A program made the translations under genes and the position numbers. Under the pieces are notes generated by a model, which ran no database searches, was not told the origin of the DNA, and was given only the letters and a program-made list of their open reading frames with translations. DNA of 64,000 nucleotides, taken from contig JAUYRX010000024.1 in assembly GCA_030696635.1 (NCBI GenBank), positions 41,401 through 105,400 of the forward strand. The letters are read 5' to 3'. This DNA comes from Candidatus Melainabacteria bacterium (GTDB lineage: Bacteria > Cyanobacteriota > Vampirovibrionia > Obscuribacterales > Obscuribacteraceae). Shown here one piece after another: positions 1 through 64,000 of this stretch. Positions within the stretch are counted from its first letter, which is position 1; every line of letters starts with the position of its first letter.

Positions 1-870
1 TGCTTGTAATTCGGAGCTGTTCAATGGCAGTTCGACAATGCGTTTGACGCCGCTGCGACCAAGCACAACGGGTAAACCCACATAAACATTGTTGAGACCA
101 TACTGACCAGTGGCCAAAACTGAGCATGGCAGCAGACGGTTCTGATCTTGCAGAATCGCCTCGACCATAAGAGCAACAGAAGCACCCGGTGCATAGTAGG
201 CACTGCCAGACTTCAAGTAACTGACGATCTCAGCACCTCCGTCTCTGGTTCGCACTGCTAACTCTTGCAGACGAGCTTCGGAAATTAACTCTAAAGCAGG
301 AATACCATTGACTGAAGAATGACGCAACAATGGCACCATAAGGTCGCCGTGACCCCCTAGAACCATCGCTTTTACATCCACGGGGCTAACCGCTAACTCC
401 GCAGCAATAAAGGTCTGAAAACGACCGCTATCAAGCACCCCTGCCATGCCAATAACGCGCTGGCTGGGTAAACCTGTAATTTGATAGGCCAGCTGAGTCA
501 TCACATCCAGAGGATTAGTGACAATGACAAAAACGGCATCAGGTGAGAGTTTCACCGCTTGCTCGGCAGCACTGCTAACAATTTGAGCATTGATTTTGAG
601 CAATTGGTCGCGACTCATTCCCTCTTTTCGCGGAATACCAGCAGTAATAACGACCACATCAGAATTGGCGGTACTTTCATAACCACTTGCGCCAGAGAGA
701 TGAGCGCAATGAGAGGTAACCGGCCCGGTCTGAAGCAAATCCAGAGATTTACCCATAGCAGCGCCCTCGTTGATGTCGATGAGCACAACATCTGCCAAAT
801 TTCTCATGGCTATGTATTGTGCAGCTGTAGCGCCGACATTGCCGGCTCCGATAATTGAGACTTTGAACAT
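1..870 (-). CDS. mdh: NAD-dependent malate dehydrogenase (LDH-like MDH family); C-terminal ~25 aa lie outside the window
   Basis: Own translation of the minus strand from ATG 870-868; it is absent from the ORF track because it runs off the window. Motifs: MFKVSIIGAGNVGATAA (Rossmann GxGxxG), ITAGIPRKEGMSRDQLL, VTNPLD, GGHGD. Open for 290 codons to position 1. AAGGAA SD lies 5 nt upstream. Confidence 0.9.
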   Translation of the reverse strand, partial: MFKVSIIGAGNVGATAAQYIAMRNLADVVLIDINEGAAMGKSLDLLQTGPVTSHCAHLSGASGYESTANSDVVVITAGIPRKEGMSRDQLLKINAQIVSSAAEQAVKLSPDAVFVIVTNPLDVMTQLAYQITGLPSQRVIGMAGVLDSGRFQTFIAAELAVSPVDVKAMVLGGHGDLMVPLLRHSSVNGIPALELISEARLQELAVRTRDGGAEIVSYLKSGSAYYAPGASVALMVEAILQDQNRLLPCSVLATGQYGLNNVYVGLPVVLGRSGVKRIVELPLNSSELQA

Positions 871-1382
871 GATTGTTCCTTGGTTGGGGCTGTTCCACAG
901 GCAACGCAATTGAGTGCGGCTGCTGGTACTTAGCGGTTGATGGTTGGTTGCTTAGTTGGTGGCGACTGGCAGAAAATGTCTAGTAGTAAGGAGGTGACAG
1001 GAAGAATAGAAACTCAGACTAGTATTTGTGAATAAACAACTTCAAGACCGCACTGACGAGTGATAGTAGCCACTGACAACGCATGCCGTAACTACTGACA
1101 AAAGCCAAACGGAAGCAGCATGCGGCGATAGAACTAGAGCTTGAGTCGTTTTCGCTAGCTGCGCTAGTTCGGGTTATTTCTTTCCTCTAACTTGCCACCG
1201 AGCAACCTTTTTCCACATTGCACTAACTCTAGAATAAGCTACTTTACTACTCCTGCTTTTCAAGCAAGGCGAAACAAGCTGCATCTTCCCCTGTTTTATT
1301 GCACGGCGAAAAACCTCAAATTTGATGTCCAAAATTGAAATGAGGCGGATAGTAACCGTTAACGCACTTACTAGGGTCTAAC

Positions 1383-2150
1383 ATGCCAGCAATAGAAGAT
1401 ACAACAAAAACAACTGAGCGTATGGCAATTGCTCAGGGTTCATGGCAGATAGAGCAGCAATCCTTTAAGTCGACGATTGAAGTAGATAGTTTGCAAGCCT
1501 GCAGAATGGAGTCATACGGACTGCCGAATGGAAACATACCTTCCCTCTGGAACGTTCAAGAGTTGCCAGAACCCAATGCAGATAATAGGTTCAATGGTTG
1601 GCCTGCCAAAGCTTTTACTGCCAGCTCCACTTTGCCAGACCTGCAAATTACTGATGACCAAGATTCGAGCGTTATTGAAGTAGCAAAGGATCTTGCCGTC
1701 GGAGCAATTGACGAGCTAACCAATCACCCTGGCAGGGTTCTAGGGAGTGCGGCAATTGGCTTAGGAGTAGGAATCGGTGCAACTTTCGTATCACCTGTGG
1801 TAATAGGAGCCGGGCTAGTTATGGCTGGCGGCTATGGTCTCTACACGTTAGCGAACAAGGTTCCAACATGGGTAGACGCAGCTAAAGTAGTCTCCAATCC
1901 GAACGACTATTCCCTAGAGCAGAAGATGAAGGCGCACAGCACTCTCCAAGATGTAGGCGCAGGAACAGTTACGTTAGTAGCCAGTGCAATCGGCGCCCTT
2001 GGCACAGCACCTGCAACAGCAGCGATTAAATCAGTATTTCCCTCGATGGCAAGGACAGCAGGTCATAATGCCGGCAGTACCTTTGGAGCGGCCATTTTTG
2101 ATGATGTCGTAGTGCCGATTGTAGCAACCAGAGGCAAAGACGGTGTGTGA
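1383..2150 (+). CDS. Hypothetical protein with a Gly/Ala-rich hydrophobic module
   Basis: 255-aa ORF with no signal peptide. Gly/Ala-rich stretches: GSAAIGLGVGIGATFVSPVVIGAGLVMAGGYGLY and VGAGTVTLVASAIGALGTAPA. No clear SD, so the start is uncertain. The module resembles the N-terminal regions of 10197-11465 and 41318-43321. Confidence 0.5.
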   Translation: MPAIEDTTKTTERMAIAQGSWQIEQQSFKSTIEVDSLQACRMESYGLPNGNIPSLWNVQELPEPNADNRFNGWPAKAFTASSTLPDLQITDDQDSSVIEVAKDLAVGAIDELTNHPGRVLGSAAIGLGVGIGATFVSPVVIGAGLVMAGGYGLYTLANKVPTWVDAAKVVSNPNDYSLEQKMKAHSTLQDVGAGTVTLVASAIGALGTAPATAAIKSVFPSMARTAGHNAGSTFGAAIFDDVVVPIVATRGKDGV

Positions 2151-2321
2151 TGGGCCTGTGCGAAGACTAATCACTAGGGGCATTCTTCTACGCTCTTCGC
2201 AGGCATGACCAACAAACTTTTTACCTTTTTCCCCAATCAGAATCGACCGGTCTACTTGCAATTCCCTAAAAAAAACAGGGCAAAATTTTTGTTAGCCCTG
2301 AGCAAGTCCTGAGCAAGTCCT

Positions 2322-2363
2322 GAGAAGGAAGAGACAGCCATTTAGCCACATCTACTTCCTTCT
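2322..2363. terminator. Perfect 10-bp inverted repeat between convergent genes (possible bidirectional terminator)
   Basis: GAGAAGGAAG (2322-2331) and CTTCCTTCTC (2354-2363) with a 22-nt loop. No clear U-tract on either strand. Confidence 0.3.
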
Positions 2364-2414
2364 CTAAATTCAAGACCAATAATCAAAAGAAAATACTCCG
2401 CTAAAGCTACCCAG

Positions 2415-3218
2415 CTAAATTGCCACTAACTGTCCAGTCGATTTAAGATCGCGTGGTGCAAGTTGTTCAACAATCTGATGACGCACAAGCGCTGTCAGTT
2501 GCTCAGGGCTAGCTGTTGCACTAGAGTCAAGCCAAATTGGTGCACCAATATTAACAGTGACACCATGACGCCAAGCAAATTTCATGGCACCGTATGGGCC
2601 TTTTGCCGATTGCGAATGGTAGCCATGAAAAGAAAGATGCATTGGCACAATACCAACTCGCTCTTGCTTATCTAACTTTGCAGCGGCACCAAGAGCAATA
2701 ATTGCTGAGCCCAGCTTGAACTCGCCATTCATGCCAATTTTGCCTTCAGGAAAAATCACAAGCGAATCGCCACTAAGCAGTACGTTTATAGCAGGCTCAA
2801 TCACTGTTTTGCCCTTAGATCTATCTACGGCAAATGAACCGCAGGCACCCATAAAGACAGCCTTTAAACCGCCGAAGCCAGTCATTTCTTCGATGGCAGT
2901 CATGTAACGGGGGTAGCACTTTAGTACTGAGTAAATCAAAATTGGGTCAAACATACTGACGTGATTGGAGCAAAAAACAATGCGTCCGCCACAATCCAAA
3001 TGTTCATTACCGACAATTTTTACGCGACCAACCTGAATAAAGATCCAGAGCTTGGCCAAGAACTTGCCGATAAACTGCAGAGGCAAGAAGACAACTGGCA
3101 CAAAGCCACTTGTAAGACAGCGCTGAGCGTACTGCCAAACAAATTTCTGCTTAATTGCGGCAAAGACATGACCAAAAGGTGCATCTTTGTGCATCAATTC
3201 TAAAAAATAAATTTTCAT
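2415..3218 (-). CDS. Lysophospholipid/glycerol-phosphate acyltransferase family protein (PlsC-like)
   Basis: HX4D motif NHVSMFD and an FPEGK block. Start moved to ATG 3218 (MKIYFLE) with AAGGAGG SD 6 nt upstream. The longer ORF to 3281 would read through a terminator hairpin. Confidence 0.8.
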   Translation of the reverse strand: MKIYFLELMHKDAPFGHVFAAIKQKFVWQYAQRCLTSGFVPVVFLPLQFIGKFLAKLWIFIQVGRVKIVGNEHLDCGGRIVFCSNHVSMFDPILIYSVLKCYPRYMTAIEEMTGFGGLKAVFMGACGSFAVDRSKGKTVIEPAINVLLSGDSLVIFPEGKIGMNGEFKLGSAIIALGAAAKLDKQERVGIVPMHLSFHGYHSQSAKGPYGAMKFAWRHGVTVNIGAPIWLDSSATASPEQLTALVRHQIVEQLAPRDLKSTGQLVAI

Positions 3219-3259
3219 TTTAAGCCTCCTTGCGCGAGACCCCAATATCTGAGGCAGCG

Positions 3260-3307
3260 CAAAACAACGACCACGCAGCAAGGCTTTATCAGCAGCTGGC
3301 GTGGTCG
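3260..3307 (-). terminator. Rho-independent terminator downstream of the RseP-like gene
   Basis: Minus-strand hairpin CGACCACGC / GCGTGGTCG (3268-3276 and 3299-3307) followed by TTGTTTTG. A second perfect 10-bp hairpin GAGTGAAGCG / CGCTTCACTC lies at 3328-3358. Confidence 0.55.
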
Positions 3308-3376
3308 ATTACGTGATACTAGTGAAAGAGTGAAGCGTGATCTCAGTCCGCTTCACTCAAAGTTCTTGTTAGATAG

Positions 3377-4576
3377 TTACTGTGATTTGGACGTTCTAAA
3401 CTTCGCCAAGAATGGCAGGGAGTAATAGAAAAGCGCACATACAGCTACTACCACTATAGGAACAGCCCAAAAATTTCCCACCATCACGAGCATGTCGTTA
3501 TACAGTGCCAGAAAAAATAGGCCGATAAAAAACAACACAGTGGCGGCAACTAAGTAGCCGTGCACGGGAGCCGAAAGGGGTCGTCCGCGATATCTCTCTA
3601 GTGCCAAAAGCACTAGTTGCCCGCCATCTAAAATTGGTAAGGGTACGAGATTCAGCACAGCCAGAGCAATGCTAAGCATGGCAGCAAATGAAATGCTAGC
3701 TACCAAACCACTATTGACCTGCTTACCACCTTCGCTAACGATGCCAACGACACTGCTAACGTGATCGAGGTTCTCACCTTGAAACAACTGGCCGTACATA
3801 CCTAGGGTTTGTTTAGTCAGACTAGCGCTCTCAGAGAAAGCCTCAATAACCGCTCTTCCTGCACTGACCTCCTTGAATACTTGCTCAGTATGCACCCCAA
3901 CGGCTATGCCAATTTTGCCCTCAGAGTTAGGAACGAGAGTGACAGTCTTGGTTTGACCAAGGTGATTGACAAGCATAGTGACAGTCTGCAATTTACGTTC
4001 TTCCATGATGCGCACAATCTGCTCTGGCTTCTCGATAGCAACTCCCTCAATAGCCAGGAATATGTCTCCTCTTTCCAGACCAGCAGCTGCAGCTGTAGAA
4101 ACACTGCTAGAGAGATCAGTGAGGTACACATCTTTGACAGCCATCTCCGGTACGCCTTTAATGGCAAAGAGCAAAAAGAAGAGCACAACTGGGATAAGCA
4201 AATTCATTGCCGGCCCCGCTGCTAAAGTAGCAGCACGACCAGTGAAGGAAGCGCGAGCAAAAGACTGATCATCGGGTTTGATAAAACCACCCACAGGAAA
4301 AGGTCTGAGCTGAAATTCAGTACCAAAAGCACGGCCCATTACTTTTACCTGGCTGGCACTACCTAAACCAACCGAAAAAACTGGCACATCAATACCTGAA
4401 ATACGAGCAACTATCCAGTGCCCGAATTCGTGCAGTGTAATCAAGGCACTAAGAATCAGCAAGGTTGAGACCATACCAAATATCTTGGCCGAAACAATAG
4501 AAGCCAGCAATACAGCCGCAACTATCAGCACTGTCGTTGAAGGGCGTTTTCTCATTCTCATGACTAACTCATTCAT
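3377..4576 (-). CDS. rseP: M50 site-2 intramembrane zinc metalloprotease with PDZ domain (RseP/RasP-like)
   Basis: HEFGHWIVAR (HExxH), a central PDZ-like segment, and the second motif NLVPLPILDGG. Start set to ATG 4576 (MNELVMRMRK) with GGAGAA SD. It overlaps the stop of the upstream gene (ATGAATGA). Confidence 0.85.
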   Translation of the reverse strand: MNELVMRMRKRPSTTVLIVAAVLLASIVSAKIFGMVSTLLILSALITLHEFGHWIVARISGIDVPVFSVGLGSASQVKVMGRAFGTEFQLRPFPVGGFIKPDDQSFARASFTGRAATLAAGPAMNLLIPVVLFFLLFAIKGVPEMAVKDVYLTDLSSSVSTAAAAGLERGDIFLAIEGVAIEKPEQIVRIMEERKLQTVTMLVNHLGQTKTVTLVPNSEGKIGIAVGVHTEQVFKEVSAGRAVIEAFSESASLTKQTLGMYGQLFQGENLDHVSSVVGIVSEGGKQVNSGLVASISFAAMLSIALAVLNLVPLPILDGGQLVLLALERYRGRPLSAPVHGYLVAATVLFFIGLFFLALYNDMLVMVGNFWAVPIVVVAVCALFYYSLPFLAKFRTSKSQ

Positions 4577-5453
4577 GACTTTCTCCTGAAGCAAGTTCAA
4601 TTGCTTTGACACGCTGGTATAGCTTGAAGCAGCCATACCAGCAAGAAGCATAGATGGCAACCATCACGGCGTAGACCAAAGCAGTTTTCGATTGAGCTAA
4701 TGTATCCCACAGGCCATGCAAAAAAATGGTGCTAGCCAGGCCAAGCAAGAGCATGGCGTAGCGTTGAGGTGTCGCCATAAATCTAGACATACCAAATGCT
4801 GCGCCCCAAATTGTTCCATAAAGAGCATGCAAGGGTACGCGCACAAAGCTGCCTAATAAGAATGCCTGAAAAGCGCTTCCGTGCTCAGCCGATGCAGGTA
4901 GGCCACCTTCATTGCCATAGGTCATCAGGTCATAGATGTAGAGATTATGATAGGTGTTCTCGTAAGCAGCAAAGCCCAAAGAAGCAGCCCAGGCAAGGAC
5001 GATACCATCAACCGGAGACTTAATAGCTCCAGGCGAGAGATAGCGAACGACCAGTAGCACGGCTGAAAATTTCAACAATTCCTCCACCACCCCCACCCGC
5101 AGCATGAAATATGTGAGGAGGTTTTTGCCACCAGCCATAGCGCCAAACAAATTGTTTAGTGCTTCGCCTAAGTTGACAAACACAGGCGCCACAACAATAG
5201 CGACGCAAAGGCACAAGGCAATTGACATCAAATCTGGTTTGGGACGATCGAGGGCAACGCTTGACTGCGAAAATGCCACGGGCAAAACGGCACTGCCGGT
5301 CAGCCATAACAAGAAAAATAACCAAGCGAGCGGAACAAGTACAGAAGCCAAGCCCAGCCACAAACCAATGGCACTAGAGCTTACGGCCAAGAGCAACAAA
5401 GCGCCAGCATAAACAATGCGGCGCGACGTAGAAGCCGAAATATTGAGGTTCAT
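4569..5453 (-). CDS. PrsW-family intramembrane protease-like protein
   Basis: Polytopic protein with VVEELLKF (EExxK), AAYENTYH, HALYGTIWG and FLHGLWD motifs, as I recall for PrsW-type proteases. Start set to ATG 5453 (MNLNISAST) with GAGGAG SD. Confidence 0.7.
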   Translation of the reverse strand: MNLNISASTSRRIVYAGALLLLAVSSSAIGLWLGLASVLVPLAWLFFLLWLTGSAVLPVAFSQSSVALDRPKPDLMSIALCLCVAIVVAPVFVNLGEALNNLFGAMAGGKNLLTYFMLRVGVVEELLKFSAVLLVVRYLSPGAIKSPVDGIVLAWAASLGFAAYENTYHNLYIYDLMTYGNEGGLPASAEHGSAFQAFLLGSFVRVPLHALYGTIWGAAFGMSRFMATPQRYAMLLLGLASTIFLHGLWDTLAQSKTALVYAVMVAIYASCWYGCFKLYQRVKAIELASGESHE

Positions 5454-5511
5454 AAAATTCTCCTCTTGCCCCTTAGGGCAAGAATTAAAATGTTGCAAAT
5501 ACTGCCAGTGA

Positions 5512-7320
5512 TTAGCTAGCAGACAGTTCCCAACGACCATCACCCAGCAGAGTCAGAGACTGCTGATGGTAGGCGTCTAGGGAAGGACGATGACCGACCG
5601 AAACATAGGTAGCACCACTAGCCTTGAGAGTGCCATAGAGCAGCTCTTCATCAGCAATACCAAGAGCACTCGTGGCTTCGTCCAGAAAGACATATTTGGG
5701 CTTAGCCAGCAAAAAGCGAGCAAAAGCCAAACGTTGCTGCTCACCAGGCGACAGTTCACTACTCCATGGCCGAATAGCTGGATGACCTTGACCATCAGAT
5801 TGACCTTCACCAGGATAGCCATCAAGGCCACCAGGATAGCGAGTAGCAAGGAAACCAACATTAGCCTGATTGAGGGCGGCAACTAAATCTTTGTCAGTCA
5901 AATTAGTAGTAACGTTAGGGTAGAGCAATTGCTCACGCAAGCTGCCCAGGCTCATGTATGGGCTCTGTGACAAGAACATCACTGCCGATAGTTGCGGGCG
6001 AGTAATAGTGCCATCACCAGAGCGCCAGAGGCCAGCAATAGCTCGTAAAATAGAACTCTTGCCACTACCACTTGGTCCTTTGATAATAATACCGCTGCCG
6101 TTCGCTACATGTAGTGTGAGATCTTCTACCAACAAGCGCTTGTAGTCAGGTGTTCTCACTGACACTGAGTCTAGTGCAATTTGATCAGCAAAAGTAGTAA
6201 CAATTGCCGTATGGCCATCACTGTCTGCTAAATCTTCTGAATTAACAGCATCCAATAGACCAGTAACACGTTTGACGTTGGCAGCAAAAGTACTGATTGT
6301 GCCAATTTGCGAGACGAACAATGAAAGAGCAGCAAGTACCTGGCTAAATGCCATATTGGCTTGGGTAAAAGCACCAATCTGCAAATCACCACGCAAATAA
6401 ACAGGCAAAATCACAGCGAACGGAACAATAGCGACAAAATAATCAAACCAAGTGGTGAACAAACTCACTTGACGCTGATACCCAATCAAACTCAAATTGT
6501 TCTTGATAGCAGCATGAAAACGCTTCAACAGCTGCTTCCACTCGGCCTGTTCGCCTTGATAAAAGGCAATAGGTTCGACGTTATTGCGCACATTGATTAA
6601 GCCAAAGCGATAGTCAGCTTCTAAGCGGGTTTGATTGTATTTTAAGCCAATCAATTTCACCGACAACCAAATCGAAATCAAACTACCGAAGGTAGCGTAC
6701 AAAATCGAAATTGCTGTGAGCGAACCAGACAAGCCCCAGAGAATCTGGGTGAAGAAAAAGAGAGTAACAATAGCATCAAGCACTGATAGAACCAGAGTAA
6801 CAGCCCCAGTGACAAAACCATCAACATCATTAGCAATTCGCTCATCAGGGTTTTCTACCAGTGAGGCATTGGAGATGCGGTAGTAATTGCGGTTGCTGAA
6901 ATACTGTTTGAGAATGTCTTCAGTCAACCACTGCCGCCAAACAATGCCGAGCAAACTGCGTAGCCAAGCGTAGAAGACAACAACTGGGGCGGCAAATATG
7001 AAAATTTGAGCCAAGACCCAAAGATTAGTCCAGGCAATATTAGCTAAGCCACCGTCTTTGGCTGCATCAGGTAGAGCGTTCTGAAAATTGCCATAGGCGC
7101 CGTTGATCATGGCATTCATTTTGCTCACACCAATCAAAAAGATGACAAGCAAAACCACTAATGTCCATGCTTTTACCCGTGTTTGCAGAGCAAATTTAAT
7201 ACCAATCAGCGGTACAGTCACCTCTGACTTTTCCCGTGAAAGAAAGAAAGGCTTGGCCAGGGCCAATACACTGAGCCAAAGAGACGAGCTAAAAATGCTC
7301 GTTCTATTTTCGGTTTCCAT
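5512..7320 (-). CDS. ABC half-transporter (fused permease plus ATPase, ABCD/SbmA-BacA-like TMD)
   Basis: N-terminal multi-TM region plus an NBD. Walker A GPSGSGKSS, signature LSPGEQQRLAFAR, Walker B YVFLDEATSAL. A Gly/Pro-rich insert (RYPGGLDGYPGEGQSDGQGHP) precedes the signature. Confidence 0.85.
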   Translation of the reverse strand: METENRTSIFSSSLWLSVLALAKPFFLSREKSEVTVPLIGIKFALQTRVKAWTLVVLLVIFLIGVSKMNAMINGAYGNFQNALPDAAKDGGLANIAWTNLWVLAQIFIFAAPVVVFYAWLRSLLGIVWRQWLTEDILKQYFSNRNYYRISNASLVENPDERIANDVDGFVTGAVTLVLSVLDAIVTLFFFTQILWGLSGSLTAISILYATFGSLISIWLSVKLIGLKYNQTRLEADYRFGLINVRNNVEPIAFYQGEQAEWKQLLKRFHAAIKNNLSLIGYQRQVSLFTTWFDYFVAIVPFAVILPVYLRGDLQIGAFTQANMAFSQVLAALSLFVSQIGTISTFAANVKRVTGLLDAVNSEDLADSDGHTAIVTTFADQIALDSVSVRTPDYKRLLVEDLTLHVANGSGIIIKGPSGSGKSSILRAIAGLWRSGDGTITRPQLSAVMFLSQSPYMSLGSLREQLLYPNVTTNLTDKDLVAALNQANVGFLATRYPGGLDGYPGEGQSDGQGHPAIRPWSSELSPGEQQRLAFARFLLAKPKYVFLDEATSALGIADEELLYGTLKASGATYVSVGHRPSLDAYHQQSLTLLGDGRWELSAS

Positions 7321-7381
7321 AAGAATGCTTCCAAATTATTACTAGAACTCAGGTGCTCTAGTGTTCATTGATGAAATGGCA

Positions 7382-7408
7382 TTTCGGCGACAAAACTCAT
7401 CGCCGAAA
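7382..7408 (-). terminator. Hairpin downstream of the S1-domain gene
   Basis: TTTCGGCGA (7382-7390) / TCGCCGAAA (7400-7408), a 9-bp stem with a 9-nt loop. Only a weak U-tract on the minus strand. Confidence 0.4.
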
Positions 7409-7435
7409 CAACCAAGCTTTGGTTTGATTAGCTGC

Positions 7436-8026
7436 TTAGCTAGCTAGATCAATTTCCACTTCAACACCGTTTTCATCAGCACCAGTGGCAACGACCTCAA
7501 AGTCTTCGCCCTGCTTTGTCTGGCTCAGTGTCAATTTCAAATTATCATCAACGATTTCAATCTCGACAACATAAACTGACAGACGCTCACCAACTTCGAG
7601 GCCATCGAGAACTGAATCTCTCTCATAGCGGGTATCACCGACCATGCGCATGGCGTGCAGAAGACCAGAAACATGCCAGCCAGAAAGCTCCATAAAGGCG
7701 CCATATTCTTTCTTGCCAGTGACAACACCGATGATTTCTTCGTTCAAGGGAATGTACTGCATGACCTGGGCATTGTGCACGCTCTTTTCACTGAGAGCCA
7801 GCTTTGTTAGGCGTCCGTCTTTTTTGATATCCAACACTTCAACAAATACCTCAGCTCCGACTTCAACTGAACGAAGTCTGGCATTGCGTAAATTGGCACT
7901 GTTCCCGATCAGCTGGGATACATGCACGAGGCCAACGTGACGCTCACCGGCAATGGCGACCAAAATTCCAAAGTCAGTTTTTTTAGTGACTGTGCCAGAA
8001 TAGATTTGATTTTTACTAATACTCAT
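7436..8026 (-). CDS. RNA-binding protein with two S1 domains
   Basis: Two S1-like blocks: GTVTKKTDFGILVAIAGERHVGLVHVSQL and GVVTGKKEYGAFMELSGWHVSGLLHAMRM. GGAG SD upstream of ATG 8026. Confidence 0.8.
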   Translation of the reverse strand: MSISKNQIYSGTVTKKTDFGILVAIAGERHVGLVHVSQLIGNSANLRNARLRSVEVGAEVFVEVLDIKKDGRLTKLALSEKSVHNAQVMQYIPLNEEIIGVVTGKKEYGAFMELSGWHVSGLLHAMRMVGDTRYERDSVLDGLEVGERLSVYVVEIEIVDDNLKLTLSQTKQGEDFEVVATGADENGVEVEIDLAS

Positions 8027-8610
8027 GATTGTGCTCCAAAAGCGAAGGCCCTAGGTAATAGGGCAAAAAGGTTGTGGCGAATCAATAGCCCTGCTGGCTG
8101 GTAAAAAGCAGCACTAGGCTTGATTCGTATGTTTATTCGCGCACTCTTTGCTCTCAATCGGCACTGTCTGCACATAACGCCAATAGGCGCTAGTAAAAGC
8201 TGTAAATAGCAATTTGAATTTTGACAGGTATGCTTTAAATGCTCTAAGAGAAAGAAGTTGAACGAATACCAAAACGATACGAAAAGCCAAGCAGTACTTA
8301 CAACCACATTTAGCGAATTCGCTCGCTGCTAGTGCCTGAAACGGCCGATTTGGTGATACTTACAAATGCTCACATCTAAGAAAGCTACTGCACTAGAGAC
8401 AATTTCATGCTGCCGGAAAAGACACTTGAGCAGCGAACAATGAAGCAGCGCCCTATGCCACTCTCACGAGAGGATGCAACAGCCAAATTAACTTATAGAA
8501 AAAGCGTATGCTAACCTCGAGTGTCTCAGTCAAACTGAAATAATCAGTCTCTTTGCGTCAATCATGATCAAGCAAAACCGCGCCATACCGAATAAAATTG
8601 ACAGTCACTC

Positions 8611-8652
8611 GCCAACAAAATAAAGAGCAAGTGGTATTAGCACTTGCTCTTT
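8611..8652 (-). terminator. Rho-independent terminator downstream of the HAD gene
   Basis: Perfect 12-bp stem AAAGAGCAAGTG (8622-8633) / CACTTGCTCTTT (8641-8652). On the minus strand it is followed by ATTTTGTTGG. Confidence 0.6.
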
Positions 8653-8690
8653 AACTAGATTCACTTCTATGACCTTCGCAGAGCTTCCAA

Positions 8691-9746
8691 TCAGGCTACT
8701 GCATGCCGACAATTGCTGCCTAAAAGAGTGTCAGCGAGAACGTCATTTAACTGATCAAATCGGTCAAGCGAACTTAAGACTGGAACAGCGGGTGTAGCTT
8801 TGCTCTTGCCGCTTGAGAGCGAGGGGATGTGTGAAGCCAATTCAAGATAACGAGAGTGATCAAGATCATGATTGCCATAGTTAGCACGTACAAAGTGAAT
8901 AGGTCTATCGACCTGGCCATGAAGCTGCTGCTTCTTGCGCCATTGAGCAGCAGCAAGACCTTCTTTAGTGTCTTTGTCACCACAAATTAAAATTTGTCCC
9001 GATACCACACCCAACCTTTTGGCAATCAATTCAATTCCGCCAGAGCTTGGTTTAGCAAAAGCAGACGGGACAGACATATTGAGCAGAAGGTGTTGCTTGT
9101 TTATTTTCTCTTGCACGGCTTCAATTCTTCGGCGAGTGCTCTTGATGCAATCTCTATAACCACGCTGTCTCACTCTAGGATCTTCTGTGCGAATTGCCAC
9201 CACACCATCAACAAGAGGCAGCAAATTAGTTAGAGAAAGACGCTCAAGTGCTACCCACTCCGGTGAGTCAGTCAGTACGACAATTTTCAAGCCTTGGTGC
9301 TGACTACGAATCTGAGCCAAAGTTTCGTGCACACCTTGATAGACTTCTATTTTTTGATGCGCTGTGGCAAAAGATTGCCAGAAATGTTCTGACATCTCCT
9401 CTATCTTTTTATATGACAATGAGCGATGCAATTTCAAACGACAAGCTATTTCTTCAACAGCAAAACCATATTCGTGCAAAGTTGTCGCACTAGCGACTTC
9501 AGCAAAGAGATTGTTGATTAAACTAGTTGGAGCCTGCATCGCGCTAGCCAGCTCAGCAGTGGCGCTAAGAATGAAATCGGCAAACCAGCGTCTTGTATCG
9601 GTGAGAGTATTGTCTAGATCTAAGAGCAGTAAATTATCACCGTTCGCATTTCGTAGAGTGGTTGTATTAGAAGGTAAGCTAAAGCTCTCTTCTCGGGCAT
9701 CAATCAAACAGGCTTTTGGGCTGGTTGCACGATTGTTTCTTTGCAT
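8691..9746 (-). CDS. HAD-superfamily hydrolase-like protein with a large cap insertion
   Basis: Motif I LLLLDLDNTLTD (DxDxT), motif II VLTDS, motif III KPSSGG, motif IV GDKDTKEG. GGAGGAA SD before ATG 9746. Confidence 0.7.
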   Translation of the reverse strand: MQRNNRATSPKACLIDAREESFSLPSNTTTLRNANGDNLLLLDLDNTLTDTRRWFADFILSATAELASAMQAPTSLINNLFAEVASATTLHEYGFAVEEIACRLKLHRSLSYKKIEEMSEHFWQSFATAHQKIEVYQGVHETLAQIRSQHQGLKIVVLTDSPEWVALERLSLTNLLPLVDGVVAIRTEDPRVRQRGYRDCIKSTRRRIEAVQEKINKQHLLLNMSVPSAFAKPSSGGIELIAKRLGVVSGQILICGDKDTKEGLAAAQWRKKQQLHGQVDRPIHFVRANYGNHDLDHSRYLELASHIPSLSSGKSKATPAVPVLSSLDRFDQLNDVLADTLLGSNCRHAVA

Positions 9747-10143
9747 TTGCCGTTCCTCCAGAGTTTAGATTTATTCGCTCACATTTCTTTTATAGTCAAA
9801 TCAATCTACCCTGACGTTTGCCAGAGCGACGATCAAACTACTTACAGCAGAGCCGCACCACGCACAAAGCCGAGGGCTTTCAGCGGCGTGATATCGAATG
9901 CAGTGCTCACTTCTTAGACCAACCTAATTATTGAACTCTAATGTCCTCTTGTCAACGGTAGAAATTTTTAACCTTTTGGTAATCACCGGTGATACCACCA
10001 AACAAGCATGACATAAGAAGCGCAGAGCAGATAAATAGTCTATTGAAGCCACTTTTGTTCATCAGACGATAGCATCGCGACACAATTTTCTAAAAGCAAA
10101 AACGGGCCGCTTTTGACAGGCCAAAAGAGACAGTTCACAGTGC

Positions 10144-10177
10144 AAAAAAAAGTCTCTCCGAAAAACACTGGAGAGAC
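10144..10177 (-). terminator. Rho-independent terminator downstream of the PP2C gene
   Basis: GTCTCTCC (10152-10159) / GGAGAGAC (10170-10177). On the minus strand it is followed by T8 (10144-10151). Confidence 0.75.
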
Positions 10178-10196
10178 AATGAGAAACCTACAATTT

Positions 10197-11465
10197 TCAC
10201 TCAATCGGTCGGAAGATTATAAAACTCATGTCGTCAGCACCAGCTTCAGGCTGAGGCTTGTTGAGAATACCTTGACGAATTTGCTCAGGCTTAGGGCCAG
10301 TCTTCTCTAAAAATTGCTGAAATGCTTGCACCTTACCGTAGCCAAAGCGATCGAAAGCACCATCGCTGGCCAATACAACTGTATCGCCCTTCCTCAAGCG
10401 AATAACTTCATTGCCCTTAGGGAAACTTGCATACATATCAGTACCTAGGCCTAAACCGCCCACTTCAGCATCAAGCTGCTTAACTGCGCCATTGGCGCGA
10501 ACCACAAAAGCAAACTCAGAACTAGCAGTAGCTGTCTGCAATCTACCAGTGGCCGGATCATACTTAAGCAATGCTGCTGTAATCGAAAGATCGTCCTTGG
10601 TATTCAATCTTTGATCAATCATACCCAGTATGTCGCTGGCTGATTTATTTGGCGTTTCAGGGAGAACTTTGTCAATAGCGGCATGAACAGTAACAGCTTT
10701 CTTTGCAGCGTTCAAACCATGGCCCTCAACATCCATGGCAGCAATCAAAACCTCGCCATCACGAGTTTTCGCCACTCTAATCAAATCACCGCTGGCAGCG
10801 CCCTTAGTCGCGGGCTCAGTATGAGCGATAAGTTCAATCTTGCCTGCTGCTTGTTTCTGCAACGTCGCTGGGGCTTCCCAGCGATTTTGCAGACTACGCA
10901 GAGCCAAACCGCCGTCAGAATCAGCCCGACTTAAGGCCACCTTAACCAGTTGAGACGGAGGGGCGAAGTGAGCCGTAGCCAGAGAACCAAATTTCATGCC
11001 AACAGCACCCACCCCTGTATCAACCACAAAGGCACCTAGGCTGTTTTTTGTTATCTCTATATTGCGCTCTCTATTGGCGCCAGAATGCCATGTGTCTTTC
11101 AAGGCACCGCCAAACTGACTCCAGCGCTTGCCAGTCAATTCATCGTAGGCAAACTTAGTGGCCATGGCCGTGCCAACACCAGCAGCAACCAACTTTCCGG
11201 GGGCGCCTAAGCGGCTGATAGCACCAAAGGCCACGCCTGTTGCCAATGAAGTGGTCAATTCAGGTAACTTATCTAAGGGCTTCTTGACTGTATCTAGAAG
11301 CGCGCGACCGACACCCAAGCTAATCATTTCTGCTTCACGGTACAATTTCTGAGAAGTTTCGGGCAAGGCATTATCAGGTTGCTCTTGGCCTCTGGTTGAA
11401 TCATTAGATTGGCTATTGAACTGCGGCATGGTAGCACTCGCGGAATCTCTACAAACTATCTTCAA
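10197..11465 (-). CDS. PP2C/SpoIIE-type Ser/Thr phosphatase with an N-terminal Gly/Ala-rich module
   Basis: C-terminal half carries AAMDVEGHGLNAAK (DxxGHG), VLASDGAFDRFG and DDMSFIIF. The N-terminal ~170 aa are Gly/Ala-rich (SLATGVAFGAISRLGAPGKLVAAGVGTAMATKF; VVDTGVGAVGMKFGSLA). The start is uncertain, with an alternative ATG at 11429. Confidence 0.8.
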   Translation of the reverse strand: MKIVCRDSASATMPQFNSQSNDSTRGQEQPDNALPETSQKLYREAEMISLGVGRALLDTVKKPLDKLPELTTSLATGVAFGAISRLGAPGKLVAAGVGTAMATKFAYDELTGKRWSQFGGALKDTWHSGANRERNIEITKNSLGAFVVDTGVGAVGMKFGSLATAHFAPPSQLVKVALSRADSDGGLALRSLQNRWEAPATLQKQAAGKIELIAHTEPATKGAASGDLIRVAKTRDGEVLIAAMDVEGHGLNAAKKAVTVHAAIDKVLPETPNKSASDILGMIDQRLNTKDDLSITAALLKYDPATGRLQTATASSEFAFVVRANGAVKQLDAEVGGLGLGTDMYASFPKGNEVIRLRKGDTVVLASDGAFDRFGYGKVQAFQQFLEKTGPKPEQIRQGILNKPQPEAGADDMSFIIFRPIE

Positions 11466-11498
11466 TGATTCCTGAAAAGAATAAAACAGCCAAGTGAC

Positions 11499-11800
11499 CT
11501 CAGCTGCTTACTCTGCCACCCCCGTGGAACTTTGAATTTTGTTGACTCGATTCGAATTCAATTGCATTGAATTCAGATGCAACTCACCCTATGACAATAC
11601 ATTCGCTTTACCATTTTTGCAAGCACTATTTTCGCCACAGAACGGCCACAGTTCAGCCACAGCGCCGCCACAGCAAGTTTGAGCAACGACACTAGCAAAC
11701 TGACTAAAACCTCATGGCACCATATGAAACACCAGATAGAGAAAGTGACTAACAACGCAAACACGTATAAACCCCAGCGAGCTGCCACAGAATTGACACT
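11499..11800. repeat. Paralogous intergenic element, copy A (intact)
   Basis: Contains CTCAGCTGCTTACTCTGCCACCCCCGTGGAAC (11499-11530), ATTGCATT..ACTCACCCTATGACAATACATTCGC (11561-11606) and four CCACAG at 11635/11646/11657/11668. It aligns by eye with 47604-47642 plus 48876-49125. Confidence 0.6.
11635..11673. promoter_or_regulatory. Four CCACAG hexamers in exact 11-nt phase
   Basis: CCACAGaacggCCACAGttcagCCACAGcgccgCCACAG. The same phasing occurs in copy B at 48970-49008 (CCACAA, CCACAG, ACACAA, CCACAC). Confidence 0.5.
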
Positions 11801-11818
11801 GTTGCATCCTAAAGTGAT

Positions 11819-12172
11819 ATGGAGACAATATTCGAAGCATTAGAGACGGACAGTATTGAAATTCCAAAACTGACGAAAGAAGCAGAAGAGGGCAAAGGTT
11901 GCTTGATTCGAGAAAAGATTCGAGAAATGCCATTTGAAGAGAGCTTGCAGACTCTTAAAGCTATTCAAAAACAAAATGAAAACAATCGAGATCTCAACTC
12001 CTCTCTTCCAAGCCTCTCCATGGATATTGAAGCCTGGCGGGACACCAGTGTCTATGCGAAACTGAACCTAAAAGATCACTGGTGGTCACCGCCACAAACA
12101 ATTACAACTGACGGAATATCCGTCGAAACTACTTCAGCGCAACGCTCTCAAAGTTGTACTGACCGGCATTAG
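11819..12172 (+). CDS. Hypothetical 117-aa protein
   Basis: ORF with protein-like, acidic and polar composition. No SD and no recognised motif. Confidence 0.4.
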   Translation: METIFEALETDSIEIPKLTKEAEEGKGCLIREKIREMPFEESLQTLKAIQKQNENNRDLNSSLPSLSMDIEAWRDTSVYAKLNLKDHWWSPPQTITTDGISVETTSAQRSQSCTDRH

Positions 12173-12188
12173 AGCGCCAATTAGTTGA

Positions 12189-14300
12189 TCAGTATTTACT
12201 GACCTTTGCATGGACGCACTTGAGATTGGGCAAGCGGGCAAGAACTTTCAGGTCTTCCTCGTTCACACTCAGACCAGCGATCTCAAGCTGTTCCAGATTC
12301 TTATAGGTAGCAATCAAGCGACAATCTTCAGCAGAAAGAGATTGTCCATGAGAATTGCTGATCATCAAATTACGCATCTCAGCCGAGCCTGCCAGGGCCT
12401 TTAATAGCAGCGACAGCTGCGTACCATCAGAATAGTCCAGAGCCCGCAGTCGCTTAAGGCATTTGAGCTGAGCTAAGCCTTGGCCTGAAATGCGGGTGTG
12501 ACCAACCGACAGTTCAGTTAAACCGGCGAGTTGATCGATAGCGGCAATCTGTCTATCTGTGGCATTGCTGCAATAGCTCAGATCGAGCTTGCGCAAGCCC
12601 GATAGGTGCTTCATACAAAATAGAGCTTTGGCAATATCACTATCATAACTTTCTGGCAAAGAAAATTCGCTGCTTGAATCTCTCTTGGCCGGCTCAGGCA
12701 TTGCTTGTTGAAACAACCAGACGCCATACAAGTCGTTCGGCCGAAAGCGCTTGAAATAATCTAAACGAGCCATTAGTTGCGGCGAAGCATCAAGATGAAG
12801 TGGAGCGTCCACAGGAAATATCACAGTGCCTTGAGCACCATAACGCTTGCCCGAGGCACCACAAAAATGTATCCGCCCAAGAAAATCATCAGCCGGAAAG
12901 TCAAACCTTTTGACTTCCTTACCATCACTATCTTTGACAAGGCGGCTAAACGCTTGGGTTTCAATGTTACTACTGGGCGCAGCCTTAAGGTCGGCTCTAA
13001 TGGCGCTAGAAAGCTTAGGAACAAAGGCCATACTACTTTCTAACCCAGCCGCGTCCTGATTTGCCACAACATGCTCTGTAGGCGGCTCTGCTACATCCTT
13101 TATCGTGGCACTGTTTGGCCGAACTTGTATCAGCATCACTGTTAAAGAAATGAAGAGCAACAGCGAAAGCACTGAGGTTGCTCCAACACCTCGCAACAGC
13201 TTATTCGGCCGTTTTAGTTTGTCTTCTGGCTCAATCTCTAACCTTTGGGTCGTGAACAGAGCAGCTCTTTCTAATTCTCGACCAGCCTCAATAGCGCGCA
13301 AATCGTGGGCCACTTTCTCAAGGCTTTGATAGCGATCCATCGGAGCTTTAGCCAATAAACTTGCCACAACATGTTCTATTGAGTGCGGAAAGCTTTTACC
13401 CGAAGCAGTACTTAAAGTTGGCGGCTCCTGCGACTGGTGCAAAATCATAGTTCTAACCGGGTTGGCTCCCTTAAAAGGTGGATGACCAACCAGTGTTTCA
13501 AATAATGTGCAGCCCAACGAATAAATATCAGAACGGGCATCAATGCGCCCACCGATACACTGTTCAGGGCTCATATAGTATGGGCTGCCAAAGACCTCTC
13601 CAATCGAAGTCAGATGCTGAATATTGGGATCGCAAACACCAGACAATTTGGCAATACCAAAATCAACAATTTTGACAGTTGCTCCAGCACTATCTGGCTG
13701 CCTTAGCAGAATAATATTGCCCGGCTTAATGTCACGGTGAATAATCCCTTTCTTGTGAGCATAGGCAAGACCTGAGCAAACTTCAATAAACAGAGGCAGT
13801 GCTTGAGCTAAAGACAGTGTATGCTCTCGCTTCAAACGGTCTGCCAACGCCTCTCCGTCCAATAGGTCCATAACATAGTAAGGCAATCGATCTTCATGCA
13901 GTCCCAAATTATGAATACCAACAATATTAGGGTGATTGATCCTAGCAATCGCCTGAGCTTCTACTTGCAACCTACGCCAGGCAATTTCTGTCACCTGCTG
14001 AGAGTTAAGCGTTTTCATAGCAAAGAGCTTCTGCAAAATACGGTGGCGCACACGGTAGACATATCCCATTCCGCCCACACCTAGTAGCGAAATAATCTCA
14101 TAGTTCTCACCAACCAAATCTAGCGGCCTTAGTTTACCGTCCATCAGCTGTGGTGGTGGCGCTGTGCTACTACTATCAGTGAGTTCAAAAGCATAGCCGC
14201 TAGTCAGCCTCGTGCTCTCCTGCCCATCGGTCACTTGCCCGCCTTCGAAGTAATAACTTTCCAGAGACTGAGAACTCTGAGATTGATCGTTTTGGTTCAC
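12189..14300 (-). CDS. Hanks-type Ser/Thr protein kinase, single TM, extracytoplasmic leucine-rich-repeat domain
   Basis: GVGGMGYVYRVRH, AMK, HRDIKPGNIIL, DFGIAK, SPEQ. TM segment SVLSLLLFISLTVMLI. C-terminal LRRs: LSGLRKLDLSYC, LAGLTELSVGHTRISGQGLAQL, LKRLRALDYS, LEQLEIAGLSV. The ORF begins with GTG at 14300, so the start is uncertain. Confidence 0.85.
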   Translation of the reverse strand: MNQNDQSQSSQSLESYYFEGGQVTDGQESTRLTSGYAFELTDSSSTAPPPQLMDGKLRPLDLVGENYEIISLLGVGGMGYVYRVRHRILQKLFAMKTLNSQQVTEIAWRRLQVEAQAIARINHPNIVGIHNLGLHEDRLPYYVMDLLDGEALADRLKREHTLSLAQALPLFIEVCSGLAYAHKKGIIHRDIKPGNIILLRQPDSAGATVKIVDFGIAKLSGVCDPNIQHLTSIGEVFGSPYYMSPEQCIGGRIDARSDIYSLGCTLFETLVGHPPFKGANPVRTMILHQSQEPPTLSTASGKSFPHSIEHVVASLLAKAPMDRYQSLEKVAHDLRAIEAGRELERAALFTTQRLEIEPEDKLKRPNKLLRGVGATSVLSLLLFISLTVMLIQVRPNSATIKDVAEPPTEHVVANQDAAGLESSMAFVPKLSSAIRADLKAAPSSNIETQAFSRLVKDSDGKEVKRFDFPADDFLGRIHFCGASGKRYGAQGTVIFPVDAPLHLDASPQLMARLDYFKRFRPNDLYGVWLFQQAMPEPAKRDSSSEFSLPESYDSDIAKALFCMKHLSGLRKLDLSYCSNATDRQIAAIDQLAGLTELSVGHTRISGQGLAQLKCLKRLRALDYSDGTQLSLLLKALAGSAEMRNLMISNSHGQSLSAEDCRLIATYKNLEQLEIAGLSVNEEDLKVLARLPNLKCVHAKVSKY

Positions 14301-14553
14301 TGTTTTGCTGCCAAAGGGAAAGTTTTCCGAATGCTGTATCAGCTGAACTAAAAACCCTTAACAGCAATCTTTTCAATTCGCAGTCTAGAGCACAAATCAC
14401 TATTGCTATAAAAAGAAAATGCACAGTGATACTGTCAGTAACAATAGCCATAAGTGTCTCACCGCAACCACCTACAAGCGTATTGAAAGCGAGGTATGTT
14501 GATGCTGCTTGTCAAATTGGGCTAGCAAACCAAATTATGCAAAGGTGCAATCA

Positions 14554-17500
14554 CTAGCGCTGCTGCTCATAGACACACTTATATGTATCAAAGTTGTCCC
14601 GCACCAAGCGATATAGCTCTAAGCACTCAATCCATTTAGGCTCTTCATTAGTCAAACTATAGTTTAGCTTTTCGCACAAAGCAGCTAAATCATGTGCATA
14701 GAGTGAAGCAGACATACCTTTAAGTTCATGCGCTATGGCCTTAAGTGCGATACGGTTGCGAGCGTCGGCCATCTCACCAGCGCGCGCAATCAATAGTAAA
14801 CCTGAAGCAATGAACTTTTCAAAAAGCTCTGCTGCTGCCTCTTCACCAAGAAGCTCGCTTAAAACTTTTCGGCCAATATTATATTGCTCGATAGCTCGAA
14901 CATAACTGTCATTCCGAGAATTCACAGACTGGCTGGTGGCACGGCCAATAGCGTTCGAAATAGATACCGTTTGAGAAGAATTTGCGACTGACTCTACCGG
15001 AATTTGTTCGTCAAAGCGCGCAGCTGCAGATTGATCAGTTGAAAGAGATTGAGGCAACCAATGAGCAAGCATCGTTCTTAGAACATCTACGGTTACTGGT
15101 TTACTGATAAAAGCATCCATGCCGCAAGCCAAACACTGTTCCTGATCTTGTGACATAGCTTGAGCAGTCATAGCCACGATAGGCACACGCTTACCCTGAG
15201 CGCGACTGGCCTCGCCCTTGCGAATTTCAATGGTGGTCTCGAAACCATCCATTACGGGCATCTGACAGTCCATCAAGATCAATCCATACTCGTTCTGGTC
15301 TAGGGCTCTCAGTGCAGCAACGCCATTGCTCACGGCCTGACCCTCATAGCCAAGAGCATTGAGCTGCAAGAGGGCGAGCCTCTGATTGACAAGATTATCC
15401 TCAACAACTAGAACCGTCCTAGCCTCAACCCTATTAAGATTGGTAGCCAAAGCTCCTGCGCCCCAAATAGTGCTACTATTTTTCTGCCGAGAAACAGCAG
15501 TGGCCTGCGAGCGCTGCAAGATAGCCTTAAACCAAAAAGTTGAGCCTTTGCCTTCTTCACTTTCAACTCCGATGGTACCACCCATTAACTCAGCCAGGCG
15601 CTTACAAATAGAAAGACCTAGACCAGTGCCACCGTACTTGCGGGTGAAAGAGCCATCAGCTTGAGTAAAGGGCTGAAAGAGTTGCTTGAGAGTGGCCTGA
15701 TTCATACCAATACCGGTATCGGCCACACTAAAATGCAATGTAATTGAATTGTCTGACAGATTACTCCCCGAACTTAGAGCAGCAACCCGTAAGATTATTT
15801 GTCCTTTTTCGGTGAACTTTATGGCATTGCTCAACAAGTTCAACAGAACTTGCCGCAAGCGATCAGGATCTCCAAGCAATTTGGTGGGAATAGCAGGATC
15901 AATTGTTGTCTGCAATGCTATTTGTTTTTGCCCGGCTTTCTCAGACAAAAGATTAATGCAGTCATCAAACACTGTGCGCAGATCAAAGTCGATCATATTA
16001 AGATCAAGCTTACCTGCCTCGATTTTAGAATAATCAAGTATGTCGTCAATCAAGCCAAGCAAAATCTCACCTGAGCCACGGACGACTTTGACCATATCTC
16101 TCTGTTCAGCATCTAGACTCGTACAATTGAGTAAATCACTCATACCAATTACTGCATTCATCGGAGTGCGAATCTCATGGCTGACATTAGCGACAAACTC
16201 ACTTTTAGCTCGGCTAGCAGCCTCCGCCGCCTCTTTAGCACGGGCTAACTCAATATTGGTCTGCTCTAACGTGCTATTGGTTATGGCCAATTCAGCAGTG
16301 CGCTCTTGCACTCGTTGCTCTAATTCTAGGTTGAGTTTCTGAATGCCGGCAAAAAGTAGACCGTTCTCTAAGGAAGTTACAATCTGAGTAGAGAGCAGCT
16401 GCATTAAGTCTATGCGATCACTTGTAAACAAATGCGGTGCCAGGTTATTCTCCAAATAGAGAATACCAACCAACTTACCTTGTTTAACAATGGGCAAGCA
16501 CAAAACCGAGCGACTACCATTCTCAATCAAATAGGGGTCGCTGCCAAACACTCCCTCTCTTGATGCGTCTTGCAAAACAACTGTTTGCTGCGTGCGACGC
16601 ACATAATTAACCACCGAAACAGGCAGCTCGTGATAATCACTAAGCGCCACCTCATCAATAACAACACTAACAATGCGCTGCCTCTCTGGCTTAGTGCGGT
16701 AAGCTGTGTCAGTGACAAACCCATGAGCTCGCACTACTAACTTGTCTCCGTCTGCAAGCAGAAGAACACCACTTTGAGCACCAGCAGCTTCAACCACAAC
16801 TCGCATCAGGGTCTTGAGTAGGTTATCTAAGACAACTTCTTTAGAGATAGCCTGGGCGGCTTTTAGTACTGTAATCAAATCGAGAGAAGGGCTAGAACTA
16901 GGAAGTTTATCAAGCTGAACAAGCTGAGGATAAAGACCTCTCATTTGTGCTAGCTTACCCTCAGCCCCCCAGCTAGCATAAGCTGTATATGCTTTAGCCA
17001 AGTGAGCATCAGCACTGGTACTAAGACCAAGACCTCGATAGAAACGAGCAGCCAGCTCATTTGCTATGGCTTCATTCTGCACATAACCATTGTCTCGGGC
17101 ACCATTGATTGCTAGCTCATAAAGTCTTTGAGCCGCCATCTCATCACCCTGCAAACGGGCAAGCTCAGCTGCTACTAAACTGTGCTTGTGGCTGAAATTA
17201 ACTGGACAAGCTTGAGCCCATTGCCATAGCTTTTGCTCGTGTTCAACAATGATCTCGATAAAATCAGCTTTCGCGCTAGCGGAGACATCGGCATAGTGAG
17301 CAGCTAGGGCGAGAGGATAGTAGTACCAATACTCGGGTTCTTGAATATGGCCCAATGATGACCACAATAGCGGTTTAGCCTTCAGTGCCGCAGCAACAGC
17401 CAGATCATAGTCAGCAGATAAAAAGCGGGCCTGTAATTTCATAATGTAATACCAGCAGGTTACTACTGGCTGGGTATAAGAATCCATGAATGACTCATAA

Positions 17501-20500
17501 GCGTCCTCCTTAAAGGCTGACTCTGACTCTCTCTTAATGTCGTCAAAAGTAGAAAAGTTCTCTGTCAATCCCTGCATGTTTTGAATGAGCTGCTGTATTC
17601 CAAGTATTACTTCAGCTGGAGCTTCAAATTTGACACTGCGACAGTAGGCCATGTACTTCTTAGACTGTTCGTAGACTTGAGCAAGGGGCATGCCTAAAAT
17701 TAGCTGATCAACAACAATATGATTGCAGCAATAGCCGGCAAAAGTTATATCGCCACTTTTAGAACATGTCTCAAAGCAAGAATAGAGATAGTCTAAATCG
17801 GTCCTAAGGTGGTTGACCCAATAATTTATGGTATCACCAACAATAAACTGAATACGTGCCTTGTAAGCATCGAGGCTGCGTTTCTCAACTAGATTACTAG
17901 CTAGCTGACCGAAGCGATAAGCTTGATCATATTTACCAAAAACTGGCCCTAGACCCATACCCAAGAAGCCATAGCCCATGGCTGAAGCATCACAGTTACC
18001 ATATTGCAAACTTAGAGTCACCATGTGACAAGCACAAAGAAGAAATAGGTTTTGGTCTGAACACAGAGCAGCAGCAAACAATGCTTGCAATATATCTAGA
18101 GCAGAGCGAATTTCTTCATCAGTCATCAATGGCAAGTCAAGTAAATCTTCAATCTCGCGGCCATCCATTAACCGCCACAAGTGCTCATACTGTTCTAAGA
18201 CTTGAGTACGTGAAGGGTGAGCAACCATCTCAATGCCAAATAAACTAAGACCATCAATACCACAAGAAACGGCTCGCACTAAATTAGTTTTGCCAGTATA
18301 GAGTTCAACACCCATGCGGAAAATTTTTGCTTTTTCTAGCTTGGTTTTACTATGTGTGAGTAAATCAGTAAACTGTTGCACTGACTGGTCAAAATTACTG
18401 CACATCCAGTTACACTCAGCTCGTTCAAAATGCAAATCGAAAGAAAGCTGGTAATCACTGTGCCAAGATTCTTGATTAAGTAAGGCGATACCTTCTTCGA
18501 GAAACTGAATGGCCGAATTATAGGCTGTGTTTGCTTTGGCTTTTGTACCAGCCATAAGATTCAGGGCAGACAGGCGCAGCTTCTCGCTGTGCTCAACAAT
18601 TAGGTCTTTGCCTAAATTGAGATGATCGACAATATCAAAAACTCTTGCCTCAACAACGGAATCAGGCCAATTGAGCAAAAGCAGTCGGCCGATACGCAAG
18701 TGCTCCAAACTTCGTTGCGCTTCCGCAATGAGCGAATAGGCAGCCTGCTGTACACGGTCATGGAGAAATTTATAACTTCCGGTCTGACACAATACTAGCC
18801 CCTGCTCAATCGAGGGCTTGAGGGCCACCAGTAGATCTTGCTCAGAACACTGACACAAAATAGCTAAGGTCTCTAGTTCACCATTGTTACCCAAACAAGC
18901 AGCAATTTTTAGTATGTCTCTTGTTTCAAGTGGCAGCCTTAGTAATTTAGCTAAGAGTAAATCGACAATATTGTCCGCATACTCTTGGGCTTCAACCCGG
19001 TCCAAATCCCACTTCCAAACATGACTAGTTTGACTAAACTGCAATAGTTTCTCGAGATAAAGCATCTTCAAAAACTGAATAATGAAAAATGGGTTGCCTT
19101 GAGTTTTTTCATACACTAAGTTTGATAGAGAAGCTGCTTCTTCTTCAGTGCACTGCAAAGAATCAGCAACAAAAGCCCTAGTAATCGCAACAGAGAGAGA
19201 CTGCAGCATAATCTTCTCTACAGTGATGTCGGCGGACTGCAACTCATTGACGACCTCAGTCAATAAGTGGTCTGAGCCTACTTCATTTTCTCTAAAGGCA
19301 CCAATTATCAACAAATAAGTATTCTCGCCTTCGGCAATGAGATTCTTTATTAAACGCAAACTGGCAGCATCAGCCCACTGAAGATCGTCAAGAAAAAGTA
19401 CCAAGGGATGCTCAGACCTAGCAAAAACACCAACAAATTTGCGAAAAGTCAGGTCAAAACGTAGCTGCTCATCGGCCGCTGGCAAAATCGCCACAGGGGG
19501 CTGTGGCCCAATCAGTAAAGCTAGCTCAGGAATGACATTAACAATGACAGCGCCATTGGCACCTAATGCACTCTCAAGCTCTTGCTTCCAGAACTGCACA
19601 ACGTCTTCTGGCTTGGTCAAAAGGAAAAGAATAAACTCTTTGAAAGCTTGGGTGGTGGTTGAGAAAGGAACATTGGCACGAAACTGATCGAACTTACCAG
19701 TAAGGAAAAACCCTTGTTCTTGAATTAATGGTTTATATAGCTCGCGCACCAAAGTCGACTTACCAATACCAGAGTAACCAGAAACAAGCAAAAGCTCAGC
19801 CGCTCCTTGCTCACTAACGCGATTAAAAGCCGCTACTAGTGCCTTAACTTCATGCTCACGACCATAAAGCCGAGTAGGTATAATTAGACCGTGAGGACTA
19901 TCGTCTAAACCCAATTCAAAGCTGCCGATGGGAGCAGTTAATTCATAGCCCTGGCGCAAACGCAAAAGATCTTGAGCTAAACCATAAGCACTCTGATAAC
20001 GATCTTCTGGCTTCTTTGTTAAGAGCTTCAATACTACAGCCGAAAGCAAATCAGGCACGGCCTTATTTAGTTGATGAGGGGGCAGTGGAGAACAAGATAA
20101 ATGAGCATGCACTAGCTCTAAAGGGTCATCAAAGACAAAAGGCGGCTGACCAGTGAGCATCTCGTAAAAGATGGCACCAAGAGAATAGAGATCGCTCAAA
20201 TGTTCAACTGGTTGCTGCATGCGCCCAGTCTGCTCCGGTGAGTGATAAGCCATTCCCTCCAAGGACGGAGCGGCAACAGAGTCAGCCTGATTTGGGTTTA
20301 TATTTGAATCTGTTTTTAGGCTTGAATTTGGGCCGGAGACAATCGCCGCACCAAAATCAACAATGGTGACAGCCGTTGGTCGACTAGTGTGATTGAGAAC
20401 AATGTTGGCAGGACAAAGGTCTAGGTGAATCAAACCAGACTTATGAATAGATTCAACACTCTCAGCTAAAGCAATTGCCAATTCAAAGAAGAGTGAAAGT

Positions 20501-20832
20501 TCAAGCGTTCCTTGTTTAAGAAACTGTTCTAGATTGACAGGGCCAGCATCCTCTGCAATCAAAGCGAGCTTATTGCCAACTCGGTCAAGGGCAAGCATAT
20601 GAATTGAACCGTTCAAATTAAGTGATTTCAGTAGTTCGAATTCGCGCTCTAAAGCAGCAATACCTGAAGCAACAGGGTTAGAGTCGAGTAGAGCCTTGAC
20701 CACTACTTTCTTATTGTCAAGCTTTCGCCAACCGCGAAAGACCTCGTGGCGAGCCCCTCGATAAATTATCTGTAGATCTAGATAGCCATTTTGCCGGGGA
20801 GCATCATTGGATAGAGCCAAATTCATGAGCAT
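14554..20832 (-). CDS. Multidomain signalling protein: kinase-like domain, AAA/STAND ATPase, helical repeats, GAF, HisKA-HATPase, REC and Hpt (HstK-like multi-kinase)
   Basis: Kinase-like: [19 protein letters not shown] (Asp codon 20419-20421), VDFGAA, SPEQ. Walker [10 protein letters not shown] and Walker [16 protein letters not shown]: [21 protein letters not shown]-box SHEIRTPMN (His codon 16177-16179). [27 protein letters not shown]: [19 protein letters not shown] (Asp 15268-15270)..KPV. Hpt: [11 protein letters not shown] (His 14728-14730). Start set to ATG 20832 (MLMNLALS); the ORF is open upstream to 21006. Confidence 0.9.
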
Positions 20833-21202
20833 AGCCTGCGAGCAGTAGATCGTGGACGCACGACAAAATAATAAAGGGTCACCTTGGATATCGCTAACTG
20901 CGAGCAGATTATAGCGCGGAAATCGACACCTTTGAGTGTCGCCCCAGAACAAGCCTCGAGGATACCAACTTTTGCTGAAAAAAAGTTTCCATGGAAACCA
21001 AATCAAAACCGAAAAGAGGTAACTAGAACCGCTACCTCAATTACGGAATAGTACTATGCAATATAATATCTTAAAGATCAAGAAATAATGACGCATTGGG
21101 GTGCTCCACTTTTTAGAATTTAAATCAATAAAATGCCACCGTCCCTGGTAGCGAATACTTGATTGACAACCACTCTTAGTTGTCCGTGACTTAAATCAGA
21201 GC

Positions 21203-21559
21203 TTAGCGAAGAATCAGCGAAAAAATAACACCAAAGACACAGGTAATGAAGGCCATTTTGATGCCAAGTCGCACATGAGTCACCCTAGAACCACTGAGGA
21301 AGAGTGAGAAAATGATGAAGCCAATGAAGCCACTGCCGAACATCTGTGTGACCGATGATCCACTTTCAGTAATGCGGCCTAACACAGAAATACCAAGGGC
21401 AAGAACAATCGGCAGACCAAAAATGAATAGCCGAGACTGAGCAGCCCAACTCTCGAAGACGGTGCGGCGGGATGTGAATGTTCCAGCCCAGTCGCAAGGG
21501 AGAATTCTGCCCAGGCCAAAAATACTGCCGAAAAACAATACCAGTAAAAGAGCGTCCAT
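21203..21559 (-). CDS. Small 4-TM membrane protein
   Basis: 118-aa ORF with four hydrophobic segments. It is the last gene of the co-directional cassette. Confidence 0.5.
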   Translation of the reverse strand: MDALLLVLFFGSIFGLGRILPCDWAGTFTSRRTVFESWAAQSRLFIFGLPIVLALGISVLGRITESGSSVTQMFGSGFIGFIIFSLFLSGSRVTHVRLGIKMAFITCVFGVIFSLILR

Positions 21560-21614
21560 AATTGAAACCCTAGAAGTTAAAAGGAAAGACTAATAAGAAA
21601 AAGCGAAAGCAGCT

Positions 21615-22961
21615 CTACTGAGCCGCAATCGACCAGGTCACTCTTAGTCCGGTGGGTGCAGTAAAAGTGTACGTCAGCTCAACCCCTCTCAGGCCGTGGT
21701 CAATCACTTTGTCTACGAGCTTCAAGAGGTCAGGGTCATGGTCCACTAGCCCATCCAAGTTGACTGCTACCCATTCATTCACTGGTAGCTCATCATAATG
21801 CTGTCGCAACCAAATACGACAAGGAAAGTCTTCTTCCTTGCACTTATCGCCACTTTCATCAACCGACTGAACAGCAAAGTTAGAGCCTTGGGTACGAGCG
21901 TAAAACTCAGGCACAAAACCTTGGGCCTCTGCCTCTTCAAAATATGGGGTGAGGCAGAAGCGATAGTCTTCACCTCGGCGAAAAGGTGCAATCATTGCCC
22001 TTTTCTCAGAGGGCAGAAGCGCGGCATCTTCTCCCTTAAGCTCAGCCAATAACAAGACATCGCTCGCCACTAGACCCAATTCAAACTTAGCGTTCAAGGC
22101 AGCAACAATAGCGTCTTGCACGGGCTTATAGCGCGAGTAGAAGTAATTGGGACCAATTGTTTCTGCCAGAGCCAGAGCTTGTAAAAGGCGCTCACAGTCT
22201 TTAAACCATTTACTGCCATAAAACGTCGGCAGCTCTTCACGAGTAAAGATGAATCCACCCAAACGCAGACGAAAAACACCGTATGGCTTGCTAAACGAAA
22301 TTACTACGGCAGCAATATTGGGATGAGATACATCAAAAACATGCTCGCCAGTCAAGCCAACATAGGCGAGGTCTAATATGACCTGATGCCCAGCATCCAG
22401 CAGACCTTTTATCAAATGGCAAGGCAATATATTGCCTTGACGAGCAGAAGGGTTACTTATGAACCAATAGCCGGGCTCTATCAACTCAGGGGCTTGGCTT
22501 ACCGCGTCAAAATCATGCTCAATCAAGCTCATGCCTATATTCTTAGCCTGAGCGCCATAGCCCTCATACTCGCCCCTAAGCACATGAATTGCAGCAACAC
22601 CCTGAGAGCGCAAGCGCACTAGCAGATGAAATATCCCCTCGGAGCTGCCATGACCGGGGTACTTGAAAGCAAAGTGCTCGAGACCTGGTACGGTCCGAGA
22701 GTAAGCTTGAACCACCCGGTCAATGATGGGCTGATGAATCATGTCTAAATCAAGCTTGCCCTCAACTGTAGCGGTAACTTCTAGGGGCGGCGTAACCAAG
22801 TTAGAAAGAATCTGACCGGCCTCGCTGGCCTCGGTGGACACGCGAAACAGATCAGGATGGAGGAAGGGAGCAACGCGCTTCAAAACCGCTCTTGTATCGC
22901 TAAATAGATAGCTATAAACTGCCTTCATTGGCGTGAAGGCAATTACCTCAAACTTTCTCAT
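21615..22961 (-). CDS. PLP-dependent aminotransferase class I/II-fold enzyme with a ~85-aa C-terminal extension
   Basis: FISNPSARQGN (NPxNPTG-like), ILDLAYVGL (DxAY), SFSKPYGVFRLRLGG (SxSK Schiff-base Lys block). GGAG SD. The start is 12 nt after the radical SAM stop. C-terminal WLRQHYDELPVNEWVAVNLDGLVDHDPDLLKLVDKV recalls DUF5678-type small domains, which is a weak call. Confidence 0.7.
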   Translation of the reverse strand: MRKFEVIAFTPMKAVYSYLFSDTRAVLKRVAPFLHPDLFRVSTEASEAGQILSNLVTPPLEVTATVEGKLDLDMIHQPIIDRVVQAYSRTVPGLEHFAFKYPGHGSSEGIFHLLVRLRSQGVAAIHVLRGEYEGYGAQAKNIGMSLIEHDFDAVSQAPELIEPGYWFISNPSARQGNILPCHLIKGLLDAGHQVILDLAYVGLTGEHVFDVSHPNIAAVVISFSKPYGVFRLRLGGFIFTREELPTFYGSKWFKDCERLLQALALAETIGPNYFYSRYKPVQDAIVAALNAKFELGLVASDVLLLAELKGEDAALLPSEKRAMIAPFRRGEDYRFCLTPYFEEAEAQGFVPEFYARTQGSNFAVQSVDESGDKCKEEDFPCRIWLRQHYDELPVNEWVAVNLDGLVDHDPDLLKLVDKVIDHGLRGVELTYTFTAPTGLRVTWSIAAQ

Positions 22962-22973
22962 GGTCGCTCCGGT

Positions 22974-23894
22974 TTATTGATTTGATTGATTCTGTTGGGC
23001 CTGGGCAAAGGCATCTAGCGTCACACCTTCTTTCTGCCAATCATCACTGACCCGGCCATCAGGCAAAAAGATCAGCTGCCGGCCGACATCTTCATTTTCA
23101 TCGGCCTTAGTCAGCGAGTTGGTTAAGCAGACATTCTGGCCACCAACGTTATAGACACTGCCACCCCAGGGCAGACGCTCTATTAAAGTGCCGGCAGTCT
23201 CAAGGTATGCTTGAATTTCAGCTTTAGCAGTATCGGGTAAATAGTTAGCGGCAACGAAACTAGTAATTTCATCGTCACGACTAGAGTCAGGCTTGTTAAC
23301 CGGACGAATCGTGAGCTGCTCCACTCTATTGCGGCGAGCAAAATCCATCATTTTTTGCAACTCTGTGGAGCTGTCAATTTGTCCGCGCGACATCACTACA
23401 GCTAAGCGCACGGCATAGCCGAAACTATGCAAGTGGGCTATCAACGCAGGCAAGTCAATGTATGCCTGACGATGGGGCAGGTAAGTCTGCCTATTGCGCT
23501 CAGCATCATAATGCACAACCGAAATAGCAATCAATTTCAAGCCATACTCACGCCACTGACGCAGGTGCTGGCTCGTCACAATTTTACGATCGGCGATGGG
23601 AATGCCGTTCGTTTGCAATTCCACCGACTTAAAGTCAAAGGTGCGCTGAATTTTTAAGTACTGCAAAACTTGCTCGGGCCAGAGAGTAGGCTCACCTTTT
23701 GAAGTGAGCAACAAGCTATCGCATTGGTGGGCCTTAGCAAAAGCACAGACCTTAGCAAAAGCATTCAGGTCTGGCGCTTGCGCCTTAGCGGTGACACCGT
23801 TCTCAGGAGTCATGCCGGCCACACAGAAAGGGCAGCGAGCATTGCAAGCCAGGCCACCAACAATAGGGGTCAAAAGTTTGAAGCGTTTTGTCAT
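22974..23894 (-). CDS. Radical SAM enzyme (no SPASM/twitch extension evident)
   Basis: GGLACNARCPFCVAG (CxxxCxxC), SKGEPTLWPEQ (GGEP-like), ELQTNGIPI, and a C-terminal LIFLPDGRV. Confidence 0.85.
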   Translation of the reverse strand: MTKRFKLLTPIVGGLACNARCPFCVAGMTPENGVTAKAQAPDLNAFAKVCAFAKAHQCDSLLLTSKGEPTLWPEQVLQYLKIQRTFDFKSVELQTNGIPIADRKIVTSQHLRQWREYGLKLIAISVVHYDAERNRQTYLPHRQAYIDLPALIAHLHSFGYAVRLAVVMSRGQIDSSTELQKMMDFARRNRVEQLTIRPVNKPDSSRDDEITSFVAANYLPDTAKAEIQAYLETAGTLIERLPWGGSVYNVGGQNVCLTNSLTKADENEDVGRQLIFLPDGRVSDDWQKEGVTLDAFAQAQQNQSNQ

Positions 23895-23949
23895 GTATAT
23901 GTCTCAAAGTAATTGAAAACGACTGGTAGGAAAACTGATCGATTGTCGA

Positions 23950-24669
23950 CTAGAGGCTAAAGCGCTTTAACTTTGCTCTGTTTTCCCAGCGCCAGCAAAG
24001 ATAGCTGAGAGCATTTCGTGAAGACTTTGCCTGTACCAACTCAGCTTCGAAAGCGCGTTTGTCTTTGACGAATTGGCGAGTGCGCACATGCTGACTGACT
24101 GAACTCTCACTCAAATCGAAGGTATCAAAGCGATCCTCTCTACCATCGGCTAGGCGGTAGGCAATGCCTTCTTCAACCACTCGCACCAGTTGATCTAAAG
24201 CTTCTGCCGCTGCTACAGCACCACTATAGCCATTGCCAGCTCCAGCAGACATAAGCCGGTCATCGAGGCAATGCTTATATCCAGTGGGGGCACGCTCATC
24301 AAGAAACAAATTCAGAGAGTGCGTCTCTTCACCAGTGGACCTAACGTTAGGTCTTCTTTTGGGGTCTTTTGTACGAGCATGAATATGCAATAGACCTTCA
24401 CCATAGCTGTAGTAGCTACTGTGGTCGTTGGTTATGCTGCCAAATACCTGAGTAAATGCCGCCATAATCAACAAACAGTCTTCCGGTGCTTTGGCATAGA
24501 CTTTGAACAAACCGGCTAACAAAAGAATATTTCTATCGAGAAAAGCCTGAAAGAAATTGGCAAACGCCACCCGCTCGTATTCAGAGAGAACTTTTGTTTC
24601 AGCATAATGGCTGACCACAGAAGGAAGAAATTGCTCGATCTCTGCTTTAGTAACTACGGTATTTTTCAT
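23950..24669 (-). CDS. Hypothetical 239-aa soluble protein
   Basis: AGAGG SD before ATG 24669. Protein-like composition with no motif recognised. Confidence 0.55.
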   Translation of the reverse strand: MKNTVVTKAEIEQFLPSVVSHYAETKVLSEYERVAFANFFQAFLDRNILLLAGLFKVYAKAPEDCLLIMAAFTQVFGSITNDHSSYYSYGEGLLHIHARTKDPKRRPNVRSTGEETHSLNLFLDERAPTGYKHCLDDRLMSAGAGNGYSGAVAAAEALDQLVRVVEEGIAYRLADGREDRFDTFDLSESSVSQHVRTRQFVKDKRAFEAELVQAKSSRNALSYLCWRWENRAKLKRFSL

Positions 24670-24831
24670 GATTGTGCCTCTTGTTTTGAGTAATCACTAA
24701 AAGATTGCGCTCATACCAGATCAGCCAAGTGACTAGTGAAGAGCGCAAAATTGTAGTAATTTTGAAGGAATAGAGCGGGCAACCAGCCAGTTGGCCGATT
24801 GCCTCGCCATTTAAACGGTTACAAGCTGAGA

Positions 24832-26745
24832 CTAAGCCCCAAATACCCGGGCAATCTGAGCAGTGACAACTTGCCAGGTGCGAGCGATGGCAGCCAAAAC
24901 AGGCTGCAAAACAACTAGCAAGAAGCGAAACTGCCGAGCGACACTGGCCCAAAGCGCCTTGTAGACAGTCCACAAAGCTTCGAAGGCCTGATTGAAAACT
25001 GGAGCCAGAGTAGGGGTAATGGCTGTGAACAATTTAGAGAATTGCAGGTACAACAACGGTGCAAATACTCCACCTACCAGTCCAGCCGCGCTCAAACCCA
25101 GCAACGCCGCAGCAGTTAAGCTGCCACTCAATTCATTAACATAGTAACCAACGGTGGCTAAGGTGACTAAACCACCTACAGAGGCCAAAGTAGTGGCGCT
25201 ATAGTATGAAAACAAACGACCCAAAAGAACAAAGCCATTGATTGAGACGAAGGCAATAATTATTGCATCGACGTAGAAGTTGCTAGTCAATTTGGCCGAC
25301 ACCACAGGCAGTGCTTGCAGCAGAGCAATCACCAGAATCACCAGGTTGAGCACATGGCCAAAGAGCTTGGCAAAATCAGATCTGTCGTTGAAAGCCTCTT
25401 TGCGTTTTTCTGCCAACACCGCAAATGCAGCCACAATTTTGCTTGACAGTCTACCATGCAACCTCTCTAAAGCATAGCCGACAGAGCTTGAAAGGGGACG
25501 AGTAATTGCCCGAACGACAATGTAAAAGATGGGATAAATCACCAGCCCAGTGCTAAGCAAAGTTGCTACCAACAGGCCAAAGTTAAGGGCAGCAGAATTT
25601 GTCAGTGCGGCATGGTAAGTGCCATAAGAGGCGACCAAAATGGTGGCGAGAGCCATTTCACGGGTGGCTTGCGAATGGCCAAAGTGTTTTTGGAAACCTT
25701 CTGTGTAGCTATAAACCAGAGAGACTACAGCAATCAACCATGCCAACCAAAGTGCCAGACCAGTAGCAATGCTTAAGCTATAGAGAACCCAGGCAAAGGC
25801 AAATGCCAAGCCAATATTGAGTAAATGCTGGTAAAAGCGTTGGTAGTCTTTGTCTTCTTCATCGCCATAAGAAGAATTAAGTAACTCGCTCCAATAGTGC
25901 AATACTCTCTTCATAAAACCGCCCTGCAAGCCAACGACAAGCGCTGGCACCAGGTAGGTAATAGCGAACAAACTAGAAGCGGCGAAAGTAGCAACTTTCA
26001 CCACTTCTGATTGAGCAGCGACAAAAGGCACATACTGAACCAGAGCCCAAGAGCCTAACAAGCCATAGGCAACAATAGACTGATAGGCTTTGCTGTCGAA
26101 TAAAGGGCTGACAAGACTGACTAATGCCAGAGCCAGGATAAAACCTGCGACTGCAGCAAAGGCTTGCAAACCGACAAAGCTAATTCCCAGGGTCAAAACC
26201 CAAGCATAGGTTAGATAGCCATAGTATGAAACCGCGGCAAAGAGGGCAATATAGAGTACTGTTTCAATAAAGCGAATGCCTTTAGAACGGCCACCATATT
26301 GATTTTGCAGTTGACTCCACAGTGCCATTGCTCCTGGAGCCCGCTGTACCATGGCGACAATCTGCTCTAGCGCTGGTAGCAAAGCGTTTTTCCAAAGCTT
26401 TTCATAGGAGCGCCAAAGCTTTTCCCACAAATCCCAGACATGACGCAAGACAAAGTAGTACAAGCTTGACCAGACATGGGTGTAGGTAAGGGTTGTTACC
26501 ACCAAGAAAATCAGTAACCAGGTGGCACTGCCTAATCCATAGCTAAATGCTAGCCAATCAGCTGTCTGCCAGGCAGCCAGGACGGCAAGAACGGCACCAA
26601 TCAATGCCACCGGTATCGTCCTTGTCCAAGAGCCAGTGCTATAGGCGCGTTTACATAGCCACTCTCCACTAATTTTTAGGGTGACTGGAATGAAGAATAT
26701 GATGTTGAGGATGAACTGAAAAACGCTCGTTTTTGGTGTTTCCAT
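24832..26745 (-). CDS. Large polytopic membrane protein (~637 aa, roughly 14-16 TM)
   Basis: Continuous ORF. Trp-rich amphipathic segments: VWDLWEKLWRSYEKLWKN and FEALWTVYKALWASVARQF. Start set to ATG 26745 (METPKTS) to avoid a 50-nt overlap with the upstream gene. No family recognised. Confidence 0.65.
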   Translation of the reverse strand: METPKTSVFQFILNIIFFIPVTLKISGEWLCKRAYSTGSWTRTIPVALIGAVLAVLAAWQTADWLAFSYGLGSATWLLIFLVVTTLTYTHVWSSLYYFVLRHVWDLWEKLWRSYEKLWKNALLPALEQIVAMVQRAPGAMALWSQLQNQYGGRSKGIRFIETVLYIALFAAVSYYGYLTYAWVLTLGISFVGLQAFAAVAGFILALALVSLVSPLFDSKAYQSIVAYGLLGSWALVQYVPFVAAQSEVVKVATFAASSLFAITYLVPALVVGLQGGFMKRVLHYWSELLNSSYGDEEDKDYQRFYQHLLNIGLAFAFAWVLYSLSIATGLALWLAWLIAVVSLVYSYTEGFQKHFGHSQATREMALATILVASYGTYHAALTNSAALNFGLLVATLLSTGLVIYPIFYIVVRAITRPLSSSVGYALERLHGRLSSKIVAAFAVLAEKRKEAFNDRSDFAKLFGHVLNLVILVIALLQALPVVSAKLTSNFYVDAIIIAFVSINGFVLLGRLFSYYSATTLASVGGLVTLATVGYYVNELSGSLTAAALLGLSAAGLVGGVFAPLLYLQFSKLFTAITPTLAPVFNQAFEALWTVYKALWASVARQFRFLLVVLQPVLAAIARTWQVVTAQIARVFGA

Positions 26746-26791
26746 TGGAATACCTGTAATTTGTTTGTTGTTGGTGGTGTTGTTGCTGAAC

Positions 26792-27418
26792 TTAGTAACA
26801 GGCACGATAGCTATCGCGTCGCTCGGCCTGATATTCAGCAATTAGGGTTCTTTGCTCGGCAGTCTGCATATACTCCGGCACGGCGAAAGCCGCTGTCACA
26901 AGCGTATTGCGGGCCTGGTTCATGCGCCTTTGTTGTTCTTGGAACTCTCTTCGGCGCACCACTTCATCTCGATCTGAATAACTACTAATAGAACTACGCG
27001 CATCAGCCACCAGACGAGCCAGTAATGGCTCAACATCACTCGCTGTCAGGGCTTTTAGAGCAGCCATTGAAACGAAACTACTAAATCCATGCAGTTTCAT
27101 CGCCTCAATTTCCTCTTTCTTTGAAGCGATACCACAGGCAGCACGACTTCGATCTGCAGCACCATTGAGAATCTGGTAGAGATTACTCTCGCGCCCGCAG
27201 TAGGTATGAACATCATAAGTTGGACAAATAATTAGATCGAAATAGTCAAAGGAGCCCGAGGTATAGCAATCTTCTCCAGGGGGCAAAAACGACATACCTA
27301 GATTTTCATGGGCCTCATTAACCGAAATAGCCAGGGTAACTTTATGGCCAGAAGCTATCAAAACTTGCGATAGTCGCACTAATAGCTGATTATTTCTATT
27401 GATCAAAAGAATTTTCAT
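26792..27418 (-). CDS. Hypothetical protein with a receiver/flavodoxin-like N-terminus and a helical Q/R/E-rich tail
   Basis: MKILLINRNNQLLVRLSQVLIASGHKVTLAISVNEAHENL ... FDLIICP resembles a REC fold, but the acidic pair is replaced by NRN. C-terminal EFQEQQRRMNQARN. Confidence 0.5.
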   Translation of the reverse strand: MKILLINRNNQLLVRLSQVLIASGHKVTLAISVNEAHENLGMSFLPPGEDCYTSGSFDYFDLIICPTYDVHTYCGRESNLYQILNGAADRSRAACGIASKKEEIEAMKLHGFSSFVSMAALKALTASDVEPLLARLVADARSSISSYSDRDEVVRRREFQEQQRRMNQARNTLVTAAFAVPEYMQTAEQRTLIAEYQAERRDSYRACY

Positions 27419-27484
27419 AGGGCTTGTACTCCGTTGTTTTTACTTGAAAAAGCCTGCCCTAACTTCGTTTAGGGCAGACAGAAT

Positions 27485-28213
27485 TTAGTGCGCGTACTTG
27501 CTTGAGTCGAGGCCTAGACCATCAGCCACCAGTTGCAGGCGAGTGTGGTCTATATTTCGGCCTCTTCTGCCGCCAACAATTGACACTGCCAAACGCATGG
27601 CGATATCAGTCTGATAGCTATCGGCAGACAGTTGTTTGACTCTATTTAAGGTACTTTCCCAGGCATACATGCAAACTGGATGTTCAATATCACCAAGATA
27701 AGTATTGAAATAACCAACCAGAGCATCAGTAGGTAGATGATCAAAAGCTCTGGCATGCTTGATACGCTCTACAATTTCTTCTTTCTGCTCATCACTGAGC
27801 AGTTCCGTGCGCTTGCCAGAAGCCAAAAGCAGGGCAGTTAAACCCATAACAGATTTCTGAAAGCTCACAGCCGTGATCGCCGAAGCACATTTAGTCAACT
27901 CATCATGAGTGGTATAAATAGCCTGCATCACCCATTTTTTGAGATAGTACAGCGCCACCACAAAGTAGGCAAAAGTGATAAGCAATGCCAAAACTTCAAC
28001 CAAGCCGCCCATACCCAAGAAAGGCATTGCGACTATGACTCCAGAAATAATGAAGATAAAAACAGCAATGGCAATTGCCTTACTTTCGCTGGAAAATCCA
28101 AGCTCAGGATGGCTACCGAAAAATTTGTAGATATTGTGGCTGACCATGATCATGCCTAAGATCACTGGCATCAGCAAAACGAAGGGAAGCAGGGCGGTAA
28201 TGGGCATCAGCAT
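27485..28213 (-). CDS. Membrane-anchored protein with a TerB-like C-terminal domain
   Basis: Three or four N-terminal TM helices. The C-terminal ~120 aa (LLLASGKRTELLSDEQKEEIVERI ... RLQLVADGLGLDSSKY) recall TerB/DjlA-N type helical domains. AAGAGGA SD. Confidence 0.55.
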   Translation of the reverse strand: MLMPITALLPFVLLMPVILGMIMVSHNIYKFFGSHPELGFSSESKAIAIAVFIFIISGVIVAMPFLGMGGLVEVLALLITFAYFVVALYYLKKWVMQAIYTTHDELTKCASAITAVSFQKSVMGLTALLLASGKRTELLSDEQKEEIVERIKHARAFDHLPTDALVGYFNTYLGDIEHPVCMYAWESTLNRVKQLSADSYQTDIAMRLAVSIVGGRRGRNIDHTRLQLVADGLGLDSSKYAH

Positions 28214-28258
28214 ATGTGAGTCCTCTTTGCCTTTTGGGCAATAGTTGGCGAATGAAAT

Positions 28259-28281
28259 GGAGGTTCTTTGTAAGAACCTCC
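28259..28281 (-). terminator. Perfect 10-bp hairpin after the two small genes (attenuator or partial terminator)
   Basis: GGAGGTTCTT (28259-28268) / AAGAACCTCC (28272-28281) with a 3-nt loop. The minus-strand tail ATTTCATT is only weakly U-rich. Confidence 0.4.
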
Positions 28282-28324
28282 ACTATTGAAAAGATCGTGT
28301 CTTATATATCTGGCGAGGTAAGCT

Positions 28325-28573
28325 TTAGCGCTTGCCGGTACTCTTGGTGACGGTAATCAAATAGCGAATGGTTGCTACTGGTTCCGCCGCAAGTGGAGTT
28401 AGCTGTACCATGGCTGGAGCAATACCATACTCTTCAGCGATGGTTTCACCAAGGGCAAGTAATTGCGAATATTGTTCAGCAGCAGCCGACACTGAAACGA
28501 CAGCATACTTACCATACTGTGCTTCAAGACCACTGCGGTGAATCAATGTAGGTTGTGATTGAGATTCAGACAT
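28325..28573 (-). CDS. Small 82-aa protein
   Basis: AGGAG SD before ATG 28573. Sequence MSESQSQPTLIHRSGLEAQYGKYAVVSVSAAAEQY... with no family recognised. Confidence 0.55.
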   Translation of the reverse strand: MSESQSQPTLIHRSGLEAQYGKYAVVSVSAAAEQYSQLLALGETIAEEYGIAPAMVQLTPLAAEPVATIRYLITVTKSTGKR

Positions 28574-28595
28574 AGTTCATTACTCCTAAACTTGA

Positions 28596-28832
28596 TTAAC
28601 CAAAGGAGAGCCAAAGCGCTTCGAGACGAGCTCTAACCAACTGAGCCTGCTCTTCGATTTCGGCAAAAAGTGGGGCGAAAGCTTGATCGACAGCGGCGTT
28701 AAAACCACTAGTCTGCATGTAGTCATGCACATCAAAATCTGTATAGTCGAAACCTTCTGGCAAGACTGCCGGAAAATTTTGCCATGCAGAGGAGGGGGAA
28801 GAAGCTGAAACAGCTTCAGTTGTTGCTGCCAT
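28596..28832 (-). CDS. Small acidic 78-aa protein
   Basis: Start set to ATG 28832 (MAATTEAV) with GGAGAA SD; the ORF-track start at 28847 is TTG. Sequence DYTDFDVHDYMQTSGFNAAVDQAFAPLFAEIEEQAQLV. Confidence 0.5.
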   Translation of the reverse strand: MAATTEAVSASSPSSAWQNFPAVLPEGFDYTDFDVHDYMQTSGFNAAVDQAFAPLFAEIEEQAQLVRARLEALWLSFG

Positions 28833-29394
28833 TGGTATTCTCCGCAATGGTTGTTTGTGTTAGTCAATTGGCGCTAACAGAAATGTGCGAACAGAAGCAT
28901 GCGAAACACCTACTACCAAAGGCATTGAGTGATTGCTTGCTAGATGTGCGCGGGACTTATGGAAGAAACCTTCTTGCTGGATAGCGGAGTTGAAAATTAG
29001 ATGGAATAGATTCACTAATACTGCAAGACCGCCTACTCACTTGGCAAGGGCGCTATGGCCTTTATGAATTGCAATTACGGAAGGCCGCCTATCTTAGATT
29101 AAATTGACTCATCAACCAAAGCACAAAGCGGCCTGTTTTCTGCTCGTCTGAAAGGGCTTATGCGCACCAATTAGCGCAGCGCAATCAACGGAAATCACAG
29201 ACAAAAGACCACTTACCAACCGAGCCAGAGAGACACTAACAACCGAGCGACATAGGCTAGTGGGTGGAAAAAAATATGTAATCAGATCCACTTGCCAAGG
29301 GCTAATTGATCAAGCCAATATCAAGATCTCTATCACACTTCTTTTTCTTGGCATTACAACACTTCTTATCTACACCCGCCACTCCGCAGCATTT

Positions 29395-29417
29395 TTCATT
29401 AGCGCGTAGCTAATGAA
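29395..29417. promoter_or_regulatory. 9-bp inverted repeat about 60 nt upstream of ATG 29477 (candidate operator)
   Basis: TTCATTAGC gcgta GCTAATGAA. Confidence 0.3.
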
Positions 29418-29476
29418 GATATTGCCGCACTACCAACTTTCACTATTCAAAAACTTTGACCCCCTCAGGAGGTTTT

Positions 29477-30163
29477 ATGAGCATCCACCGCATTGAATAT
29501 TTAGACCATGACCGCATCGTAGCTTTTGACGATGAACTAGACCCGGCTTTTGCCCTCTATGTTCTATGCCGCAGCTACCTGGCCTATGGCGGAAAAGTTA
29601 CTAGTTATAGCGAAACGAGCCTAACTGCCGAAGTCACTTTCCTGCGCCCCGAACAAATGGTTTTAACAGCTGACCGTCATTACATGAAAGCCTTGTATCG
29701 AGCGGCCCAAGCCATAGAAAACATCAATCAACCGGAGCAGCACATTGAAGACAGTCCAAACGGGCTCATCTTTGCCCTAACCGGTCTAGCTCAAGCCCAT
29801 AGCGGAGAGAAAACCGCCATGATTGCCCTACTAGCCGGCGCCAACATCAACAACCCGGCTGAGGTAAAAGCAATGACCGAGCTTGGTCTAGAGCTAGCCC
29901 TCACAGTCTTTATGATTGACGCTCACAGCGGAGATGAAGCCAAATTGCCATTACTCGACACCATAGCACTGGTGAAAATCATCTCTGATTTTCTCAGTCT
30001 AGAAGTGCCAAATTCGCAACAACAAGGTCGCACAACGATTCTGGACGCAACCAACTACGCCTTGAGAGCGCAAATACCGCTCTTATCGTTTCTCACCGAA
30101 TGGGTTGAAGGCATGGCACGGGGTCTCGCTCTCAGTGACATTGTCAGACACAAGGCGGCCTAG
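29477..30163 (+). CDS. Hypothetical 228-aa protein
   Basis: Start set to ATG 29477 (MSIHRIEYL) with AGGAGG SD 6 nt upstream. No motif recognised. Confidence 0.6.
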   Translation: MSIHRIEYLDHDRIVAFDDELDPAFALYVLCRSYLAYGGKVTSYSETSLTAEVTFLRPEQMVLTADRHYMKALYRAAQAIENINQPEQHIEDSPNGLIFALTGLAQAHSGEKTAMIALLAGANINNPAEVKAMTELGLELALTVFMIDAHSGDEAKLPLLDTIALVKIISDFLSLEVPNSQQQGRTTILDATNYALRAQIPLLSFLTEWVEGMARGLALSDIVRHKAA

Positions 30164-30241
30164 ACACGTTATCGCTACAACGCTGTAAGCGATAGCAATT
30201 TTTAAGCGCTGCACTGAAGCGGCACTAAATGGAAATGCACA

Positions 30242-32287
30242 ATGACTAAAACGAGACATGTACAAAAATGGTTTATGGCCGGGAGCGACAAGGAAGAGCA
30301 CCAGGTAGAACACACAGCCCCATGGTGGAGAGTCGTTTGCCTCACCGGGGTAGATTACTTCTCAACCCTCTGTTATCAACCCACCATTGCTTTTGCCGCA
30401 GCTGGAGCACTAGCCCCGCTGGCAACGATTGTTTTGGCCCTGGTTACTCTGTTTGCCGCACTGCCTGTGTACTTCACCGTAGCTAACGAGAGCCCACACG
30501 GGCAGGGCAGTATCAGCATGCTAGAAAGTCGCTTACCAGGCTGGTCAGCAAAACTCTGCGTCTTGGTTCTACTGGGTTTTGCCGCCTGCGCCTACCTGAT
30601 CACAATCACCCTCTCCGCCTCTGATGGAGCTGCCCATTTCGTCGAAAATCACGAAATGCACAAGGCAATAACAGTGCAAGGATATGTCATTACTGCCGTG
30701 GTAGCCGCACTAGCATACCTGATAGCTGACCGGTCTCGGCAACTAATTGTCATCGGCTGCCTCGCTCTATTGGCCTACGCTGCCCTGGATCAATTCGCCC
30801 AGAATCGCTTAGCTGTAGCTTTGATAATGATCCTGCTCTTAGGGGCTTTGTTTCTCAAAGGCCTACGCGAAGTAATTGGCATTGCTGTTCTACTTGTAGT
30901 GGCTTTCTTGTCACTCAGTGCCATCGTCGTAGCGGCAGGCCTCTATCAAGTATACCTTCACCCTGAGCTCATAAGCGGCTGGTGGCAGCGTCTCCTGGGA
31001 GACTATAACTACTCCTGGTCAGCCATACTCTTCGCTTGTCTCACGGTCTTCCCCTTACTGGCTCTAGGCCTTTCAGGGTTTGAAACAGGAGTACAAGTTA
31101 TACCCCTCGTCAGAGGCGATCAAAACGACAATCACCACCACCCCCTGGGAAGAATTCGCAACGCCAAAAAGCTTCTGGCTGCCGCAGCAATAATCATGAG
31201 CATCTTTCTGATTTTAAGCAGCGTGGCCACGACCTTGCTAATTCCGGCCAAAGAAATGATGCCTGGGGGTAGCGCAGAAGGTCGCGCCCTTAGCGTCTTA
31301 GGTCACAACCTGCTAGGCCACGGTTTCGGCACTATATTCGATACCGTTACCATTGCCATTCTCTGGTTTGCTGGTGCTTCTGCCATGACCGGACTGATTA
31401 ATCTGGTTACTCACTATCTGCCTAGATATGGCATGGTGCCTTCATGGGCCAGAGCTTCCCGCCCGGTGATTATCGTCTTTACTGCGATTGCTGTGCTTGT
31501 CACCGTCATTTTTAAGGCCGATGTTATGGCCCAAGGCGGCGCCTACGCAACGGGAGTACTGGTGCTTATCACCTCTGCCTCGATCTCAGCAACCTGGTGT
31601 TCATGGAAAAAGCACAAATGGCAAGCCCTAGCATTTGGCTTAACAGCTCTGGTTTTTCTCTATACCACCTGCGTCAACATGATTGGTCATCCAGATGGTC
31701 CCAAAATCGCCGCCTTCTTCATTCTCATGGTGCTCGCCACATCGCTGATATCTAGAGTAATGCGTGTTCTGGAGCTACGCGTCAAAGCTGTAGAGCTCGA
31801 TGAAAATGCCAAGCTGTTCTTGACAGAAGCCAAAGCACAAAATCAAAAAGGCATCATCCACATCGTCGCTCATAAGTTTGGTGGCACAGCTTACACAATC
31901 AGGGGAAATGAAGTACGAGACAGACACAACATCGGAGACCACGACCAGCTCGTCTTCTTGGAGGTCACCATCGAAGACGCCTCAGAATTTGTGGACGAAG
32001 TACTTGAAGTGGAGGGTACTATTCACAAAGGTAACCACGGTGATCACCGCATTCTGCGCTGCAAAAGCCCATCCGTAGCCAACGCCATTGCTGCAATCTT
32101 GTTGCATATTCAAAGCGAATGTGACACACGCGCGGCTGCTCATATTGGCTGGTCTGAAGACGGCCCCTTCCTCACAGCATTTACCTTTTTGCTCTTTGGT
32201 GATGGTGAAACTGGGGTGCTAGTGCGCAAAATTCTAGAAACGGCAGAACCGAATAATAAACATCGACCTCTGGTGTTAATTGGTTAA
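30242..32287 (+). CDS. APC-superfamily-like polytopic permease with a ~170-aa cytoplasmic C-terminal domain
   Basis: About 12 TM segments followed by a soluble tail (IIHIVAHKFGGTAYTIRGNEVRD...). The family assignment rests on architecture only. Confidence 0.55.
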   Translation: MTKTRHVQKWFMAGSDKEEHQVEHTAPWWRVVCLTGVDYFSTLCYQPTIAFAAAGALAPLATIVLALVTLFAALPVYFTVANESPHGQGSISMLESRLPGWSAKLCVLVLLGFAACAYLITITLSASDGAAHFVENHEMHKAITVQGYVITAVVAALAYLIADRSRQLIVIGCLALLAYAALDQFAQNRLAVALIMILLLGALFLKGLREVIGIAVLLVVAFLSLSAIVVAAGLYQVYLHPELISGWWQRLLGDYNYSWSAILFACLTVFPLLALGLSGFETGVQVIPLVRGDQNDNHHHPLGRIRNAKKLLAAAAIIMSIFLILSSVATTLLIPAKEMMPGGSAEGRALSVLGHNLLGHGFGTIFDTVTIAILWFAGASAMTGLINLVTHYLPRYGMVPSWARASRPVIIVFTAIAVLVTVIFKADVMAQGGAYATGVLVLITSASISATWCSWKKHKWQALAFGLTALVFLYTTCVNMIGHPDGPKIAAFFILMVLATSLISRVMRVLELRVKAVELDENAKLFLTEAKAQNQKGIIHIVAHKFGGTAYTIRGNEVRDRHNIGDHDQLVFLEVTIEDASEFVDEVLEVEGTIHKGNHGDHRILRCKSPSVANAIAAILLHIQSECDTRAAAHIGWSEDGPFLTAFTFLLFGDGETGVLVRKILETAEPNNKHRPLVLIG

Positions 32288-32386
32288 CAAAAATCTCTCG
32301 CGACCCTCTGAGTGAAAAGCATTCAGAGGGTCTTTTCTTTGGTCCAAAAAACCATTTCTAACAACCTGGAAAACAGGAGATCTAAA

Positions 32387-32782
32387 ATGGACTGCACACA
32401 CAAATGTCCGGCCATCCGTCTTGTGATGTTCCCCAAAGACACAAACCCTTGGGGCAGCATTTTCGGAGGCGTTATTCTCTCTAACATCGACATTGCCGCT
32501 AGCGTTGCCACCCGTGCTGTTACGCAGCACCGCACCGTCACTGTCTGCATGAAAGAAGTAGCTTTCAAACAACCAGTAAAAGTGGGAGACATACTCACTT
32601 TCTGGACCGATGTCGTCAAAATTGGTCGCACCTCGGTCACCATCAGAGTCAAAGTAGAAGCTGAACGTCACGGCGAAACCATAGCCGTAACCGAAGGAGA
32701 AGTAGTTTTCGTATCAGTAGACGATCAAGACCGCCCGATTCCACTCGATGCACCCATTGGCACTCAAGGAGAAGCAATCTAA
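32387..32782 (+). CDS. Acyl-CoA thioesterase, hotdog fold (YciA-like)
   Basis: MFPKDTNPWGSIFGGVILSNIDIAAS ... GRTSVTIRVKV. Start set to ATG 32387 with AGGAG SD. Confidence 0.8.
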   Translation: MDCTHKCPAIRLVMFPKDTNPWGSIFGGVILSNIDIAASVATRAVTQHRTVTVCMKEVAFKQPVKVGDILTFWTDVVKIGRTSVTIRVKVEAERHGETIAVTEGEVVFVSVDDQDRPIPLDAPIGTQGEAI

Positions 32783-33519
32783 TGCTTACATTCACAGTCT
32801 CTGATTTACAAAAAATAACAGCAGAAGCTATTAGTTCAGCCCAACGTCAGCTGGCAGAACGGAACGAACAAATCTTTGGCAATGCCATGCAGCAACTAAA
32901 AACAGATGTTGCTGCTGGACGACAGTTCAGTGTGGCCATGAGCCTTAAAAATGGCACTGACTACGAAAGCAAAGGCAGAATACTGCGCCCAGAACAGCTA
33001 ATAGGCACTGCTGCCCTAGTTTATGCAAAATGCCAAGTCTTCGAGCCCACTCTTGAATATTGGAGCCGCTATGAAGGCGATCAACGGGATGGATACGCCG
33101 TTGATGGCTTCAACATAGTCTTGCACTGGAGTAACATCGATGACTTGCTGGCTAAACTAATTACACTCAACGATGACACCACCATTAGTGCTATTCGCCA
33201 AAGTATAGAGTCTGCTCAGTCTGCCATAGCTGACAAAGCTGCCTCGATTCTAAAGCAACTAAAAGAACGGGCCACAGCTCAAGCTAGTTCTGGCAAAAGT
33301 TGGGCCATAGTCATGTCGCTCAAAGCTGGAGTCGACTTCGAAAGGCCAAGCCATGCGCCGCTGGCACAAATCACACCGGCATGGCTTGGACCTGTGGCAA
33401 AAGTTGTCTGGGAGGCGTGTACCAAATTCAATCCAACATTCGAATATTGGAGCCGGCAAGAAGGTGATCAGCGCGACTCTTACACCGTCGAAGGTATCAA
33501 CATCGTCGTTCACTGGTAA
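32782..33519 (+). CDS. Hypothetical protein made of two tandem copies of an unknown ~70-aa domain
   Basis: FSVAMSLKNGTDYE...FEPTLEYWSRYEGDQRDGYAVDGFNIVLHW versus WAIVMSLKAGVDFE...FNPTFEYWSRQEGDQRDSYTVEGINIVVHW. The start overlaps the thioesterase stop (TAATG). Confidence 0.65.
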   Translation: MLTFTVSDLQKITAEAISSAQRQLAERNEQIFGNAMQQLKTDVAAGRQFSVAMSLKNGTDYESKGRILRPEQLIGTAALVYAKCQVFEPTLEYWSRYEGDQRDGYAVDGFNIVLHWSNIDDLLAKLITLNDDTTISAIRQSIESAQSAIADKAASILKQLKERATAQASSGKSWAIVMSLKAGVDFERPSHAPLAQITPAWLGPVAKVVWEACTKFNPTFEYWSRQEGDQRDSYTVEGINIVVHW

Positions 33520-33539
33520 CAGGTAGCGGAGGAAGACTC

Positions 33540-33728
33540 ATGTTTGCAAATTTAGATCCAGCAATAGCTTTAGTAATCGTCGTGGCCGTTCTTACCTTAG
33601 CAGTAGCCTGGCGCGCCATCAAAAACGGCAAAGTAGGTCCAGAGTATGGCCTTTCACTAAAAGACGTCTTTAAGAAAACCAAAGACAAAGAAAATCCAGA
33701 ACACAGCAAAACAAACGAGCCTTCATAA
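33540..33728 (+). CDS. Small single-TM protein (62 aa) with a Lys/Glu-rich tail
   Basis: GGAGGAAG SD. TM segment PAIALVIVVAVLTLAVAW. Confidence 0.55.
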   Translation: MFANLDPAIALVIVVAVLTLAVAWRAIKNGKVGPEYGLSLKDVFKKTKDKENPEHSKTNEPS

Positions 33729-33778
33729 CAACAAGGCTCATAACCCAAACACTCACTGCCGCCGGCAGCATTACATTC

Positions 33779-33928
33779 ATGGTGCCAATTAAGATAGGCG
33801 TCGCCTTGGTTGTAACCACTATTGCGGTCTCAAGCTATGGTTCTGTAGCAGCCGCTGGCACAACTGTAGTTTTAACTACTGGCGCTATTGGCCTTCTGTT
33901 CACGCTCTTCAGCGGTAGTGACAAATAA
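33779..33928 (+). CDS. Possible 49-aa hydrophobic peptide
   Basis: Own translation: MVPIKIGVALVVTTIAVSSYGSVAAAGTTVVLTTGAIGLLFTLFSGSDK. It is below the ORF-track cutoff, has no SD, and lies just before a good terminator. Confidence 0.25.
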   Translation: MVPIKIGVALVVTTIAVSSYGSVAAAGTTVVLTTGAIGLLFTLFSGSDK

Positions 33929-33953
33929 TAGCGACCTGCCTGGCATAGACACG

Positions 33954-33978
33954 GGCAGTTAACCGACTGCCTCTTTTT
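33954..33978 (+). terminator. Rho-independent terminator
   Basis: GGCAGT taaccg ACTGCC followed by TCTTTTT. Confidence 0.65.
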
Positions 33979-34000
33979 CTGATATCTCGCATAGGATCTT

Positions 34001-35116
34001 ATGAGTACTAACACTCTACTTCTTTACCTGCTCTTTCTTGTTCTAGCCGTGGCAATTAACGGTCTCTTTGTCGCCTTTGAATTCGCCCTGGTATCTATGC
34101 GGCGCAGTCGGGTGCAAGAGTTAATTGACAATGGCATAGGCTCAGCCAGAACAGTAAGCCGATTGCAGCACGACATGGATGAAACTATATCTGGTGCGCA
34201 AGTTGGCATAACACTGGCCAGCTTGGTACTAGGTTGGATTGGCGAACCGGCTATCCACGAACTGCTAAGCAGAGCAGCCTTGCTACTACCAGCAGAGATT
34301 GACCTCTCGTTCGCACAACCATCTTTCTTTTCGGGCCTTGCCTTAGCTCTCTCATTCATCTTCTTATCTCTGCTGCACGTCGTGCTCGGAGAACAAGTGC
34401 CCAAGGGTATCGCCCTGCGCTTTCCGGAACGTCTACTGCTACTCTTCTCGCGGCCATTCTTGCTTTATCGTCAGCTAACATTTCCCCTGATCTGGATTTT
34501 CACACGCCTGGCCAAATTTGTTCTGCGAGCTATTGGCGTAACTAAAACAGCAAACCATGAACCTGTCCATTCGGCAGATGAACTGTCAATGATTATTGAC
34601 GGCAGCCTGGAGGCCGGTGAGTTGGATCACACAGTTACAGAAGTCTTGCAAAAGGCTCTGGACCTGCAAGATTTAACGGTCGGCGAACTTATGATTCCGC
34701 TCGACAAAGTCGACATGGTAGAACAAAACACCTCATTCAAAGCCGTGCTGGAATTAGCCAATGACTCCAAACACAGTCGATTGCCGATTTACGCCGGAGA
34801 ACGAACAAAAATTGTTGGCTTGCTTTCAACCAAAGATCTGTTAGGCGTAGTTGAGACGAAAATCAATAGTCTGCCACTAGAAGCCAAATTGGGAAGTTTA
34901 GCCCACGACTTTAAGCTGGCAGAGCATCAACGCTCAATCTTGAGAGTTACCGCCGGAATGAGAGCAAGCAGCCTCTTGCGCTGGTTCTTAATTCGTCGCA
35001 TGCCCATGGCTCTAGTGATAGATGACCCAGAAACTAAAGTTTCAGTCGGCATCATCACCTTAGAAGACTTGCTTGAGCGCCTGGTCGGCGAAATCAACGA
35101 CGAATACGACAACTAA
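34001..35116 (+). CDS. CNNM/HlyC-CorC family transporter (DUF21 TM domain plus CBS pair, no CorC_HlyC C-domain)
   Basis: N-terminal 4-TM DUF21-like region (FEFALVSMRRSRVQEL). CBS-pair region (LTVGELMIPLDKVDMV ... HSRLPIY ... IVGLLSTKDLL ... ALVIDDPETKVSVGIITLEDLLE). Confidence 0.85.
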   Translation: MSTNTLLLYLLFLVLAVAINGLFVAFEFALVSMRRSRVQELIDNGIGSARTVSRLQHDMDETISGAQVGITLASLVLGWIGEPAIHELLSRAALLLPAEIDLSFAQPSFFSGLALALSFIFLSLLHVVLGEQVPKGIALRFPERLLLLFSRPFLLYRQLTFPLIWIFTRLAKFVLRAIGVTKTANHEPVHSADELSMIIDGSLEAGELDHTVTEVLQKALDLQDLTVGELMIPLDKVDMVEQNTSFKAVLELANDSKHSRLPIYAGERTKIVGLLSTKDLLGVVETKINSLPLEAKLGSLAHDFKLAEHQRSILRVTAGMRASSLLRWFLIRRMPMALVIDDPETKVSVGIITLEDLLERLVGEINDEYDN

Positions 35117-35169
35117 CCACTATTACACAACCTAATCAAAACACCATTCACAACATTACGGAGACAACC

Positions 35170-36459
35170 ATGCCCAAAACACGTCGTCTACATTTTGCTG
35201 CCGCACTAGTTCTAGGCCTTTGTCTGGCATCACAAACCAACGCTCAGCCAGCTAGTTGCACAGCAGGCGCCCCCACCTATACCGCTCCAGCTTTCTCTGG
35301 CGAAGCCCCCTCCGAAGGCTACCAAATCATGTATCACAGCATGTGGGAGTTCATTCGCGATCAATACTACGACCCCACCCGCCTGAAAAACTGGCAAAAC
35401 ATGGAACACACCTACGACACCAAAGTAGGCACAATTAACGACATTCAACTAGCACTCAAACTGTTAGCTGAAGCCAGCGGTGACAAATGGACTAACTTTG
35501 TCTCTACTCAAGAAATGCGCGATCAAGCGGCAATTCAAAAGCAAGGTCAAGTGATTGGCGGGCTCATGCTCTATCGCCACGGAAGCCACTACAAGCTCGA
35601 CGTCATCCACTATGGCAGCGCCGCCTACGGTAACGCTCTAAGAGAGCGAGATATTATCAATTGCCTCAACAAAGTCGCACTTGACGGTCTTCAGCGCGAG
35701 CAAGTCGATGGCTTGCTGCGGGGCAAGAGCGGTGACAAACTTCTAGTCAACGCCACCTCGGCCACTGATGGCAGTCAGTACGAAGTAGAGCTGACCCTAA
35801 CGGCCGTACCCAAGCCAGTAGTCGAAGCGAAGCTGTTACCGGGCCATATTATCTATATCCGCATGCCTTCCTTTGCCAGTGAAGCCTATATCAACGACTT
35901 CATCGACAAATTTCAAGACCTATCGAATCAAGACGGTGGCCAAACCAAAGGTATGGTGCTCGACCTAAGAAACAATCTAGGTGGAGAACTACCAGCGGCA
36001 ACCAAATTTTCGTCTCTGTTCTTAGATGAAAGCCAAATTGTTACTCAATCTATAGTGCGTGGCAGCCCAACAAAGCCGATAGCTGTAGCAAAAGCAGATC
36101 AAATTGTTGCCAAAGGCAAAACCATCAACAGCGGTACTGTGCAAATTTTGCGCAAACTGCCCCTGATAATCCTGGCCAACGGCTCTTCTGCTAGTGCGGC
36201 AGAAATTACAATTTCGGCCCTCAAAGACAACAAACGCGGCACTGTTATTGGTGTCACAACCTTTGGCAAAGGTGTTGGTTATAAGACTCAACCAGGTCCT
36301 ATTGGCGGATTAATGAGCGTAACGGCACTGAAGTACCTGACACCAAACGGCAACGAAGTTCATGAACAGGGCATCGCCCCCGACATTTCAGTGCCAGTGC
36401 CACCAAACGAAACAAACGATATCCAGCTAGCTGCGGCAATTGCCAAACTAAAAGACTAA
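35170..36459 (+). CDS. S41-family C-terminal processing peptidase, secreted
   Basis: Signal peptide AALVLGLCLASQTNA. Motifs: VLDLRNNLGGE, ILANGSSASAAEITISALKD, VIGVTTFGKG. GGAGA SD. Confidence 0.85.
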   Translation: MPKTRRLHFAAALVLGLCLASQTNAQPASCTAGAPTYTAPAFSGEAPSEGYQIMYHSMWEFIRDQYYDPTRLKNWQNMEHTYDTKVGTINDIQLALKLLAEASGDKWTNFVSTQEMRDQAAIQKQGQVIGGLMLYRHGSHYKLDVIHYGSAAYGNALRERDIINCLNKVALDGLQREQVDGLLRGKSGDKLLVNATSATDGSQYEVELTLTAVPKPVVEAKLLPGHIIYIRMPSFASEAYINDFIDKFQDLSNQDGGQTKGMVLDLRNNLGGELPAATKFSSLFLDESQIVTQSIVRGSPTKPIAVAKADQIVAKGKTINSGTVQILRKLPLIILANGSSASAAEITISALKDNKRGTVIGVTTFGKGVGYKTQPGPIGGLMSVTALKYLTPNGNEVHEQGIAPDISVPVPPNETNDIQLAAAIAKLKD

Positions 36460-36511
36460 CTAGTAATTAAGCCATGAAACATCAATCGGGATAAACCCTA
36501 GGAGGTACCAA

Positions 36512-37219
36512 ATGGTATCGCATGAATTCGTGCAGCTCTTAGCTATGCTGCCAAAATCTCACCCTTGGCATGGAGTATCACCAAATGTGGTCGGTACTGG
36601 CATGATCAAGGCATTTATAGAAATGGTTCCAGCAGACAGAATGAAACTGGAACTAGACAAAGCCACTGGTCACCTGCACGTGGACCGCCCCCTGCTGTAC
36701 TCATCAAGCTGCCCCAATCTGTATGGCTTTATTCCCCAAACCTACTGCGGTGAACTTGTTGCTGAGCGCTGCTCCAAACGCACGAAACGCCGGGGCATCG
36801 TTGGTGACGGCGACCCGCTAGACATCTGTGTTATCACCGATTCGGTCTTTAGTCATGGTGACTTGTTTGTTACAGCTCGTCCGATTGGTGGACTGCGCAT
36901 GATTGACAACAAACAAGCCGATGACAAAATCATTGCCGTGCTCAAAGACGACCTAACCTTTGGCAAGATAGAGGACATTAGCCAGCTGCCAGAAGCTGTT
37001 ATAAAACGGCTTGAACACTACTTTTTAAGCTATAAGCGCAGTTTTGCCAGTGAGAGTAAAAGTAAGAAGCCAGTCGTGTCGATTCCTGAAGTCTATGGAG
37101 CAGAAGAAGCCTTCGAAGTAATCAGATTGAGCTTACAAGACTACCAAAATCTCTACGGCACACTAGCAGACCGTCTGGAACGGCTGCAACAGCTACTTAC
37201 AGCTGCCCCAAAGGCCTAA
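36512..37219 (+). CDS. ppa: Family I inorganic pyrophosphatase with a C-terminal extension
   Basis: HPWHGVS, LYGFIPQTY, DGDPLDICV, DDKIIAV. AGGAGG SD. Confidence 0.8.
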   Translation: MVSHEFVQLLAMLPKSHPWHGVSPNVVGTGMIKAFIEMVPADRMKLELDKATGHLHVDRPLLYSSSCPNLYGFIPQTYCGELVAERCSKRTKRRGIVGDGDPLDICVITDSVFSHGDLFVTARPIGGLRMIDNKQADDKIIAVLKDDLTFGKIEDISQLPEAVIKRLEHYFLSYKRSFASESKSKKPVVSIPEVYGAEEAFEVIRLSLQDYQNLYGTLADRLERLQQLLTAAPKA

Positions 37220-37230
37220 CGACAATCCGC

Positions 37231-37262
37231 AGAGGCAGAGATATGCTCTGCCTCTTTCCTTC
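37231..37262 (+). terminator. Rho-independent terminator after ppa
   Basis: AGAGGCAGAG atatg CTCTGCCTCT followed by TTCCTTC. Confidence 0.6.
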
Positions 37263-37286
37263 AACTAAACGAACCAAGGCCTGAAT

Positions 37287-38699
37287 ATGGAAAAAATATT
37301 CGCTAATTTACTGCGGCGCAAAACACTAGAATCAATCAAAGCCCAAGGCGACACAGAACACGCCGATGGCCACCGCCTCAACCGTGTACTGACCTCGCGC
37401 GATATTCTTAGCGCCGGGGTGGCAGCCATTATCGGCACCGGCATTTTTGTCTTGATCGGCGCAGCCGCACATGCCAATGCTGGTCCCGGTATCATCATTT
37501 CCTTCGTGCTTGCCAGCCTGGCTTGTGGCTTTGTCAGCTTTGCCTATGCCGAGTTTGCCTCGATGATTCCTGTGGCCGGAAGCGCATATACCTATGCCTA
37601 CGCCACACTTGGTGAAATCTTCGCCTGGATCATCGGCTGGGACTTATTGCTCGAATATGCAGTAGGCGCCAGCACTGTGGCATCAGGCTGGAGCGATTAC
37701 TTTCAGAGCCTACTGCTCGGCTTCGGCGTCACTCTGCCAAACCATTTTGCAACGGCATCGTCTAACAGCATCAACTTACCGGCCATTTTGATTATCGTAT
37801 TTCTCAACTACTGGTTAATCAAGGGGGTTAAGCACACAGTTCGCATGACCTCGATCTTTGTAATCGTCAAACTCGCCATCGTCTTATTCTTCATCGCCGT
37901 TGGCGCCTTCCACATCGACCCTGGCAACTACATACCATTCTTGCCTTTTGGCTGGTCAGGCGTACTCACTGGTGCTGGTGTGGTCTTCTTTGCCTTTATC
38001 GGCTTTGACGCGGTGACAACCATGGCTGAGGAGTGCAAGGATCCACAAAAAGACGTACCCAAAGGTGTAATTGGTTCACTTGTTGTCTGCACCATTCTCT
38101 ATCTACTGGTGGCGGCAATAATGACCGGAGCCATGTCTTACACGGCCCTTGGTGGTGAAGGCGAAGGCGCGCCCATGGTCAAGGTGCTTAACCATATCGG
38201 TTATGCCTGGGCCAGCCCACTGATTTCGGTCGGTATAGTAGCCGGCCTCACCTCGGTCTTAATTGTCACCCTATTTGCCCAGTCGCGCATCATCATGCGC
38301 ATGAGCAAGGATGGCCTGTTAACGCCAATCTTCAGTACACTGTCGCACAAGTATCAAACGCCGACATGGTCAATTGTGGTGTGCGGTATTTTCGTAGCGG
38401 TCACGGCTGGCTTACTGCCAATCGATGAACTCTCACAACTAACAAGTATTGGCACACTATTTGCTTTCATCATCGTCTGCGTTGGAGTAATAGTGCTGCG
38501 TCACAAAGAACCTGAACAGCATCGGGGCTTCCGCTGTCCAGGCTATCCTTTCGTCCCAGTTATGGGCGCATTAATGAGCTTTATGCTAATGTGCACCATG
38601 CCTAGCACCACCTGGATACGTTTTATCGGCTGGATGCTGCTTGGCCTAATTGTTTATTTCGGTTATTCGAAGAGTCACAGTCGCCTGGGTAGGTCCTAA
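37287..38699 (+). CDS. APC-family amino acid permease (cationic amino acid transporter-like)
   Basis: 12-TM ORF. Motifs: GVAAIIGTGIFVLIG, AYAEFASMIPVAGSAYTY, FFAFIGFDAVTTMAEECKDPQKDVP. Confidence 0.9.
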   Translation: MEKIFANLLRRKTLESIKAQGDTEHADGHRLNRVLTSRDILSAGVAAIIGTGIFVLIGAAAHANAGPGIIISFVLASLACGFVSFAYAEFASMIPVAGSAYTYAYATLGEIFAWIIGWDLLLEYAVGASTVASGWSDYFQSLLLGFGVTLPNHFATASSNSINLPAILIIVFLNYWLIKGVKHTVRMTSIFVIVKLAIVLFFIAVGAFHIDPGNYIPFLPFGWSGVLTGAGVVFFAFIGFDAVTTMAEECKDPQKDVPKGVIGSLVVCTILYLLVAAIMTGAMSYTALGGEGEGAPMVKVLNHIGYAWASPLISVGIVAGLTSVLIVTLFAQSRIIMRMSKDGLLTPIFSTLSHKYQTPTWSIVVCGIFVAVTAGLLPIDELSQLTSIGTLFAFIIVCVGVIVLRHKEPEQHRGFRCPGYPFVPVMGALMSFMLMCTMPSTTWIRFIGWMLLGLIVYFGYSKSHSRLGRS

Positions 38700-38723
38700 T
38701 ATCAAAATCTTGCCTACCACGCC

Positions 38724-38921
38724 ATGGTCGAATCACAAGAACTTGCCAATGGCTACGCCATTGACGAAGCCACAGCAATACACTTTGTCGGCAAGAAAAT
38801 ACACAAGGTGATTTCAGTCAGTACAAATGAGTCTGCTGCTGCCTATTTGATCACCAAACAGTATGAAGGCGTTAAAGAAATCATCCTCCCTGCTTTGAGA
38901 CTTAACGCATCTAGCCAATAG
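38724..38921 (+). pseudogene. Possible orphan 3' fragment of an S51 (peptidase E/cyanophycinase-like) gene
   Basis: NGYAIDEATAIHFVGKKIHKVISVS resembles the C-terminal GIDExTAL..G strand of S51 peptidases. No upstream remainder exists, because the permease ends at 38699. Confidence 0.25.
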
Positions 38922-39062
38922 AACAGCGGAAATTCTCACTGCAATCTGACAAAGAAATCAAATCTACTCATCACTGGAAGTGATGACTTTTATATTGTCC
39001 TGTCGCTAATCTCACCGATGAGTTTAGCGCAGGACTAACCAATATTTACTCGGAGAATCGTT

Positions 39063-39428
39063 ATGATCACGAAGATCGTAAACAGCAACAAGGCCTTAAC
39101 TGTGCTAGGAGCCAGCTTGTTTCTTGCTGGTGTTGCGCTCGCAATTGTTATTGGAAAAATTGACTCACCGGACACTGATGAGAATGTGCCACTAGCATTA
39201 TTCTTTGGCTGGACCGGCATCTTGGCTCTAATAATGACCTGGAGTCTTACTCTCGAGCGCATTCAGATTTGCCTTGGCGCTATGGTATTGACGACAATTT
39301 CGTCAATATTCGGCATTGAACTTATAAGCGTAGCAAAAGAATTAGCCTTGCCCCTGACTGGAGCCTGGTCACTCTGCGTCAGCGGAGGCTCTCTTTTAGG
39401 AGCGCTGCTACTTACACGAAAAATCTAA
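39063..39428 (+). CDS. Small 4-TM membrane protein
   Basis: GGAGAA SD and four hydrophobic segments. Confidence 0.55.
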   Translation: MITKIVNSNKALTVLGASLFLAGVALAIVIGKIDSPDTDENVPLALFFGWTGILALIMTWSLTLERIQICLGAMVLTTISSIFGIELISVAKELALPLTGAWSLCVSGGSLLGALLLTRKI

Positions 39429-39455
39429 CCTATCAAACTTTGCTCGGAGACTACC

Positions 39456-40178
39456 ATGAAAAAGTACTATGACAGTGCCGCGTTCAACGTGCACACAAGC
39501 TTTGCTATCAATCCAGAGCGCATTAGTGTAATCGAATCACTCTATCCAGGCTGCATAGAAGTGCACTTGAGCAACTACATCTACACCAGTCGCATCACTC
39601 CAGCTGGCGGAGCGGGCCTCACCATTGCTGGCGAAGTCGCCTCTGTATCAGACGGGTCAAGACTATATGGCCGTCTTGCTCTGCTCTCTGGATTCTTGGA
39701 AGTATTCGAGATAGCAAGCAATTACGACGACGTAGTTGTGCTGCGCCCCACCGGCTTAGGTCTTGGCATTAACTGGAAACTCTTTCAAGAATTCACAGAG
39801 CGCAAGAGTTCAAAGAAAAAGCTGCAGAAAACCTGGCAATGCTCAGCCCAAAAGCACCTACACAAGGCTCGTAGTCTTATACAAAAGCAGACAGGCAGCC
39901 TAGCTGGGCAGATACTTTCTGACAATGGTCCGTTCTTTCTCCGCGAGCGCACTAAGGTTTGCTCATCAGAAACAGCCATTGTCGCGCACACAGTAGAGCA
40001 AGCCAAACTTGTCGCCCGCAGCCGCATCAACGACCTAATGCAAGAAGGCTGGGCCTGCGGAGAAGAGTCTTGTCTCCGAGGAAACCGGCAAAAAGCCTCA
40101 GACAGCACTGTTGCTTGGCTCTGCCAGAAGCATGAAACAAGCAAGTGGCTGAGCATTCGCTGTGGTACAAGCAACTAA
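39456..40178 (+). CDS. Hypothetical 240-aa protein
   Basis: GGAGA SD. No motif recognised. Confidence 0.55.
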   Translation: MKKYYDSAAFNVHTSFAINPERISVIESLYPGCIEVHLSNYIYTSRITPAGGAGLTIAGEVASVSDGSRLYGRLALLSGFLEVFEIASNYDDVVVLRPTGLGLGINWKLFQEFTERKSSKKKLQKTWQCSAQKHLHKARSLIQKQTGSLAGQILSDNGPFFLRERTKVCSSETAIVAHTVEQAKLVARSRINDLMQEGWACGEESCLRGNRQKASDSTVAWLCQKHETSKWLSIRCGTSN

Positions 40179-40241
40179 ATTTCTATTTTTTACAACACCT
40201 TTATGTGCGCCTAGAAATAGGCGCCGATCACGGGAACTAAC

Positions 40242-40900
40242 ATGTTATGGGTAATTTTTACAGCGTTTTTAGCCCTCGTTGGTGGGCTCACAGGCTGGAG
40301 CTTAGGTGGTCAACCATCTGCCATAGCCTTCACCATCGTCGGTGCCTTCGTCGCTGTTGGCATTAGAGATTTAACACACCACAAACACGCTATTGTTAGT
40401 GTCACTATTCTGGCCACCACTCTCGGTTGTTACTGGTACATGATTCTTTGATTCAGCACACCCACGCTATCCCGCATAACTATCCACTGATTGGCTGGCT
40501 GCGCTATGGCTTCGAATTAGTCGGTGATGAACTGCGCCAATATTGGTTTATGTCTGACACAGAAGAAAAGCCCTATAACCGCATCACCAGACGCTATGTT
40601 TACCGCATGGCTAAGAAGTTGAACAACAGCATCGGCTTCGGCAAACAACGTGATTATCGCGGCGTTGGTCAAATTCATATGCTCCCGTCTAGCTTTCCGG
40701 TTCCAGAATCAGAACGCGATGACACTCTTCCGCCGTTAATCATTGGGTCAAAACGGCGCACTCCATACACTTGCCCCTGGCCCATAAATATCAGCGGCAT
40801 GAGCTTTGGCGCACTATCAGAAGAAGCTGTAATGGCACTTTCAAGTGGCGCCAAAATGGCCAACATTCACATAGTCACTGGTGAAGCTAGTTGGAACTAG
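40242..40900 (+). pseudogene. Frameshifted and 3'-truncated FMN-binding glutamate-synthase-family (GltB domain 2-like) gene
   Basis: Two overlapping ORFs in different frames (40242-40451 and 40427-40900). Motifs: TM plus IRDLTHHKHAI, then HDSLIQHTHAIPHNYPLIGWLRYGFELVGDELRQYW, EEKPYNRITRRYVY and PINISGMSFGALSEEA..TGE. It stops where homologues continue for more than 300 aa. Confidence 0.65.
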
Positions 40901-41317
40901 ACTTCTGGCTCTGCGTTTGTTTGACACTGGCAACTTTTGTGCACCCTTCATTCAAGCATCCATTTTGGCTGTCTAAAATGAGCTGGTGCACAAGCTTTTG
41001 CTAATCTAAAAGCCACCGTAGTGCAAAAGATTCTTTTTTCAATCTTATCAGTAGACCGGTCAACTAATTGAGTAAAAGCAAACAAGATCAGTCCCTCAAC
41101 GCTTTGCCCTCTTCAAGGCAGCGAGCCTTAAGTCGAGCAACCAAATAAATCCCGACACCAAGGTTAATTAGCACAACGAGCAAAAGGGAACGGTCCAAAA
41201 GGCCGCCGAGCCTTGCGGGCCATACGTGTATTCTCCTCAGCCATGGGAGAAGCCCCATTGTTAACCAGGGCAATAGATCATAAATTGCTTATGTAGATAA
41301 ATCTGAACAGGTTTTTG

Positions 41318-43321
41318 ATGCCAATAGAAAACCACGGCAGCGACAAGCAGAATAACCACACTGCATCAGAACAGAACCCGGCGATTGCGGCCTTGCGTCT
41401 TGAGTTGCAGATGCACAAAGAACAAGCTGCCCAAAACGGTTTAATCGGCAAAGCTCTAACATCAGCCACTGAATTTTTGCACGGCAGTCACGCCAGCGGC
41501 GAAAAGGTAGAACAGCTAGCCGAAAACATTGCCCAGCAGACAAAATCTGGAAATATTCAAGCTGCTCAAGAATTGGCCAGAGATGCCAAAGCCGTCATCG
41601 AAGCAGACAAGAAAGCATTAGAAAGAGCCGCTCAAATTAGCATGTACGGCACGGGCCTAGTGCAATCAATTGGCCTCTTCTTGCCCGGCAAAGTTGGTTA
41701 TGCAGTAACAGCCGGAACAGCCGCTTTAGACGCTTACAAGCCGGGTTCAAATAGTTCGCTCAGCGAACAAGTGGCTGATATGGGCCTAGCCGTGACCAAA
41801 GCTACCGGTCTCAAAGCCTCATTTGGCTATGCCGCTAAACACAACTGGGGTGTGGCCAGCACTGCTGTCGGTCTGGGAGTTCTTTCACGTGTTTCAGAAA
41901 CGGCCCTAACCAGAAGCACATACTTAGATAACAATGGCAATTACAGCGCTCGTCTAGGAGCTGAGCGCACACTAGAAGCTTCAACCAATACCAGCGCACT
42001 TGCCAGTGAAGTAGGTTCACTAATAATCGCCAGAGGCGTTCTGGGCAAAATGAAACTATCGGGTGGCCCTGCCACCGATAACAAGATGTTTGCCCTTGTG
42101 GCCACAGGCGGTGTTTTTGGGGCATCAAAAGGAAGCACCGATGAAATTATCCGCCAGAGCAAAGCCGGCGTGTTTGAGCCAGGCCAGTTTGCCACTCATG
42201 TTCTCGCCAGCGCCGCAACCAATATGGTCGGTGCAGCTATCGGCGGCAGATACGCCAGACTTGGTCAGCCAAAAGAGGCTCAGGCCTTGGCCCCTCAGAG
42301 CAAGCCAATTGCTGATGCCACAAGCGAACTACCAAAACGACTAGAAGCTCATAATTACGCACTAACACGAAACTTCCCCGGCTCGACAGCCCGCGAATAT
42401 CAAATAGTAGGCAGCAAAGTGCCAATTGCTGAAATGATGACTAATTCTAGCCAAGCAGCTGCTCTGACCCGAGTGCGCGAAGTCAAAGCAGATGGCCAAT
42501 TGGGACCAATACAAAGGCTTCTGATACAACACACAGACAATACCACCGCCATCAGCAGCGCCCTTGCGGCAAAAGCTGATTTGATTGCCACATGCAACCC
42601 CAAAACCTTGCCTTTAGACTTGCAAGGCAAACATATTATTCCATCTGCTCAAAGCCTCTGGCTCACCCAAGAGAGCAGTGGTCGTCTGCGCTTTTCCGAT
42701 TTCCTTCCCACTGGCCTCAAGCCCGATCAATTGGCACCAGTTAAACTTGGACAAAAAACTGTAAGTGAACTATTACTTGGTCCAGAAACACCAAAACACT
42801 TTGAAGATACTCACGACAAAGTAGCCATGGCTAGAGCGATGAGACATTTCAAAACGCCAGTAAGATATTTCAACGGTGGCGCCGATAGTATCGCCTTCGA
42901 ACTACCAGACAGAAGTATTCTCAAGATTACTGATAAAGGATGGGACCCATCTTGGGGCTCCAGAGAAATCTGGACAAAAGATGGCATGAGACGAATCGAC
43001 GCACCAATTTTGCAAAAGCCACAAACCATAGATTTGCCTGAAGCACCGGTTACATATTTCGTTCAAAAGAGGCTGCTTTCACCTGTTGCAGAAAAAGACG
43101 TAAAATTGTTCGATGCCCTAATTGAACGAGACGCTAAATTTAAGTTCTGGGATAACGACTTCAAAGCTCATGGTAGAAATCAGCTTGGCTATGACGAGAA
43201 AACCAGACAGCTCTATTTAATTGACTACGATGCCGTGCGCCTACCACACTTAGTGCCAGATCAAGCCGGATCCGGTGGTACCTCTTGGTTCCAACGCCGT
43301 TACGATGTTTCACCGTTTTGA
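41318..43321 (+). CDS. Large hypothetical protein: coiled-coil N-terminus, Gly/Ala-rich module, C-terminal minimal kinase-like domain
   Basis: 667 aa from ATG 41318. Gly/Ala-rich segments: MYGTGLVQSIGLFLPGKVGYAVTAGTAALDAY and VATGGVFGASKG. C-terminus: FNGGADSIAFEL, SILKIT, FWDNDFKAHGRNQLGY, LYLIDYD. Confidence 0.65.
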   Translation: MPIENHGSDKQNNHTASEQNPAIAALRLELQMHKEQAAQNGLIGKALTSATEFLHGSHASGEKVEQLAENIAQQTKSGNIQAAQELARDAKAVIEADKKALERAAQISMYGTGLVQSIGLFLPGKVGYAVTAGTAALDAYKPGSNSSLSEQVADMGLAVTKATGLKASFGYAAKHNWGVASTAVGLGVLSRVSETALTRSTYLDNNGNYSARLGAERTLEASTNTSALASEVGSLIIARGVLGKMKLSGGPATDNKMFALVATGGVFGASKGSTDEIIRQSKAGVFEPGQFATHVLASAATNMVGAAIGGRYARLGQPKEAQALAPQSKPIADATSELPKRLEAHNYALTRNFPGSTAREYQIVGSKVPIAEMMTNSSQAAALTRVREVKADGQLGPIQRLLIQHTDNTTAISSALAAKADLIATCNPKTLPLDLQGKHIIPSAQSLWLTQESSGRLRFSDFLPTGLKPDQLAPVKLGQKTVSELLLGPETPKHFEDTHDKVAMARAMRHFKTPVRYFNGGADSIAFELPDRSILKITDKGWDPSWGSREIWTKDGMRRIDAPILQKPQTIDLPEAPVTYFVQKRLLSPVAEKDVKLFDALIERDAKFKFWDNDFKAHGRNQLGYDEKTRQLYLIDYDAVRLPHLVPDQAGSGGTSWFQRRYDVSPF

Positions 43322-43694
43322 ATGACTAGGGCTTTTCCCCTAAGGCAAAACTAAATCGAGATCGAGATCGCCACACATTAGACACCATTGGCTCATAGTA
43401 TAGGGGCAGGTGGCACTGAGAGGTAAAGGCAATGCTTGGCATAGATTCAGTTCTTCTCTTTGATATAGCCCTTTGTTTGGTAGCAGCACTCTGCTTAGAC
43501 AATGTGCAATTCTAGTGGCCAAAGCGCAGATATTATTCTCTCCTTTCAGCTCCCAGGCGAAGATTCTTCTTTGACCACCACAGAATTTCTCACTTAACCA
43601 CATTAATGGCTGTAGCAGTGCACTGCAATCCCCGAAGCCGGCAGACGATAGGCACCAGATGCAGTGCAGGCTATTCCGACAACACATACCAAAC

Positions 43695-44282
43695 TTAATT
43701 GCTACCCTGAGCTCTCGTCTCGTTATGATTACCCAAGACTGACAAACTAGGTTGTCTGGTGCCAGCTTTCCAGGTGACAGTGTTATTGTTGCCGGTAATT
43801 GAAATCGCTGCAATGTTCTCGCAGATGACCTCATTATTGTTACCAGTAATAGAAAGCACACGGCAATTGCCATTGAGCCTAATTGTGCAATTATTACTGA
43901 AAATAGTACAGCTATCACCATTGCACATATAAGTAGCTTCTAAGTTGTTGGCCGAAACCATTATGTTCTTACCAGTCGCTAGGTTGCCTGGAATCACAGT
44001 AGTATTTACCGTCGTTTGGTTAATCACCGACGTTCTACTGGCACCCGAGTTCTTTTTTGATACTTGGGTAACTGTCTTGATTGTTTTGACATTGGCACGA
44101 CCGACTTTCGCGCTTGTGGCGGGGATTTTAACAGTATTACTTCCAGACTGTACAAAGACACCATCAGGACCGACTTTAACAGTGTTTCCATCCCCAGTAC
44201 TGAGCTCAATTTGCGCTAAAGCAGGAGATGTTACGCCAAGCAGGACAACTAGAGACAGCAGCAGAGAACTGTATGATTTCAT
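43695..44282 (-). CDS. Secreted DUF3060-like repeat protein
   Basis: Start set to ATG 44282 (MKSYSSLLLSLVVLLGVTSPALA signal peptide) with GGAGGTG SD. C-terminal NGDSCTIFSNNCTIRLNGNCRVLSITGNNNEVICENIAAISITGNNNTVTW. Confidence 0.7.
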   Translation of the reverse strand: MKSYSSLLLSLVVLLGVTSPALAQIELSTGDGNTVKVGPDGVFVQSGSNTVKIPATSAKVGRANVKTIKTVTQVSKKNSGASRTSVINQTTVNTTVIPGNLATGKNIMVSANNLEATYMCNGDSCTIFSNNCTIRLNGNCRVLSITGNNNEVICENIAAISITGNNNTVTWKAGTRQPSLSVLGNHNETRAQGSN

Positions 44283-44464
44283 GCTCACCTCCCAACAACA
44301 AAAACACCTAGTGAGTTTAGCCAAACTACAATCACATGTCTAGCTCAAGAGCAGACTGCGTATTCTCCCCCAGTAACTGACACAGATTCGCCACCGATGC
44401 CCACTAAGCTGCAAGTATGCAATGCAGAAATGCAGCAAATGAGTGAATCAAGTGGGGCAATTCA

Positions 44465-44896
44465 ATGACAGACTTCAATGCCATTTATAGACCTGAAACC
44501 GAAGCTGAAAAACAAGCTAAATCAAAGTATGATGAGAACAGAGAAACAAGCAAAGCGCTCTATAACTCTTTGGACAATGGCGACTACCTTGCGGCAGGAA
44601 AAATCTTGCAAGAGGCAGGCTCGTGCAAATGGGATAAGCTATTGAGAGACTCCGCCACTAGCAGCTTTAGGCCAAAGCCCTATGAAACGCACTACTTGAT
44701 GGACAAAGATAAAACCAGCGTGGAGATAATCGAAAAGATTTGGAGCCGCAGCGAAGGTAAACCAAATGTCTACGTACCGCGCCTGACAGTAACAGACGAC
44801 AGCTGTAGGGAAACTGTGAAGAAAGAAGCCAGCTTACACAAAGAGGCTAAGTCAAGCGACGCAGGCGGTAACCAACTCGAGGAATATTCTCAATAA
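44465..44896 (+). CDS. Hypothetical 143-aa protein
   Basis: Polar, protein-like composition. Its 3' end overlaps the convergent response-regulator gene by 50 nt. Confidence 0.45.
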   Translation: MTDFNAIYRPETEAEKQAKSKYDENRETSKALYNSLDNGDYLAAGKILQEAGSCKWDKLLRDSATSSFRPKPYETHYLMDKDKTSVEIIEKIWSRSEGKPNVYVPRLTVTDDSCRETVKKEASLHKEAKSSDAGGNQLEEYSQ

Positions 44897-45530
44897 ACGA
44901 TTGAGCATCACTATCGCCGACATCAAGCTTCTGCCGCAAGCGCTTTATTGAAGTGCGCAGGGCATCTGAAGTTGCTTCGGCGTCGGAGCCCCAGATTCTC
45001 TGCAAAAGAGCCTCAGAACTGAAAACTTCATCTAAGTGACGCATCATAAATTCAAGCAATTCAAAGTCGCGCGGCAGCAAATGAATTTCCACACCGCCTT
45101 TGGTGATTCTGCGCTTAACCACATCGAGCTCAAGATATCCGTTGGTAATGACATTAGTGACAACTGCTTGGGGCCGGCGAAGAAGGGCCCGCAAACGCGC
45201 TGATAACTCTTTGAGATTAAATGGCTTAGTCAGATAATCATCAACCCCAGAATCAAAACCTTCAACTTTCTCAGTAATTTGGCTCTTAGCCGTGAGCATG
45301 ATCACTGGAGCCACTCCGCCAGCCGCTCTGTATCGGCCACAAATCGCCGGCCCGGAGAGCCCCGGCAAATTCCAGTCTAGAATGACCACGTCGTAATTAT
45401 ACTGACGCAAAAATTCCCAGCCCGTCAGACCATCATGAGCCACCTCAACTGTATAGCCATCGGCGTTGAGCCACTCATTGACAACAGCTGACAAGTCTTT
45501 GTCATCTTCTACGAAGAGGATTTGGGGCAT
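44847..45530 (-). CDS. OmpR-family response regulator
   Basis: ILFVEDD, VILDWNLPGLSG, LTAK, KPF, and a winged helix ending in PRVGYRL. AAGGAAG SD. Confidence 0.9.
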   Translation of the reverse strand: MPQILFVEDDKDLSAVVNEWLNADGYTVEVAHDGLTGWEFLRQYNYDVVILDWNLPGLSGPAICGRYRAAGGVAPVIMLTAKSQITEKVEGFDSGVDDYLTKPFNLKELSARLRALLRRPQAVVTNVITNGYLELDVVKRRITKGGVEIHLLPRDFELLEFMMRHLDEVFSSEALLQRIWGSDAEATSDALRTSIKRLRQKLDVGDSDAQSFIENIPRVGYRLRRLT

Positions 45531-45672
45531 TGCGCTTCCTTGACACCGTTACTAGTATTGTTTTGCTTCGACAAATTTAAGCGAGTGTATCATGCCAATA
45601 GGCTGATGATAATAGTGGTTTTAAGTAAAGCAGTTAAGGGGATATTGCAGGCATGATCACAAGTGGGCATCA

Positions 45673-47553
45673 ATGCGGCTTTCTCTAGCAGCCAAAGGTT
45701 TAATTCTAGTCTCCATTCCCCTTTTCTTCGAAGTGGGCGTAGTGGCCGTGCTCGTCAACCTGCAAAAGCAGGCGGAGACCGAAACGGCCAACTCGCAGCG
45801 CTCAAGAAAGGTAGCTGCCGGCATTAGCCGCTTGTCAGCCGAGCTGTTTGACCTCTGGCAAAATGTTGTACCCAAATTGAAGAAACAATGGGCCACAACA
45901 GGCAATTTTGACCAAAGTTACAAAAACGCAATTGACAAGCTCAATGCCGAATACGCTGAGTTAGAGAGCTTGTGTACCGATCAACCAGAAATTCAGAGCA
46001 GACTAAAACAGTCACGAATAATTCTCACTAACGCCCAAAAAATTCTCGACCATGCAGCAGCCTCGATGGAAAGCGGCTTTGGACCAGCCATGGACAAAGA
46101 AGATATTGCAGTCTTGCGAAATATGCCCGCCACCATTCGTCAACTAGGCGAGAAAAACCAGGAATTAGAAGCCATATATAGGCGCGATTGGGCAGATAGA
46201 AGCCCAAATCGTCAGTCTGAATTGAGAGAGCAAACCCTAGGCGTAGCAGCAATTGCTGCTGTTTTTAACGTCGTTCTCAGTATTGCTCTAGCCATCTTTT
46301 TGTTGAAAGACGTCACCGGCAGGCTACAAATTCTCAAAGACAACGCTGCCAGACTGGCAGCCGGCATGCAATTGCGAGCGCCCCTGCAAGGCAATGACGA
46401 AATCGCCGAAGCAGACCGCGTCTTTCGCAAAATGGCTCGGGCTCTAACTGATTTAAGCCACAAAGAACGGGCGGTAATCGAAAACGCTCTTGATACCATA
46501 TGTGCCATCGACAAAGACGGCCGTTTTCTGAGCGTAAACCCAGCTAGCTTCGGCTTATTTGGCCTCGAACCAGATGAGTTAATTGGCTCGCGACTGGTAG
46601 ATGTAATTGCCGAAAGCAGCAGAGAAGATATCCTCGCCTGGACGGCTAGCCTAAGAAACAACTCTGGAGAGCAAGAACGTGAATTCTTAGTGCGTCGCCG
46701 CACTAGCCAAAACGGTAATAGTTTTGTCGATACGCTTTGGTCGGGCCACTGGTCTGAAGTTGAGCGCTCACTCTTCTTTGTCGTTCACGACATGACCGAT
46801 CGCAAAGAGCTAGAGCGAGCCAGGCAAGAGCTTGTTGCTATGTTTACCCACGATTTGCGCTTGCCCCTGAGCACAATTCAAGGAACACTTGAAATGGCAG
46901 ATGCTGGCCTGCTAGGCCAATTAAATGAGCGCGGCGAGAGGCTAATAAAAGCAGCAGAACGCAATGGCATCAGAATGATTGGACTAATTAACGACTTGCT
47001 TGATATCGAAAAAATTAAATCTGGCACCATGACACTAACTAGCGAGATAGTTGGGCTCGATGATGTATTTAATGACGTCAAACTCAATGTCGCAGCCTTA
47101 ACCGAAGAAGGCCACATTCATTTTGAGTGCCAACCAACCAAGCTAGCCGTGGTAGCAGACAAAGAAAAGCTTAATCGTGTGATCTTCAATCTTGTCTCGA
47201 ATGCTATTAAATTCTCCCCTCCACAAAGCCGCATTATTCTGGCTGCATCTGTCAGCACCAACGAATCAGAGAAGAGAGAACTAGGCAAAAAAGATCCAGC
47301 ACACAACCAATCAGCAACACAATTTGTCGAAATAACAGTAAGCGATCAAGGCCCTGGCATTCCACCAGATATGGTATCAACCATTTTTGAGCGTTTTCAA
47401 CAAGTGTCAGATTCAACACACAATAGCAAGGGCGGAACGGGGCTTGGGCTAACCATTTGCAAAGAAATAGTCAATATGCACGGCGGCAAAATCTGGGTCA
47501 CTAACGGCAAAGAGAAAGGCAGTGTATTTCACTTCACTATTCCTTGTGCCTAA
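45673..47553 (+). CDS. Sensor histidine kinase (TM, helical sensor, TM, HAMP, PAS, HisKA, HATPase)
   Basis: H-box MFTHDLRLPLSTIQG. NLVSNAIKFSP, DQGPGIP, GGTGLGLTICKEIV. PAS block ICAIDKDGRFLSVNPA. It is divergent from the RR gene. Confidence 0.9.
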   Translation: MRLSLAAKGLILVSIPLFFEVGVVAVLVNLQKQAETETANSQRSRKVAAGISRLSAELFDLWQNVVPKLKKQWATTGNFDQSYKNAIDKLNAEYAELESLCTDQPEIQSRLKQSRIILTNAQKILDHAAASMESGFGPAMDKEDIAVLRNMPATIRQLGEKNQELEAIYRRDWADRSPNRQSELREQTLGVAAIAAVFNVVLSIALAIFLLKDVTGRLQILKDNAARLAAGMQLRAPLQGNDEIAEADRVFRKMARALTDLSHKERAVIENALDTICAIDKDGRFLSVNPASFGLFGLEPDELIGSRLVDVIAESSREDILAWTASLRNNSGEQEREFLVRRRTSQNGNSFVDTLWSGHWSEVERSLFFVVHDMTDRKELERARQELVAMFTHDLRLPLSTIQGTLEMADAGLLGQLNERGERLIKAAERNGIRMIGLINDLLDIEKIKSGTMTLTSEIVGLDDVFNDVKLNVAALTEEGHIHFECQPTKLAVVADKEKLNRVIFNLVSNAIKFSPPQSRIILAASVSTNESEKRELGKKDPAHNQSATQFVEITVSDQGPGIPPDMVSTIFERFQQVSDSTHNSKGGTGLGLTICKEIVNMHGGKIWVTNGKEKGSVFHFTIPCA

Positions 47554-47603
47554 TGTTAAAAATGGATTGTCGCAAGTTCCGCCAAGAGGAAAGCAGCCGA
47601 TTA

Positions 47604-47642
47604 CTCAGCTGCTTCTCTCTGCCACCCCCGTGGAGCCCTTTG
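47604..47642. repeat. Paralogous intergenic element, copy B, left part
   Basis: CTCAGCTGCTTCTCTCTGCCACCCCCGTGGAGCCCTTTG versus copy A at 11499-11535. Confidence 0.6.
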
Positions 47643-47657
47643 TATGATGGTCAATTC

Positions 47658-48773
47658 TCACTCTCTGGTAGGTCTGGTACCAGTAGGATAGAACGTCGCA
47701 TCATCAATTGAACCTTGGTCCAATTGCAAATCTGGTCTAATGGTAGTGTTGCCATCACTGTAGATACTTGGACCAAAATCAAGAGTGTCATCTCCTGCTC
47801 TCAAGCCAACACCAGCGCCAACACTAGAATTCTCACTATCTAAATCAAAATGACCACCCGTACGAACACCGACTAGATCTGCTACGTCAGTATTAGCACC
47901 AGTATAAGCATGAACACCCTCTGGACCGACACCAGCACCCGCTTCAGCTTCTACATCAACAGGATAAACTCGACCACGAACATCGCCATCAACACCGGTA
48001 TTTCTGCCGACACGAGCATCAAAATCTGCGTCGCCATTGACGATATTGAAGAAGTTAGCACCGGCACCAACATCGCCACGCACACCATCCTCACTAAAGT
48101 TGACTCCGGCACCTGTTCGAGCGTGAATTGGTCCACCAATTGGCATGAACTCAGCATCAACCCGGGTGTTAGCACCAAGCTGTAGATCGGTTTTAGCTAC
48201 ACCGATATTTACACCAGCTTCAAGGGAGCCACCATCGTTATAGCCAAGTTTGACGATGCCCAAATCAAGGCCATGAAATTCAGGCTTAGGCTGATTGTAG
48301 ACAGCATCATAAGCTGGGCTATTGGATGTCGGTGGAGCGAAACGACTATCAGGAGCATAGCCAGGGTGCTTGATACGATTATCAGCGTCGGCGTCAGCTG
48401 GCGGAATTGGAAGATTCTTGTCATCAAGAGCTCTGATGTCGCTTATCTCAATAACACCATCATCTTGAGCATCGACTGGTTGGGCAGCTCTTCTTTGCTG
48501 TCTTACTACTTTTGGTTGGTGGCGAACCTTCTTCGCTTCGGCTTCTTCAGCAACACCATCCATGGCGTTGTTCCACTCTTTCTTGTTGTATTTATGCTTA
48601 TGCTCATTGTTCTTATCAACAATTGCCAAAGCCTTATCCCAGTCTTGAGGATTCTTACTGTTCCAGAGATCCCAGGCCACACGAGCGTCAGCCACATCAG
48701 CTGCCATATTTGCTTGGTTATCGCCATGCTTGTGGCTATGTTTACCGTGATCTGCGTGGTTTGACTTGTCCAT
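47658..48773 (-). CDS. Hypothetical protein: His/Lys-rich N-terminus and a Gly/Asp/Val/Asn-rich repetitive C-terminal half
   Basis: MDKSNHADHGKHSHKHGDNQ. C-terminal GVNIGVAKTDLQLGANTRVDAEF...GAGVNFSEDGVRGDVGAGANFF...GRNTGVDGDVRGRVYPVDVEAEAGAGVG. AGAGGAA SD. Confidence 0.6.
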   Translation of the reverse strand: MDKSNHADHGKHSHKHGDNQANMAADVADARVAWDLWNSKNPQDWDKALAIVDKNNEHKHKYNKKEWNNAMDGVAEEAEAKKVRHQPKVVRQQRRAAQPVDAQDDGVIEISDIRALDDKNLPIPPADADADNRIKHPGYAPDSRFAPPTSNSPAYDAVYNQPKPEFHGLDLGIVKLGYNDGGSLEAGVNIGVAKTDLQLGANTRVDAEFMPIGGPIHARTGAGVNFSEDGVRGDVGAGANFFNIVNGDADFDARVGRNTGVDGDVRGRVYPVDVEAEAGAGVGPEGVHAYTGANTDVADLVGVRTGGHFDLDSENSSVGAGVGLRAGDDTLDFGPSIYSDGNTTIRPDLQLDQGSIDDATFYPTGTRPTRE

Positions 48774-48875
48774 GGAATATTCCTCTTGGGGGAAGGCGAA
48801 ATAACTGTATTCGTTTTAAAAGCGCGCAGGCATCCAACTGCAAGCCTTGGGCTTATTCAGTGAAAACATATTCGG

Positions 48876-49125
48876 CTTTTGAAATTTGTCGGTTGGTTGC
48901 GATTGCATTTCCGACTCACCCCATGACAATACAATCGCAAAAACGATTTGGCAAGTAAAACTTTTTCTGCCACAAGTCCGCCACAGTTAGAACACAAATC
49001 GGCCACACGCAGATACAGAGCCATTCTCAAGCGACGACGGTAACGACCAAAAACGAAGACAACCGCCACTGATGAGCACCACATATAGTGCTCGCCACTT
49101 TTGCTACTACCACAGAGGATACTGC
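48876..49125. repeat. Paralogous intergenic element, copy B, right part
   Basis: CTTTTGAAATTTGTCGG, ATTGCATTTCCGACTCACCCCATGACAATACAATCGC, and phased CCACAA/CCACAG/ACACAA/CCACAC at 48970/48981/48992/49003. GCACCACATATAG and CTACCACAGAGGATACTG align with copy A. Confidence 0.6.
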
Positions 49126-49228
49126 GCTGATACCAGAAGCCGGTTAAGAAACCTCCCTTCAATTGACAATCGACTGAAAGATCTGATTTAATTCGGGCCC
49201 TTACTTTTCTAACTTAATTGGAGCCCCA

Positions 49229-50188
49229 ATGTCTGGAATTCTTGACTCAAAGACAATTCTCGGACGCATACCTTATCAGGGAATTCCCACTTTCTGGCGA
49301 GCCGAACACACTCAGGATCTCACCGGAGCCGAATTTGTTGTCTACGGCGTGCCTTGCGACATAGAGATTGTCAATCGCCCGGGCACACGCTACGGCCCAC
49401 GCAGTATTCGCGAACAGTCACTGTTCGTCGGTTTCACCGGTGTGCACTGGCCCTTTGACTATGATCTTACGCAAGAGTACAAATTAATTGACTACGGCGA
49501 TATTCCGTTTTATCCCGGTCAAGTCGAGCAAATGCTTGCCAATACTGAAAAGCATGTTGGCTTAATGGCGGCGAGCGGGGCTGGAACCCTCGGACTGGGC
49601 GGTGATCACTTAGTTGCCTATCCGGCCATCAAAGCTCATGCAAAGCATCACGGCAAACTCTCACTGATTCACTTTGACGCTCACACAGACACACACGAAG
49701 CCGAACACCTCAATCATGGCAGCATGTTCTGGTATGCCGCAAAAGAAGGGCTAATAGATCCAGAAACCTCTATTCAAATTGGCATTCGCACCCTAATTCC
49801 AGCTGATGACAAATTTGCGGTAATAACAGCCGACAAGTGCCTACATATGGGCGCTCAAGCAATAATTGAAAGAGTGCGTCAAGTTGTCGGCGATCGCAAA
49901 TGCTACATCTCACTTGATGTAGACGGCATGGACCCAGCTTTTGCACCAGGCACAGGAACGCCCATGCCAGGCGGTATTACATCAGCTATGCAAAGAGAAA
50001 TTCTTTGGGGATTTCGCGGTCTAAATATTGTCGGCGGCGATGTGGTAGAGGTCTCACCACCTTACGATCCATCGCACATTACTGCCATTCTCGGAGCCAC
50101 CTTAGGCATGGATATCCTCTATGCCATGGCCGAATCTCCCTACCGCCAATCATGCAAGAGAAAATCTATCTTACAAAGTAGGTCTTAA
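49229..50188 (+). CDS. speB: Agmatinase/ureohydrolase (arginase family)
   Basis: Mn-ligand blocks LGGDHLVAYP, HFDAHTDT and SLDVDGMDPAFAPGTGTP. GGAG SD. The exact substrate is not determinable from sequence. Confidence 0.75.
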   Translation: MSGILDSKTILGRIPYQGIPTFWRAEHTQDLTGAEFVVYGVPCDIEIVNRPGTRYGPRSIREQSLFVGFTGVHWPFDYDLTQEYKLIDYGDIPFYPGQVEQMLANTEKHVGLMAASGAGTLGLGGDHLVAYPAIKAHAKHHGKLSLIHFDAHTDTHEAEHLNHGSMFWYAAKEGLIDPETSIQIGIRTLIPADDKFAVITADKCLHMGAQAIIERVRQVVGDRKCYISLDVDGMDPAFAPGTGTPMPGGITSAMQREILWGFRGLNIVGGDVVEVSPPYDPSHITAILGATLGMDILYAMAESPYRQSCKRKSILQSRS

Positions 50189-50230
50189 AGAATAAGCTGC
50201 CTATTTAGACTTCCGGTTTAAGCTAACTCT

Positions 50231-50902
50231 TTAGGCTTCTAAGCGATAGCCAACGCCATGAATAGTGCGAATAATAGAGGGCTGACCTTCTACATCTATT
50301 TTCTTGCGCAGGCGCTTGATGCAAGTAGTAAGCGCGTCAACTGTGGCTTCAGACTCGGTTACCCAAACACGGTTGAGCAGCGCTTCAGCAGCAAACACGC
50401 GATTGGGATTGCGCATGAGAAACTCTAGCAAAGCAAATTCTTTCGGCAGGAGTCTTATTTCTTCACCATCTTTCATCACTTGAAAGTTCTGGTGATCAAG
50501 AGTGAGATGGGCAAACTTGAGCAAGTCTCCAACGTAACCCTCAGGGCGCCGCAGAAGAGCTCGCAGTCTAGCAGTTAGCTCTTTGCCATGAAATGGTTTA
50601 GTCAAATAATCATCGGCACCGGCATCAAAACCTGTTTCTTTATCATCAATAGTGCCTTTACCAGTGAGAACAAGCACTGGTGTGGTTCCACCTCGGCTGC
50701 GAAACTCTTTGAGAATCTCGATTCCCGTGACGTGCGGCAACTCCCAATCAAGAATAAGAATATCGTATTCATAGACCTTGAGCATATTCTGAGCTTCGGC
50801 ACCATCGGTGACGATCTCGACTTTATGGTGCTCCATCACGAGCCAATCGCGAATCATCTTGCCCAGCGAAACATCATCTTCGACAATCAGAACTTTGGCC
50901 AC
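50231..50902 (-). CDS. OmpR-family response regulator (paralogue of 44847-45530)
   Basis: GTG start at 50902 with GAGG SD. Motifs: VLIVEDD, LILDWELPHVTG, LTGK, KPF, HGVGYRL. Confidence 0.9.
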   Translation of the reverse strand: MAKVLIVEDDVSLGKMIRDWLVMEHHKVEIVTDGAEAQNMLKVYEYDILILDWELPHVTGIEILKEFRSRGGTTPVLVLTGKGTIDDKETGFDAGADDYLTKPFHGKELTARLRALLRRPEGYVGDLLKFAHLTLDHQNFQVMKDGEEIRLLPKEFALLEFLMRNPNRVFAAEALLNRVWVTESEATVDALTTCIKRLRKKIDVEGQPSIIRTIHGVGYRLEA

Positions 50903-50932
50903 ATGAACCTCAAACAGCGTGTATTTCTATAC

Positions 50933-52729
50933 TTATTGAATTTTACGAGGTATTTTAAACCAGAAGGTGCTGCCCCTTCCCTCTTGCGAATCTACCCCAA
51001 TTGTTCCACCATGACGCTCAACAATTGCTTTGCAGATAGCCAAGCCCAAACCGCTACCGCCTTTTACCTTGGCATCGTCGAGTTCAACCTGCTTAAATCT
51101 ATCAAAAATCGCCTCACGCAGCTGCTCAGGAACGCCTCGCCCTTGGTCAATGATATTAAACCTAATCCAATCTGGCTCTTCGGCGATCTCAAGGGCAACC
51201 GTGCCACCTTTAGGTGAAAATTTGATGGCATTAGAAACTAAATTGATGATGACCTGAACCAAGCGGTCGCGGTCGGCAAAAATCTCTGGATTGCGGTGGC
51301 CTGGGGCCACGAGCTTCACCCCTTGCTGCTCAGCAAAGCCCCGCACAGCCTGCATTGACGGTTCTAGAATGGCCGAAACTTGATAGCTTTCGCGCTGCAG
51401 TATTAATTTGCCAGACTCCATCTTTTCTAGGTCAAGTAGACCATTAACCAAACCAATCAAACGGTTAACGTTGGCCTCAGCGGCCTCTAGGTTTTCATGA
51501 CCGCTATCGCTAAGCTGGCCGTAGGCTTCAGCCTCAAGAAGAGAAAGAACCATTTGAATAGAGGTCAATGGAGTACGCAAGTCGTGGCTGACCATGGCGA
51601 CAAAATCACGCTTCATGCGGTCAACTTGCTTACGCTCAGTGATATCGCGAGCCACACAAAAAAGCGTTTTGTCGGCCTTAGACCAGTGAGCAGACCAAGC
51701 AAAATCAACACCACGACCGTCACGGCACATAATGCGATTTTCAAAAGATCCGGTACCGCTTGGGCTAGCTATCAGATCGTCAATTGCCTTGAAGGTAGCC
51801 TTAATATCGTCCTCATGAACAATGGCATCGATGCCATCGCCAATCAAATCTTCTTCCAGATAGCCCCAAAGCTTTGCCGCCGCAGGGTTTACAGCAACAA
51901 AACGCCCCTGGCGATCGAACGAGCAGATGACATCTTCGGCATTGTCGACAACCGCATGCTCTTTGCGTCTTGACTCTTCTAAAGCCGATGCCATATCGCG
52001 GAAAGTATGATCTAACGTAGCAATTTCATCTCGACCAATCAATGGCGGACTGAGCGGTTGTTCCAGCGCCAGGCGCTTTGTATTGTCGAGCAAAACGTTG
52101 AGCCGCTTAGTGGTACCACGATTAAAATAGAAAGCCAAACCAATGGCCAACAGCACATTAAACAACAGGCCAACCGGCAAAATAATTTCTACAGCACGCC
52201 TGTAGCCAGCTTGTGCAACCTTCCCCTCAGCCAAGACCTTGGTCTGATAAACCTCAATTTCATCAATTGCCCCTAACAGCTGACTAATATCCTTGTCGGC
52301 ATGCATCCACATGCGGGCAGCACCAATCTTGCTACCTAATTCAAGCTGACCCTGGGCTCGCTGAAGATTTTCTATAGCGCGGGTGAGCAACCCAGTAATT
52401 TTATCGATAGCCGCCTTTTCTTCAGGGTGATCGCGCACAAGCGGTTCCAAAGCAGCAATCTCAGCCTGAATCTTGAAGCGCGATGTCTCAAAACGCTTCT
52501 TAAATGACGGACTGTCAGAGACGTGGTAAAGCACACAGGACGAAAAACGGTCAAGCAAAGCAGTCAGGGCAGCGTTAACCCGACCGGTTACCTCTCTGGC
52601 ATGGTTTTCACGTTCCCGCTCTCTATCGACCGAGTAAAGCAAAGTGGCAAGACTAACCACAAAGACAATCTCAAAGGCCAAGGGAATGGCCACAAGAATA
52701 AGTGCTTTTTTGGAGAGACTTAAAGACAT
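50933..52729 (-). CDS. Sensor histidine kinase (paralogue of 45673-47553)
   Basis: Same architecture. H-box MVSHDLRTPLTSIQ. NLVSNAIKFSP, DQGRGVP, GGSGLGLAICKAIV. The N-termini align (MSLSLSKKALILVAIPLAFE versus MRLSLAAKGLILVSIPLFFE). Confidence 0.9.
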   Translation of the reverse strand: MSLSLSKKALILVAIPLAFEIVFVVSLATLLYSVDRERERENHAREVTGRVNAALTALLDRFSSCVLYHVSDSPSFKKRFETSRFKIQAEIAALEPLVRDHPEEKAAIDKITGLLTRAIENLQRAQGQLELGSKIGAARMWMHADKDISQLLGAIDEIEVYQTKVLAEGKVAQAGYRRAVEIILPVGLLFNVLLAIGLAFYFNRGTTKRLNVLLDNTKRLALEQPLSPPLIGRDEIATLDHTFRDMASALEESRRKEHAVVDNAEDVICSFDRQGRFVAVNPAAAKLWGYLEEDLIGDGIDAIVHEDDIKATFKAIDDLIASPSGTGSFENRIMCRDGRGVDFAWSAHWSKADKTLFCVARDITERKQVDRMKRDFVAMVSHDLRTPLTSIQMVLSLLEAEAYGQLSDSGHENLEAAEANVNRLIGLVNGLLDLEKMESGKLILQRESYQVSAILEPSMQAVRGFAEQQGVKLVAPGHRNPEIFADRDRLVQVIINLVSNAIKFSPKGGTVALEIAEEPDWIRFNIIDQGRGVPEQLREAIFDRFKQVELDDAKVKGGSGLGLAICKAIVERHGGTIGVDSQEGRGSTFWFKIPRKIQ

Positions 52730-52851
52730 CTAGCTATTATTGCAAATTCGCGAATGCCAAAAATCTGCCAAAACTTTGCCCGACTCCTGCCAACCCCTTT
52801 ATTTATATTGAACACGTTGCCAGTGCAGCAATTACTAAAGAGGCCAAGATC

Positions 52852-53505
52852 ATGAGCGCATTTGCCAAACAAGCAATAAACCTAGTTCTAACAGTAGCAA
52901 TCTTGCTCGGAGCTTCTCTACCAGCCGAAGCTCAACAAAGAGTAGCTAGCGGTCTAAGAAACGGCCTCCCCCCAACCACCATGGATAGCTTCGTCTACGA
53001 AGCTGGCGGTCACGCTGAGCACATCTACGGTGACGAAGGTGTCAACGGCTTGCCTCCTTACATGGGCTTCGGCAAAGCTCACCGCATCAATGCTGGCATT
53101 ATGGATCGCCGGGATGCTGGCCTTACCACTGGTCATGGCAGCTACATGCCCGATGCTACCGGCAAAGACGAGTTCATTGCTCCTCCAGGCGAATGGGGCC
53201 AATCAGGCGCCAGAGGCCACTCATCAGCCAGTGGTTTCGCTAATGATGGCTTGCCTGTGGTCAATGGCGGCGGCAACAGCCCGGTAGACTACGGCCCACC
53301 TCCAGGCGAAGGCTACCAACCAGCTACCACTTGCGAAGGTTTCGTAGGCTGGTACAGCCCTGAGGAAGTTGCCCTTTCACAAACCGACTTCCCAGCCGCC
53401 TTCGAACATTTCGTCTACAGCGGTCGCTACACCGGTAGCTGGCAGAATGCCATGATGATCCTCACTCTGCAAATGGGCAGACCACAACCTGGCTATGGTG
53501 GTTAA
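52852..53505 (+). CDS. Secreted Gly/Pro-rich hypothetical protein
   Basis: Start set to ATG 52852 (MSAFAKQAINLVLTVAILLGASLPAEA signal peptide) with AAGAGG SD. Confidence 0.55.
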   Translation: MSAFAKQAINLVLTVAILLGASLPAEAQQRVASGLRNGLPPTTMDSFVYEAGGHAEHIYGDEGVNGLPPYMGFGKAHRINAGIMDRRDAGLTTGHGSYMPDATGKDEFIAPPGEWGQSGARGHSSASGFANDGLPVVNGGGNSPVDYGPPPGEGYQPATTCEGFVGWYSPEEVALSQTDFPAAFEHFVYSGRYTGSWQNAMMILTLQMGRPQPGYGG

Positions 53506-54070
53506 GGGCACACCAGCATGGCTGGTAGGAATTCAACGCTCAATTGGCGCTAGTCTCGATTTCACCAGTATTGTTCTGTTAGCTCTCTCACCTTGGTTCT
53601 TCAAATTCGTGTCGGGGAAACTAAATCCTGATGCCGTCGCCGGAATTATCCGTACAGACATAGTGCTACTGATAAGTATTTGCCTGGCGCTTTCACCCCT
53701 GTCACTAATTTATTTGCGCATTGTCTTTCACAAAATCATGCACTCCCCAACACCGGGCGAGCTGATTTCCGGCTTTGTTAGTTCAACCAACTCAAATGGT
53801 TTGCAAGGAATAATTCAAGAAGCGAGCTATGGTCTGGCCCAATATTTTGCCATCTCTATAACCGGCGGCCAATCTCTGCTACTGATCGCCATATTTCTAT
53901 TCATGGGCACCCAAACTACTTTATTTATACAAAACAATTTTTTGGCGTTTATTGCCGCCACGATACTCTCCCTGATACTAATGTCGCGAGTCTACTGGCC
54001 ACGCTCCAAAACTAGCTATCAATCATTTCTCGATGATCAATGCAACGTGGTTGTTCAACGTCTGCGCTAA
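53495..54070 (+). CDS. RDD-family-like membrane protein, paralogue 1 (lacks the acidic N-terminal tail)
   Basis: QRSIGASLDFTSIVLL, SPTPGELISGFV, FLDDQCNVVVQRLR. The start overlaps the upstream stop by 11 nt. Confidence 0.6.
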   Translation: MVVKGTPAWLVGIQRSIGASLDFTSIVLLALSPWFFKFVSGKLNPDAVAGIIRTDIVLLISICLALSPLSLIYLRIVFHKIMHSPTPGELISGFVSSTNSNGLQGIIQEASYGLAQYFAISITGGQSLLLIAIFLFMGTQTTLFIQNNFLAFIAATILSLILMSRVYWPRSKTSYQSFLDDQCNVVVQRLR

Positions 54071-54102
54071 GATGAAAAGACAAAATTCATTCGTAGGGCG
54101 GT

Positions 54103-54759
54103 ATGGAAGAGTTAGGGTCATCGACTGAAATTGAAATTAGCGAAACAAACGAGAGTTCATCAGCTCTTATCGCCCCACCAGCGCTACTAACTTCAACAAC
54201 GCCGGGCTGGTTGGTAGGACTGAAACGTTCGACTGGCGCTAGTCTCGATTTTACCTGCATAGTGCTCCTGGTTCTCTCGCCCTGGTTTTTAGAAATCATG
54301 TCTAGAAAACTCAACCCCCAAGCTCTCGCTGGGTTTGTGCGCACAGATCCGGTACTAGTCTTTACACTGTGCCTGGCAATGTCACCGTTATCGCTTATAT
54401 ATTGGCGTATCGTCTTTCACAAAATTATGCGCTCGCCAACACCCGGAGAGATGTTCTCTGGATTTGTCAGTTCAACCAAATCAAATGGACTGCAAGGAGT
54501 TGTGCAAGAGTCTATCTATGGTCTGGCGCAATATTTTGTCATTTCAATAACTGGTGGACAAGCAATTCTGATGGTCACCATAGTTCTGTTCATGGGAGCC
54601 GAAACCATTTCGTTCATACAGAAAAATTTCTTTTGGCTCGCCGCTACAGCGATATTCTCACTCTCGCTGATGGCTACAGTCTATTGGCCTCGCTCTAAAA
54701 CTGACAGTCAATCATTTATAGATGATCAGTGCGGCGTTATCGTCCAACGCCTGCGGTAG
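54103..54759 (+). CDS. RDD-family-like membrane protein, paralogue 2
   Basis: MEELGSSTE.., KRSTGASLDFTCIVLL, SPTPGEMFSGFV, FIDDQCGVIVQRLR. Confidence 0.65.
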   Translation: MEELGSSTEIEISETNESSSALIAPPALLTSTTPGWLVGLKRSTGASLDFTCIVLLVLSPWFLEIMSRKLNPQALAGFVRTDPVLVFTLCLAMSPLSLIYWRIVFHKIMRSPTPGEMFSGFVSSTKSNGLQGVVQESIYGLAQYFVISITGGQAILMVTIVLFMGAETISFIQKNFFWLAATAIFSLSLMATVYWPRSKTDSQSFIDDQCGVIVQRLR

Positions 54760-54791
54760 ACTGGAAAGACTAGAGTCATGCGCAGGGAGAT

Positions 54792-55505
54792 ATGGAAGAG
54801 TTAGGACCAGCAACTGAAGTCGCAGCCGAAGCAAAAGCAGCAGAAGCGGCAACCGAAACACAAATAGAAACAGCAGCTGAAGCTAGGCTGACGCCTGTGC
54901 CATTGCTCGCGCTTGTGCGCGGCAGCGGCCATGTCATTGATCTTTTCTCGATCGCTCTCGTGGCATTGATACCACTGATATATCACGGTGGTCCGAATTT
55001 CTACGTGCCCTCAATTGGCTTCAATCGCGAAACAATGGAGTTAATTACCAAATCTGATAGCGTTTCAAGCATTGGCCTGGCTCTTGCATTAACACCATTG
55101 CCGATCATCTACCTACGTCTATTCTTCAAAGGACTAATGAAAATGCCCACCCCAGGCGAAACAATTGCAGGCATCACCAGCTATTCCACAGCTTCCGGCA
55201 CAGAAGGCGTTATACAGGAATCACTGTATGGTCTATCACAGTATGTAATCAGCATTTTTGCAGCAGTGTTCGCTTGTATTGCCACTTTTATAATCGTAAG
55301 CGTAGGAGAAGGGCTGATTACTAGACTCTTACCTGGGATTACTTCAATCTCGGCAACAGGTAGCCTAAATATTCTAATTGTTACTGTCGTTTTCGTGGTT
55401 TCATTCATAGCAGCAGTCGGTTTTGGCTTTGTCCCTCACTCAAGAGAAGATATAGCCTCATTTTTTGACGATTATTTCCGACTCGAAGTTAAACGCCTGC
55501 GCTAA
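54792..55505 (+). CDS. RDD-family-like membrane protein, paralogue 3 (most divergent)
   Basis: MEELGPATE.., GSGHVIDLFSIALV, MPTPGETIAGIT, FFDDYFRLEVKRLR. Confidence 0.65.
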   Translation: MEELGPATEVAAEAKAAEAATETQIETAAEARLTPVPLLALVRGSGHVIDLFSIALVALIPLIYHGGPNFYVPSIGFNRETMELITKSDSVSSIGLALALTPLPIIYLRLFFKGLMKMPTPGETIAGITSYSTASGTEGVIQESLYGLSQYVISIFAAVFACIATFIIVSVGEGLITRLLPGITSISATGSLNILIVTVVFVVSFIAAVGFGFVPHSREDIASFFDDYFRLEVKRLR

Positions 55506-55555
55506 GAAAAAAGACTAAGAGGAATATTCAGCCTCAAAACCCAAATACTGTTTTG

Positions 55556-56545
55556 CTACCGCGACAGAGGCCCAAACATAGTTTTGGTGTAAGAGTCTAC
55601 AGCCTCTTTAGGCCGCTTAGTAGTGAAATAAGGAAAGTGTTTTTTGATCTGCTCCTGCTCAGCTTTTGAGTACTTAGAAAACTGCAGAGGCAGCGAGATT
55701 TTGCTCAAATTCATCTTGCTCAACTGCATTACTCCAGCAAACGAAATCTTCGTGTGCTTGATATATAAATGCTCTAGCTTCGACAACTTCAAGAGTAGTG
55801 GCACAGCCTTATCGTTGATGGCTGAGTTCTCATTGATGTCTAAAGATCTCAGCTTAGTGCATTTAGTCACATGTTCTAGCCCACGCAAAGACAAATTAGT
55901 TCGAGACAATTCTAAATTGCTCAATTGCGGAAACTCTTTCAAGTAACGCAAACTCTCATTATCTATGGTGCCTTTACCAAAGCGCAAAGCCTCAAGCTTT
56001 TTACATCCCGTCAGTTGTCCCAAACACTTGCCAGTGACCAAGGTTTCTGCCAAAGCCAAAGCCCTAAGCTCAGGCATGGTTCCCAGCTTAGCTAACCCGG
56101 CGTCTGTGGTCTCAGACTTATCCAAGTCAATCCCTTTCAAGCCAGAAAGATGATGAACATACGGAATCAAGCGATCACTTATACTTTCGTCAGCGTCAGC
56201 CATGGCGGTAAATCGCAGATTTATGTAATCAATTCCATCAGGAGGGAGTTTTAGCAAGCACTGTGGATGCTGGTAGAACTGCACTCCAGGAAACATTTTC
56301 ACAAGTCTATCCCTGGGCACTTTCATCAAGCCCCTAGCCTCGCCAATGGGCTGCACTTTACCTTTAGCACTCAATTCAGGATCTTTTTCCAGCAAACCCA
56401 ATGTACCTACCGAATACTCGGTAGGAAACTGCAAGAGCCGCATTTCGTTATGCCTACTGCCGCGAGCAAATGAAGACTCGTCGACTACGAGAAACAGAAT
56501 TGAAAGGCTAAAGATATAGATTCCGAGAGCAGGGTTCCTTTGCAT
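55556..56545 (-). CDS. Secreted leucine-rich-repeat protein
   Basis: Hydrophobic N-terminus ALGIYIFSLSILFLVV. LRRs: LSGLKGIDLDKS, MPELRALALAETLV, CKKLEALRFGKGTI, FPQLSNLELSRTNL, CTKLRSLDINENS, LSKLEHLYIKHTKI. Confidence 0.75.
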   Translation of the reverse strand: MQRNPALGIYIFSLSILFLVVDESSFARGSRHNEMRLLQFPTEYSVGTLGLLEKDPELSAKGKVQPIGEARGLMKVPRDRLVKMFPGVQFYQHPQCLLKLPPDGIDYINLRFTAMADADESISDRLIPYVHHLSGLKGIDLDKSETTDAGLAKLGTMPELRALALAETLVTGKCLGQLTGCKKLEALRFGKGTIDNESLRYLKEFPQLSNLELSRTNLSLRGLEHVTKCTKLRSLDINENSAINDKAVPLLLKLSKLEHLYIKHTKISFAGVMQLSKMNLSKISLPLQFSKYSKAEQEQIKKHFPYFTTKRPKEAVDSYTKTMFGPLSR

Positions 56546-56597
56546 AGGCGAACCACTCGATGAACCAATAACTTGAGTATATATTATGAACCAGTGA

Positions 56598-57035
56598 CTA
56601 AGCGCTCTCGCCAGTGACGGTAGAGATCACGTGCTTGAGGTGATCACACAAATAATCAGCGCAAATTTTTGGTTTTATATCTTGAATGGTGCACTGATGA
56701 TTCTCCAGAAACTGACAGGGATAGCCCTCTTCTGCATCCATCACCACGCGCAAAGCAGGAAAGTGGTCGGGATTTTGCCAGCACGAACGCTCAGGAAAGA
56801 GACGGTGCCCTTCTTCGTATTCGATAAAGACGGCATCATATTTGTATTTTTTGCCGAAGCGTAAATTCAGTCTGGCTAGAAATTCTTTGGCGTCTGTAAT
56901 CGGACCCATAATCCAATCTCTGTTGCCCAAGGTGCAGCAAATACCCGCTTGACCGGTAACACCATAGCAACGACGCTGACAAGTGTAATAAATAACGCTG
57001 TCTCTAATTTCAGCTTTTGTCGGCGATTCAGACAT
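56598..57035 (-). CDS. YkgJ/UPF0153-like cysteine-cluster protein
   Basis: N-terminal Cys cluster CQRRCYGVTGQAGICC and C-terminal CTIQDIKPKICADYLC. Confidence 0.5.
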   Translation of the reverse strand: MSESPTKAEIRDSVIYYTCQRRCYGVTGQAGICCTLGNRDWIMGPITDAKEFLARLNLRFGKKYKYDAVFIEYEEGHRLFPERSCWQNPDHFPALRVVMDAEEGYPCQFLENHQCTIQDIKPKICADYLCDHLKHVISTVTGESA

Positions 57036-57140
57036 GTCTTTCTCACATCGCTAAGTGGCGGGAATGGACCAATATTGTAACCGCACTCTCAGATTTATTG
57101 GAAACGCTTAAGGTAAATATGTCAAGATAGCCCGACAATG

Positions 57141-57157
57141 CTCCTTCCCCAAAGGAG
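57141..57157 (+). promoter_or_regulatory. Hairpin pairing the rlpA-like SD with an upstream anti-SD
   Basis: CTCCTT cccca AAGGAG. The AAGGAG is the SD, 7 nt before ATG 57165. Confidence 0.3.
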
Positions 57158-57164
57158 TTAGCTG

Positions 57165-57818
57165 ATGAGACCAGTAATAACTAGTTTCGCGCTCTTTACC
57201 GCCCTATTTACTGCGCCGATTGCGACAAAAAGTGAACCTGGCCATGACTTTACAGGCATGGCAGACTACTACCACCATTCACTTTATGGCAAGAAGACAG
57301 CCTCCGGGCAGGTCTTAGCCAAACATCTCTATACCGCCGCCCACAGAACCCTGCCCTTTGGCACTCACGTGCACGTCAAAAACCACAGCAATGGCCGCAG
57401 CTGTGTGGTCGTAATCAATGACCGCGGACCTTTCACCAAGAGTAAGGTAATCGACCTCTCCCACAGTGCAGCAACCGAGCTAGATATGATTAGCGCGGGC
57501 ACTTGCAAAGTAGGTTGCACTGTTGTACCAAAATCCGAGATAGCAAAACTGAATATTGCAAAACTGAATGTGCTCAAACCTGCAAGCGCTGCAACAAAGG
57601 CTGAAACACCAATAAAAATCGCCTCCACGACAAAATCCAAACCAGAGATGGTTGAGGGCAAGCCCGAACCCGAGATCGCCTTAAAACAGGCCATCGCCAT
57701 GAAACCCATAAAAGCGAAGCCAATGGCAACTCTTGAAACCGCTCAAACGGTAAGAGCGGACGAGACCAGCGCTGAACTAGAGGGCGCTGAGCCAATCAAA
57801 TGGACCGAAGTTCAGTAA
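57165..57818 (+). CDS. rlpA: RlpA-like double-psi beta-barrel lipoprotein/lytic transglycosylase family protein
   Basis: YYHHSLYGKKTASGQVL..YTAAHRTLPFGTHVHVKNHSNGRSCVVVINDRGPFTKSKVIDLSHSAA. Signal peptide present. Confidence 0.8.
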   Translation: MRPVITSFALFTALFTAPIATKSEPGHDFTGMADYYHHSLYGKKTASGQVLAKHLYTAAHRTLPFGTHVHVKNHSNGRSCVVVINDRGPFTKSKVIDLSHSAATELDMISAGTCKVGCTVVPKSEIAKLNIAKLNVLKPASAATKAETPIKIASTTKSKPEMVEGKPEPEIALKQAIAMKPIKAKPMATLETAQTVRADETSAELEGAEPIKWTEVQ

Positions 57819-57918
57819 AATTATCAGCCACACCTAGCAACACATAGCCCTCCGCCTTTACAACCACTTGCCGAAGCCGCTCAGAGATGGCATAAACTAA
57901 GTGGAACAAGGGGGGAAT

Positions 57919-59874
57919 ATGATCAAAAAAACCGGCATAACCCTAAAAAATGTGCCGGACATTCCTGTTCTTCACCAGATGCTGTCGCAGTCTCTCCAAA
58001 AGCCTGGCGAGAAGCTTGTCGCCACTTGGCGCAACAACGAAAAATTACTTTTTACCCTCGAACTAGTATGCTCGCTAAAAGACAGAGACCCTCGCTGGCT
58101 TTTGATTTGCGAAAAAAGTGGCAAACGTAGCGTTGTCTCGCAGATCAGTGGCCATGATGTGCTGTTGATTTACAAGCAAATTTCTACAGCGGCCTCCTCA
58201 GCCAACGAAGTCGTCTCTAGGGCAGAAGAAGCGGAGAATGCTATACGGCTTGCCAAGTCTAGCGACAACCATCCAGCCCTAACGAAGTCAGACATGACGC
58301 TCAGTGCTTCGGGAGGCCTAGGCGGAGGCAACACTGGCAATCAAGCTCCGAGCGCTCCAGCAAAGCCACCATCTAGCGCTTCAGTCAACATCTCAGCGCC
58401 AGCACGCACAAGACAGCTGCCGTTTGCCCTAATTGGAAAAATTGCAGAAATTTCGCTGCCAAAACTTCTGCAAGTAATTAGCAGCGAAAAAATGACTGGA
58501 CTTTTGCAACTTGAAGAAGAAGGCAATACAGCAAGCCTCTTCATTCAGGAAGGTCATCCAATTGAAGCAAAATTACTTGACACCGAAGGTGAACTAGCCG
58601 GTGACAGCGCCTTTGCCGAAATCATGTATTGGACAGAGGCCAACTACACATTCAAAGTTGGTGCCACCACTAGTACACGCAATTTAGTCAAATCGTCAGA
58701 AATACTGCTTGAGCACGTTCGGCCCCTAGCGCAAGTTCTAGAAGAATTGACTAAACGCGGTATGACAGCCGATTCGGTATTCAAACACGCCCACCAGAAT
58801 CTCACTGGTGAACAATTTACTGCGAAAGCGACTGCTGATGCGCCAGTAGACATGGAGGCCCTAGCCTCACTATACCTTCGCCTGGATGGCGACAGTACTA
58901 TGTCTGATTTGGAAAATGTACAAATTTTGCCGCGACCACTCTTGGTTAGGTCAATTCACCACCTAATTGCCTGCGACATCATTACATTCGTCAATAAAGT
59001 AGAAGCGAAGCCTGAGATTAAGCCAGTTATTCAACCAGCTATAAAGCCAGTTATAAAACCGGCCATCCAGCCAGCTGTAGCAAAATCGCCGCATCCAGAC
59101 AAGGCACCGCATCCAGACAAGGCAGCAGCACCGCCGCTCAACGCGCAACAGCAGCGGGCTCAGGCAATGTCTGCACCAATGGCTCAACCAGCGCAACCGG
59201 CTAGACCAGCCCCAGTGGCTCAGCCGGTCAAGCCCATTCCTTTAACTCAAACAACACAACCCAAGCAAACACCTACCACCCCGTTGGCCCAACCAACCAA
59301 AGTAGGCCCACCAACCAAACCTGTCGTTAAACCCAAAAACATAGATGGTGCAGCAATTCAGTCTGTAATGATGAGCCTGCGACGAGAAGACACTGGGCTT
59401 TTCATTCACCCAGCCTTTCTCTACTTCTTAGAAGAGGAATTCTTCCGCATCTATCGAGCAAAGGGCGCTATGTCGATTATTATTTTCGAGATACGTGAAG
59501 TAGTAAAAGTTGACGGTGCTGTGCGGCGCAAGCCTCTACCGATTGAGGCTATTGCCGATGCCACAATTCGTATCAACAGTAAGAAACGACACACTGATAT
59601 TGTGGCCCACTACGAGGCTTACGACTTTGGCATTCTCCTGCCTAGCACCAAATGCAATGGCACCAAGGTGTTTGTGCAAAAAATCATTAAAACCCTTATG
59701 GAAAAACCGCTAGCTGGTACAGAAGGCAAGCAGCTTTCTTATGCGTTTGGCTCAGCCAGCATTCCTGAAGACTTTACCGATATAAACTCGCTACTAGGTG
59801 CAGCAGAAATGAGCATGCACTATGCTCGTGATCGCGGCGAACAAATCATATTCTTCAAAGATCTGCTAGTTTAG
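57919..59874 (+). CDS. DUF4388 (PatA-N-like) domain, Pro/Gln-rich linker and degenerate GGDEF-like domain protein
   Basis: GKIAEISLPKLLQVISSEKMTGLLQLEEEGNTASLFIQEGHPIEA...GDSAFAEIMYWTEANYTF. C-terminal SIIIFEI...DIVAHYEAYDFGILLP...ARDRG, with EAYDF in place of GGDEF. Start set to ATG 57919 after AAGGGGGG. Confidence 0.7.
   Translation: MIKKTGITLKNVPDIPVLHQMLSQSLQKPGEKLVATWRNNEKLLFTLELVCSLKDRDPRWLLICEKSGKRSVVSQISGHDVLLIYKQISTAASSANEVVSRAEEAENAIRLAKSSDNHPALTKSDMTLSASGGLGGGNTGNQAPSAPAKPPSSASVNISAPARTRQLPFALIGKIAEISLPKLLQVISSEKMTGLLQLEEEGNTASLFIQEGHPIEAKLLDTEGELAGDSAFAEIMYWTEANYTFKVGATTSTRNLVKSSEILLEHVRPLAQVLEELTKRGMTADSVFKHAHQNLTGEQFTAKATADAPVDMEALASLYLRLDGDSTMSDLENVQILPRPLLVRSIHHLIACDIITFVNKVEAKPEIKPVIQPAIKPVIKPAIQPAVAKSPHPDKAPHPDKAAAPPLNAQQQRAQAMSAPMAQPAQPARPAPVAQPVKPIPLTQTTQPKQTPTTPLAQPTKVGPPTKPVVKPKNIDGAAIQSVMMSLRREDTGLFIHPAFLYFLEEEFFRIYRAKGAMSIIIFEIREVVKVDGAVRRKPLPIEAIADATIRINSKKRHTDIVAHYEAYDFGILLPSTKCNGTKVFVQKIIKTLMEKPLAGTEGKQLSYAFGSASIPEDFTDINSLLGAAEMSMHYARDRGEQIIFFKDLLV
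59089..59124 (+). repeat. Perfect 18-nt tandem duplication inside the Pro-rich linker
   Basis: CCGCATCCAGACAAGGCA x2 (PHPDKA PHPDKA). It is preceded by imperfect 24-nt units at 59020-59067 (KPVIQPAI / KPVIKPAI). Confidence 0.9.
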
Positions 59875-59887
59875 TCTTTAAACGGCA

Positions 59888-61156
59888 ATGAGCGAAGCTG
59901 AAGACACTAAACATGCTCAAGAACCACCAGCTCAATGGCTAGAAGAGCCCTATGTAGTAGTAGTTAACTACCAGGCCTCTGAAGTCAACAACGCCAGCTG
60001 GTTGGTTTACAAAGAAGAAACAGCCGGAAAGCTTGTAATGACTGCCTTTTGTGTAGCATTCGTAGTTACAGTCTTTGCCTCACTTTCCTATCTAGGCATC
60101 TTTACCAAATCACCGCTACCCGATAGCCCCTATCAAACATGGATCGCGCTGTCTTTGCTTATGGCAGTAATTTTAGTTCCACCGCTTTTCGCCTGCTGGT
60201 TATGGCAACTGATTAAAGCGAACCAGCTCGATACCTATGCTAGAGAACGTCGCTACCGCTCTCCAATCACTTATACACTTAGTTCAGCTGGCTTTCAGTG
60301 GTCAACTGACTCAATGACAATGCTTTCGCCGTGGACTGAAGTAAGTGCTTGTTATGAACTGGCGCAATCACTAACTCTCTACTCCGACAACACAATTATC
60401 CCGCTACCCAAGAGATGTTTTGCTTCCGCTGAACAATTGAAAAAAGTTCGAAAACTGATCATCGAGAGCGGAGTAGCTTATTCAACGCTAGGCCCCCAGC
60501 AAGCAGACATCGTCTTCGCTGGGATCAATCTCACAACAAACGCAAACAGAATAAATTCACACTCAGAAAAGGGAGCTACAGAAAGCGCAGAGCTAAGCTC
60601 CGATGCGACAGAATGGCAGCCAAGCACTCAGACACTGACAATACAATGCAACTATTCTCTAAAAGAACTAACTGAGGTGGACAAAAAGCTTTTCTTCAAG
60701 TACAGCCTAACCCTTCTTGGCTTGCGCTACATAGGTTTCATGCTAATTGGCTATTGCTATTCATGGTTTATGCTCTACATTCTTGGTGAAAAAATGGGTA
60801 GTGAATTCAACAAGATATTATTTTCGTACGCACCACTTATAATACCAATATTCTTTATACACGCCCGCGTCATCTTTGAACAAAGAATTGAAAACCTACG
60901 CGAATTAGTAAACCTAGACTTACCAGTTTACATAACTTTCTCAAATGACGAACTTGCTATTCGCTCTCGCCGGAATTTAATCGCCAACAAATGGGCCAAC
61001 TTCCTCAATTGCTTTGCTACAAAAGACCACTATATTTGCCGAGCTATTAGTGCCACTGTTATTATTCCTAAAAGTGCATTAGATAGCCGCTCAAAAGAAA
61101 TATACGTTGAAAAAATACTGCGCACAAAAATCAAAAGATACGAAGAATGGAGTTAA
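59888..61156 (+). CDS. Membrane protein with a duplicated (2 TM plus YcxB-like domain) module
   Basis: Module 1: TYTLSSAGFQWSTDSMTMLSPWTEVSACYELAQSLTLYSDNTIIPLPKRCF. Module 2: YITFSNDELAIRSRRNLIANKWANFLNCFATKDHYICRAISATVIIPKSAL. Confidence 0.6.
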   Translation: MSEAEDTKHAQEPPAQWLEEPYVVVVNYQASEVNNASWLVYKEETAGKLVMTAFCVAFVVTVFASLSYLGIFTKSPLPDSPYQTWIALSLLMAVILVPPLFACWLWQLIKANQLDTYARERRYRSPITYTLSSAGFQWSTDSMTMLSPWTEVSACYELAQSLTLYSDNTIIPLPKRCFASAEQLKKVRKLIIESGVAYSTLGPQQADIVFAGINLTTNANRINSHSEKGATESAELSSDATEWQPSTQTLTIQCNYSLKELTEVDKKLFFKYSLTLLGLRYIGFMLIGYCYSWFMLYILGEKMGSEFNKILFSYAPLIIPIFFIHARVIFEQRIENLRELVNLDLPVYITFSNDELAIRSRRNLIANKWANFLNCFATKDHYICRAISATVIIPKSALDSRSKEIYVEKILRTKIKRYEEWS

Positions 61157-61162
61157 TCATCA

Positions 61163-62104
61163 GTGAACGGTCTCTACAAGCAACTCCATAAAAGTCTTAT
61201 CGCCACCCTTGTAGTCGGCACGCTATCCCTAGCCATAGCACATCTACCTGAAGCAACCGCAGCCAGTCAAACCGAAATTCAATATCGTCGAGCGCAGCAG
61301 TTAATCAATCACAAACACGTAGCTGAAGGACAGCAGATTCTGATAAAACTTTGTCAAAGCCCAAGTGCTCCTGTTGAAGCACTCGGTTTGCTTGCCTTCA
61401 CATTTTTGGCTGAGGAGAGTACCATCACCGACGAACACTTAATAGAATGCGAGAAGCTAGCCAACCGGGCAATTAGGAAAGATCCTGAATGGGGAACTGG
61501 CTACAAGATACTGGCTCAAGTGAGCAATTTACAGAGCAAACCAGCCCTGGCGCTTAGCCAAAGCACAAAAGCTCTAAGCGTAAAAAAGCCAGAAATAAAA
61601 GCTTATCTGCAGCGCTGCCTCGCCTACGAGGCCCTAGGCAAGCACAAAGAGGCCTTAAGCGACATCACCATCTATACAGAAACGCACGATTCATCGGCCG
61701 ACATGTTCAACTTGAAAGGCTCTATTCTAGTCAGTATGAAACGCTATGACGACGCCATTGCGGCCTACCGTATGTCGCTGAAAAAACAATTTAGAGATTG
61801 GACTATTTTCCGCATAGTCGACTGCTTTGAGCAACAACATCAATATGACAAGGCCGCTGACGAGCTTTCAAGACTGATCAAAGTCAATGCTGCTGACGCA
61901 GAGGCCTACCAAACACGCGGCCGCATGCTGGGGCTTGCTAAGCACTACAAAGCAGCCATCGATGACTACACCATGGCAATCAAATTAGAGCCCAACGGAC
62001 GCTTTTACAAAGAGCGTGCTGCGCTCTACAAATTGACCGGCAAGCAGAAAGAAGCGGCTGAAGATTTAAGAAAAGCCAGCATTGAAGACAAATCTCAGTT
62101 TTAG
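61163..62104 (+). CDS. Secreted TPR-repeat protein
   Basis: GTG start with GGAG SD. Signal peptide IATLVVGTLSLAIAHLPEATA. TPR-like units: AYLQRCLAYEALGKHKEAL and AYQTRGRMLGLAKHYKAAIDDYTMAIKLEP. Confidence 0.75.
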   Translation: MNGLYKQLHKSLIATLVVGTLSLAIAHLPEATAASQTEIQYRRAQQLINHKHVAEGQQILIKLCQSPSAPVEALGLLAFTFLAEESTITDEHLIECEKLANRAIRKDPEWGTGYKILAQVSNLQSKPALALSQSTKALSVKKPEIKAYLQRCLAYEALGKHKEALSDITIYTETHDSSADMFNLKGSILVSMKRYDDAIAAYRMSLKKQFRDWTIFRIVDCFEQQHQYDKAADELSRLIKVNAADAEAYQTRGRMLGLAKHYKAAIDDYTMAIKLEPNGRFYKERAALYKLTGKQKEAAEDLRKASIEDKSQF

Positions 62105-62855
62105 AAAAAAGAGAATTGTTATAGGCGAAACGAACTCCAAGCGAAACAAAAACATTGAAAGGCTAATCGTGGAAGAAAAGACTTGGCGTGACGATATTGA
62201 CGATTTCATTAGTAAAAAAATGGAAAGCACTGGCTTCAAATTAATCGATGACAACTTTCACTATGCGCTGGAGTTAGGGGCCCAGGCTGATATGGTCGTA
62301 CAGATCAAGCAAGGATATAGATATTCAGAAGTTAAGAACACAACGATTTATGTGAACATGGGTGTAATTCACAAAGAACTGGCTGCACTGGAGGGTCTTC
62401 TCAAAATGCCGACTACAGTGCCGTTACTATCACCTCATTGGTTTCATTCAGACGAGCAATACTGGCTATTCTCATATAATTTGAATCCCTCGCCGCCTGA
62501 CTTGCTCTGGGTGATTGAATGGGGTCACCTAAAAAAATATGTTCACAAGGTCACTGGTTCAGTAGTTGAAGGCGTTGTGCAGCGGGGTATACCACTGGCT
62601 CGGAGATTTCAGTCTCTTGAATCAATCATTCAGGAGTTTACTGCACCACAAGATACAACGCCAAAACTCTGGCTCAAGTATGCCAAGCTCCAAACGGTAT
62701 ATTTACTCGCCAATCGAATCGACGAGGCAGAAAAAGAGTTTGAACGCTTTAGAGAACTTTTCAAAAGCGAGCAACCAAACAAGTATGCTTTAGAATTTGA
62801 AAAAAATTTTTTGTCTGAACTCGCTAAGCGGAAGGCAACCCAAGACAAACCCTAA
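62082..62855 (+). CDS. Hypothetical protein (start uncertain)
   Basis: 257-aa ORF overlapping the TPR gene by 23 nt. An alternative ATG lies at 62220 (MESTGFKL). No motif recognised. Confidence 0.5.
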   Translation: MKTNLSFRKKRIVIGETNSKRNKNIERLIVEEKTWRDDIDDFISKKMESTGFKLIDDNFHYALELGAQADMVVQIKQGYRYSEVKNTTIYVNMGVIHKELAALEGLLKMPTTVPLLSPHWFHSDEQYWLFSYNLNPSPPDLLWVIEWGHLKKYVHKVTGSVVEGVVQRGIPLARRFQSLESIIQEFTAPQDTTPKLWLKYAKLQTVYLLANRIDEAEKEFERFRELFKSEQPNKYALEFEKNFLSELAKRKATQDKP

Positions 62856-62974
62856 ACACCAGCTCCGGAACATTATCAAAACAATTGAGCAAGTGTTTTG
62901 GCCGAACCTACCAAAGCTCAAACTGTGAGAACATACACAGGTATCTACAAGAATCTTTTTACTGCGGAGTTCGC

Positions 62975-64000
62975 TTGAATAAATCTCTCAGCTCAATTGT
63001 GCTGTGTTCTTCACTGCTCATCAATTCTGCACCTGCTGCCTGGGCTACGCCCATGGACGACACCAAAGTGCAAATGAAGAGTCAAAACAAATCACTCGCC
63101 GCAGCAGAAGAGCTTGAGTCTGCCGTCAAGAATGTGGAAGCAACCGGCGACTTTACTAAACTAATTACGGTAATTAGTCCACGCTCGTTCGGCTTGGAAA
63201 AATCACTCAGCACTGACGACAGGAATAGAATAGCTAGTCTGATTGACCGTGCCCTGCTTAAGCTCAAGACCGTTAAGCAAACAGATGATACCAGAGACTG
63301 TCAGGCAATGATTGCGCGCTATTTCAATACAATAAATCTCAAAGATAGAGCCATTGAACACTATAAAGACGCAATCAGTTCTAGTGAAGCTCAGTGGAAG
63401 CAGCCAAAAGCAAAGGTTAGCATGCAGCCACCGGGTGCAGCAGGGTTCGAGCGCAGCTGTAAAACCGCCCTAGCACTGCTATATCTAGACAAGGGAAATC
63501 TTTCAGCGGCTGATAGATTGAATCGAGAAGTTAATTGGCCGTGGGCTGACATGCCAGGCGAAGAAAAAGAGAAGATGTTTCGCGACGGTATGTCACCTGC
63601 GGCGAGCCGCAGCGGCCCAGCTCTTCTTGCATCTCGGTTGGCAGTGGCCTACGACGCTGCAGGCAACAAAAAAATGGCAGCAAGAAGCTACGCTAATATG
63701 CTCGCCCACGAGACATTTTCCCTTGATCCAGTGTTAAAAACTACTCCAGCATCAATCTATCCAACTATAATCACCACGGTCACTACTAGCAGCGAGACAC
63801 CGTACAATTTCAATAGCATCGACTTTGATCAGCTAGTAGGTGTTTTCCCTTCAACCGAAACAATAGTGAGACCATTTATAGGTTTCGCAGAGAGAAATCC
63901 AGCGCTTGTGCCGAAAGAAAAACTGCAGCAAGTGAAAGGACAGCTGCAAACTATGGCTGCAATCAAGCTAGCAAAGTCACGAGCAAAGCTGTACTTTGAC
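62975..64000 (+). CDS. Secreted hypothetical protein; 3' end outside the window
   Basis: Own translation from TTG 62975 with GGAG SD 5 nt upstream: (M)NKSLSSIVLCSSLLINSAPAAWATPMDD... It stays open for 342 codons to the window end and is absent from the ORF track because it has no stop. Confidence 0.55.
   Translation, partial: MNKSLSSIVLCSSLLINSAPAAWATPMDDTKVQMKSQNKSLAAAEELESAVKNVEATGDFTKLITVISPRSFGLEKSLSTDDRNRIASLIDRALLKLKTVKQTDDTRDCQAMIARYFNTINLKDRAIEHYKDAISSSEAQWKQPKAKVSMQPPGAAGFERSCKTALALLYLDKGNLSAADRLNREVNWPWADMPGEEKEKMFRDGMSPAASRSGPALLASRLAVAYDAAGNKKMAARSYANMLAHETFSLDPVLKTTPASIYPTIITTVTTSSETPYNFNSIDFDQLVGVFPSTETIVRPFIGFAERNPALVPKEKLQQVKGQLQTMAAIKLAKSRAKLYFD

Follow-up and report, generated by a model that had tools for sequence, protein, structure and literature searches.

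Two paralogous intergenic regions of an Obscuribacterales genome as predicted sister control regions with phased regulator sites, a promoter and a terminator

What is the role of an intergenic region of about 300 nt, marked by CCACAG hexamers in 11-nt phase, in a genome that holds it twice? The region (copy A) lies at 11499–11800 of the window, by which we mean the whole stretch of 64,000 nt analyzed here (contig JAUYRX010000024.1, positions 41,401 to 105,400) from a Candidatus Melainabacteria bacterium of the order Obscuribacterales. The Obscuribacterales are non-photosynthetic relatives of cyanobacteria. A sequence-only reading had described one paralogous element with a counterpart (copy B) at 47604–47642 and 48876–49125, and had named same-face protein-binding sites, a structured RNA and a small-protein gene as possible identities. 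Our analysis suggests that copies A and B are sister control regions, each with predicted phased regulator sites, promoter and terminator (Table 1).

Table 1. Positions in the window of the features discussed in the text; operators, promoters, RNAs and terminators are predictions.
Feature	Position	Strand	Remarks
SpoIIE/PP2C-type phosphatase gene	10197-11432	-	Pfam SpoIIE, E = 1.2e-22; immediately downstream of copy A; conserved ATG at 11432
Copy A, ~113-nt non-coding RNA	11476-11588	-	predicted start near 11587; 3' end in U-tract 11475-11486
Copy A, intrinsic terminator hairpin	11475-11514	-	followed by tract UUUUAUUCUUUUC; from consensus structure and fold
Copy A, small hairpin CCAC-GGGG-GUGG	11516-11527	-	part of invariant 18-mer 11511-11528; exactly two copies per genome
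Copy A, conserved unpaired segment CAAYAAAAUUCAARGUU	11528-11545	-	related motif ACAAAUUUCAAAAG in copy B leader
Copy A, 5' stem-loop of the RNA	11541-11588	-	basal stem UGAGUUG/CAAYUCA conserved; apical part variable in length
Copy A, -10 hexamer TATTGT	11594-11599	-	within invariant block GCGAWTGTATTGTCATRGRGTGAGT
Copy A, -35 hexamer TTGCAA	11617-11622	-	TTGCMA in all A and B copies
Copy A, operator array	11634-11673	-	four direct CTGTGGC heptamers, 4-nt spacers, exact 11-bp period
Upstream common block GGCACCATATGAAACACC	11716-11733		matches one half of a palindrome in copy B
Extra heptamer pair CAGTGTC-AATT-CTGTGGC	11784-11801	-	conserved in L008
Candidate regulator RR2, OmpR-type response regulator	44847-45530	-	divergent from histidine kinase gene HK1 (45673-47553, plus strand)
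Copy B, 3' module	47591-47634	-	CCAC-GGGG-GUGG hairpin (47622-47633) and terminator hairpin AAGCAGCUGA..UCGGCUGCUU (47591-47614)
B gene, 371-aa orphan protein	47658-48773	-	52 homologues
Copy B, 5' leader	48774-48919	-	stem-loop 48888-48915, motif ACAAAUUUCAAAAG, second hairpin, C-run, Shine-Dalgarno AGAGGA
Copy B, promoter TTGCCA-17 nt-TATTGT	48926-48954	-	scanner call, 9/12 matches; invariant in 11 genomes and L143
Copy B, operator array	48969-49018	-	TTGTGGC, CTGTGGC, TTGTGTT, GTGTGGC at 11-bp period; fifth unit CTGTATC 10 bp further upstream
Candidate regulator RR1	50231-50902	-	Pfam Response_reg and Trans_reg_C; operon with histidine kinase gene HK2 (50933-52729)
Third phased array, related motif nTTGGCA x4 (TGCCAAn on plus strand)	52755-52799	-	11-bp period; 26-70 nt upstream of the HK2-RR1 operon

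The blocks said to be common to the two copies proved real. Local alignment of 11530–11830 with 48860–49170 gave a score of 37, against 11.1 ± 1.5 (maximum 17) for dinucleotide shuffles (z = 17.6) and 9 for a reverse-complement control. The 20-mer ACTCACCCYATGACAATACA occurs at 11582 and 48914 only (0 expected), and the 18-mer CTCTGCCACCCCCGTGGA at 11511 and 47617 only. The last of the proposed blocks (CCACAGA..A.ACTG) has to be withdrawn: its A and B versions are not homologous, that of A being a separate GCCACAG-AATT-GACACTG pair that overlaps the TTGACA of a divergent plus-strand promoter. Read on the minus strand, both copies have three to five direct YTGTGRC heptamers with an 11-bp period, an A/T-rich stretch and a predicted promoter (-35 TTGCMA, 17-nt spacer, -10 TATTGT), followed by a 5' stem-loop, a CCAC-GGGG-GUGG hairpin and a terminator hairpin. 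Between these parts lies a 371-aa orphan gene in B and nothing in A. The first block is set apart from the others in B by this whole gene because it is the gene's 3' end. The two-member paralogous intergenic element is thus genuine, but what had been taken for a single unit of ~300 nt is a composite of predicted operator array, promoter, short transcribed unit and terminator. One copy would have given rise to the other when the coding part was lost or gained at an AAAG microhomology.

Counting copies in relatives, as the sequence-only reading had proposed, gave exactly two per genome for the core promoter and the 3' 18-mer in every related Obscuribacterales genome examined, a sample that includes a complete chromosome of 6.7 Mb as well as contigs from metagenomes. 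Synteny holds for both copies throughout. A metagenome scan with the core promoter yielded A and B types only, and there is thus no third family member. Conservation is higher in the non-coding cores than in the codons of the neighboring genes. Of the 153 nt of the B core, 88% are invariant; the figures for third codon positions of the B gene and for the 150 nt upstream are 39% and 17%. Across both copies, the sequence upstream of the arrays is 10–17% invariant. Copy A is nearly unchanged even in a lineage in which the B protein is only 63% identical.

The repeats follow the phase that had been described for them. CCACAG starts at 11635, 11646, 11657 and 11668 in copy A, and GCCACAA, GCCACAG, AACACAA and GCCACAC start at 48969, 48980, 48991 and 49002 in copy B with the same 11-nt spacing. 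The true repeat unit in A is the 7-mer GCCACAG (three exact GCCACAG-N4-GCCACAG matches), and TRF reported a period of 11 with 3.9 copies. Within the window, 11-nt-phased YTGTGGC pairs or arrays with at most one mismatch occur four times, all on the minus strand, versus 0.62 in shuffles; arrays of at least three phased units occurred in none of 100 shuffles. The proximal two repeats of the A array are invariant in 10 genomes and the distal two variable (26% invariant). The heptamers are kept while the 4-nt spacers differ between A (GGCG/TGAA/CGTT), B (GGAC/CTAA/GGAC), L143 and L147, conserved units with variable spacers being the pattern of an OmpR/PhoB-type operator. The 11-bp direct-repeat period of such operators also recurs in L143, L147, L151 and L146, the last with a variant array (nCGTGGC, three to four units). 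Among homologues of the B gene with 41–63% identity, an 11-bp-phased YTGTGRC pair or array was present at five of the nine loci searched over 4.5 kb (~0.04 expected). Collection-wide scans with GCCACARN4GCCACARN6CACA and with three YTGTGRC units (at least 120 matches per scan) returned, among the matches listed, mostly unrelated tandem repeats and two extra A-type orthologues (L032 and L052); beyond such orthologues, no new locus resembling the window was among them.

Same-face protein-binding sites, the explanation first offered for the phased hexamers, are their best account as predicted sites, because the repeats are direct, their 11-bp period is exact, the heptamers are conserved and the spacers variable, a conserved -35/-10 pair lies just downstream, and the arrangement recurs upstream of distant B-gene homologues. 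The -35 to -10 distance is 17 nt in every A and B copy, and the spacer sequence differs between the paralogues. The A promoter matches the consensus at 8 of 12 positions and was not called by the promoter scanner. From the end of the array to the -35 hexamer there are 11 nt in A, 13 nt in L143 and 14 nt in B, so that the helical phase relative to the polymerase changes. This is also where the 3-nt indel falls that had been read as an in-frame codon indel: it lies between the array and the -35 hexamer. In L147 the array lies ~115 nt upstream of a promoter-like site, and in L149 and L150 the heptamer pair is in the opposite orientation relative to the gene. A sigma-54 promoter was considered and rejected, as the TGGC..TTGC spacing is 15–18 nt here, not 11.

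Candidate regulators are encoded beside copy B. RR1 is 97–99% identical across genomes. RR2 is ~48% identical to RR1 over its full length and 81% identical to an L143 regulator with both domains; its domains are assigned by likeness to these two proteins, the Pfam scan having covered RR1. Orthologues of RR2 and HK1 flank the B homologue in L143 (81% and 78% identity). Kinase and regulator genes flank B homologues in five lineages, a PAS-HisKA kinase and an OmpR-type regulator adjoining them in the window, L143, L145, L149 and L150. In L145 and L149 the regulator gene lies behind B in the same orientation, suggesting that the site could autoregulate the regulator there. The third phased array, upstream of the HK2-RR1 operon, is conserved in six genomes with variable spacers. 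No matching array was seen in the RR2–HK1 intergenic region.

On these grounds we consider it on balance probable that an operator of OmpR/PhoB type for a response regulator drives a sigma-70-type promoter, and that copy A makes a small RNA or a leader. The YTGTGRC heptamers every 11 bp would be bound by an OmpR/PhoB-family response regulator with a winged-helix domain, with the paralogous RR2 and RR1 as the candidates; regulators of this family bind head-to-tail on one face of the helix. The array, at about -47 to -86 and upstream of the A/T-rich stretch and the promoter, would when occupied recruit or stabilize RNA polymerase. The copy B transcript would then comprise the 5' stem-loop leader, the orphan gene, and the 3' module of CCAC-GGGG-GUGG hairpin and terminator. 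In copy A, the promoter and 5' stem-loop run straight into the 3' module, which would give a terminated non-coding RNA of ~113 nt (11588 to about 11476) under the same control as B. This RNA would most likely act as a small RNA, and transcription past the terminator could also supply the PP2C gene downstream.

Because nothing is enclosed between its parts, copy A is predicted to yield this terminated RNA just upstream of the SpoIIE/PP2C phosphatase gene. The minus-strand sequence folds at -36.2 kcal/mol (z = -3.9) versus -21.9 kcal/mol (z = -1.8) for the plus strand, a strand difference due to G.U pairs. The 3' 71 nt of the RNA are 93% invariant, versus 18% at PP2C third codon positions. A stem-loop stands at the place equivalent to the 5' stem-loop in copy B (GUCGG..CCGAC) and in L143 (UCGGUUU..AAACCGA). 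In the predicted intrinsic terminator, a stem of 11 pairs is followed on the minus strand by the tail TATTCTTTTC, and four G.U pairs in the stem make the terminator specific to that strand. Terminator stems covary between lineages. No compensatory changes were found among the A-type RNAs, whose sequences are too similar, and it is thus comparison between paralogues and lineages that supports the hairpins. Regulator repeat, -10 hexamer and terminator fall within 250 nt of intergenic DNA (11673 to 11475, minus strand), the layout of the csRNAs discussed below. Rfam 15 gave no match at gathering thresholds in the whole window and none at E <= 1 in 11350–11850, and no tRNA or tmRNA genes were found.

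Copy A may instead be a regulated 5' leader (attenuator) of the PP2C gene, the array-driven promoter being the PP2C promoter and the terminator stopping most transcripts unless a factor or signal permits read-through; we regard this as possible but doubtful. In all genomes, each A copy is followed directly by the PP2C gene in the same orientation. Only ~55 nt separate the U-tract from the ATG, an interval that is moderately conserved (51% invariant) and contains no promoter with 9 of 12 matches. No convincing separate PP2C promoter was found, so that the A RNA, instead of being a free small RNA, could be a leader. However, the B transcript has this 3' module at its end too, behind the stop codon and with only a convergent gene beyond, which points to 3'-end formation rather than attenuation as its ancestral role. 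Neither the long A form (z = -1.8) nor the B leader had a remarkable folding z-score, and no alternative pairing, such as an antiterminator in the long A form, was evident in either. There is also no leader peptide, the 19-codon ORF of the window being missing from L032-type copies.

In copy B, the coding sister of copy A, the second hairpin of the leader is CUGAAUAAGCC-CAA-GGCUU(G/U)CAG, in which the loop differs and the stem is kept between clades. The stem of the 3' module covaries in L143 and is replaced in L147; the terminator has a 10–11-pair stem with a weaker tail, UUUCCUCUU, and was not called by the scanner. The B protein had no Pfam match, and its homologues with a source name are all from Obscuribacterales or related Cyanobacteriota. 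The N-terminus is rich in His; in an AlphaFold2 model (pLDDT 73) it has three helices and is joined through a disordered linker to a beta-meander of ~15 antiparallel strands. Foldseek returned only weak matches to this model (porins and the ApoB beta-belt, TM-scores 0.2–0.33).

A further proposal, which we think unlikely, is that copy A is a paralogue of the B mRNA consisting of its untranslated regions only, with the same regulator-controlled promoter, B's 5' stem-loop and the invariant 3' module (UCCACGGGGGUGGCAGAG and terminator arm), and acts in trans. The A RNA might be a decoy for an RNA-binding protein or RNase that recognizes the 3' module on the B mRNA, or its G-rich hairpin loop might pair with the conserved C-run just upstream of the B Shine-Dalgarno sequence. 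Either route would create a feed-forward loop inside one two-component regulon, which might then connect to the adjacent PP2C and Ser/Thr-kinase signaling genes.

Alternatively, the conserved region could be chiefly an RNA, structured or bound by protein, that is transcribed from further upstream and in which the repeats, as CUGUGGC, are RNA-level sites. The 150–170-nt core, B promoter spacer included, is almost invariant among close relatives, and invariant bases reach beyond the hexamers (GCGAWTG.., CATRGRGTGAGT), both of which would suit such an RNA. The structured RNA named earlier as the alternative to protein-binding sites indeed fits the part downstream of the promoter (11476–11588, minus strand), but not the repeat array, for which neither strand folds more stably than shuffled sequences (z = -1.5 and +1.6). 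In addition, an 11-nt period has no meaning for RNA, the unconserved region upstream of the arrays holds no common promoter, the inverted heptamer pair of L149 and L150 would be tolerable for a DNA site and not for an RNA element, and no Rfam family matches even at E <= 1. We judge transcription through the repeats to be quite improbable.

Small proteins encoded on the minus strand are very improbable. Both ORFs pointed out before, 11573–11788 (71 aa) and 48857–49162 (101 aa), are present as open frames in the window, with C-terminal halves that can be aligned (NCG..VA.K.VLAK..R.YCH.VS). A check of synonymous and non-synonymous changes, however, found no coding signature: changes among orthologues are evenly spread over the codon positions (132/118/139 and 147/152/137) and few are synonymous (23:191 and 23:211, synonymous to non-synonymous), whereas real genes nearby are 39% and 18% invariant at position 3 versus 66–84% at positions 1 and 2. 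Start codons, N-termini and lengths are unconserved, a plus-strand frame is equally 'conserved', Pfam gave no match, and the ORF would span promoter and repeat array. A mobile or selfish repeat (MITE-like, or a cassette recombination site) or a DnaA-box cluster is just as implausible: two dispersed copies in one genome, the AAAG microhomology common to the junctions and a CCACA core that we take to resemble the 3' half of a DnaA box stand against exactly two syntenic copies per genome without terminal inverted repeats, units reading (C/G)(G/C)GCCACAG that all lack the 5' TTWT of TTWTNCACA, and a cumulative GC skew that is monotonic across the window with no turn.

The element is lineage-specific and belongs to known kinds of system. 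Pho boxes are built of a 7-bp unit and a 4-bp spacer; they replace the -35 hexamer, whereas the array here ends 11–14 bp before it. Sites of the OmpR/PhoB family are direct repeats, 11 bp centre to centre and often three to five in a row, and ArcA boxes comprise two to five direct repeats (PMC3798270). The predicted operators resemble these in having two to five direct, not inverted, units 11 bp centre to centre, in lying upstream of or overlapping a predicted sigma-70-type promoter, at distances and orientations that vary as described above, and in their linkage to a histidine kinase and regulator pair. By contrast, YTGTGRC differs from the recognition sequence of any characterized regulator available for comparison, and its binding is a prediction here. 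SARP/AfsR-type sites of actinomycetes are likewise direct repeats 11 or 22 bp apart on one helix face, read by an OmpR-type winged-helix domain (PMC10936776). They share the 11-bp spacing and the single helix face with the arrays described here, but SARPs are an actinobacterial family, and no SARP gene was among the annotated window genes or the loci inspected.

As a unit, copy A resembles the CiaR-dependent small RNAs (csRNAs) of streptococci, RNAs of 51–202 nt whose units have a TTTAAG-N5-TTTAAG direct repeat (11-bp period), a -10 and an intrinsic terminator and which are members of a two-component regulon (PMC3091779). Both are intergenic units of response-regulator direct repeat, -10 and intrinsic terminator, predicted from sequence in our case. 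They come from different phyla and show no sequence or structural homology; the repeats here lie upstream of a recognizable -35, and the RNA has ends in common with a paralogous mRNA. Like small RNAs from mRNA untranslated regions or decayed genes, copy A retains parts of a paralogous coding unit, namely its promoter, the initial ~45 nt of its leader, and its 3' hairpin and terminator. Copy A is, however, more conserved than B's own ends and is thus no decaying remnant.

A full-text literature search on 'Obscuribacter' turned up no publication that deals with small RNAs or two-component systems of this organism. Gene regulation in the Obscuribacterales (Melainabacteria) is essentially uncharted, and most members are known only from metagenomes. 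No new kind of mechanism is revealed by the present locus. It yields a candidate operator motif (YTGTGRC, 11-bp period), a predicted core promoter, two candidate regulators and a candidate small RNA. Each of these is conserved in the related genomes that were examined and can be tested directly in vitro. If the predictions hold, copy A would be a tidy example of a non-coding RNA unit made of the promoter and both ends of a paralogous protein-coding unit, and as such it bears on the origin of small RNAs.

The four CCACAG hexamers that the sequence-only reading had placed in copy A, the minus-strand unit upstream of the SpoIIE/PP2C phosphatase gene, start exactly where it put them, and the 11-nt spacing that it gave for the sister unit, copy B, also holds. 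In copy A, the pattern GCCACAG-N4-GCCACAG matched exactly three times, and Tandem Repeats Finder returned a period of 11 with 3.9 copies. The blocks described as common to both loci include a 20-mer and an 18-mer each confined to A and B (~0 expected). The local alignment of the two copies scored 37, well beyond dinucleotide shuffles (11.1 ± 1.5; z = 17.6) and the reverse-complement control (9). The window contains four phased pairs or arrays of the heptamer YTGTGGC, up to one mismatch allowed (the minus-strand reading of the repeat), all on the minus strand, vs 0.62 in shuffles.

Exact-pattern scans over one genome per species assigned the sequence to Candidatus Obscuribacterales, a non-photosynthetic group related to cyanobacteria. 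The paralogous pair recurred as exactly two copies per related genome, one A-type upstream of a SpoIIE/PP2C phosphatase gene and one B-type flanked by an arginase-family gene and the gene of a 371-aa orphan protein (the B gene), both in a complete 6.7-Mb chromosome and in metagenome contigs recovered with the core promoter as query. With two syntenic members per genome, the A/B family is therefore not a dispersed repeat. Two loci (L011 and L134, records CALRJJ02...) labelled as a “Flavobacterium psychrophilum” MAG carry Obscuribacterales A and B loci with 82–98% protein identity; the name probably reflects a mistake in binning or labelling of the public record.

All A and B copies were aligned together with the B copy of L143/L224, a lineage whose B protein shares only 63% identity, and the parts followed the same order in all of them. 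The promoter scanner called the B version of the predicted promoter (part iii) at 9/12; the A version (8/12) fell under its threshold. The distance from array to -35 is 11, 13 or 14 nt among copies; in locus L147 the array lies far from the promoter-like site, and in L149 and L150 the heptamer pair is inverted relative to the B gene. These differences in spacing and orientation are weak points of the operator reading given below. Past part vi, copy B continues with ~100 nt of further leader, a Shine-Dalgarno sequence and the B gene, and ~20 nt past the stop codon its 3' module comprises the hairpin CCAC-GGGG-GUGG, CAGAG and a terminator hairpin. In copy A, the 3' module directly follows the ACAAAAUUCAAAG motif and ends in a terminator whose stem has 11 pairs and whose tail is UUUUAUUCUUUUC, ~55 nt before the PP2C start codon (11432). 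With the module abutting this motif, copy A looks, from its sequence, like copy B stripped of its coding part and of most leader sequence; AAAG microhomology occurs at the A/B junctions. A conserved C-run lies just upstream of the B-gene Shine-Dalgarno sequence, and a G-run is exposed in the loop of the 3' hairpin common to both copies; the two might form a 5-bp G:C pairing.

Positions and parts of copies A and B and of neighbouring features (window coordinates)
Feature	Position (strand)	Description
Copy A repeats	11634, 11645, 11656, 11667	GCCACAG; CCACAG from 11635, 11646, 11657, 11668
Copy B repeats	48969, 48980, 48991, 49002	GCCACAA, GCCACAG, AACACAA, GCCACAC
Part i, heptamer array		3–5 YTGTGRC, exactly 11 bp apart; 4-nt spacers vary; promoter-proximal two invariant
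Part ii		A/T-rich, 11–14 nt, between array and -35
Part iii, predicted promoter		TTGCMA, 17-nt spacer (sequence differs between paralogues), TATTGT
Part iv		Invariant CATRGRGTGAGT after TATTGT; start site expected inside
Part v, 5' stem-loop		GAGUUG..CAACUC (A), GUCGG..CCGAC (B), UCGGUUU..AAACCGA (L143); kept despite sequence change
Part vi		Unpaired ACAAAWUUCAAAG motif after 5' stem-loop
B gene	47658–48773	371 aa
C-run	48775–48800	CCUUCCCCC
Shared 3' hairpin	47622–47633 / 11516–11527	GGGG loop
RR2	44847–45530	Candidate OmpR-type regulator; pairs with kinase HK1 (45673–47553)
RR1	50231–50902	Candidate OmpR-type regulator; pairs with kinase HK2 (50933–52729)
nTTGGCA array	52755–52799 (−)	Four units, exactly 11 bp apart
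Weak heptamer pair	44379–44396 (−)	CGGTGGC-GAAT-CTGTGTC
Signal-peptide protein gene	43695–44324	
Extra heptamer pair	11784–11801	CAGTGTC-AATT-CTGTGGC
117-aa gene	11819–12172 (+)	
Palindrome	49076–49091	GCACCAyATrTGGTGC; half-site in A 11716–11733
Arginase-family gene promoter	49163–49192	TTGACA, 17–18 nt, TTTAAT

The non-coding cores of both copies are conserved above the surrounding codons. In nine genomes, 88% of 153 positions of the B core are invariant, against 80%, 84% and 39% for codon positions 1, 2 and 3 of the B gene and 17% for the 150 nt upstream of the B array. For copy A, the invariant fraction is 93% in the 3' 71 nt of the predicted RNA and 79% in the proximal repeats and promoter, compared with 66%, 78% and 18% for the PP2C codon positions and 10% for the 120 nt upstream of the array. 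Copy A is nearly unchanged in the lineage with the B protein at 63% identity, where the B 3' module has drifted, and is thus not a decaying remnant.

On the minus strand, the predicted A RNA reaches -36.2 kcal/mol (z = -3.9) when folded; the plus strand reaches only -21.9 (z = -1.8), as several terminator pairs are G.U. Neither strand of the repeat array gave a folding signal, and the element matched no Rfam family. Terminator stems change in a compensatory manner between lineages (AAGCAGCUGA/UCAGCUGCUU; ..CCGA/UCGG..; another stem altogether in L147), with the small CCACGGGGGUGG hairpin retained; within A-type sequences no compensatory change was found. On balance, we lean towards reading the region jointly as operator, promoter and short RNA. 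No convincing candidate for a separate PP2C promoter was found, so the A RNA may instead be a leader or attenuator of that gene and not a free small RNA, which we consider rather unlikely. That it is a UTR-only paralogue acting on B is more doubtful still. The small-protein ORFs considered in the sequence-only reading did not hold up: orthologue changes are even over the three codon positions (synonymous:non-synonymous 23:191 and 23:211), neither starts nor N-termini are kept, a frame on the plus strand is just as “conserved”, and Pfam gave no match. A mobile element was rejected because each genome has two syntenic copies and these lack terminal inverted repeats, and DnaA boxes or a replication origin were rejected as the 5' TTWT is missing in all units and GC skew is monotonic.

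As to what reads the repeats in this operator, promoter and short-RNA arrangement, the array is, by analogy, a putative OmpR/PhoB-family response-regulator operator, with several 7-bp units in direct orientation, separated by 4-bp spacers and thus recurring every 11 bp. It agrees with that class in repeat type, period, conservation pattern and regulator linkage. Sites of ArcA consist of direct repeats with centres 11 bp apart, mostly three to five per site, and multiple repeats were noted for OmpR and PhoB too (PMC3798270). The region may be likened to an OmpR/PhoB-type operator driving a sigma-70-type promoter. Two paralogous two-component systems, RR2/HK1 and HK2/RR1, flank copy B. Homologues of the B protein were found in Obscuribacterales-like genomes only, and in four of the nine distant loci inspected (L143, L145, L149, L150) the homologue adjoins a PAS-HisKA kinase and an OmpR-type regulator, giving five lineages with this linkage, counting the window. 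An 11-bp-phased YTGTGRC pair or array lies within 300 nt upstream in five of the nine (~0.04 expected by chance), and a sixth (L146) has the concerted variant nCGTGGC x3–4, likewise at 11 bp. In L144 and L148, the array is absent upstream of the B homologue and no kinase or regulator genes were called within ~4 kb of it. There, a different promoter-like motif (TGTCCGTTTTT(G/T)GTCA, ~10 nt, GTATATT; L144 3880–3925 and 5200–5245, L148 likewise) is shared by the B homologue and the gene that comes after it, which suggests a regulator switch. The regulator gene lies 3' of B on the same strand in L145 and L149, so the site could also autoregulate the regulator. The related nTTGGCA array lies 26–70 nt ahead of the HK2-RR1 operon; six genomes keep it, with differing spacers, and it probably serves RR1 or RR2 as the site of autoregulation.

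In streptococci, CiaR-dependent small RNAs come from intergenic units in which a direct repeat for the regulator is combined with a -10 element and a terminator (PMC3091779); copy A is built alike but without homology to them. The 11-bp rule also applies to SARP sites, but their placement relative to the -10 element differs from that of the A/B arrays (PMC10936776). Among the matches listed, at least three YTGTGGC at an 11-bp period also occur in intergenic DNA of unrelated bacteria (L066, L094, L098, L061, L015), which the search pattern may have picked by chance, or which may be operators or iterons of a similar kind.

The palindrome (16 bp, near-perfect), between the B array and the near-consensus, strongly conserved arginase-family gene promoter, is conserved in all B copies, with only one half kept in A copies, and looks like the site of a different, dimeric regulator. 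The B protein belongs to an orphan family. Its N-terminus is His-rich, and it has three helices, a disordered linker of ~55 residues and a confidently predicted antiparallel beta-meander of ~15 strands. It bears only a weak likeness to porins and the ApoB beta-belt; no N-terminal signal peptide was obvious on reading its sequence. The extra heptamer pair, present in L008 too, overlaps the 117-aa gene's divergent promoter at its TTGACA, so the regulator of the A/B arrays might also control that gene. The weak pair, conserved in L003 and L012, lies ~60–100 nt upstream of the signal-peptide protein gene, which may be a further regulon member. Copies A and B are a genuine regulatory pair, conserved and specific to the lineage, made of known kinds of element and involving no new mechanism.

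Follow-up and report, generated by a model that had tools for sequence, protein, structure and literature searches.

Nine open reading frames follow one another on the minus strand between positions 21203 and 28847 of the window (the whole 64-kb stretch of DNA analyzed here), and the question they raise is whether they constitute one system. The gene map reproduced the arrangement of the initial annotation, including all eight intergenic gaps to the nucleotide (22, 111, 66, 46, 162, 55, 12, and 55 nt; Table 1). SD-like motifs (GGAG, AGGAG, or AGAGGA) are present upstream of g1, g2, and g3, and thus also of the two short genes for which good SDs had been claimed. Purifying selection acts on 9/9 genes (dN/dS 0.05–0.30 versus relatives, at dS ~0.4–1.5); the nine ORFs are real genes.

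Table 1. Genes, hairpins, and junction of the minus-strand array (positions in the window).
Feature	Position	Strand	Description
g1	28596..28832	-	78-aa acidic soluble orphan; ORF and SD site
g2	28325..28573	-	82-aa orphan (relatives: 82-114 aa)
Hairpin g2-g3	28259..28281	-	Perfect 10-bp stem, 3-nt loop, GGAGGTTCTT-ACA-AAGAACCTCC; weak T tail
g3	27485..28213	-	242-aa orphan; ~3 N-terminal TM helices, helical C-terminal domain
Terminator-like hairpin g3-g4	27452..27479	-	11-bp stem, then T run
g4	26792..27418	-	208-aa soluble orphan; beta-alpha N-terminus, charged helical C-terminus
g5	24832..26745	-	637-aa polytopic membrane protein; small uncharacterized family
g6	23950..24669	-	239-aa soluble orphan
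g6-g7 junction	23895..23949	-	Polymorphic indel site; blastn and ORF maps
g7	22974..23894	-	306-aa radical SAM enzyme, single CX3CX2C cluster, MoaA/viperin-like fold
g8	21615..22961	-	448-aa fold-type I PLP enzyme, HisC/CobD-like
g9	21203..21559	-	118-aa protein, 4 TM segments; clade-restricted
Two terminator-like hairpins, g9 to giant kinase gene	21016..21152	-	

Only g7 (radical SAM) and g8 (PLP aminotransferase fold) had been assigned to catalytic families, and for both, Pfam profiles and motifs agree with the assignment. The other seven genes are indeed orphans, without a family in Pfam, NCBIfam, PADLOC, or PHROGs, and no known pathway or defense system corresponds to the nine-gene combination. 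The orphans g1–g6 and g9 were seen only where the radical SAM enzyme of the relative is 87–96% identical to g7, or its g6 is at least 69% identical. The products of g1 (11 acidic versus 2 basic residues) and g2 both evolve at a dN/dS of 0.14. Two fold proposals did not hold up: for g3, described as TerB-like, Pfam returned no match (E ≤ 0.1), and AF2, run on the single sequence, gave an all-helical model with a pLDDT of 54.8; g4, described as receiver-like, likewise had no Pfam match, aligned with REC domains at a probability of only 16% over 49 columns (hhalign), and is limited to the clade. The 637 codons of g5 are counted from an ATG, and all of its orthologues are called at this length; a longer ORF starting with TTG reaches 26841. 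Its Trp content is 3.1%, and an exhaustive HMMER search placed it in a family of 49 representative clusters, full length and with identities down to ~21%. A search of 5.8 billion proteins yielded no more than 10 clusters for g6, none of them below 69% identity. Within the clade, g9 is always downstream of the radical SAM/PLP pair. In the relatives L003, L017, and L005, unrelated small proteins with 3–4 TM segments occupy its position. The genes g1–g6 may have an accessory role at the envelope or membrane.

Comparison with relatives argues against the single nine-gene cassette that had been proposed. In sister genomes (L010–12, L014–16, and L088–91), 7.7 kb with six co-directional genes (a ubiquitin-like/ThiF E1/ClpB-like block) are located exactly at the g6–g7 junction, and in the deeper relatives L088–L091, two further genes lie between g5 and g6. 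Because sister genomes hold six genes there, the 55-nt g6–g7 gap of the window is a polymorphic indel site, which interrupts the stretch 24669–21203, previously suggested as a unit of its own. Long and short forms of this junction are interleaved inside the 95–96% group, the junction sequence differs between the window and L001, on the one hand, and L092, on the other, and no remnant of the six-gene block was found anywhere in the 64-kb window. In a 96% relative (L009), g1 and g3 are cleanly deleted, and g5 homologues at 36–39% identity are found in unrelated contexts in other lineages, with no other array genes nearby. The radical SAM/PLP pair is the only part of the array that recurs outside this narrow group of Obscuribacterales, where more than 20 distant lineages have it without any of the orphans. 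Nor is the proximity to the giant kinase gene, to which the array had been linked, conserved; L001, L008, L009, and L092 lack that gene here, and its presence varies among relatives.

It is thus unlikely that the nine genes (or the 17–19-gene array of sister genomes) are one system (a stress module, or one for modification at the membrane, as first suggested), in which the compound made by the pair would be used or exported by the membrane proteins and the small soluble ones. Co-directional genes, short gaps, and SD sites agree with such a system, as do purifying selection on all genes, the small TM protein invariably found downstream of the pair (four lineages), and the fact that g2, g3, and g5 are still together in L097 at 53% identity, where their order is g2–g5–g3 and the g2 homologue adjoins that of g5. 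The nine-gene order is kept across dS ~1 inside the clade, which would also fit a functional array; however, a shared order is what descent by itself predicts in so narrow a clade, whose flanking genes are also the same. Moreover, natural strains do without g1 and g3, without the six-gene block, or without genes of 59 and 151 aa, and both the pair without orphans and the g5 homologues without the pair speak against a single system, as do terminator-like hairpins inside the array. Such hairpins are found 3′ of g2, g3, g8, and g9, and those after g2 and g3 are conserved in relatives. The perfect hairpin reported after the 82-aa gene is present; it is possibly a terminator or attenuator, its position is retained in L001 and L092 and partly in L088 and L090, and in L009 it is gone along with g3. 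Downstream of g3, the stem is conserved and the loops are variable (L001, L092, L088, L090, and L009). Judged by their sequence, the hairpins probably split the array into several transcription units.

The part of the array that is found elsewhere is the pair. The g7 product passes the Pfam Radical_SAM profile (34.7 versus a cut-off of 29.5 bits), its cluster motif is formed by C17/C21/C24, and one further Cys is invariant in the family. Its AF2 model (pLDDT 88.8) has MoaA and viperin-like enzymes as top Foldseek matches (TM 0.64–0.70). Few basic residues are invariant in the family, so that a nucleoside triphosphate, the type of substrate used by MoaA and viperin, is less likely. The g8 product passes Aminotran_1_2 (23.7 versus 19.7 bits) and contains the SxSK lysine (K225), along with D197, Y200, N170, and R233; K225 and D197 are invariant. 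The best PDB matches of the PLP profile are HisC (3.8e-8) and CobD (6.6e-8). A C-terminal extension of ~90 aa (about 21618–21896) is specific to the clade. Outside the clade, 22 adjacent pairs were found in archaea and bacteria, with a distance between the two genes of −58 to +82 nt (according to gene calls made here) and a 4-nt overlap in many of them. Protein distances of g7 and g8 are correlated (Mantel r = 0.57; 0/2000 permutations as high); the homologues of g7 and g8 are a co-inherited, often overlapping unit. The pair is distributed over DPANN archaea, CPR bacteria, and other bacteria; on large viral contigs, the radical SAM gene occurs without the PLP gene.

In DPANN, CPR, Obscuribacter, and large viral contigs, homologues of g7 form part of NAD gene clusters, whether the PLP partner is present or not. 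When NadE, NAPRTase, NadD, NadA, NrtR, and NadR-like genes were counted, at least one was within 10 kb of the radical SAM gene at 52/74 non-redundant cellular loci, and at least two at 40/74; the neighbor identities were confirmed with Pfam and NCBIfam. At 38/62 loci, an NAD gene directly flanks the radical SAM gene or the pair. A NadK-like protein is also among the neighbors. NadE, NAPRTase, NadD, or NrtR is nearby on 16 of the 52 IMG/VR viral contigs with a homologue, some of which may be misclassified cellular DNA, and PncA is a recurrent neighbor; GenBank phages contained no homologue. The g7 of the window is a divergent paralogue of this family. There is no NAD gene in the 64-kb window, nor within 10 kb of g7 in its nearest relatives (L003, L005, and L017), and the NAD inference is therefore carried over from paralogues at 44–55% identity. 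No curated family or publication was found for a radical SAM/PLP pair in an NAD gene context, and none of the papers searched joined radical SAM to NrtR (the single co-mention with Preiss–Handler was unrelated). No described NAD pathway is known to include a radical SAM or HisC-like step.

Alternatively, the product of the pair might be a small molecule unrelated to NAD (for example, a cofactor, a lipid head-group, an amino acid, or an amino sugar); the pair would then lie in the NAD clusters of streamlined genomes incidentally, or only because it is regulated together with them. NAD neighbors are missing at six isolated pairs and in the window clade, a small membrane protein lies downstream of the pair, and the phospho-amino substrates of HisC/CobD-like enzymes are diverse. 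Still, this reading is rather doubtful, since the NAD link recurs independently, in different gene orders, in archaea, several bacterial phyla, and viral contigs, and immediate adjacency at so many loci is hard to explain by chance. That the pair is a conflict module, making a viperin-like modified nucleotide for antiviral defense or phage counter-defense in a variable, defense-island-like region, is quite improbable. PADLOC pVip profiles matched weakly (2e-9), the predicted structure resembles viperin-like enzymes by Foldseek, the polymorphic Ubl/E1 block nearby weakly resembles the anti-phage 6A-MBL cap2_3 protein, homologues occur on viral contigs, and NAD is a central currency in phage–host conflict (PMC9503650). 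However, g7 reaches only 29 against the NCBIfam viperin_w_prok cut-off of 180, MoaA fits the structure equally well or better, the NAD clusters, with the regulator NrtR, are of the housekeeping type in reduced CPR and DPANN genomes, g7 evolves very slowly (dN/dS 0.054), and PADLOC found no known defense partner genes nearby.

The stretch is therefore probably, if by no means securely, a mosaic of an orphan block and an enzyme module of an NAD-linked family, not one system. The genes of the orphan block (g1–g6) are specific to one lineage within the Obscuribacterales (Melainabacteria); some are individually dispensable in natural strains, and, counting g9 alongside this block, three of the orphans encode membrane proteins. 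The pair and the small membrane protein g9 would form an autonomous, horizontally mobile module, its contact with the orphan block being an accident of the polymorphic 7.7-kb indel. The g7 enzyme is predicted to make a 5′-deoxyadenosyl radical and to take hydrogen from a small molecule, which could be a ribose phosphate or a nucleotide. Its tightly coupled partner g8 might act in that pathway by transamination or decarboxylation of an amino or keto compound that may carry a phosphate. Because g7 homologues sit inside NAD biosynthesis and salvage clusters, pairs of this type may produce or transform a compound that enters pyridine-nucleotide metabolism or alters it, and g7 of the window would be a diverged paralogue working outside an NAD cluster.

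Among known systems, MoaA (GTP 3′,8-cyclase) is the best sequence match of g7 in solved structures (1.7e-5) and its best Foldseek match (TM 0.66); both have an N-terminal CX3CX2C and a partial TIM barrel, and several g7 homologues carry the JGI name MoaA. However, g7 scores 37 bits against the TIGR02666 cut-off of 284, identity is 15–17%, the single extra invariant Cys of the family implies that there is no MoaA-type C-terminal auxiliary [4Fe-4S] site, and moa genes are not among the recurrent neighbor clusters. Viperin and pVip share with g7 the single cluster, similar size, and structural resemblance (Foldseek TM 0.64–0.71); apart from the score given above, the g7 family differs in having few conserved basic residues for a triphosphate, an NAD biosynthesis rather than a defense context, and a PLP enzyme partner. 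HisC (histidinol-phosphate aminotransferase) and CobD (L-threonine-O-3-phosphate decarboxylase) are, like g8, fold-type I PLP enzymes with a conserved NPxxxxG-like motif, D-x-x-Y motif, and S-x-S-K lysine. In contrast to them, g8 stays far below the cut-offs (TIGR01141, 18.6 versus 276; TIGR01140, 20.7 versus 290) and has an obligate radical SAM gene neighbor and the clade-specific extension, and his and cob genes are missing from the recurrent neighbor clusters of its family. A radical SAM and a PLP enzyme act in sequence on one small molecule in deoxy-amino-sugar biosynthesis (DesII/DesI), which may serve as a working analogy only: DesI is a DegT-family enzyme rather than a HisC-like one, and sugar-nucleotide genes are not among the recurrent neighbor clusters of the pair. 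NrtR-regulated NAD salvage/Preiss–Handler clusters (PncA-PncB-NadD-NadE) embed g7 homologues, with or without g8, whereas g7 of the window lies outside any NAD cluster.

Nine minus-strand ORFs (g1 to g9, numbered from 28832 downward) occupy positions 21203-28832 and are separated by 22, 111, 66, 46, 162, 55, 12 and 55 nt, exactly as described in the initial annotation. SD-like motifs precede g1, g2 and g3, a perfect 10-bp hairpin follows g2, and, as stated there, only two of the nine products could be assigned to catalytic families: g7 to Radical_SAM (Pfam PF04055; 34.7 versus a gathering score of 29.5 bits) and g8 to Aminotran_1_2 (PF00155; 23.7 versus a cut-off of 19.7 bits). The other seven are orphans, irrespective of whether PADLOC, PHROGs, NCBIfam or Pfam was consulted, and no protein of the nine gave an above-threshold match in PADLOC, NCBIfam or PHROGs. 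Nor does the array match a known anti-phage defence system; PADLOC returned weak pVip matches for g7 and a 20-residue ZorA match for g9 only. Because dN/dS was between 0.05 and 0.30 for all nine genes (compared with relatives at dS ~0.4-1.5), the orphans are considered real genes. The start giving a 637-aa g5 was backed by every orthologue call, and an Rfam search of the window detected neither a riboswitch (that for NAD included) nor any other known RNA. The nearest loci are metagenome-assembled Obscuribacterales (Melainabacteria), with 87-96% identity in the radical SAM protein.

Features of the array, its surroundings and related loci (window coordinates unless a locus, L, is named)
Feature	Coordinates	Strand	Properties
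Divergent neighbours	29456-33519		235 aa (no Pfam match); 681 aa (no Pfam match); 4HBT thioesterase; 245 aa (no Pfam match)
ORF-free stretch	28848-29455		~600 nt between g1 and the divergent 235-aa gene
g1	28596-28832	-	acidic, soluble; no family match
g2	28325-28573	-	small, soluble; no family match
Hairpin	28259-28281		perfect, 10 bp; 3′ of g2
g3	27485-28213	-	~3 TM helices and a helical domain
g4	26792-27418	-	beta-alpha N-terminus, charged helical tail
g5	24832-26745	-	polytopic membrane protein, 3.1% Trp; small family only
g6	23950-24669	-	soluble; clade-restricted
Six-gene block	L011:2374-9977; L088:10833-18562		absent from window at 23895-23949
g7	22974-23894	-	radical SAM enzyme
g8	21615-22961	-	PLP enzyme
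g8 C-terminal extension	~21618-21896	-	residues ~356-448, ~90 aa; no Pfam match
g9	21203-21559	-	4 TM segments; clade-restricted
Small TM proteins after the pair	21203-21559; L003:3959-4435; L017:11990-12355; L005:7444-7827		
Giant kinase	14554-21006		2150 aa; Pkinase-AAA_16-GAF-HisKA-HATPase-REC-Hpt
Pkinase-LRR gene	12189-14300		703 aa
g1 and g3 deletions	L009:5990-6480		~first 45 nt of g1 left, fused to the SD site of g2; g3 and the g2-g3 hairpin gone
Viral-contig NAD cluster	L108-L111: ~9400-12800		nicotinamidase, NadE, radical SAM, NAPRTase, NadD

Two fold assignments proposed for the orphans could not be substantiated. For g3, called TerB-like, no Pfam match was obtained at E<=0.1 (TerB being PF05099), and the all-helical single-sequence AF2 model (pLDDT 54.8) was of too low confidence for a fold search. 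The supposed receiver-like fold of g4 likewise had no Pfam match (REC being PF00072); when aligned to 13 REC domains with hhalign, a probability of 16% was reached over just 49 columns, with N/R and C at the aligned acidic positions. The family of g5 comprises ~650-aa membrane proteins in 49 representative clusters, whose members at 36-39% identity occupy unrelated neighbourhoods; a homologue at 53% identity lies in the order g2-g5-g3. For g6, 10 clusters were found in 5.8 billion proteins, every one at least 69% identical.

The initial annotation had proposed that the nine genes form one cassette. This would be in keeping with their compact, co-directional layout and with a gene order conserved in the clade of close Obscuribacterales relatives; that order, however, is kept along with the flanking genes, as common descent predicts. 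When six-frame ORFs from the full set of cellular loci (L001-L097) were searched with the nine proteins by phmmer and jackhmmer, g1 to g6 and g9 were confined to the close clade and the radical SAM/PLP pair (g7 and g8) was widespread; beyond close relatives, only g7-g8 recurs in synteny. Within the clade, ten loci (L010-12, L014-16 and L088-91) carry six extra co-directional genes, placed exactly from the stop of g6 to the start of g7. Their products are four proteins of ~114-121, 660-683, 303-309 and 386-397 aa without family, followed by a ThiF-type E1 and a ClpB-like AAA+ protein. The first, small protein has a faint ThiS-like match, and the E1 shows weak similarity to the cap2_3 protein of anti-phage 6A-MBL; the block is a candidate module for ubiquitin-like conjugation or for conflict. 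Forms with and without it are interleaved inside a group of 95-96% identity, and the g6-g7 junction sequence of the window and L001 is unlike that of L092; thus, the 55-nt junction in the window is a site of recurrent indels. The 64-kb window has no remnant of the block. In deeper relatives, g5 and g6 are separated by two small genes (59 and 151 aa). In L009, a 96% relative, g1 and g3 are cleanly deleted, so that the stop of g2 now abuts the hairpin between g3 and g4. Both deletions are precise, that of g3 taking the g2-g3 hairpin along, with the g3-g4 terminator hairpin kept. Terminator-like hairpins follow g2, g3 (11-bp stem and T run), g8 and g9, and those of g2 and g3 are conserved in relatives. 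The nine-gene array is thus a mosaic, and that all nine genes act as one system is considered quite unlikely.

The genes flanking the array vary as well. L014-16 have the giant kinase gene downstream of g9, and L001, L008-L013 and L092 lack it there; a functional link between this gene and the array was rejected because of this variable presence. The adjacent Pkinase-LRR gene is absent in L001, L008, L009 and L092, and in L010-11 it is present without the giant kinase. On the other side, the ORF-free stretch corresponds to the position of a gene for an 86-90-aa TM protein in L092, L088, L097 and partly L009, of which tblastn found no trace in the window. The divergent neighbours beyond it are conserved beside the array in relatives, except that the 681-aa gene is absent from L001. 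The locus thereby shows orphan genes, the candidate ubiquitin-like/E1/ClpB block and giant kinases being gained and lost within one species-level Obscuribacterales group. With the nine-gene "system" dissolved, effort on a false cassette is spared.

What recurs outside the clade is the pair. The cysteines C17, C21 and C24 of g7 form a CX3CX2C motif, which in radical SAM enzymes binds the [4Fe-4S] cluster, and were invariant in all 23 family sequences compared. The AF2 model (pLDDT 88.8) has a partial TIM-barrel fold, and its top Foldseek matches were all radical SAM enzymes; a fold search against viral structures (BFVD) gave generic radical SAM matches only. Motif, Pfam score and modelled fold together identify g7 as a member of the radical SAM superfamily. 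Its family is large (968 matches at E<=1e-5, the best 120 of the 968 each scoring >286 bits) and lies below every curated equivalog cut-off. In g8, the predicted Schiff-base lysine K225 (S-x-S-K) as well as D197, the predicted contact to the pyridine nitrogen, Y200 and R233 were invariant in 22 sequences, and N170 was nearly so. Pfam score and these residues identify it as a fold-type I PLP aminotransferase (class I/II). Its C-terminal extension is confined to the Obscuribacterales clade of the window, no other family member having it. In 22 loci outside the clade, the PLP gene immediately follows the radical SAM gene, at distances from -58 to +82 nt by our own gene calls and with a 4-nt overlap in many pairs. 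Hosts include DPANN archaea, CPR bacteria, Chloroflexota, Acidobacteriota and a Planktothrix MAG. Pairwise distances of the two proteins are correlated (Mantel r=0.57; 0 of 2000 permutations as high). The pair is an ancient, mobile and co-inherited two-enzyme module of uncharacterised families.

Neighbouring genes were clustered over 87 loci, and the cluster representatives were annotated by Pfam and NCBIfam. Most recurrent were NAD synthetase NadE (36 loci), a divergent NAD-kinase-like protein (35), the Nudix and winged-helix NAD regulator NrtR (28), NAPRTase (27 in the larger of two clusters, the smaller adding 6), a NadD-like adenylyltransferase (16), a NadR-like protein (15) and NadA (12), besides a nucleoside-deoxyribosyltransferase-like/Nudix protein, ADP-ribosylglycohydrolase, PRPP synthetase and an isochorismatase-type nicotinamidase. 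The typical order is NAPRTase-NadE-NadE-[radical SAM]-[PLP]-NrtR-NadK-like-NadA. At least one NAD-family gene was present within 10 kb in 52 of 74 non-redundant cellular loci and at least two in 40 of the 74; the radical SAM gene or the pair has one as its immediate neighbour in 38 of 62 loci. Across domains, the radical SAM family of g7 thus lies within NAD gene clusters. DPANN NAD clusters (L019, L024, L034, L040, L041, L047, L049 and L076) have two tandem NadE paralogues upstream of the radical SAM gene, and the NAD-kinase-like protein (303 aa) scored 28 bits versus NAD kinase cut-offs of >219; both may have non-canonical roles. The radical SAM enzyme as a replacement for PncA was rejected, as the two co-occur in viral and Obscuribacterales loci. 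Replacement of NadB by the pair is unsupported, given that NadA is near in 12 loci only and a candidate FAD oxidase stands beside NadA in some.

In IMG/VR, members of the family were recovered from 52 contigs (L098-L149), of which many measure 100-450 kb; since tblastn detected no g7 homologue in GenBank phages, their viral assignment stays putative. NadE, NAPRTase, NadD or NrtR lies near the radical SAM gene in 16 of the 52, and the PLP gene was found in none of them. PncA and RNA-repair genes recur nearby, among them RtcB, an RNA-ligase-like gene, a CCA-adding enzyme and a TROVE-like gene.

No NAD genes were found in the 64-kb window itself, which would fit a small-molecule pathway unrelated to NAD. 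The g7 protein is 44-55% identical to family members inside NAD clusters and shares their invariant residues, and in a neighbor-joining tree the window clade, grouped with three other isolated pairs (L003, L017 and L005), is nested beside NAD-context members (L002 and L006). An NAD-unrelated role of the pair is regarded as rather unlikely. The complete chromosome OZ245871.1 of a related genome holds both a window-type pair and a second, NAD-context copy (L045; 48% identity); thus, g7 is probably a paralogue rather than the orthologue of the latter. In all four isolated-pair lineages, a small co-directional 3-4 TM protein follows the pair. As these proteins have no detectable mutual similarity, they are positional analogues only.

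A mosaic array containing a radical SAM/PLP module whose family is linked to NAD is the account we favour, with somewhat better than even confidence. The radical SAM enzyme would abstract hydrogen from a small metabolite via the 5′-deoxyadenosyl radical, the PLP enzyme would act on an amino or keto intermediate, possibly phosphorylated, and the product would be related to pyridine-nucleotide metabolism, with the window paralogue retaining related chemistry. A more far-reaching and tentative proposal is that the radical SAM family, together with its PLP partner where present, catalyzes an undescribed pyridine-nucleotide step: possibly a new way of making the nicotinate or quinolinate ring used by NAPRTase, NadD and NadE, or alternatively a radical reaction that modifies or repairs NAD or its precursors. 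CPR bacteria, DPANN archaea, Melainabacteria and large phages would share this conserved step, and the genome of the window would hold a neofunctionalised or relocated second copy. To our knowledge, no described NAD pathway employs radical SAM chemistry. Literature searches found no paper tying a radical SAM enzyme to NrtR or Preiss-Handler clusters, or connecting this family with NAD metabolism or Obscuribacter, and a survey of viral NAD systems makes no mention of such an enzyme. The array itself is of modest interest; the worthwhile, testable lead of wider interest is the family and its NAD association. This radical SAM enzyme is strongly conserved but uncharacterised, is in many cases coupled translationally to a HisC/CobD-like PLP enzyme, and lies in gene clusters for NAD biosynthesis and salvage in minimal-metabolism organisms (CPR, DPANN), Melainabacteria and large putative viral contigs. 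Should the link prove functional, one of the best-studied cofactor pathways would gain a step, a precursor route or a modified dinucleotide, with possible relevance to NAD-centred conflict between phage and host.

Compared with known systems, g8 is closest to HisC and CobD (profile E 3.8e-8 and 6.6e-8, respectively), but it scored 20.7 versus 290 for the CobD equivalog and 18.6 versus 276 for that of HisC (scored on a homologue). These scores, and the absence of his or cob genes among the recurrent neighbour clusters, ruled out that it is an equivalog of either. The best structural matches of g7 were MoaA and viperin-like enzymes (TM 0.64-0.70 at 12-17% identity). MoaA has a C-terminal auxiliary [4Fe-4S] site of three conserved cysteines, whereas C256 alone is invariant in g7 beyond the SAM cluster; lacking the auxiliary cluster and scoring far under the cut-off of TIGR02666 (37.2 versus 284), g7 is not MoaA. 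Viperin and pVip enzymes make ddh-nucleotides from NTPs. The structural likeness would suit a viperin-like conflict module, but g7 reached 29.1 versus a cut-off of 180 for NF038283 and 35 bits for pVip in PADLOC, and we hold this identity of the pair to be very unlikely.
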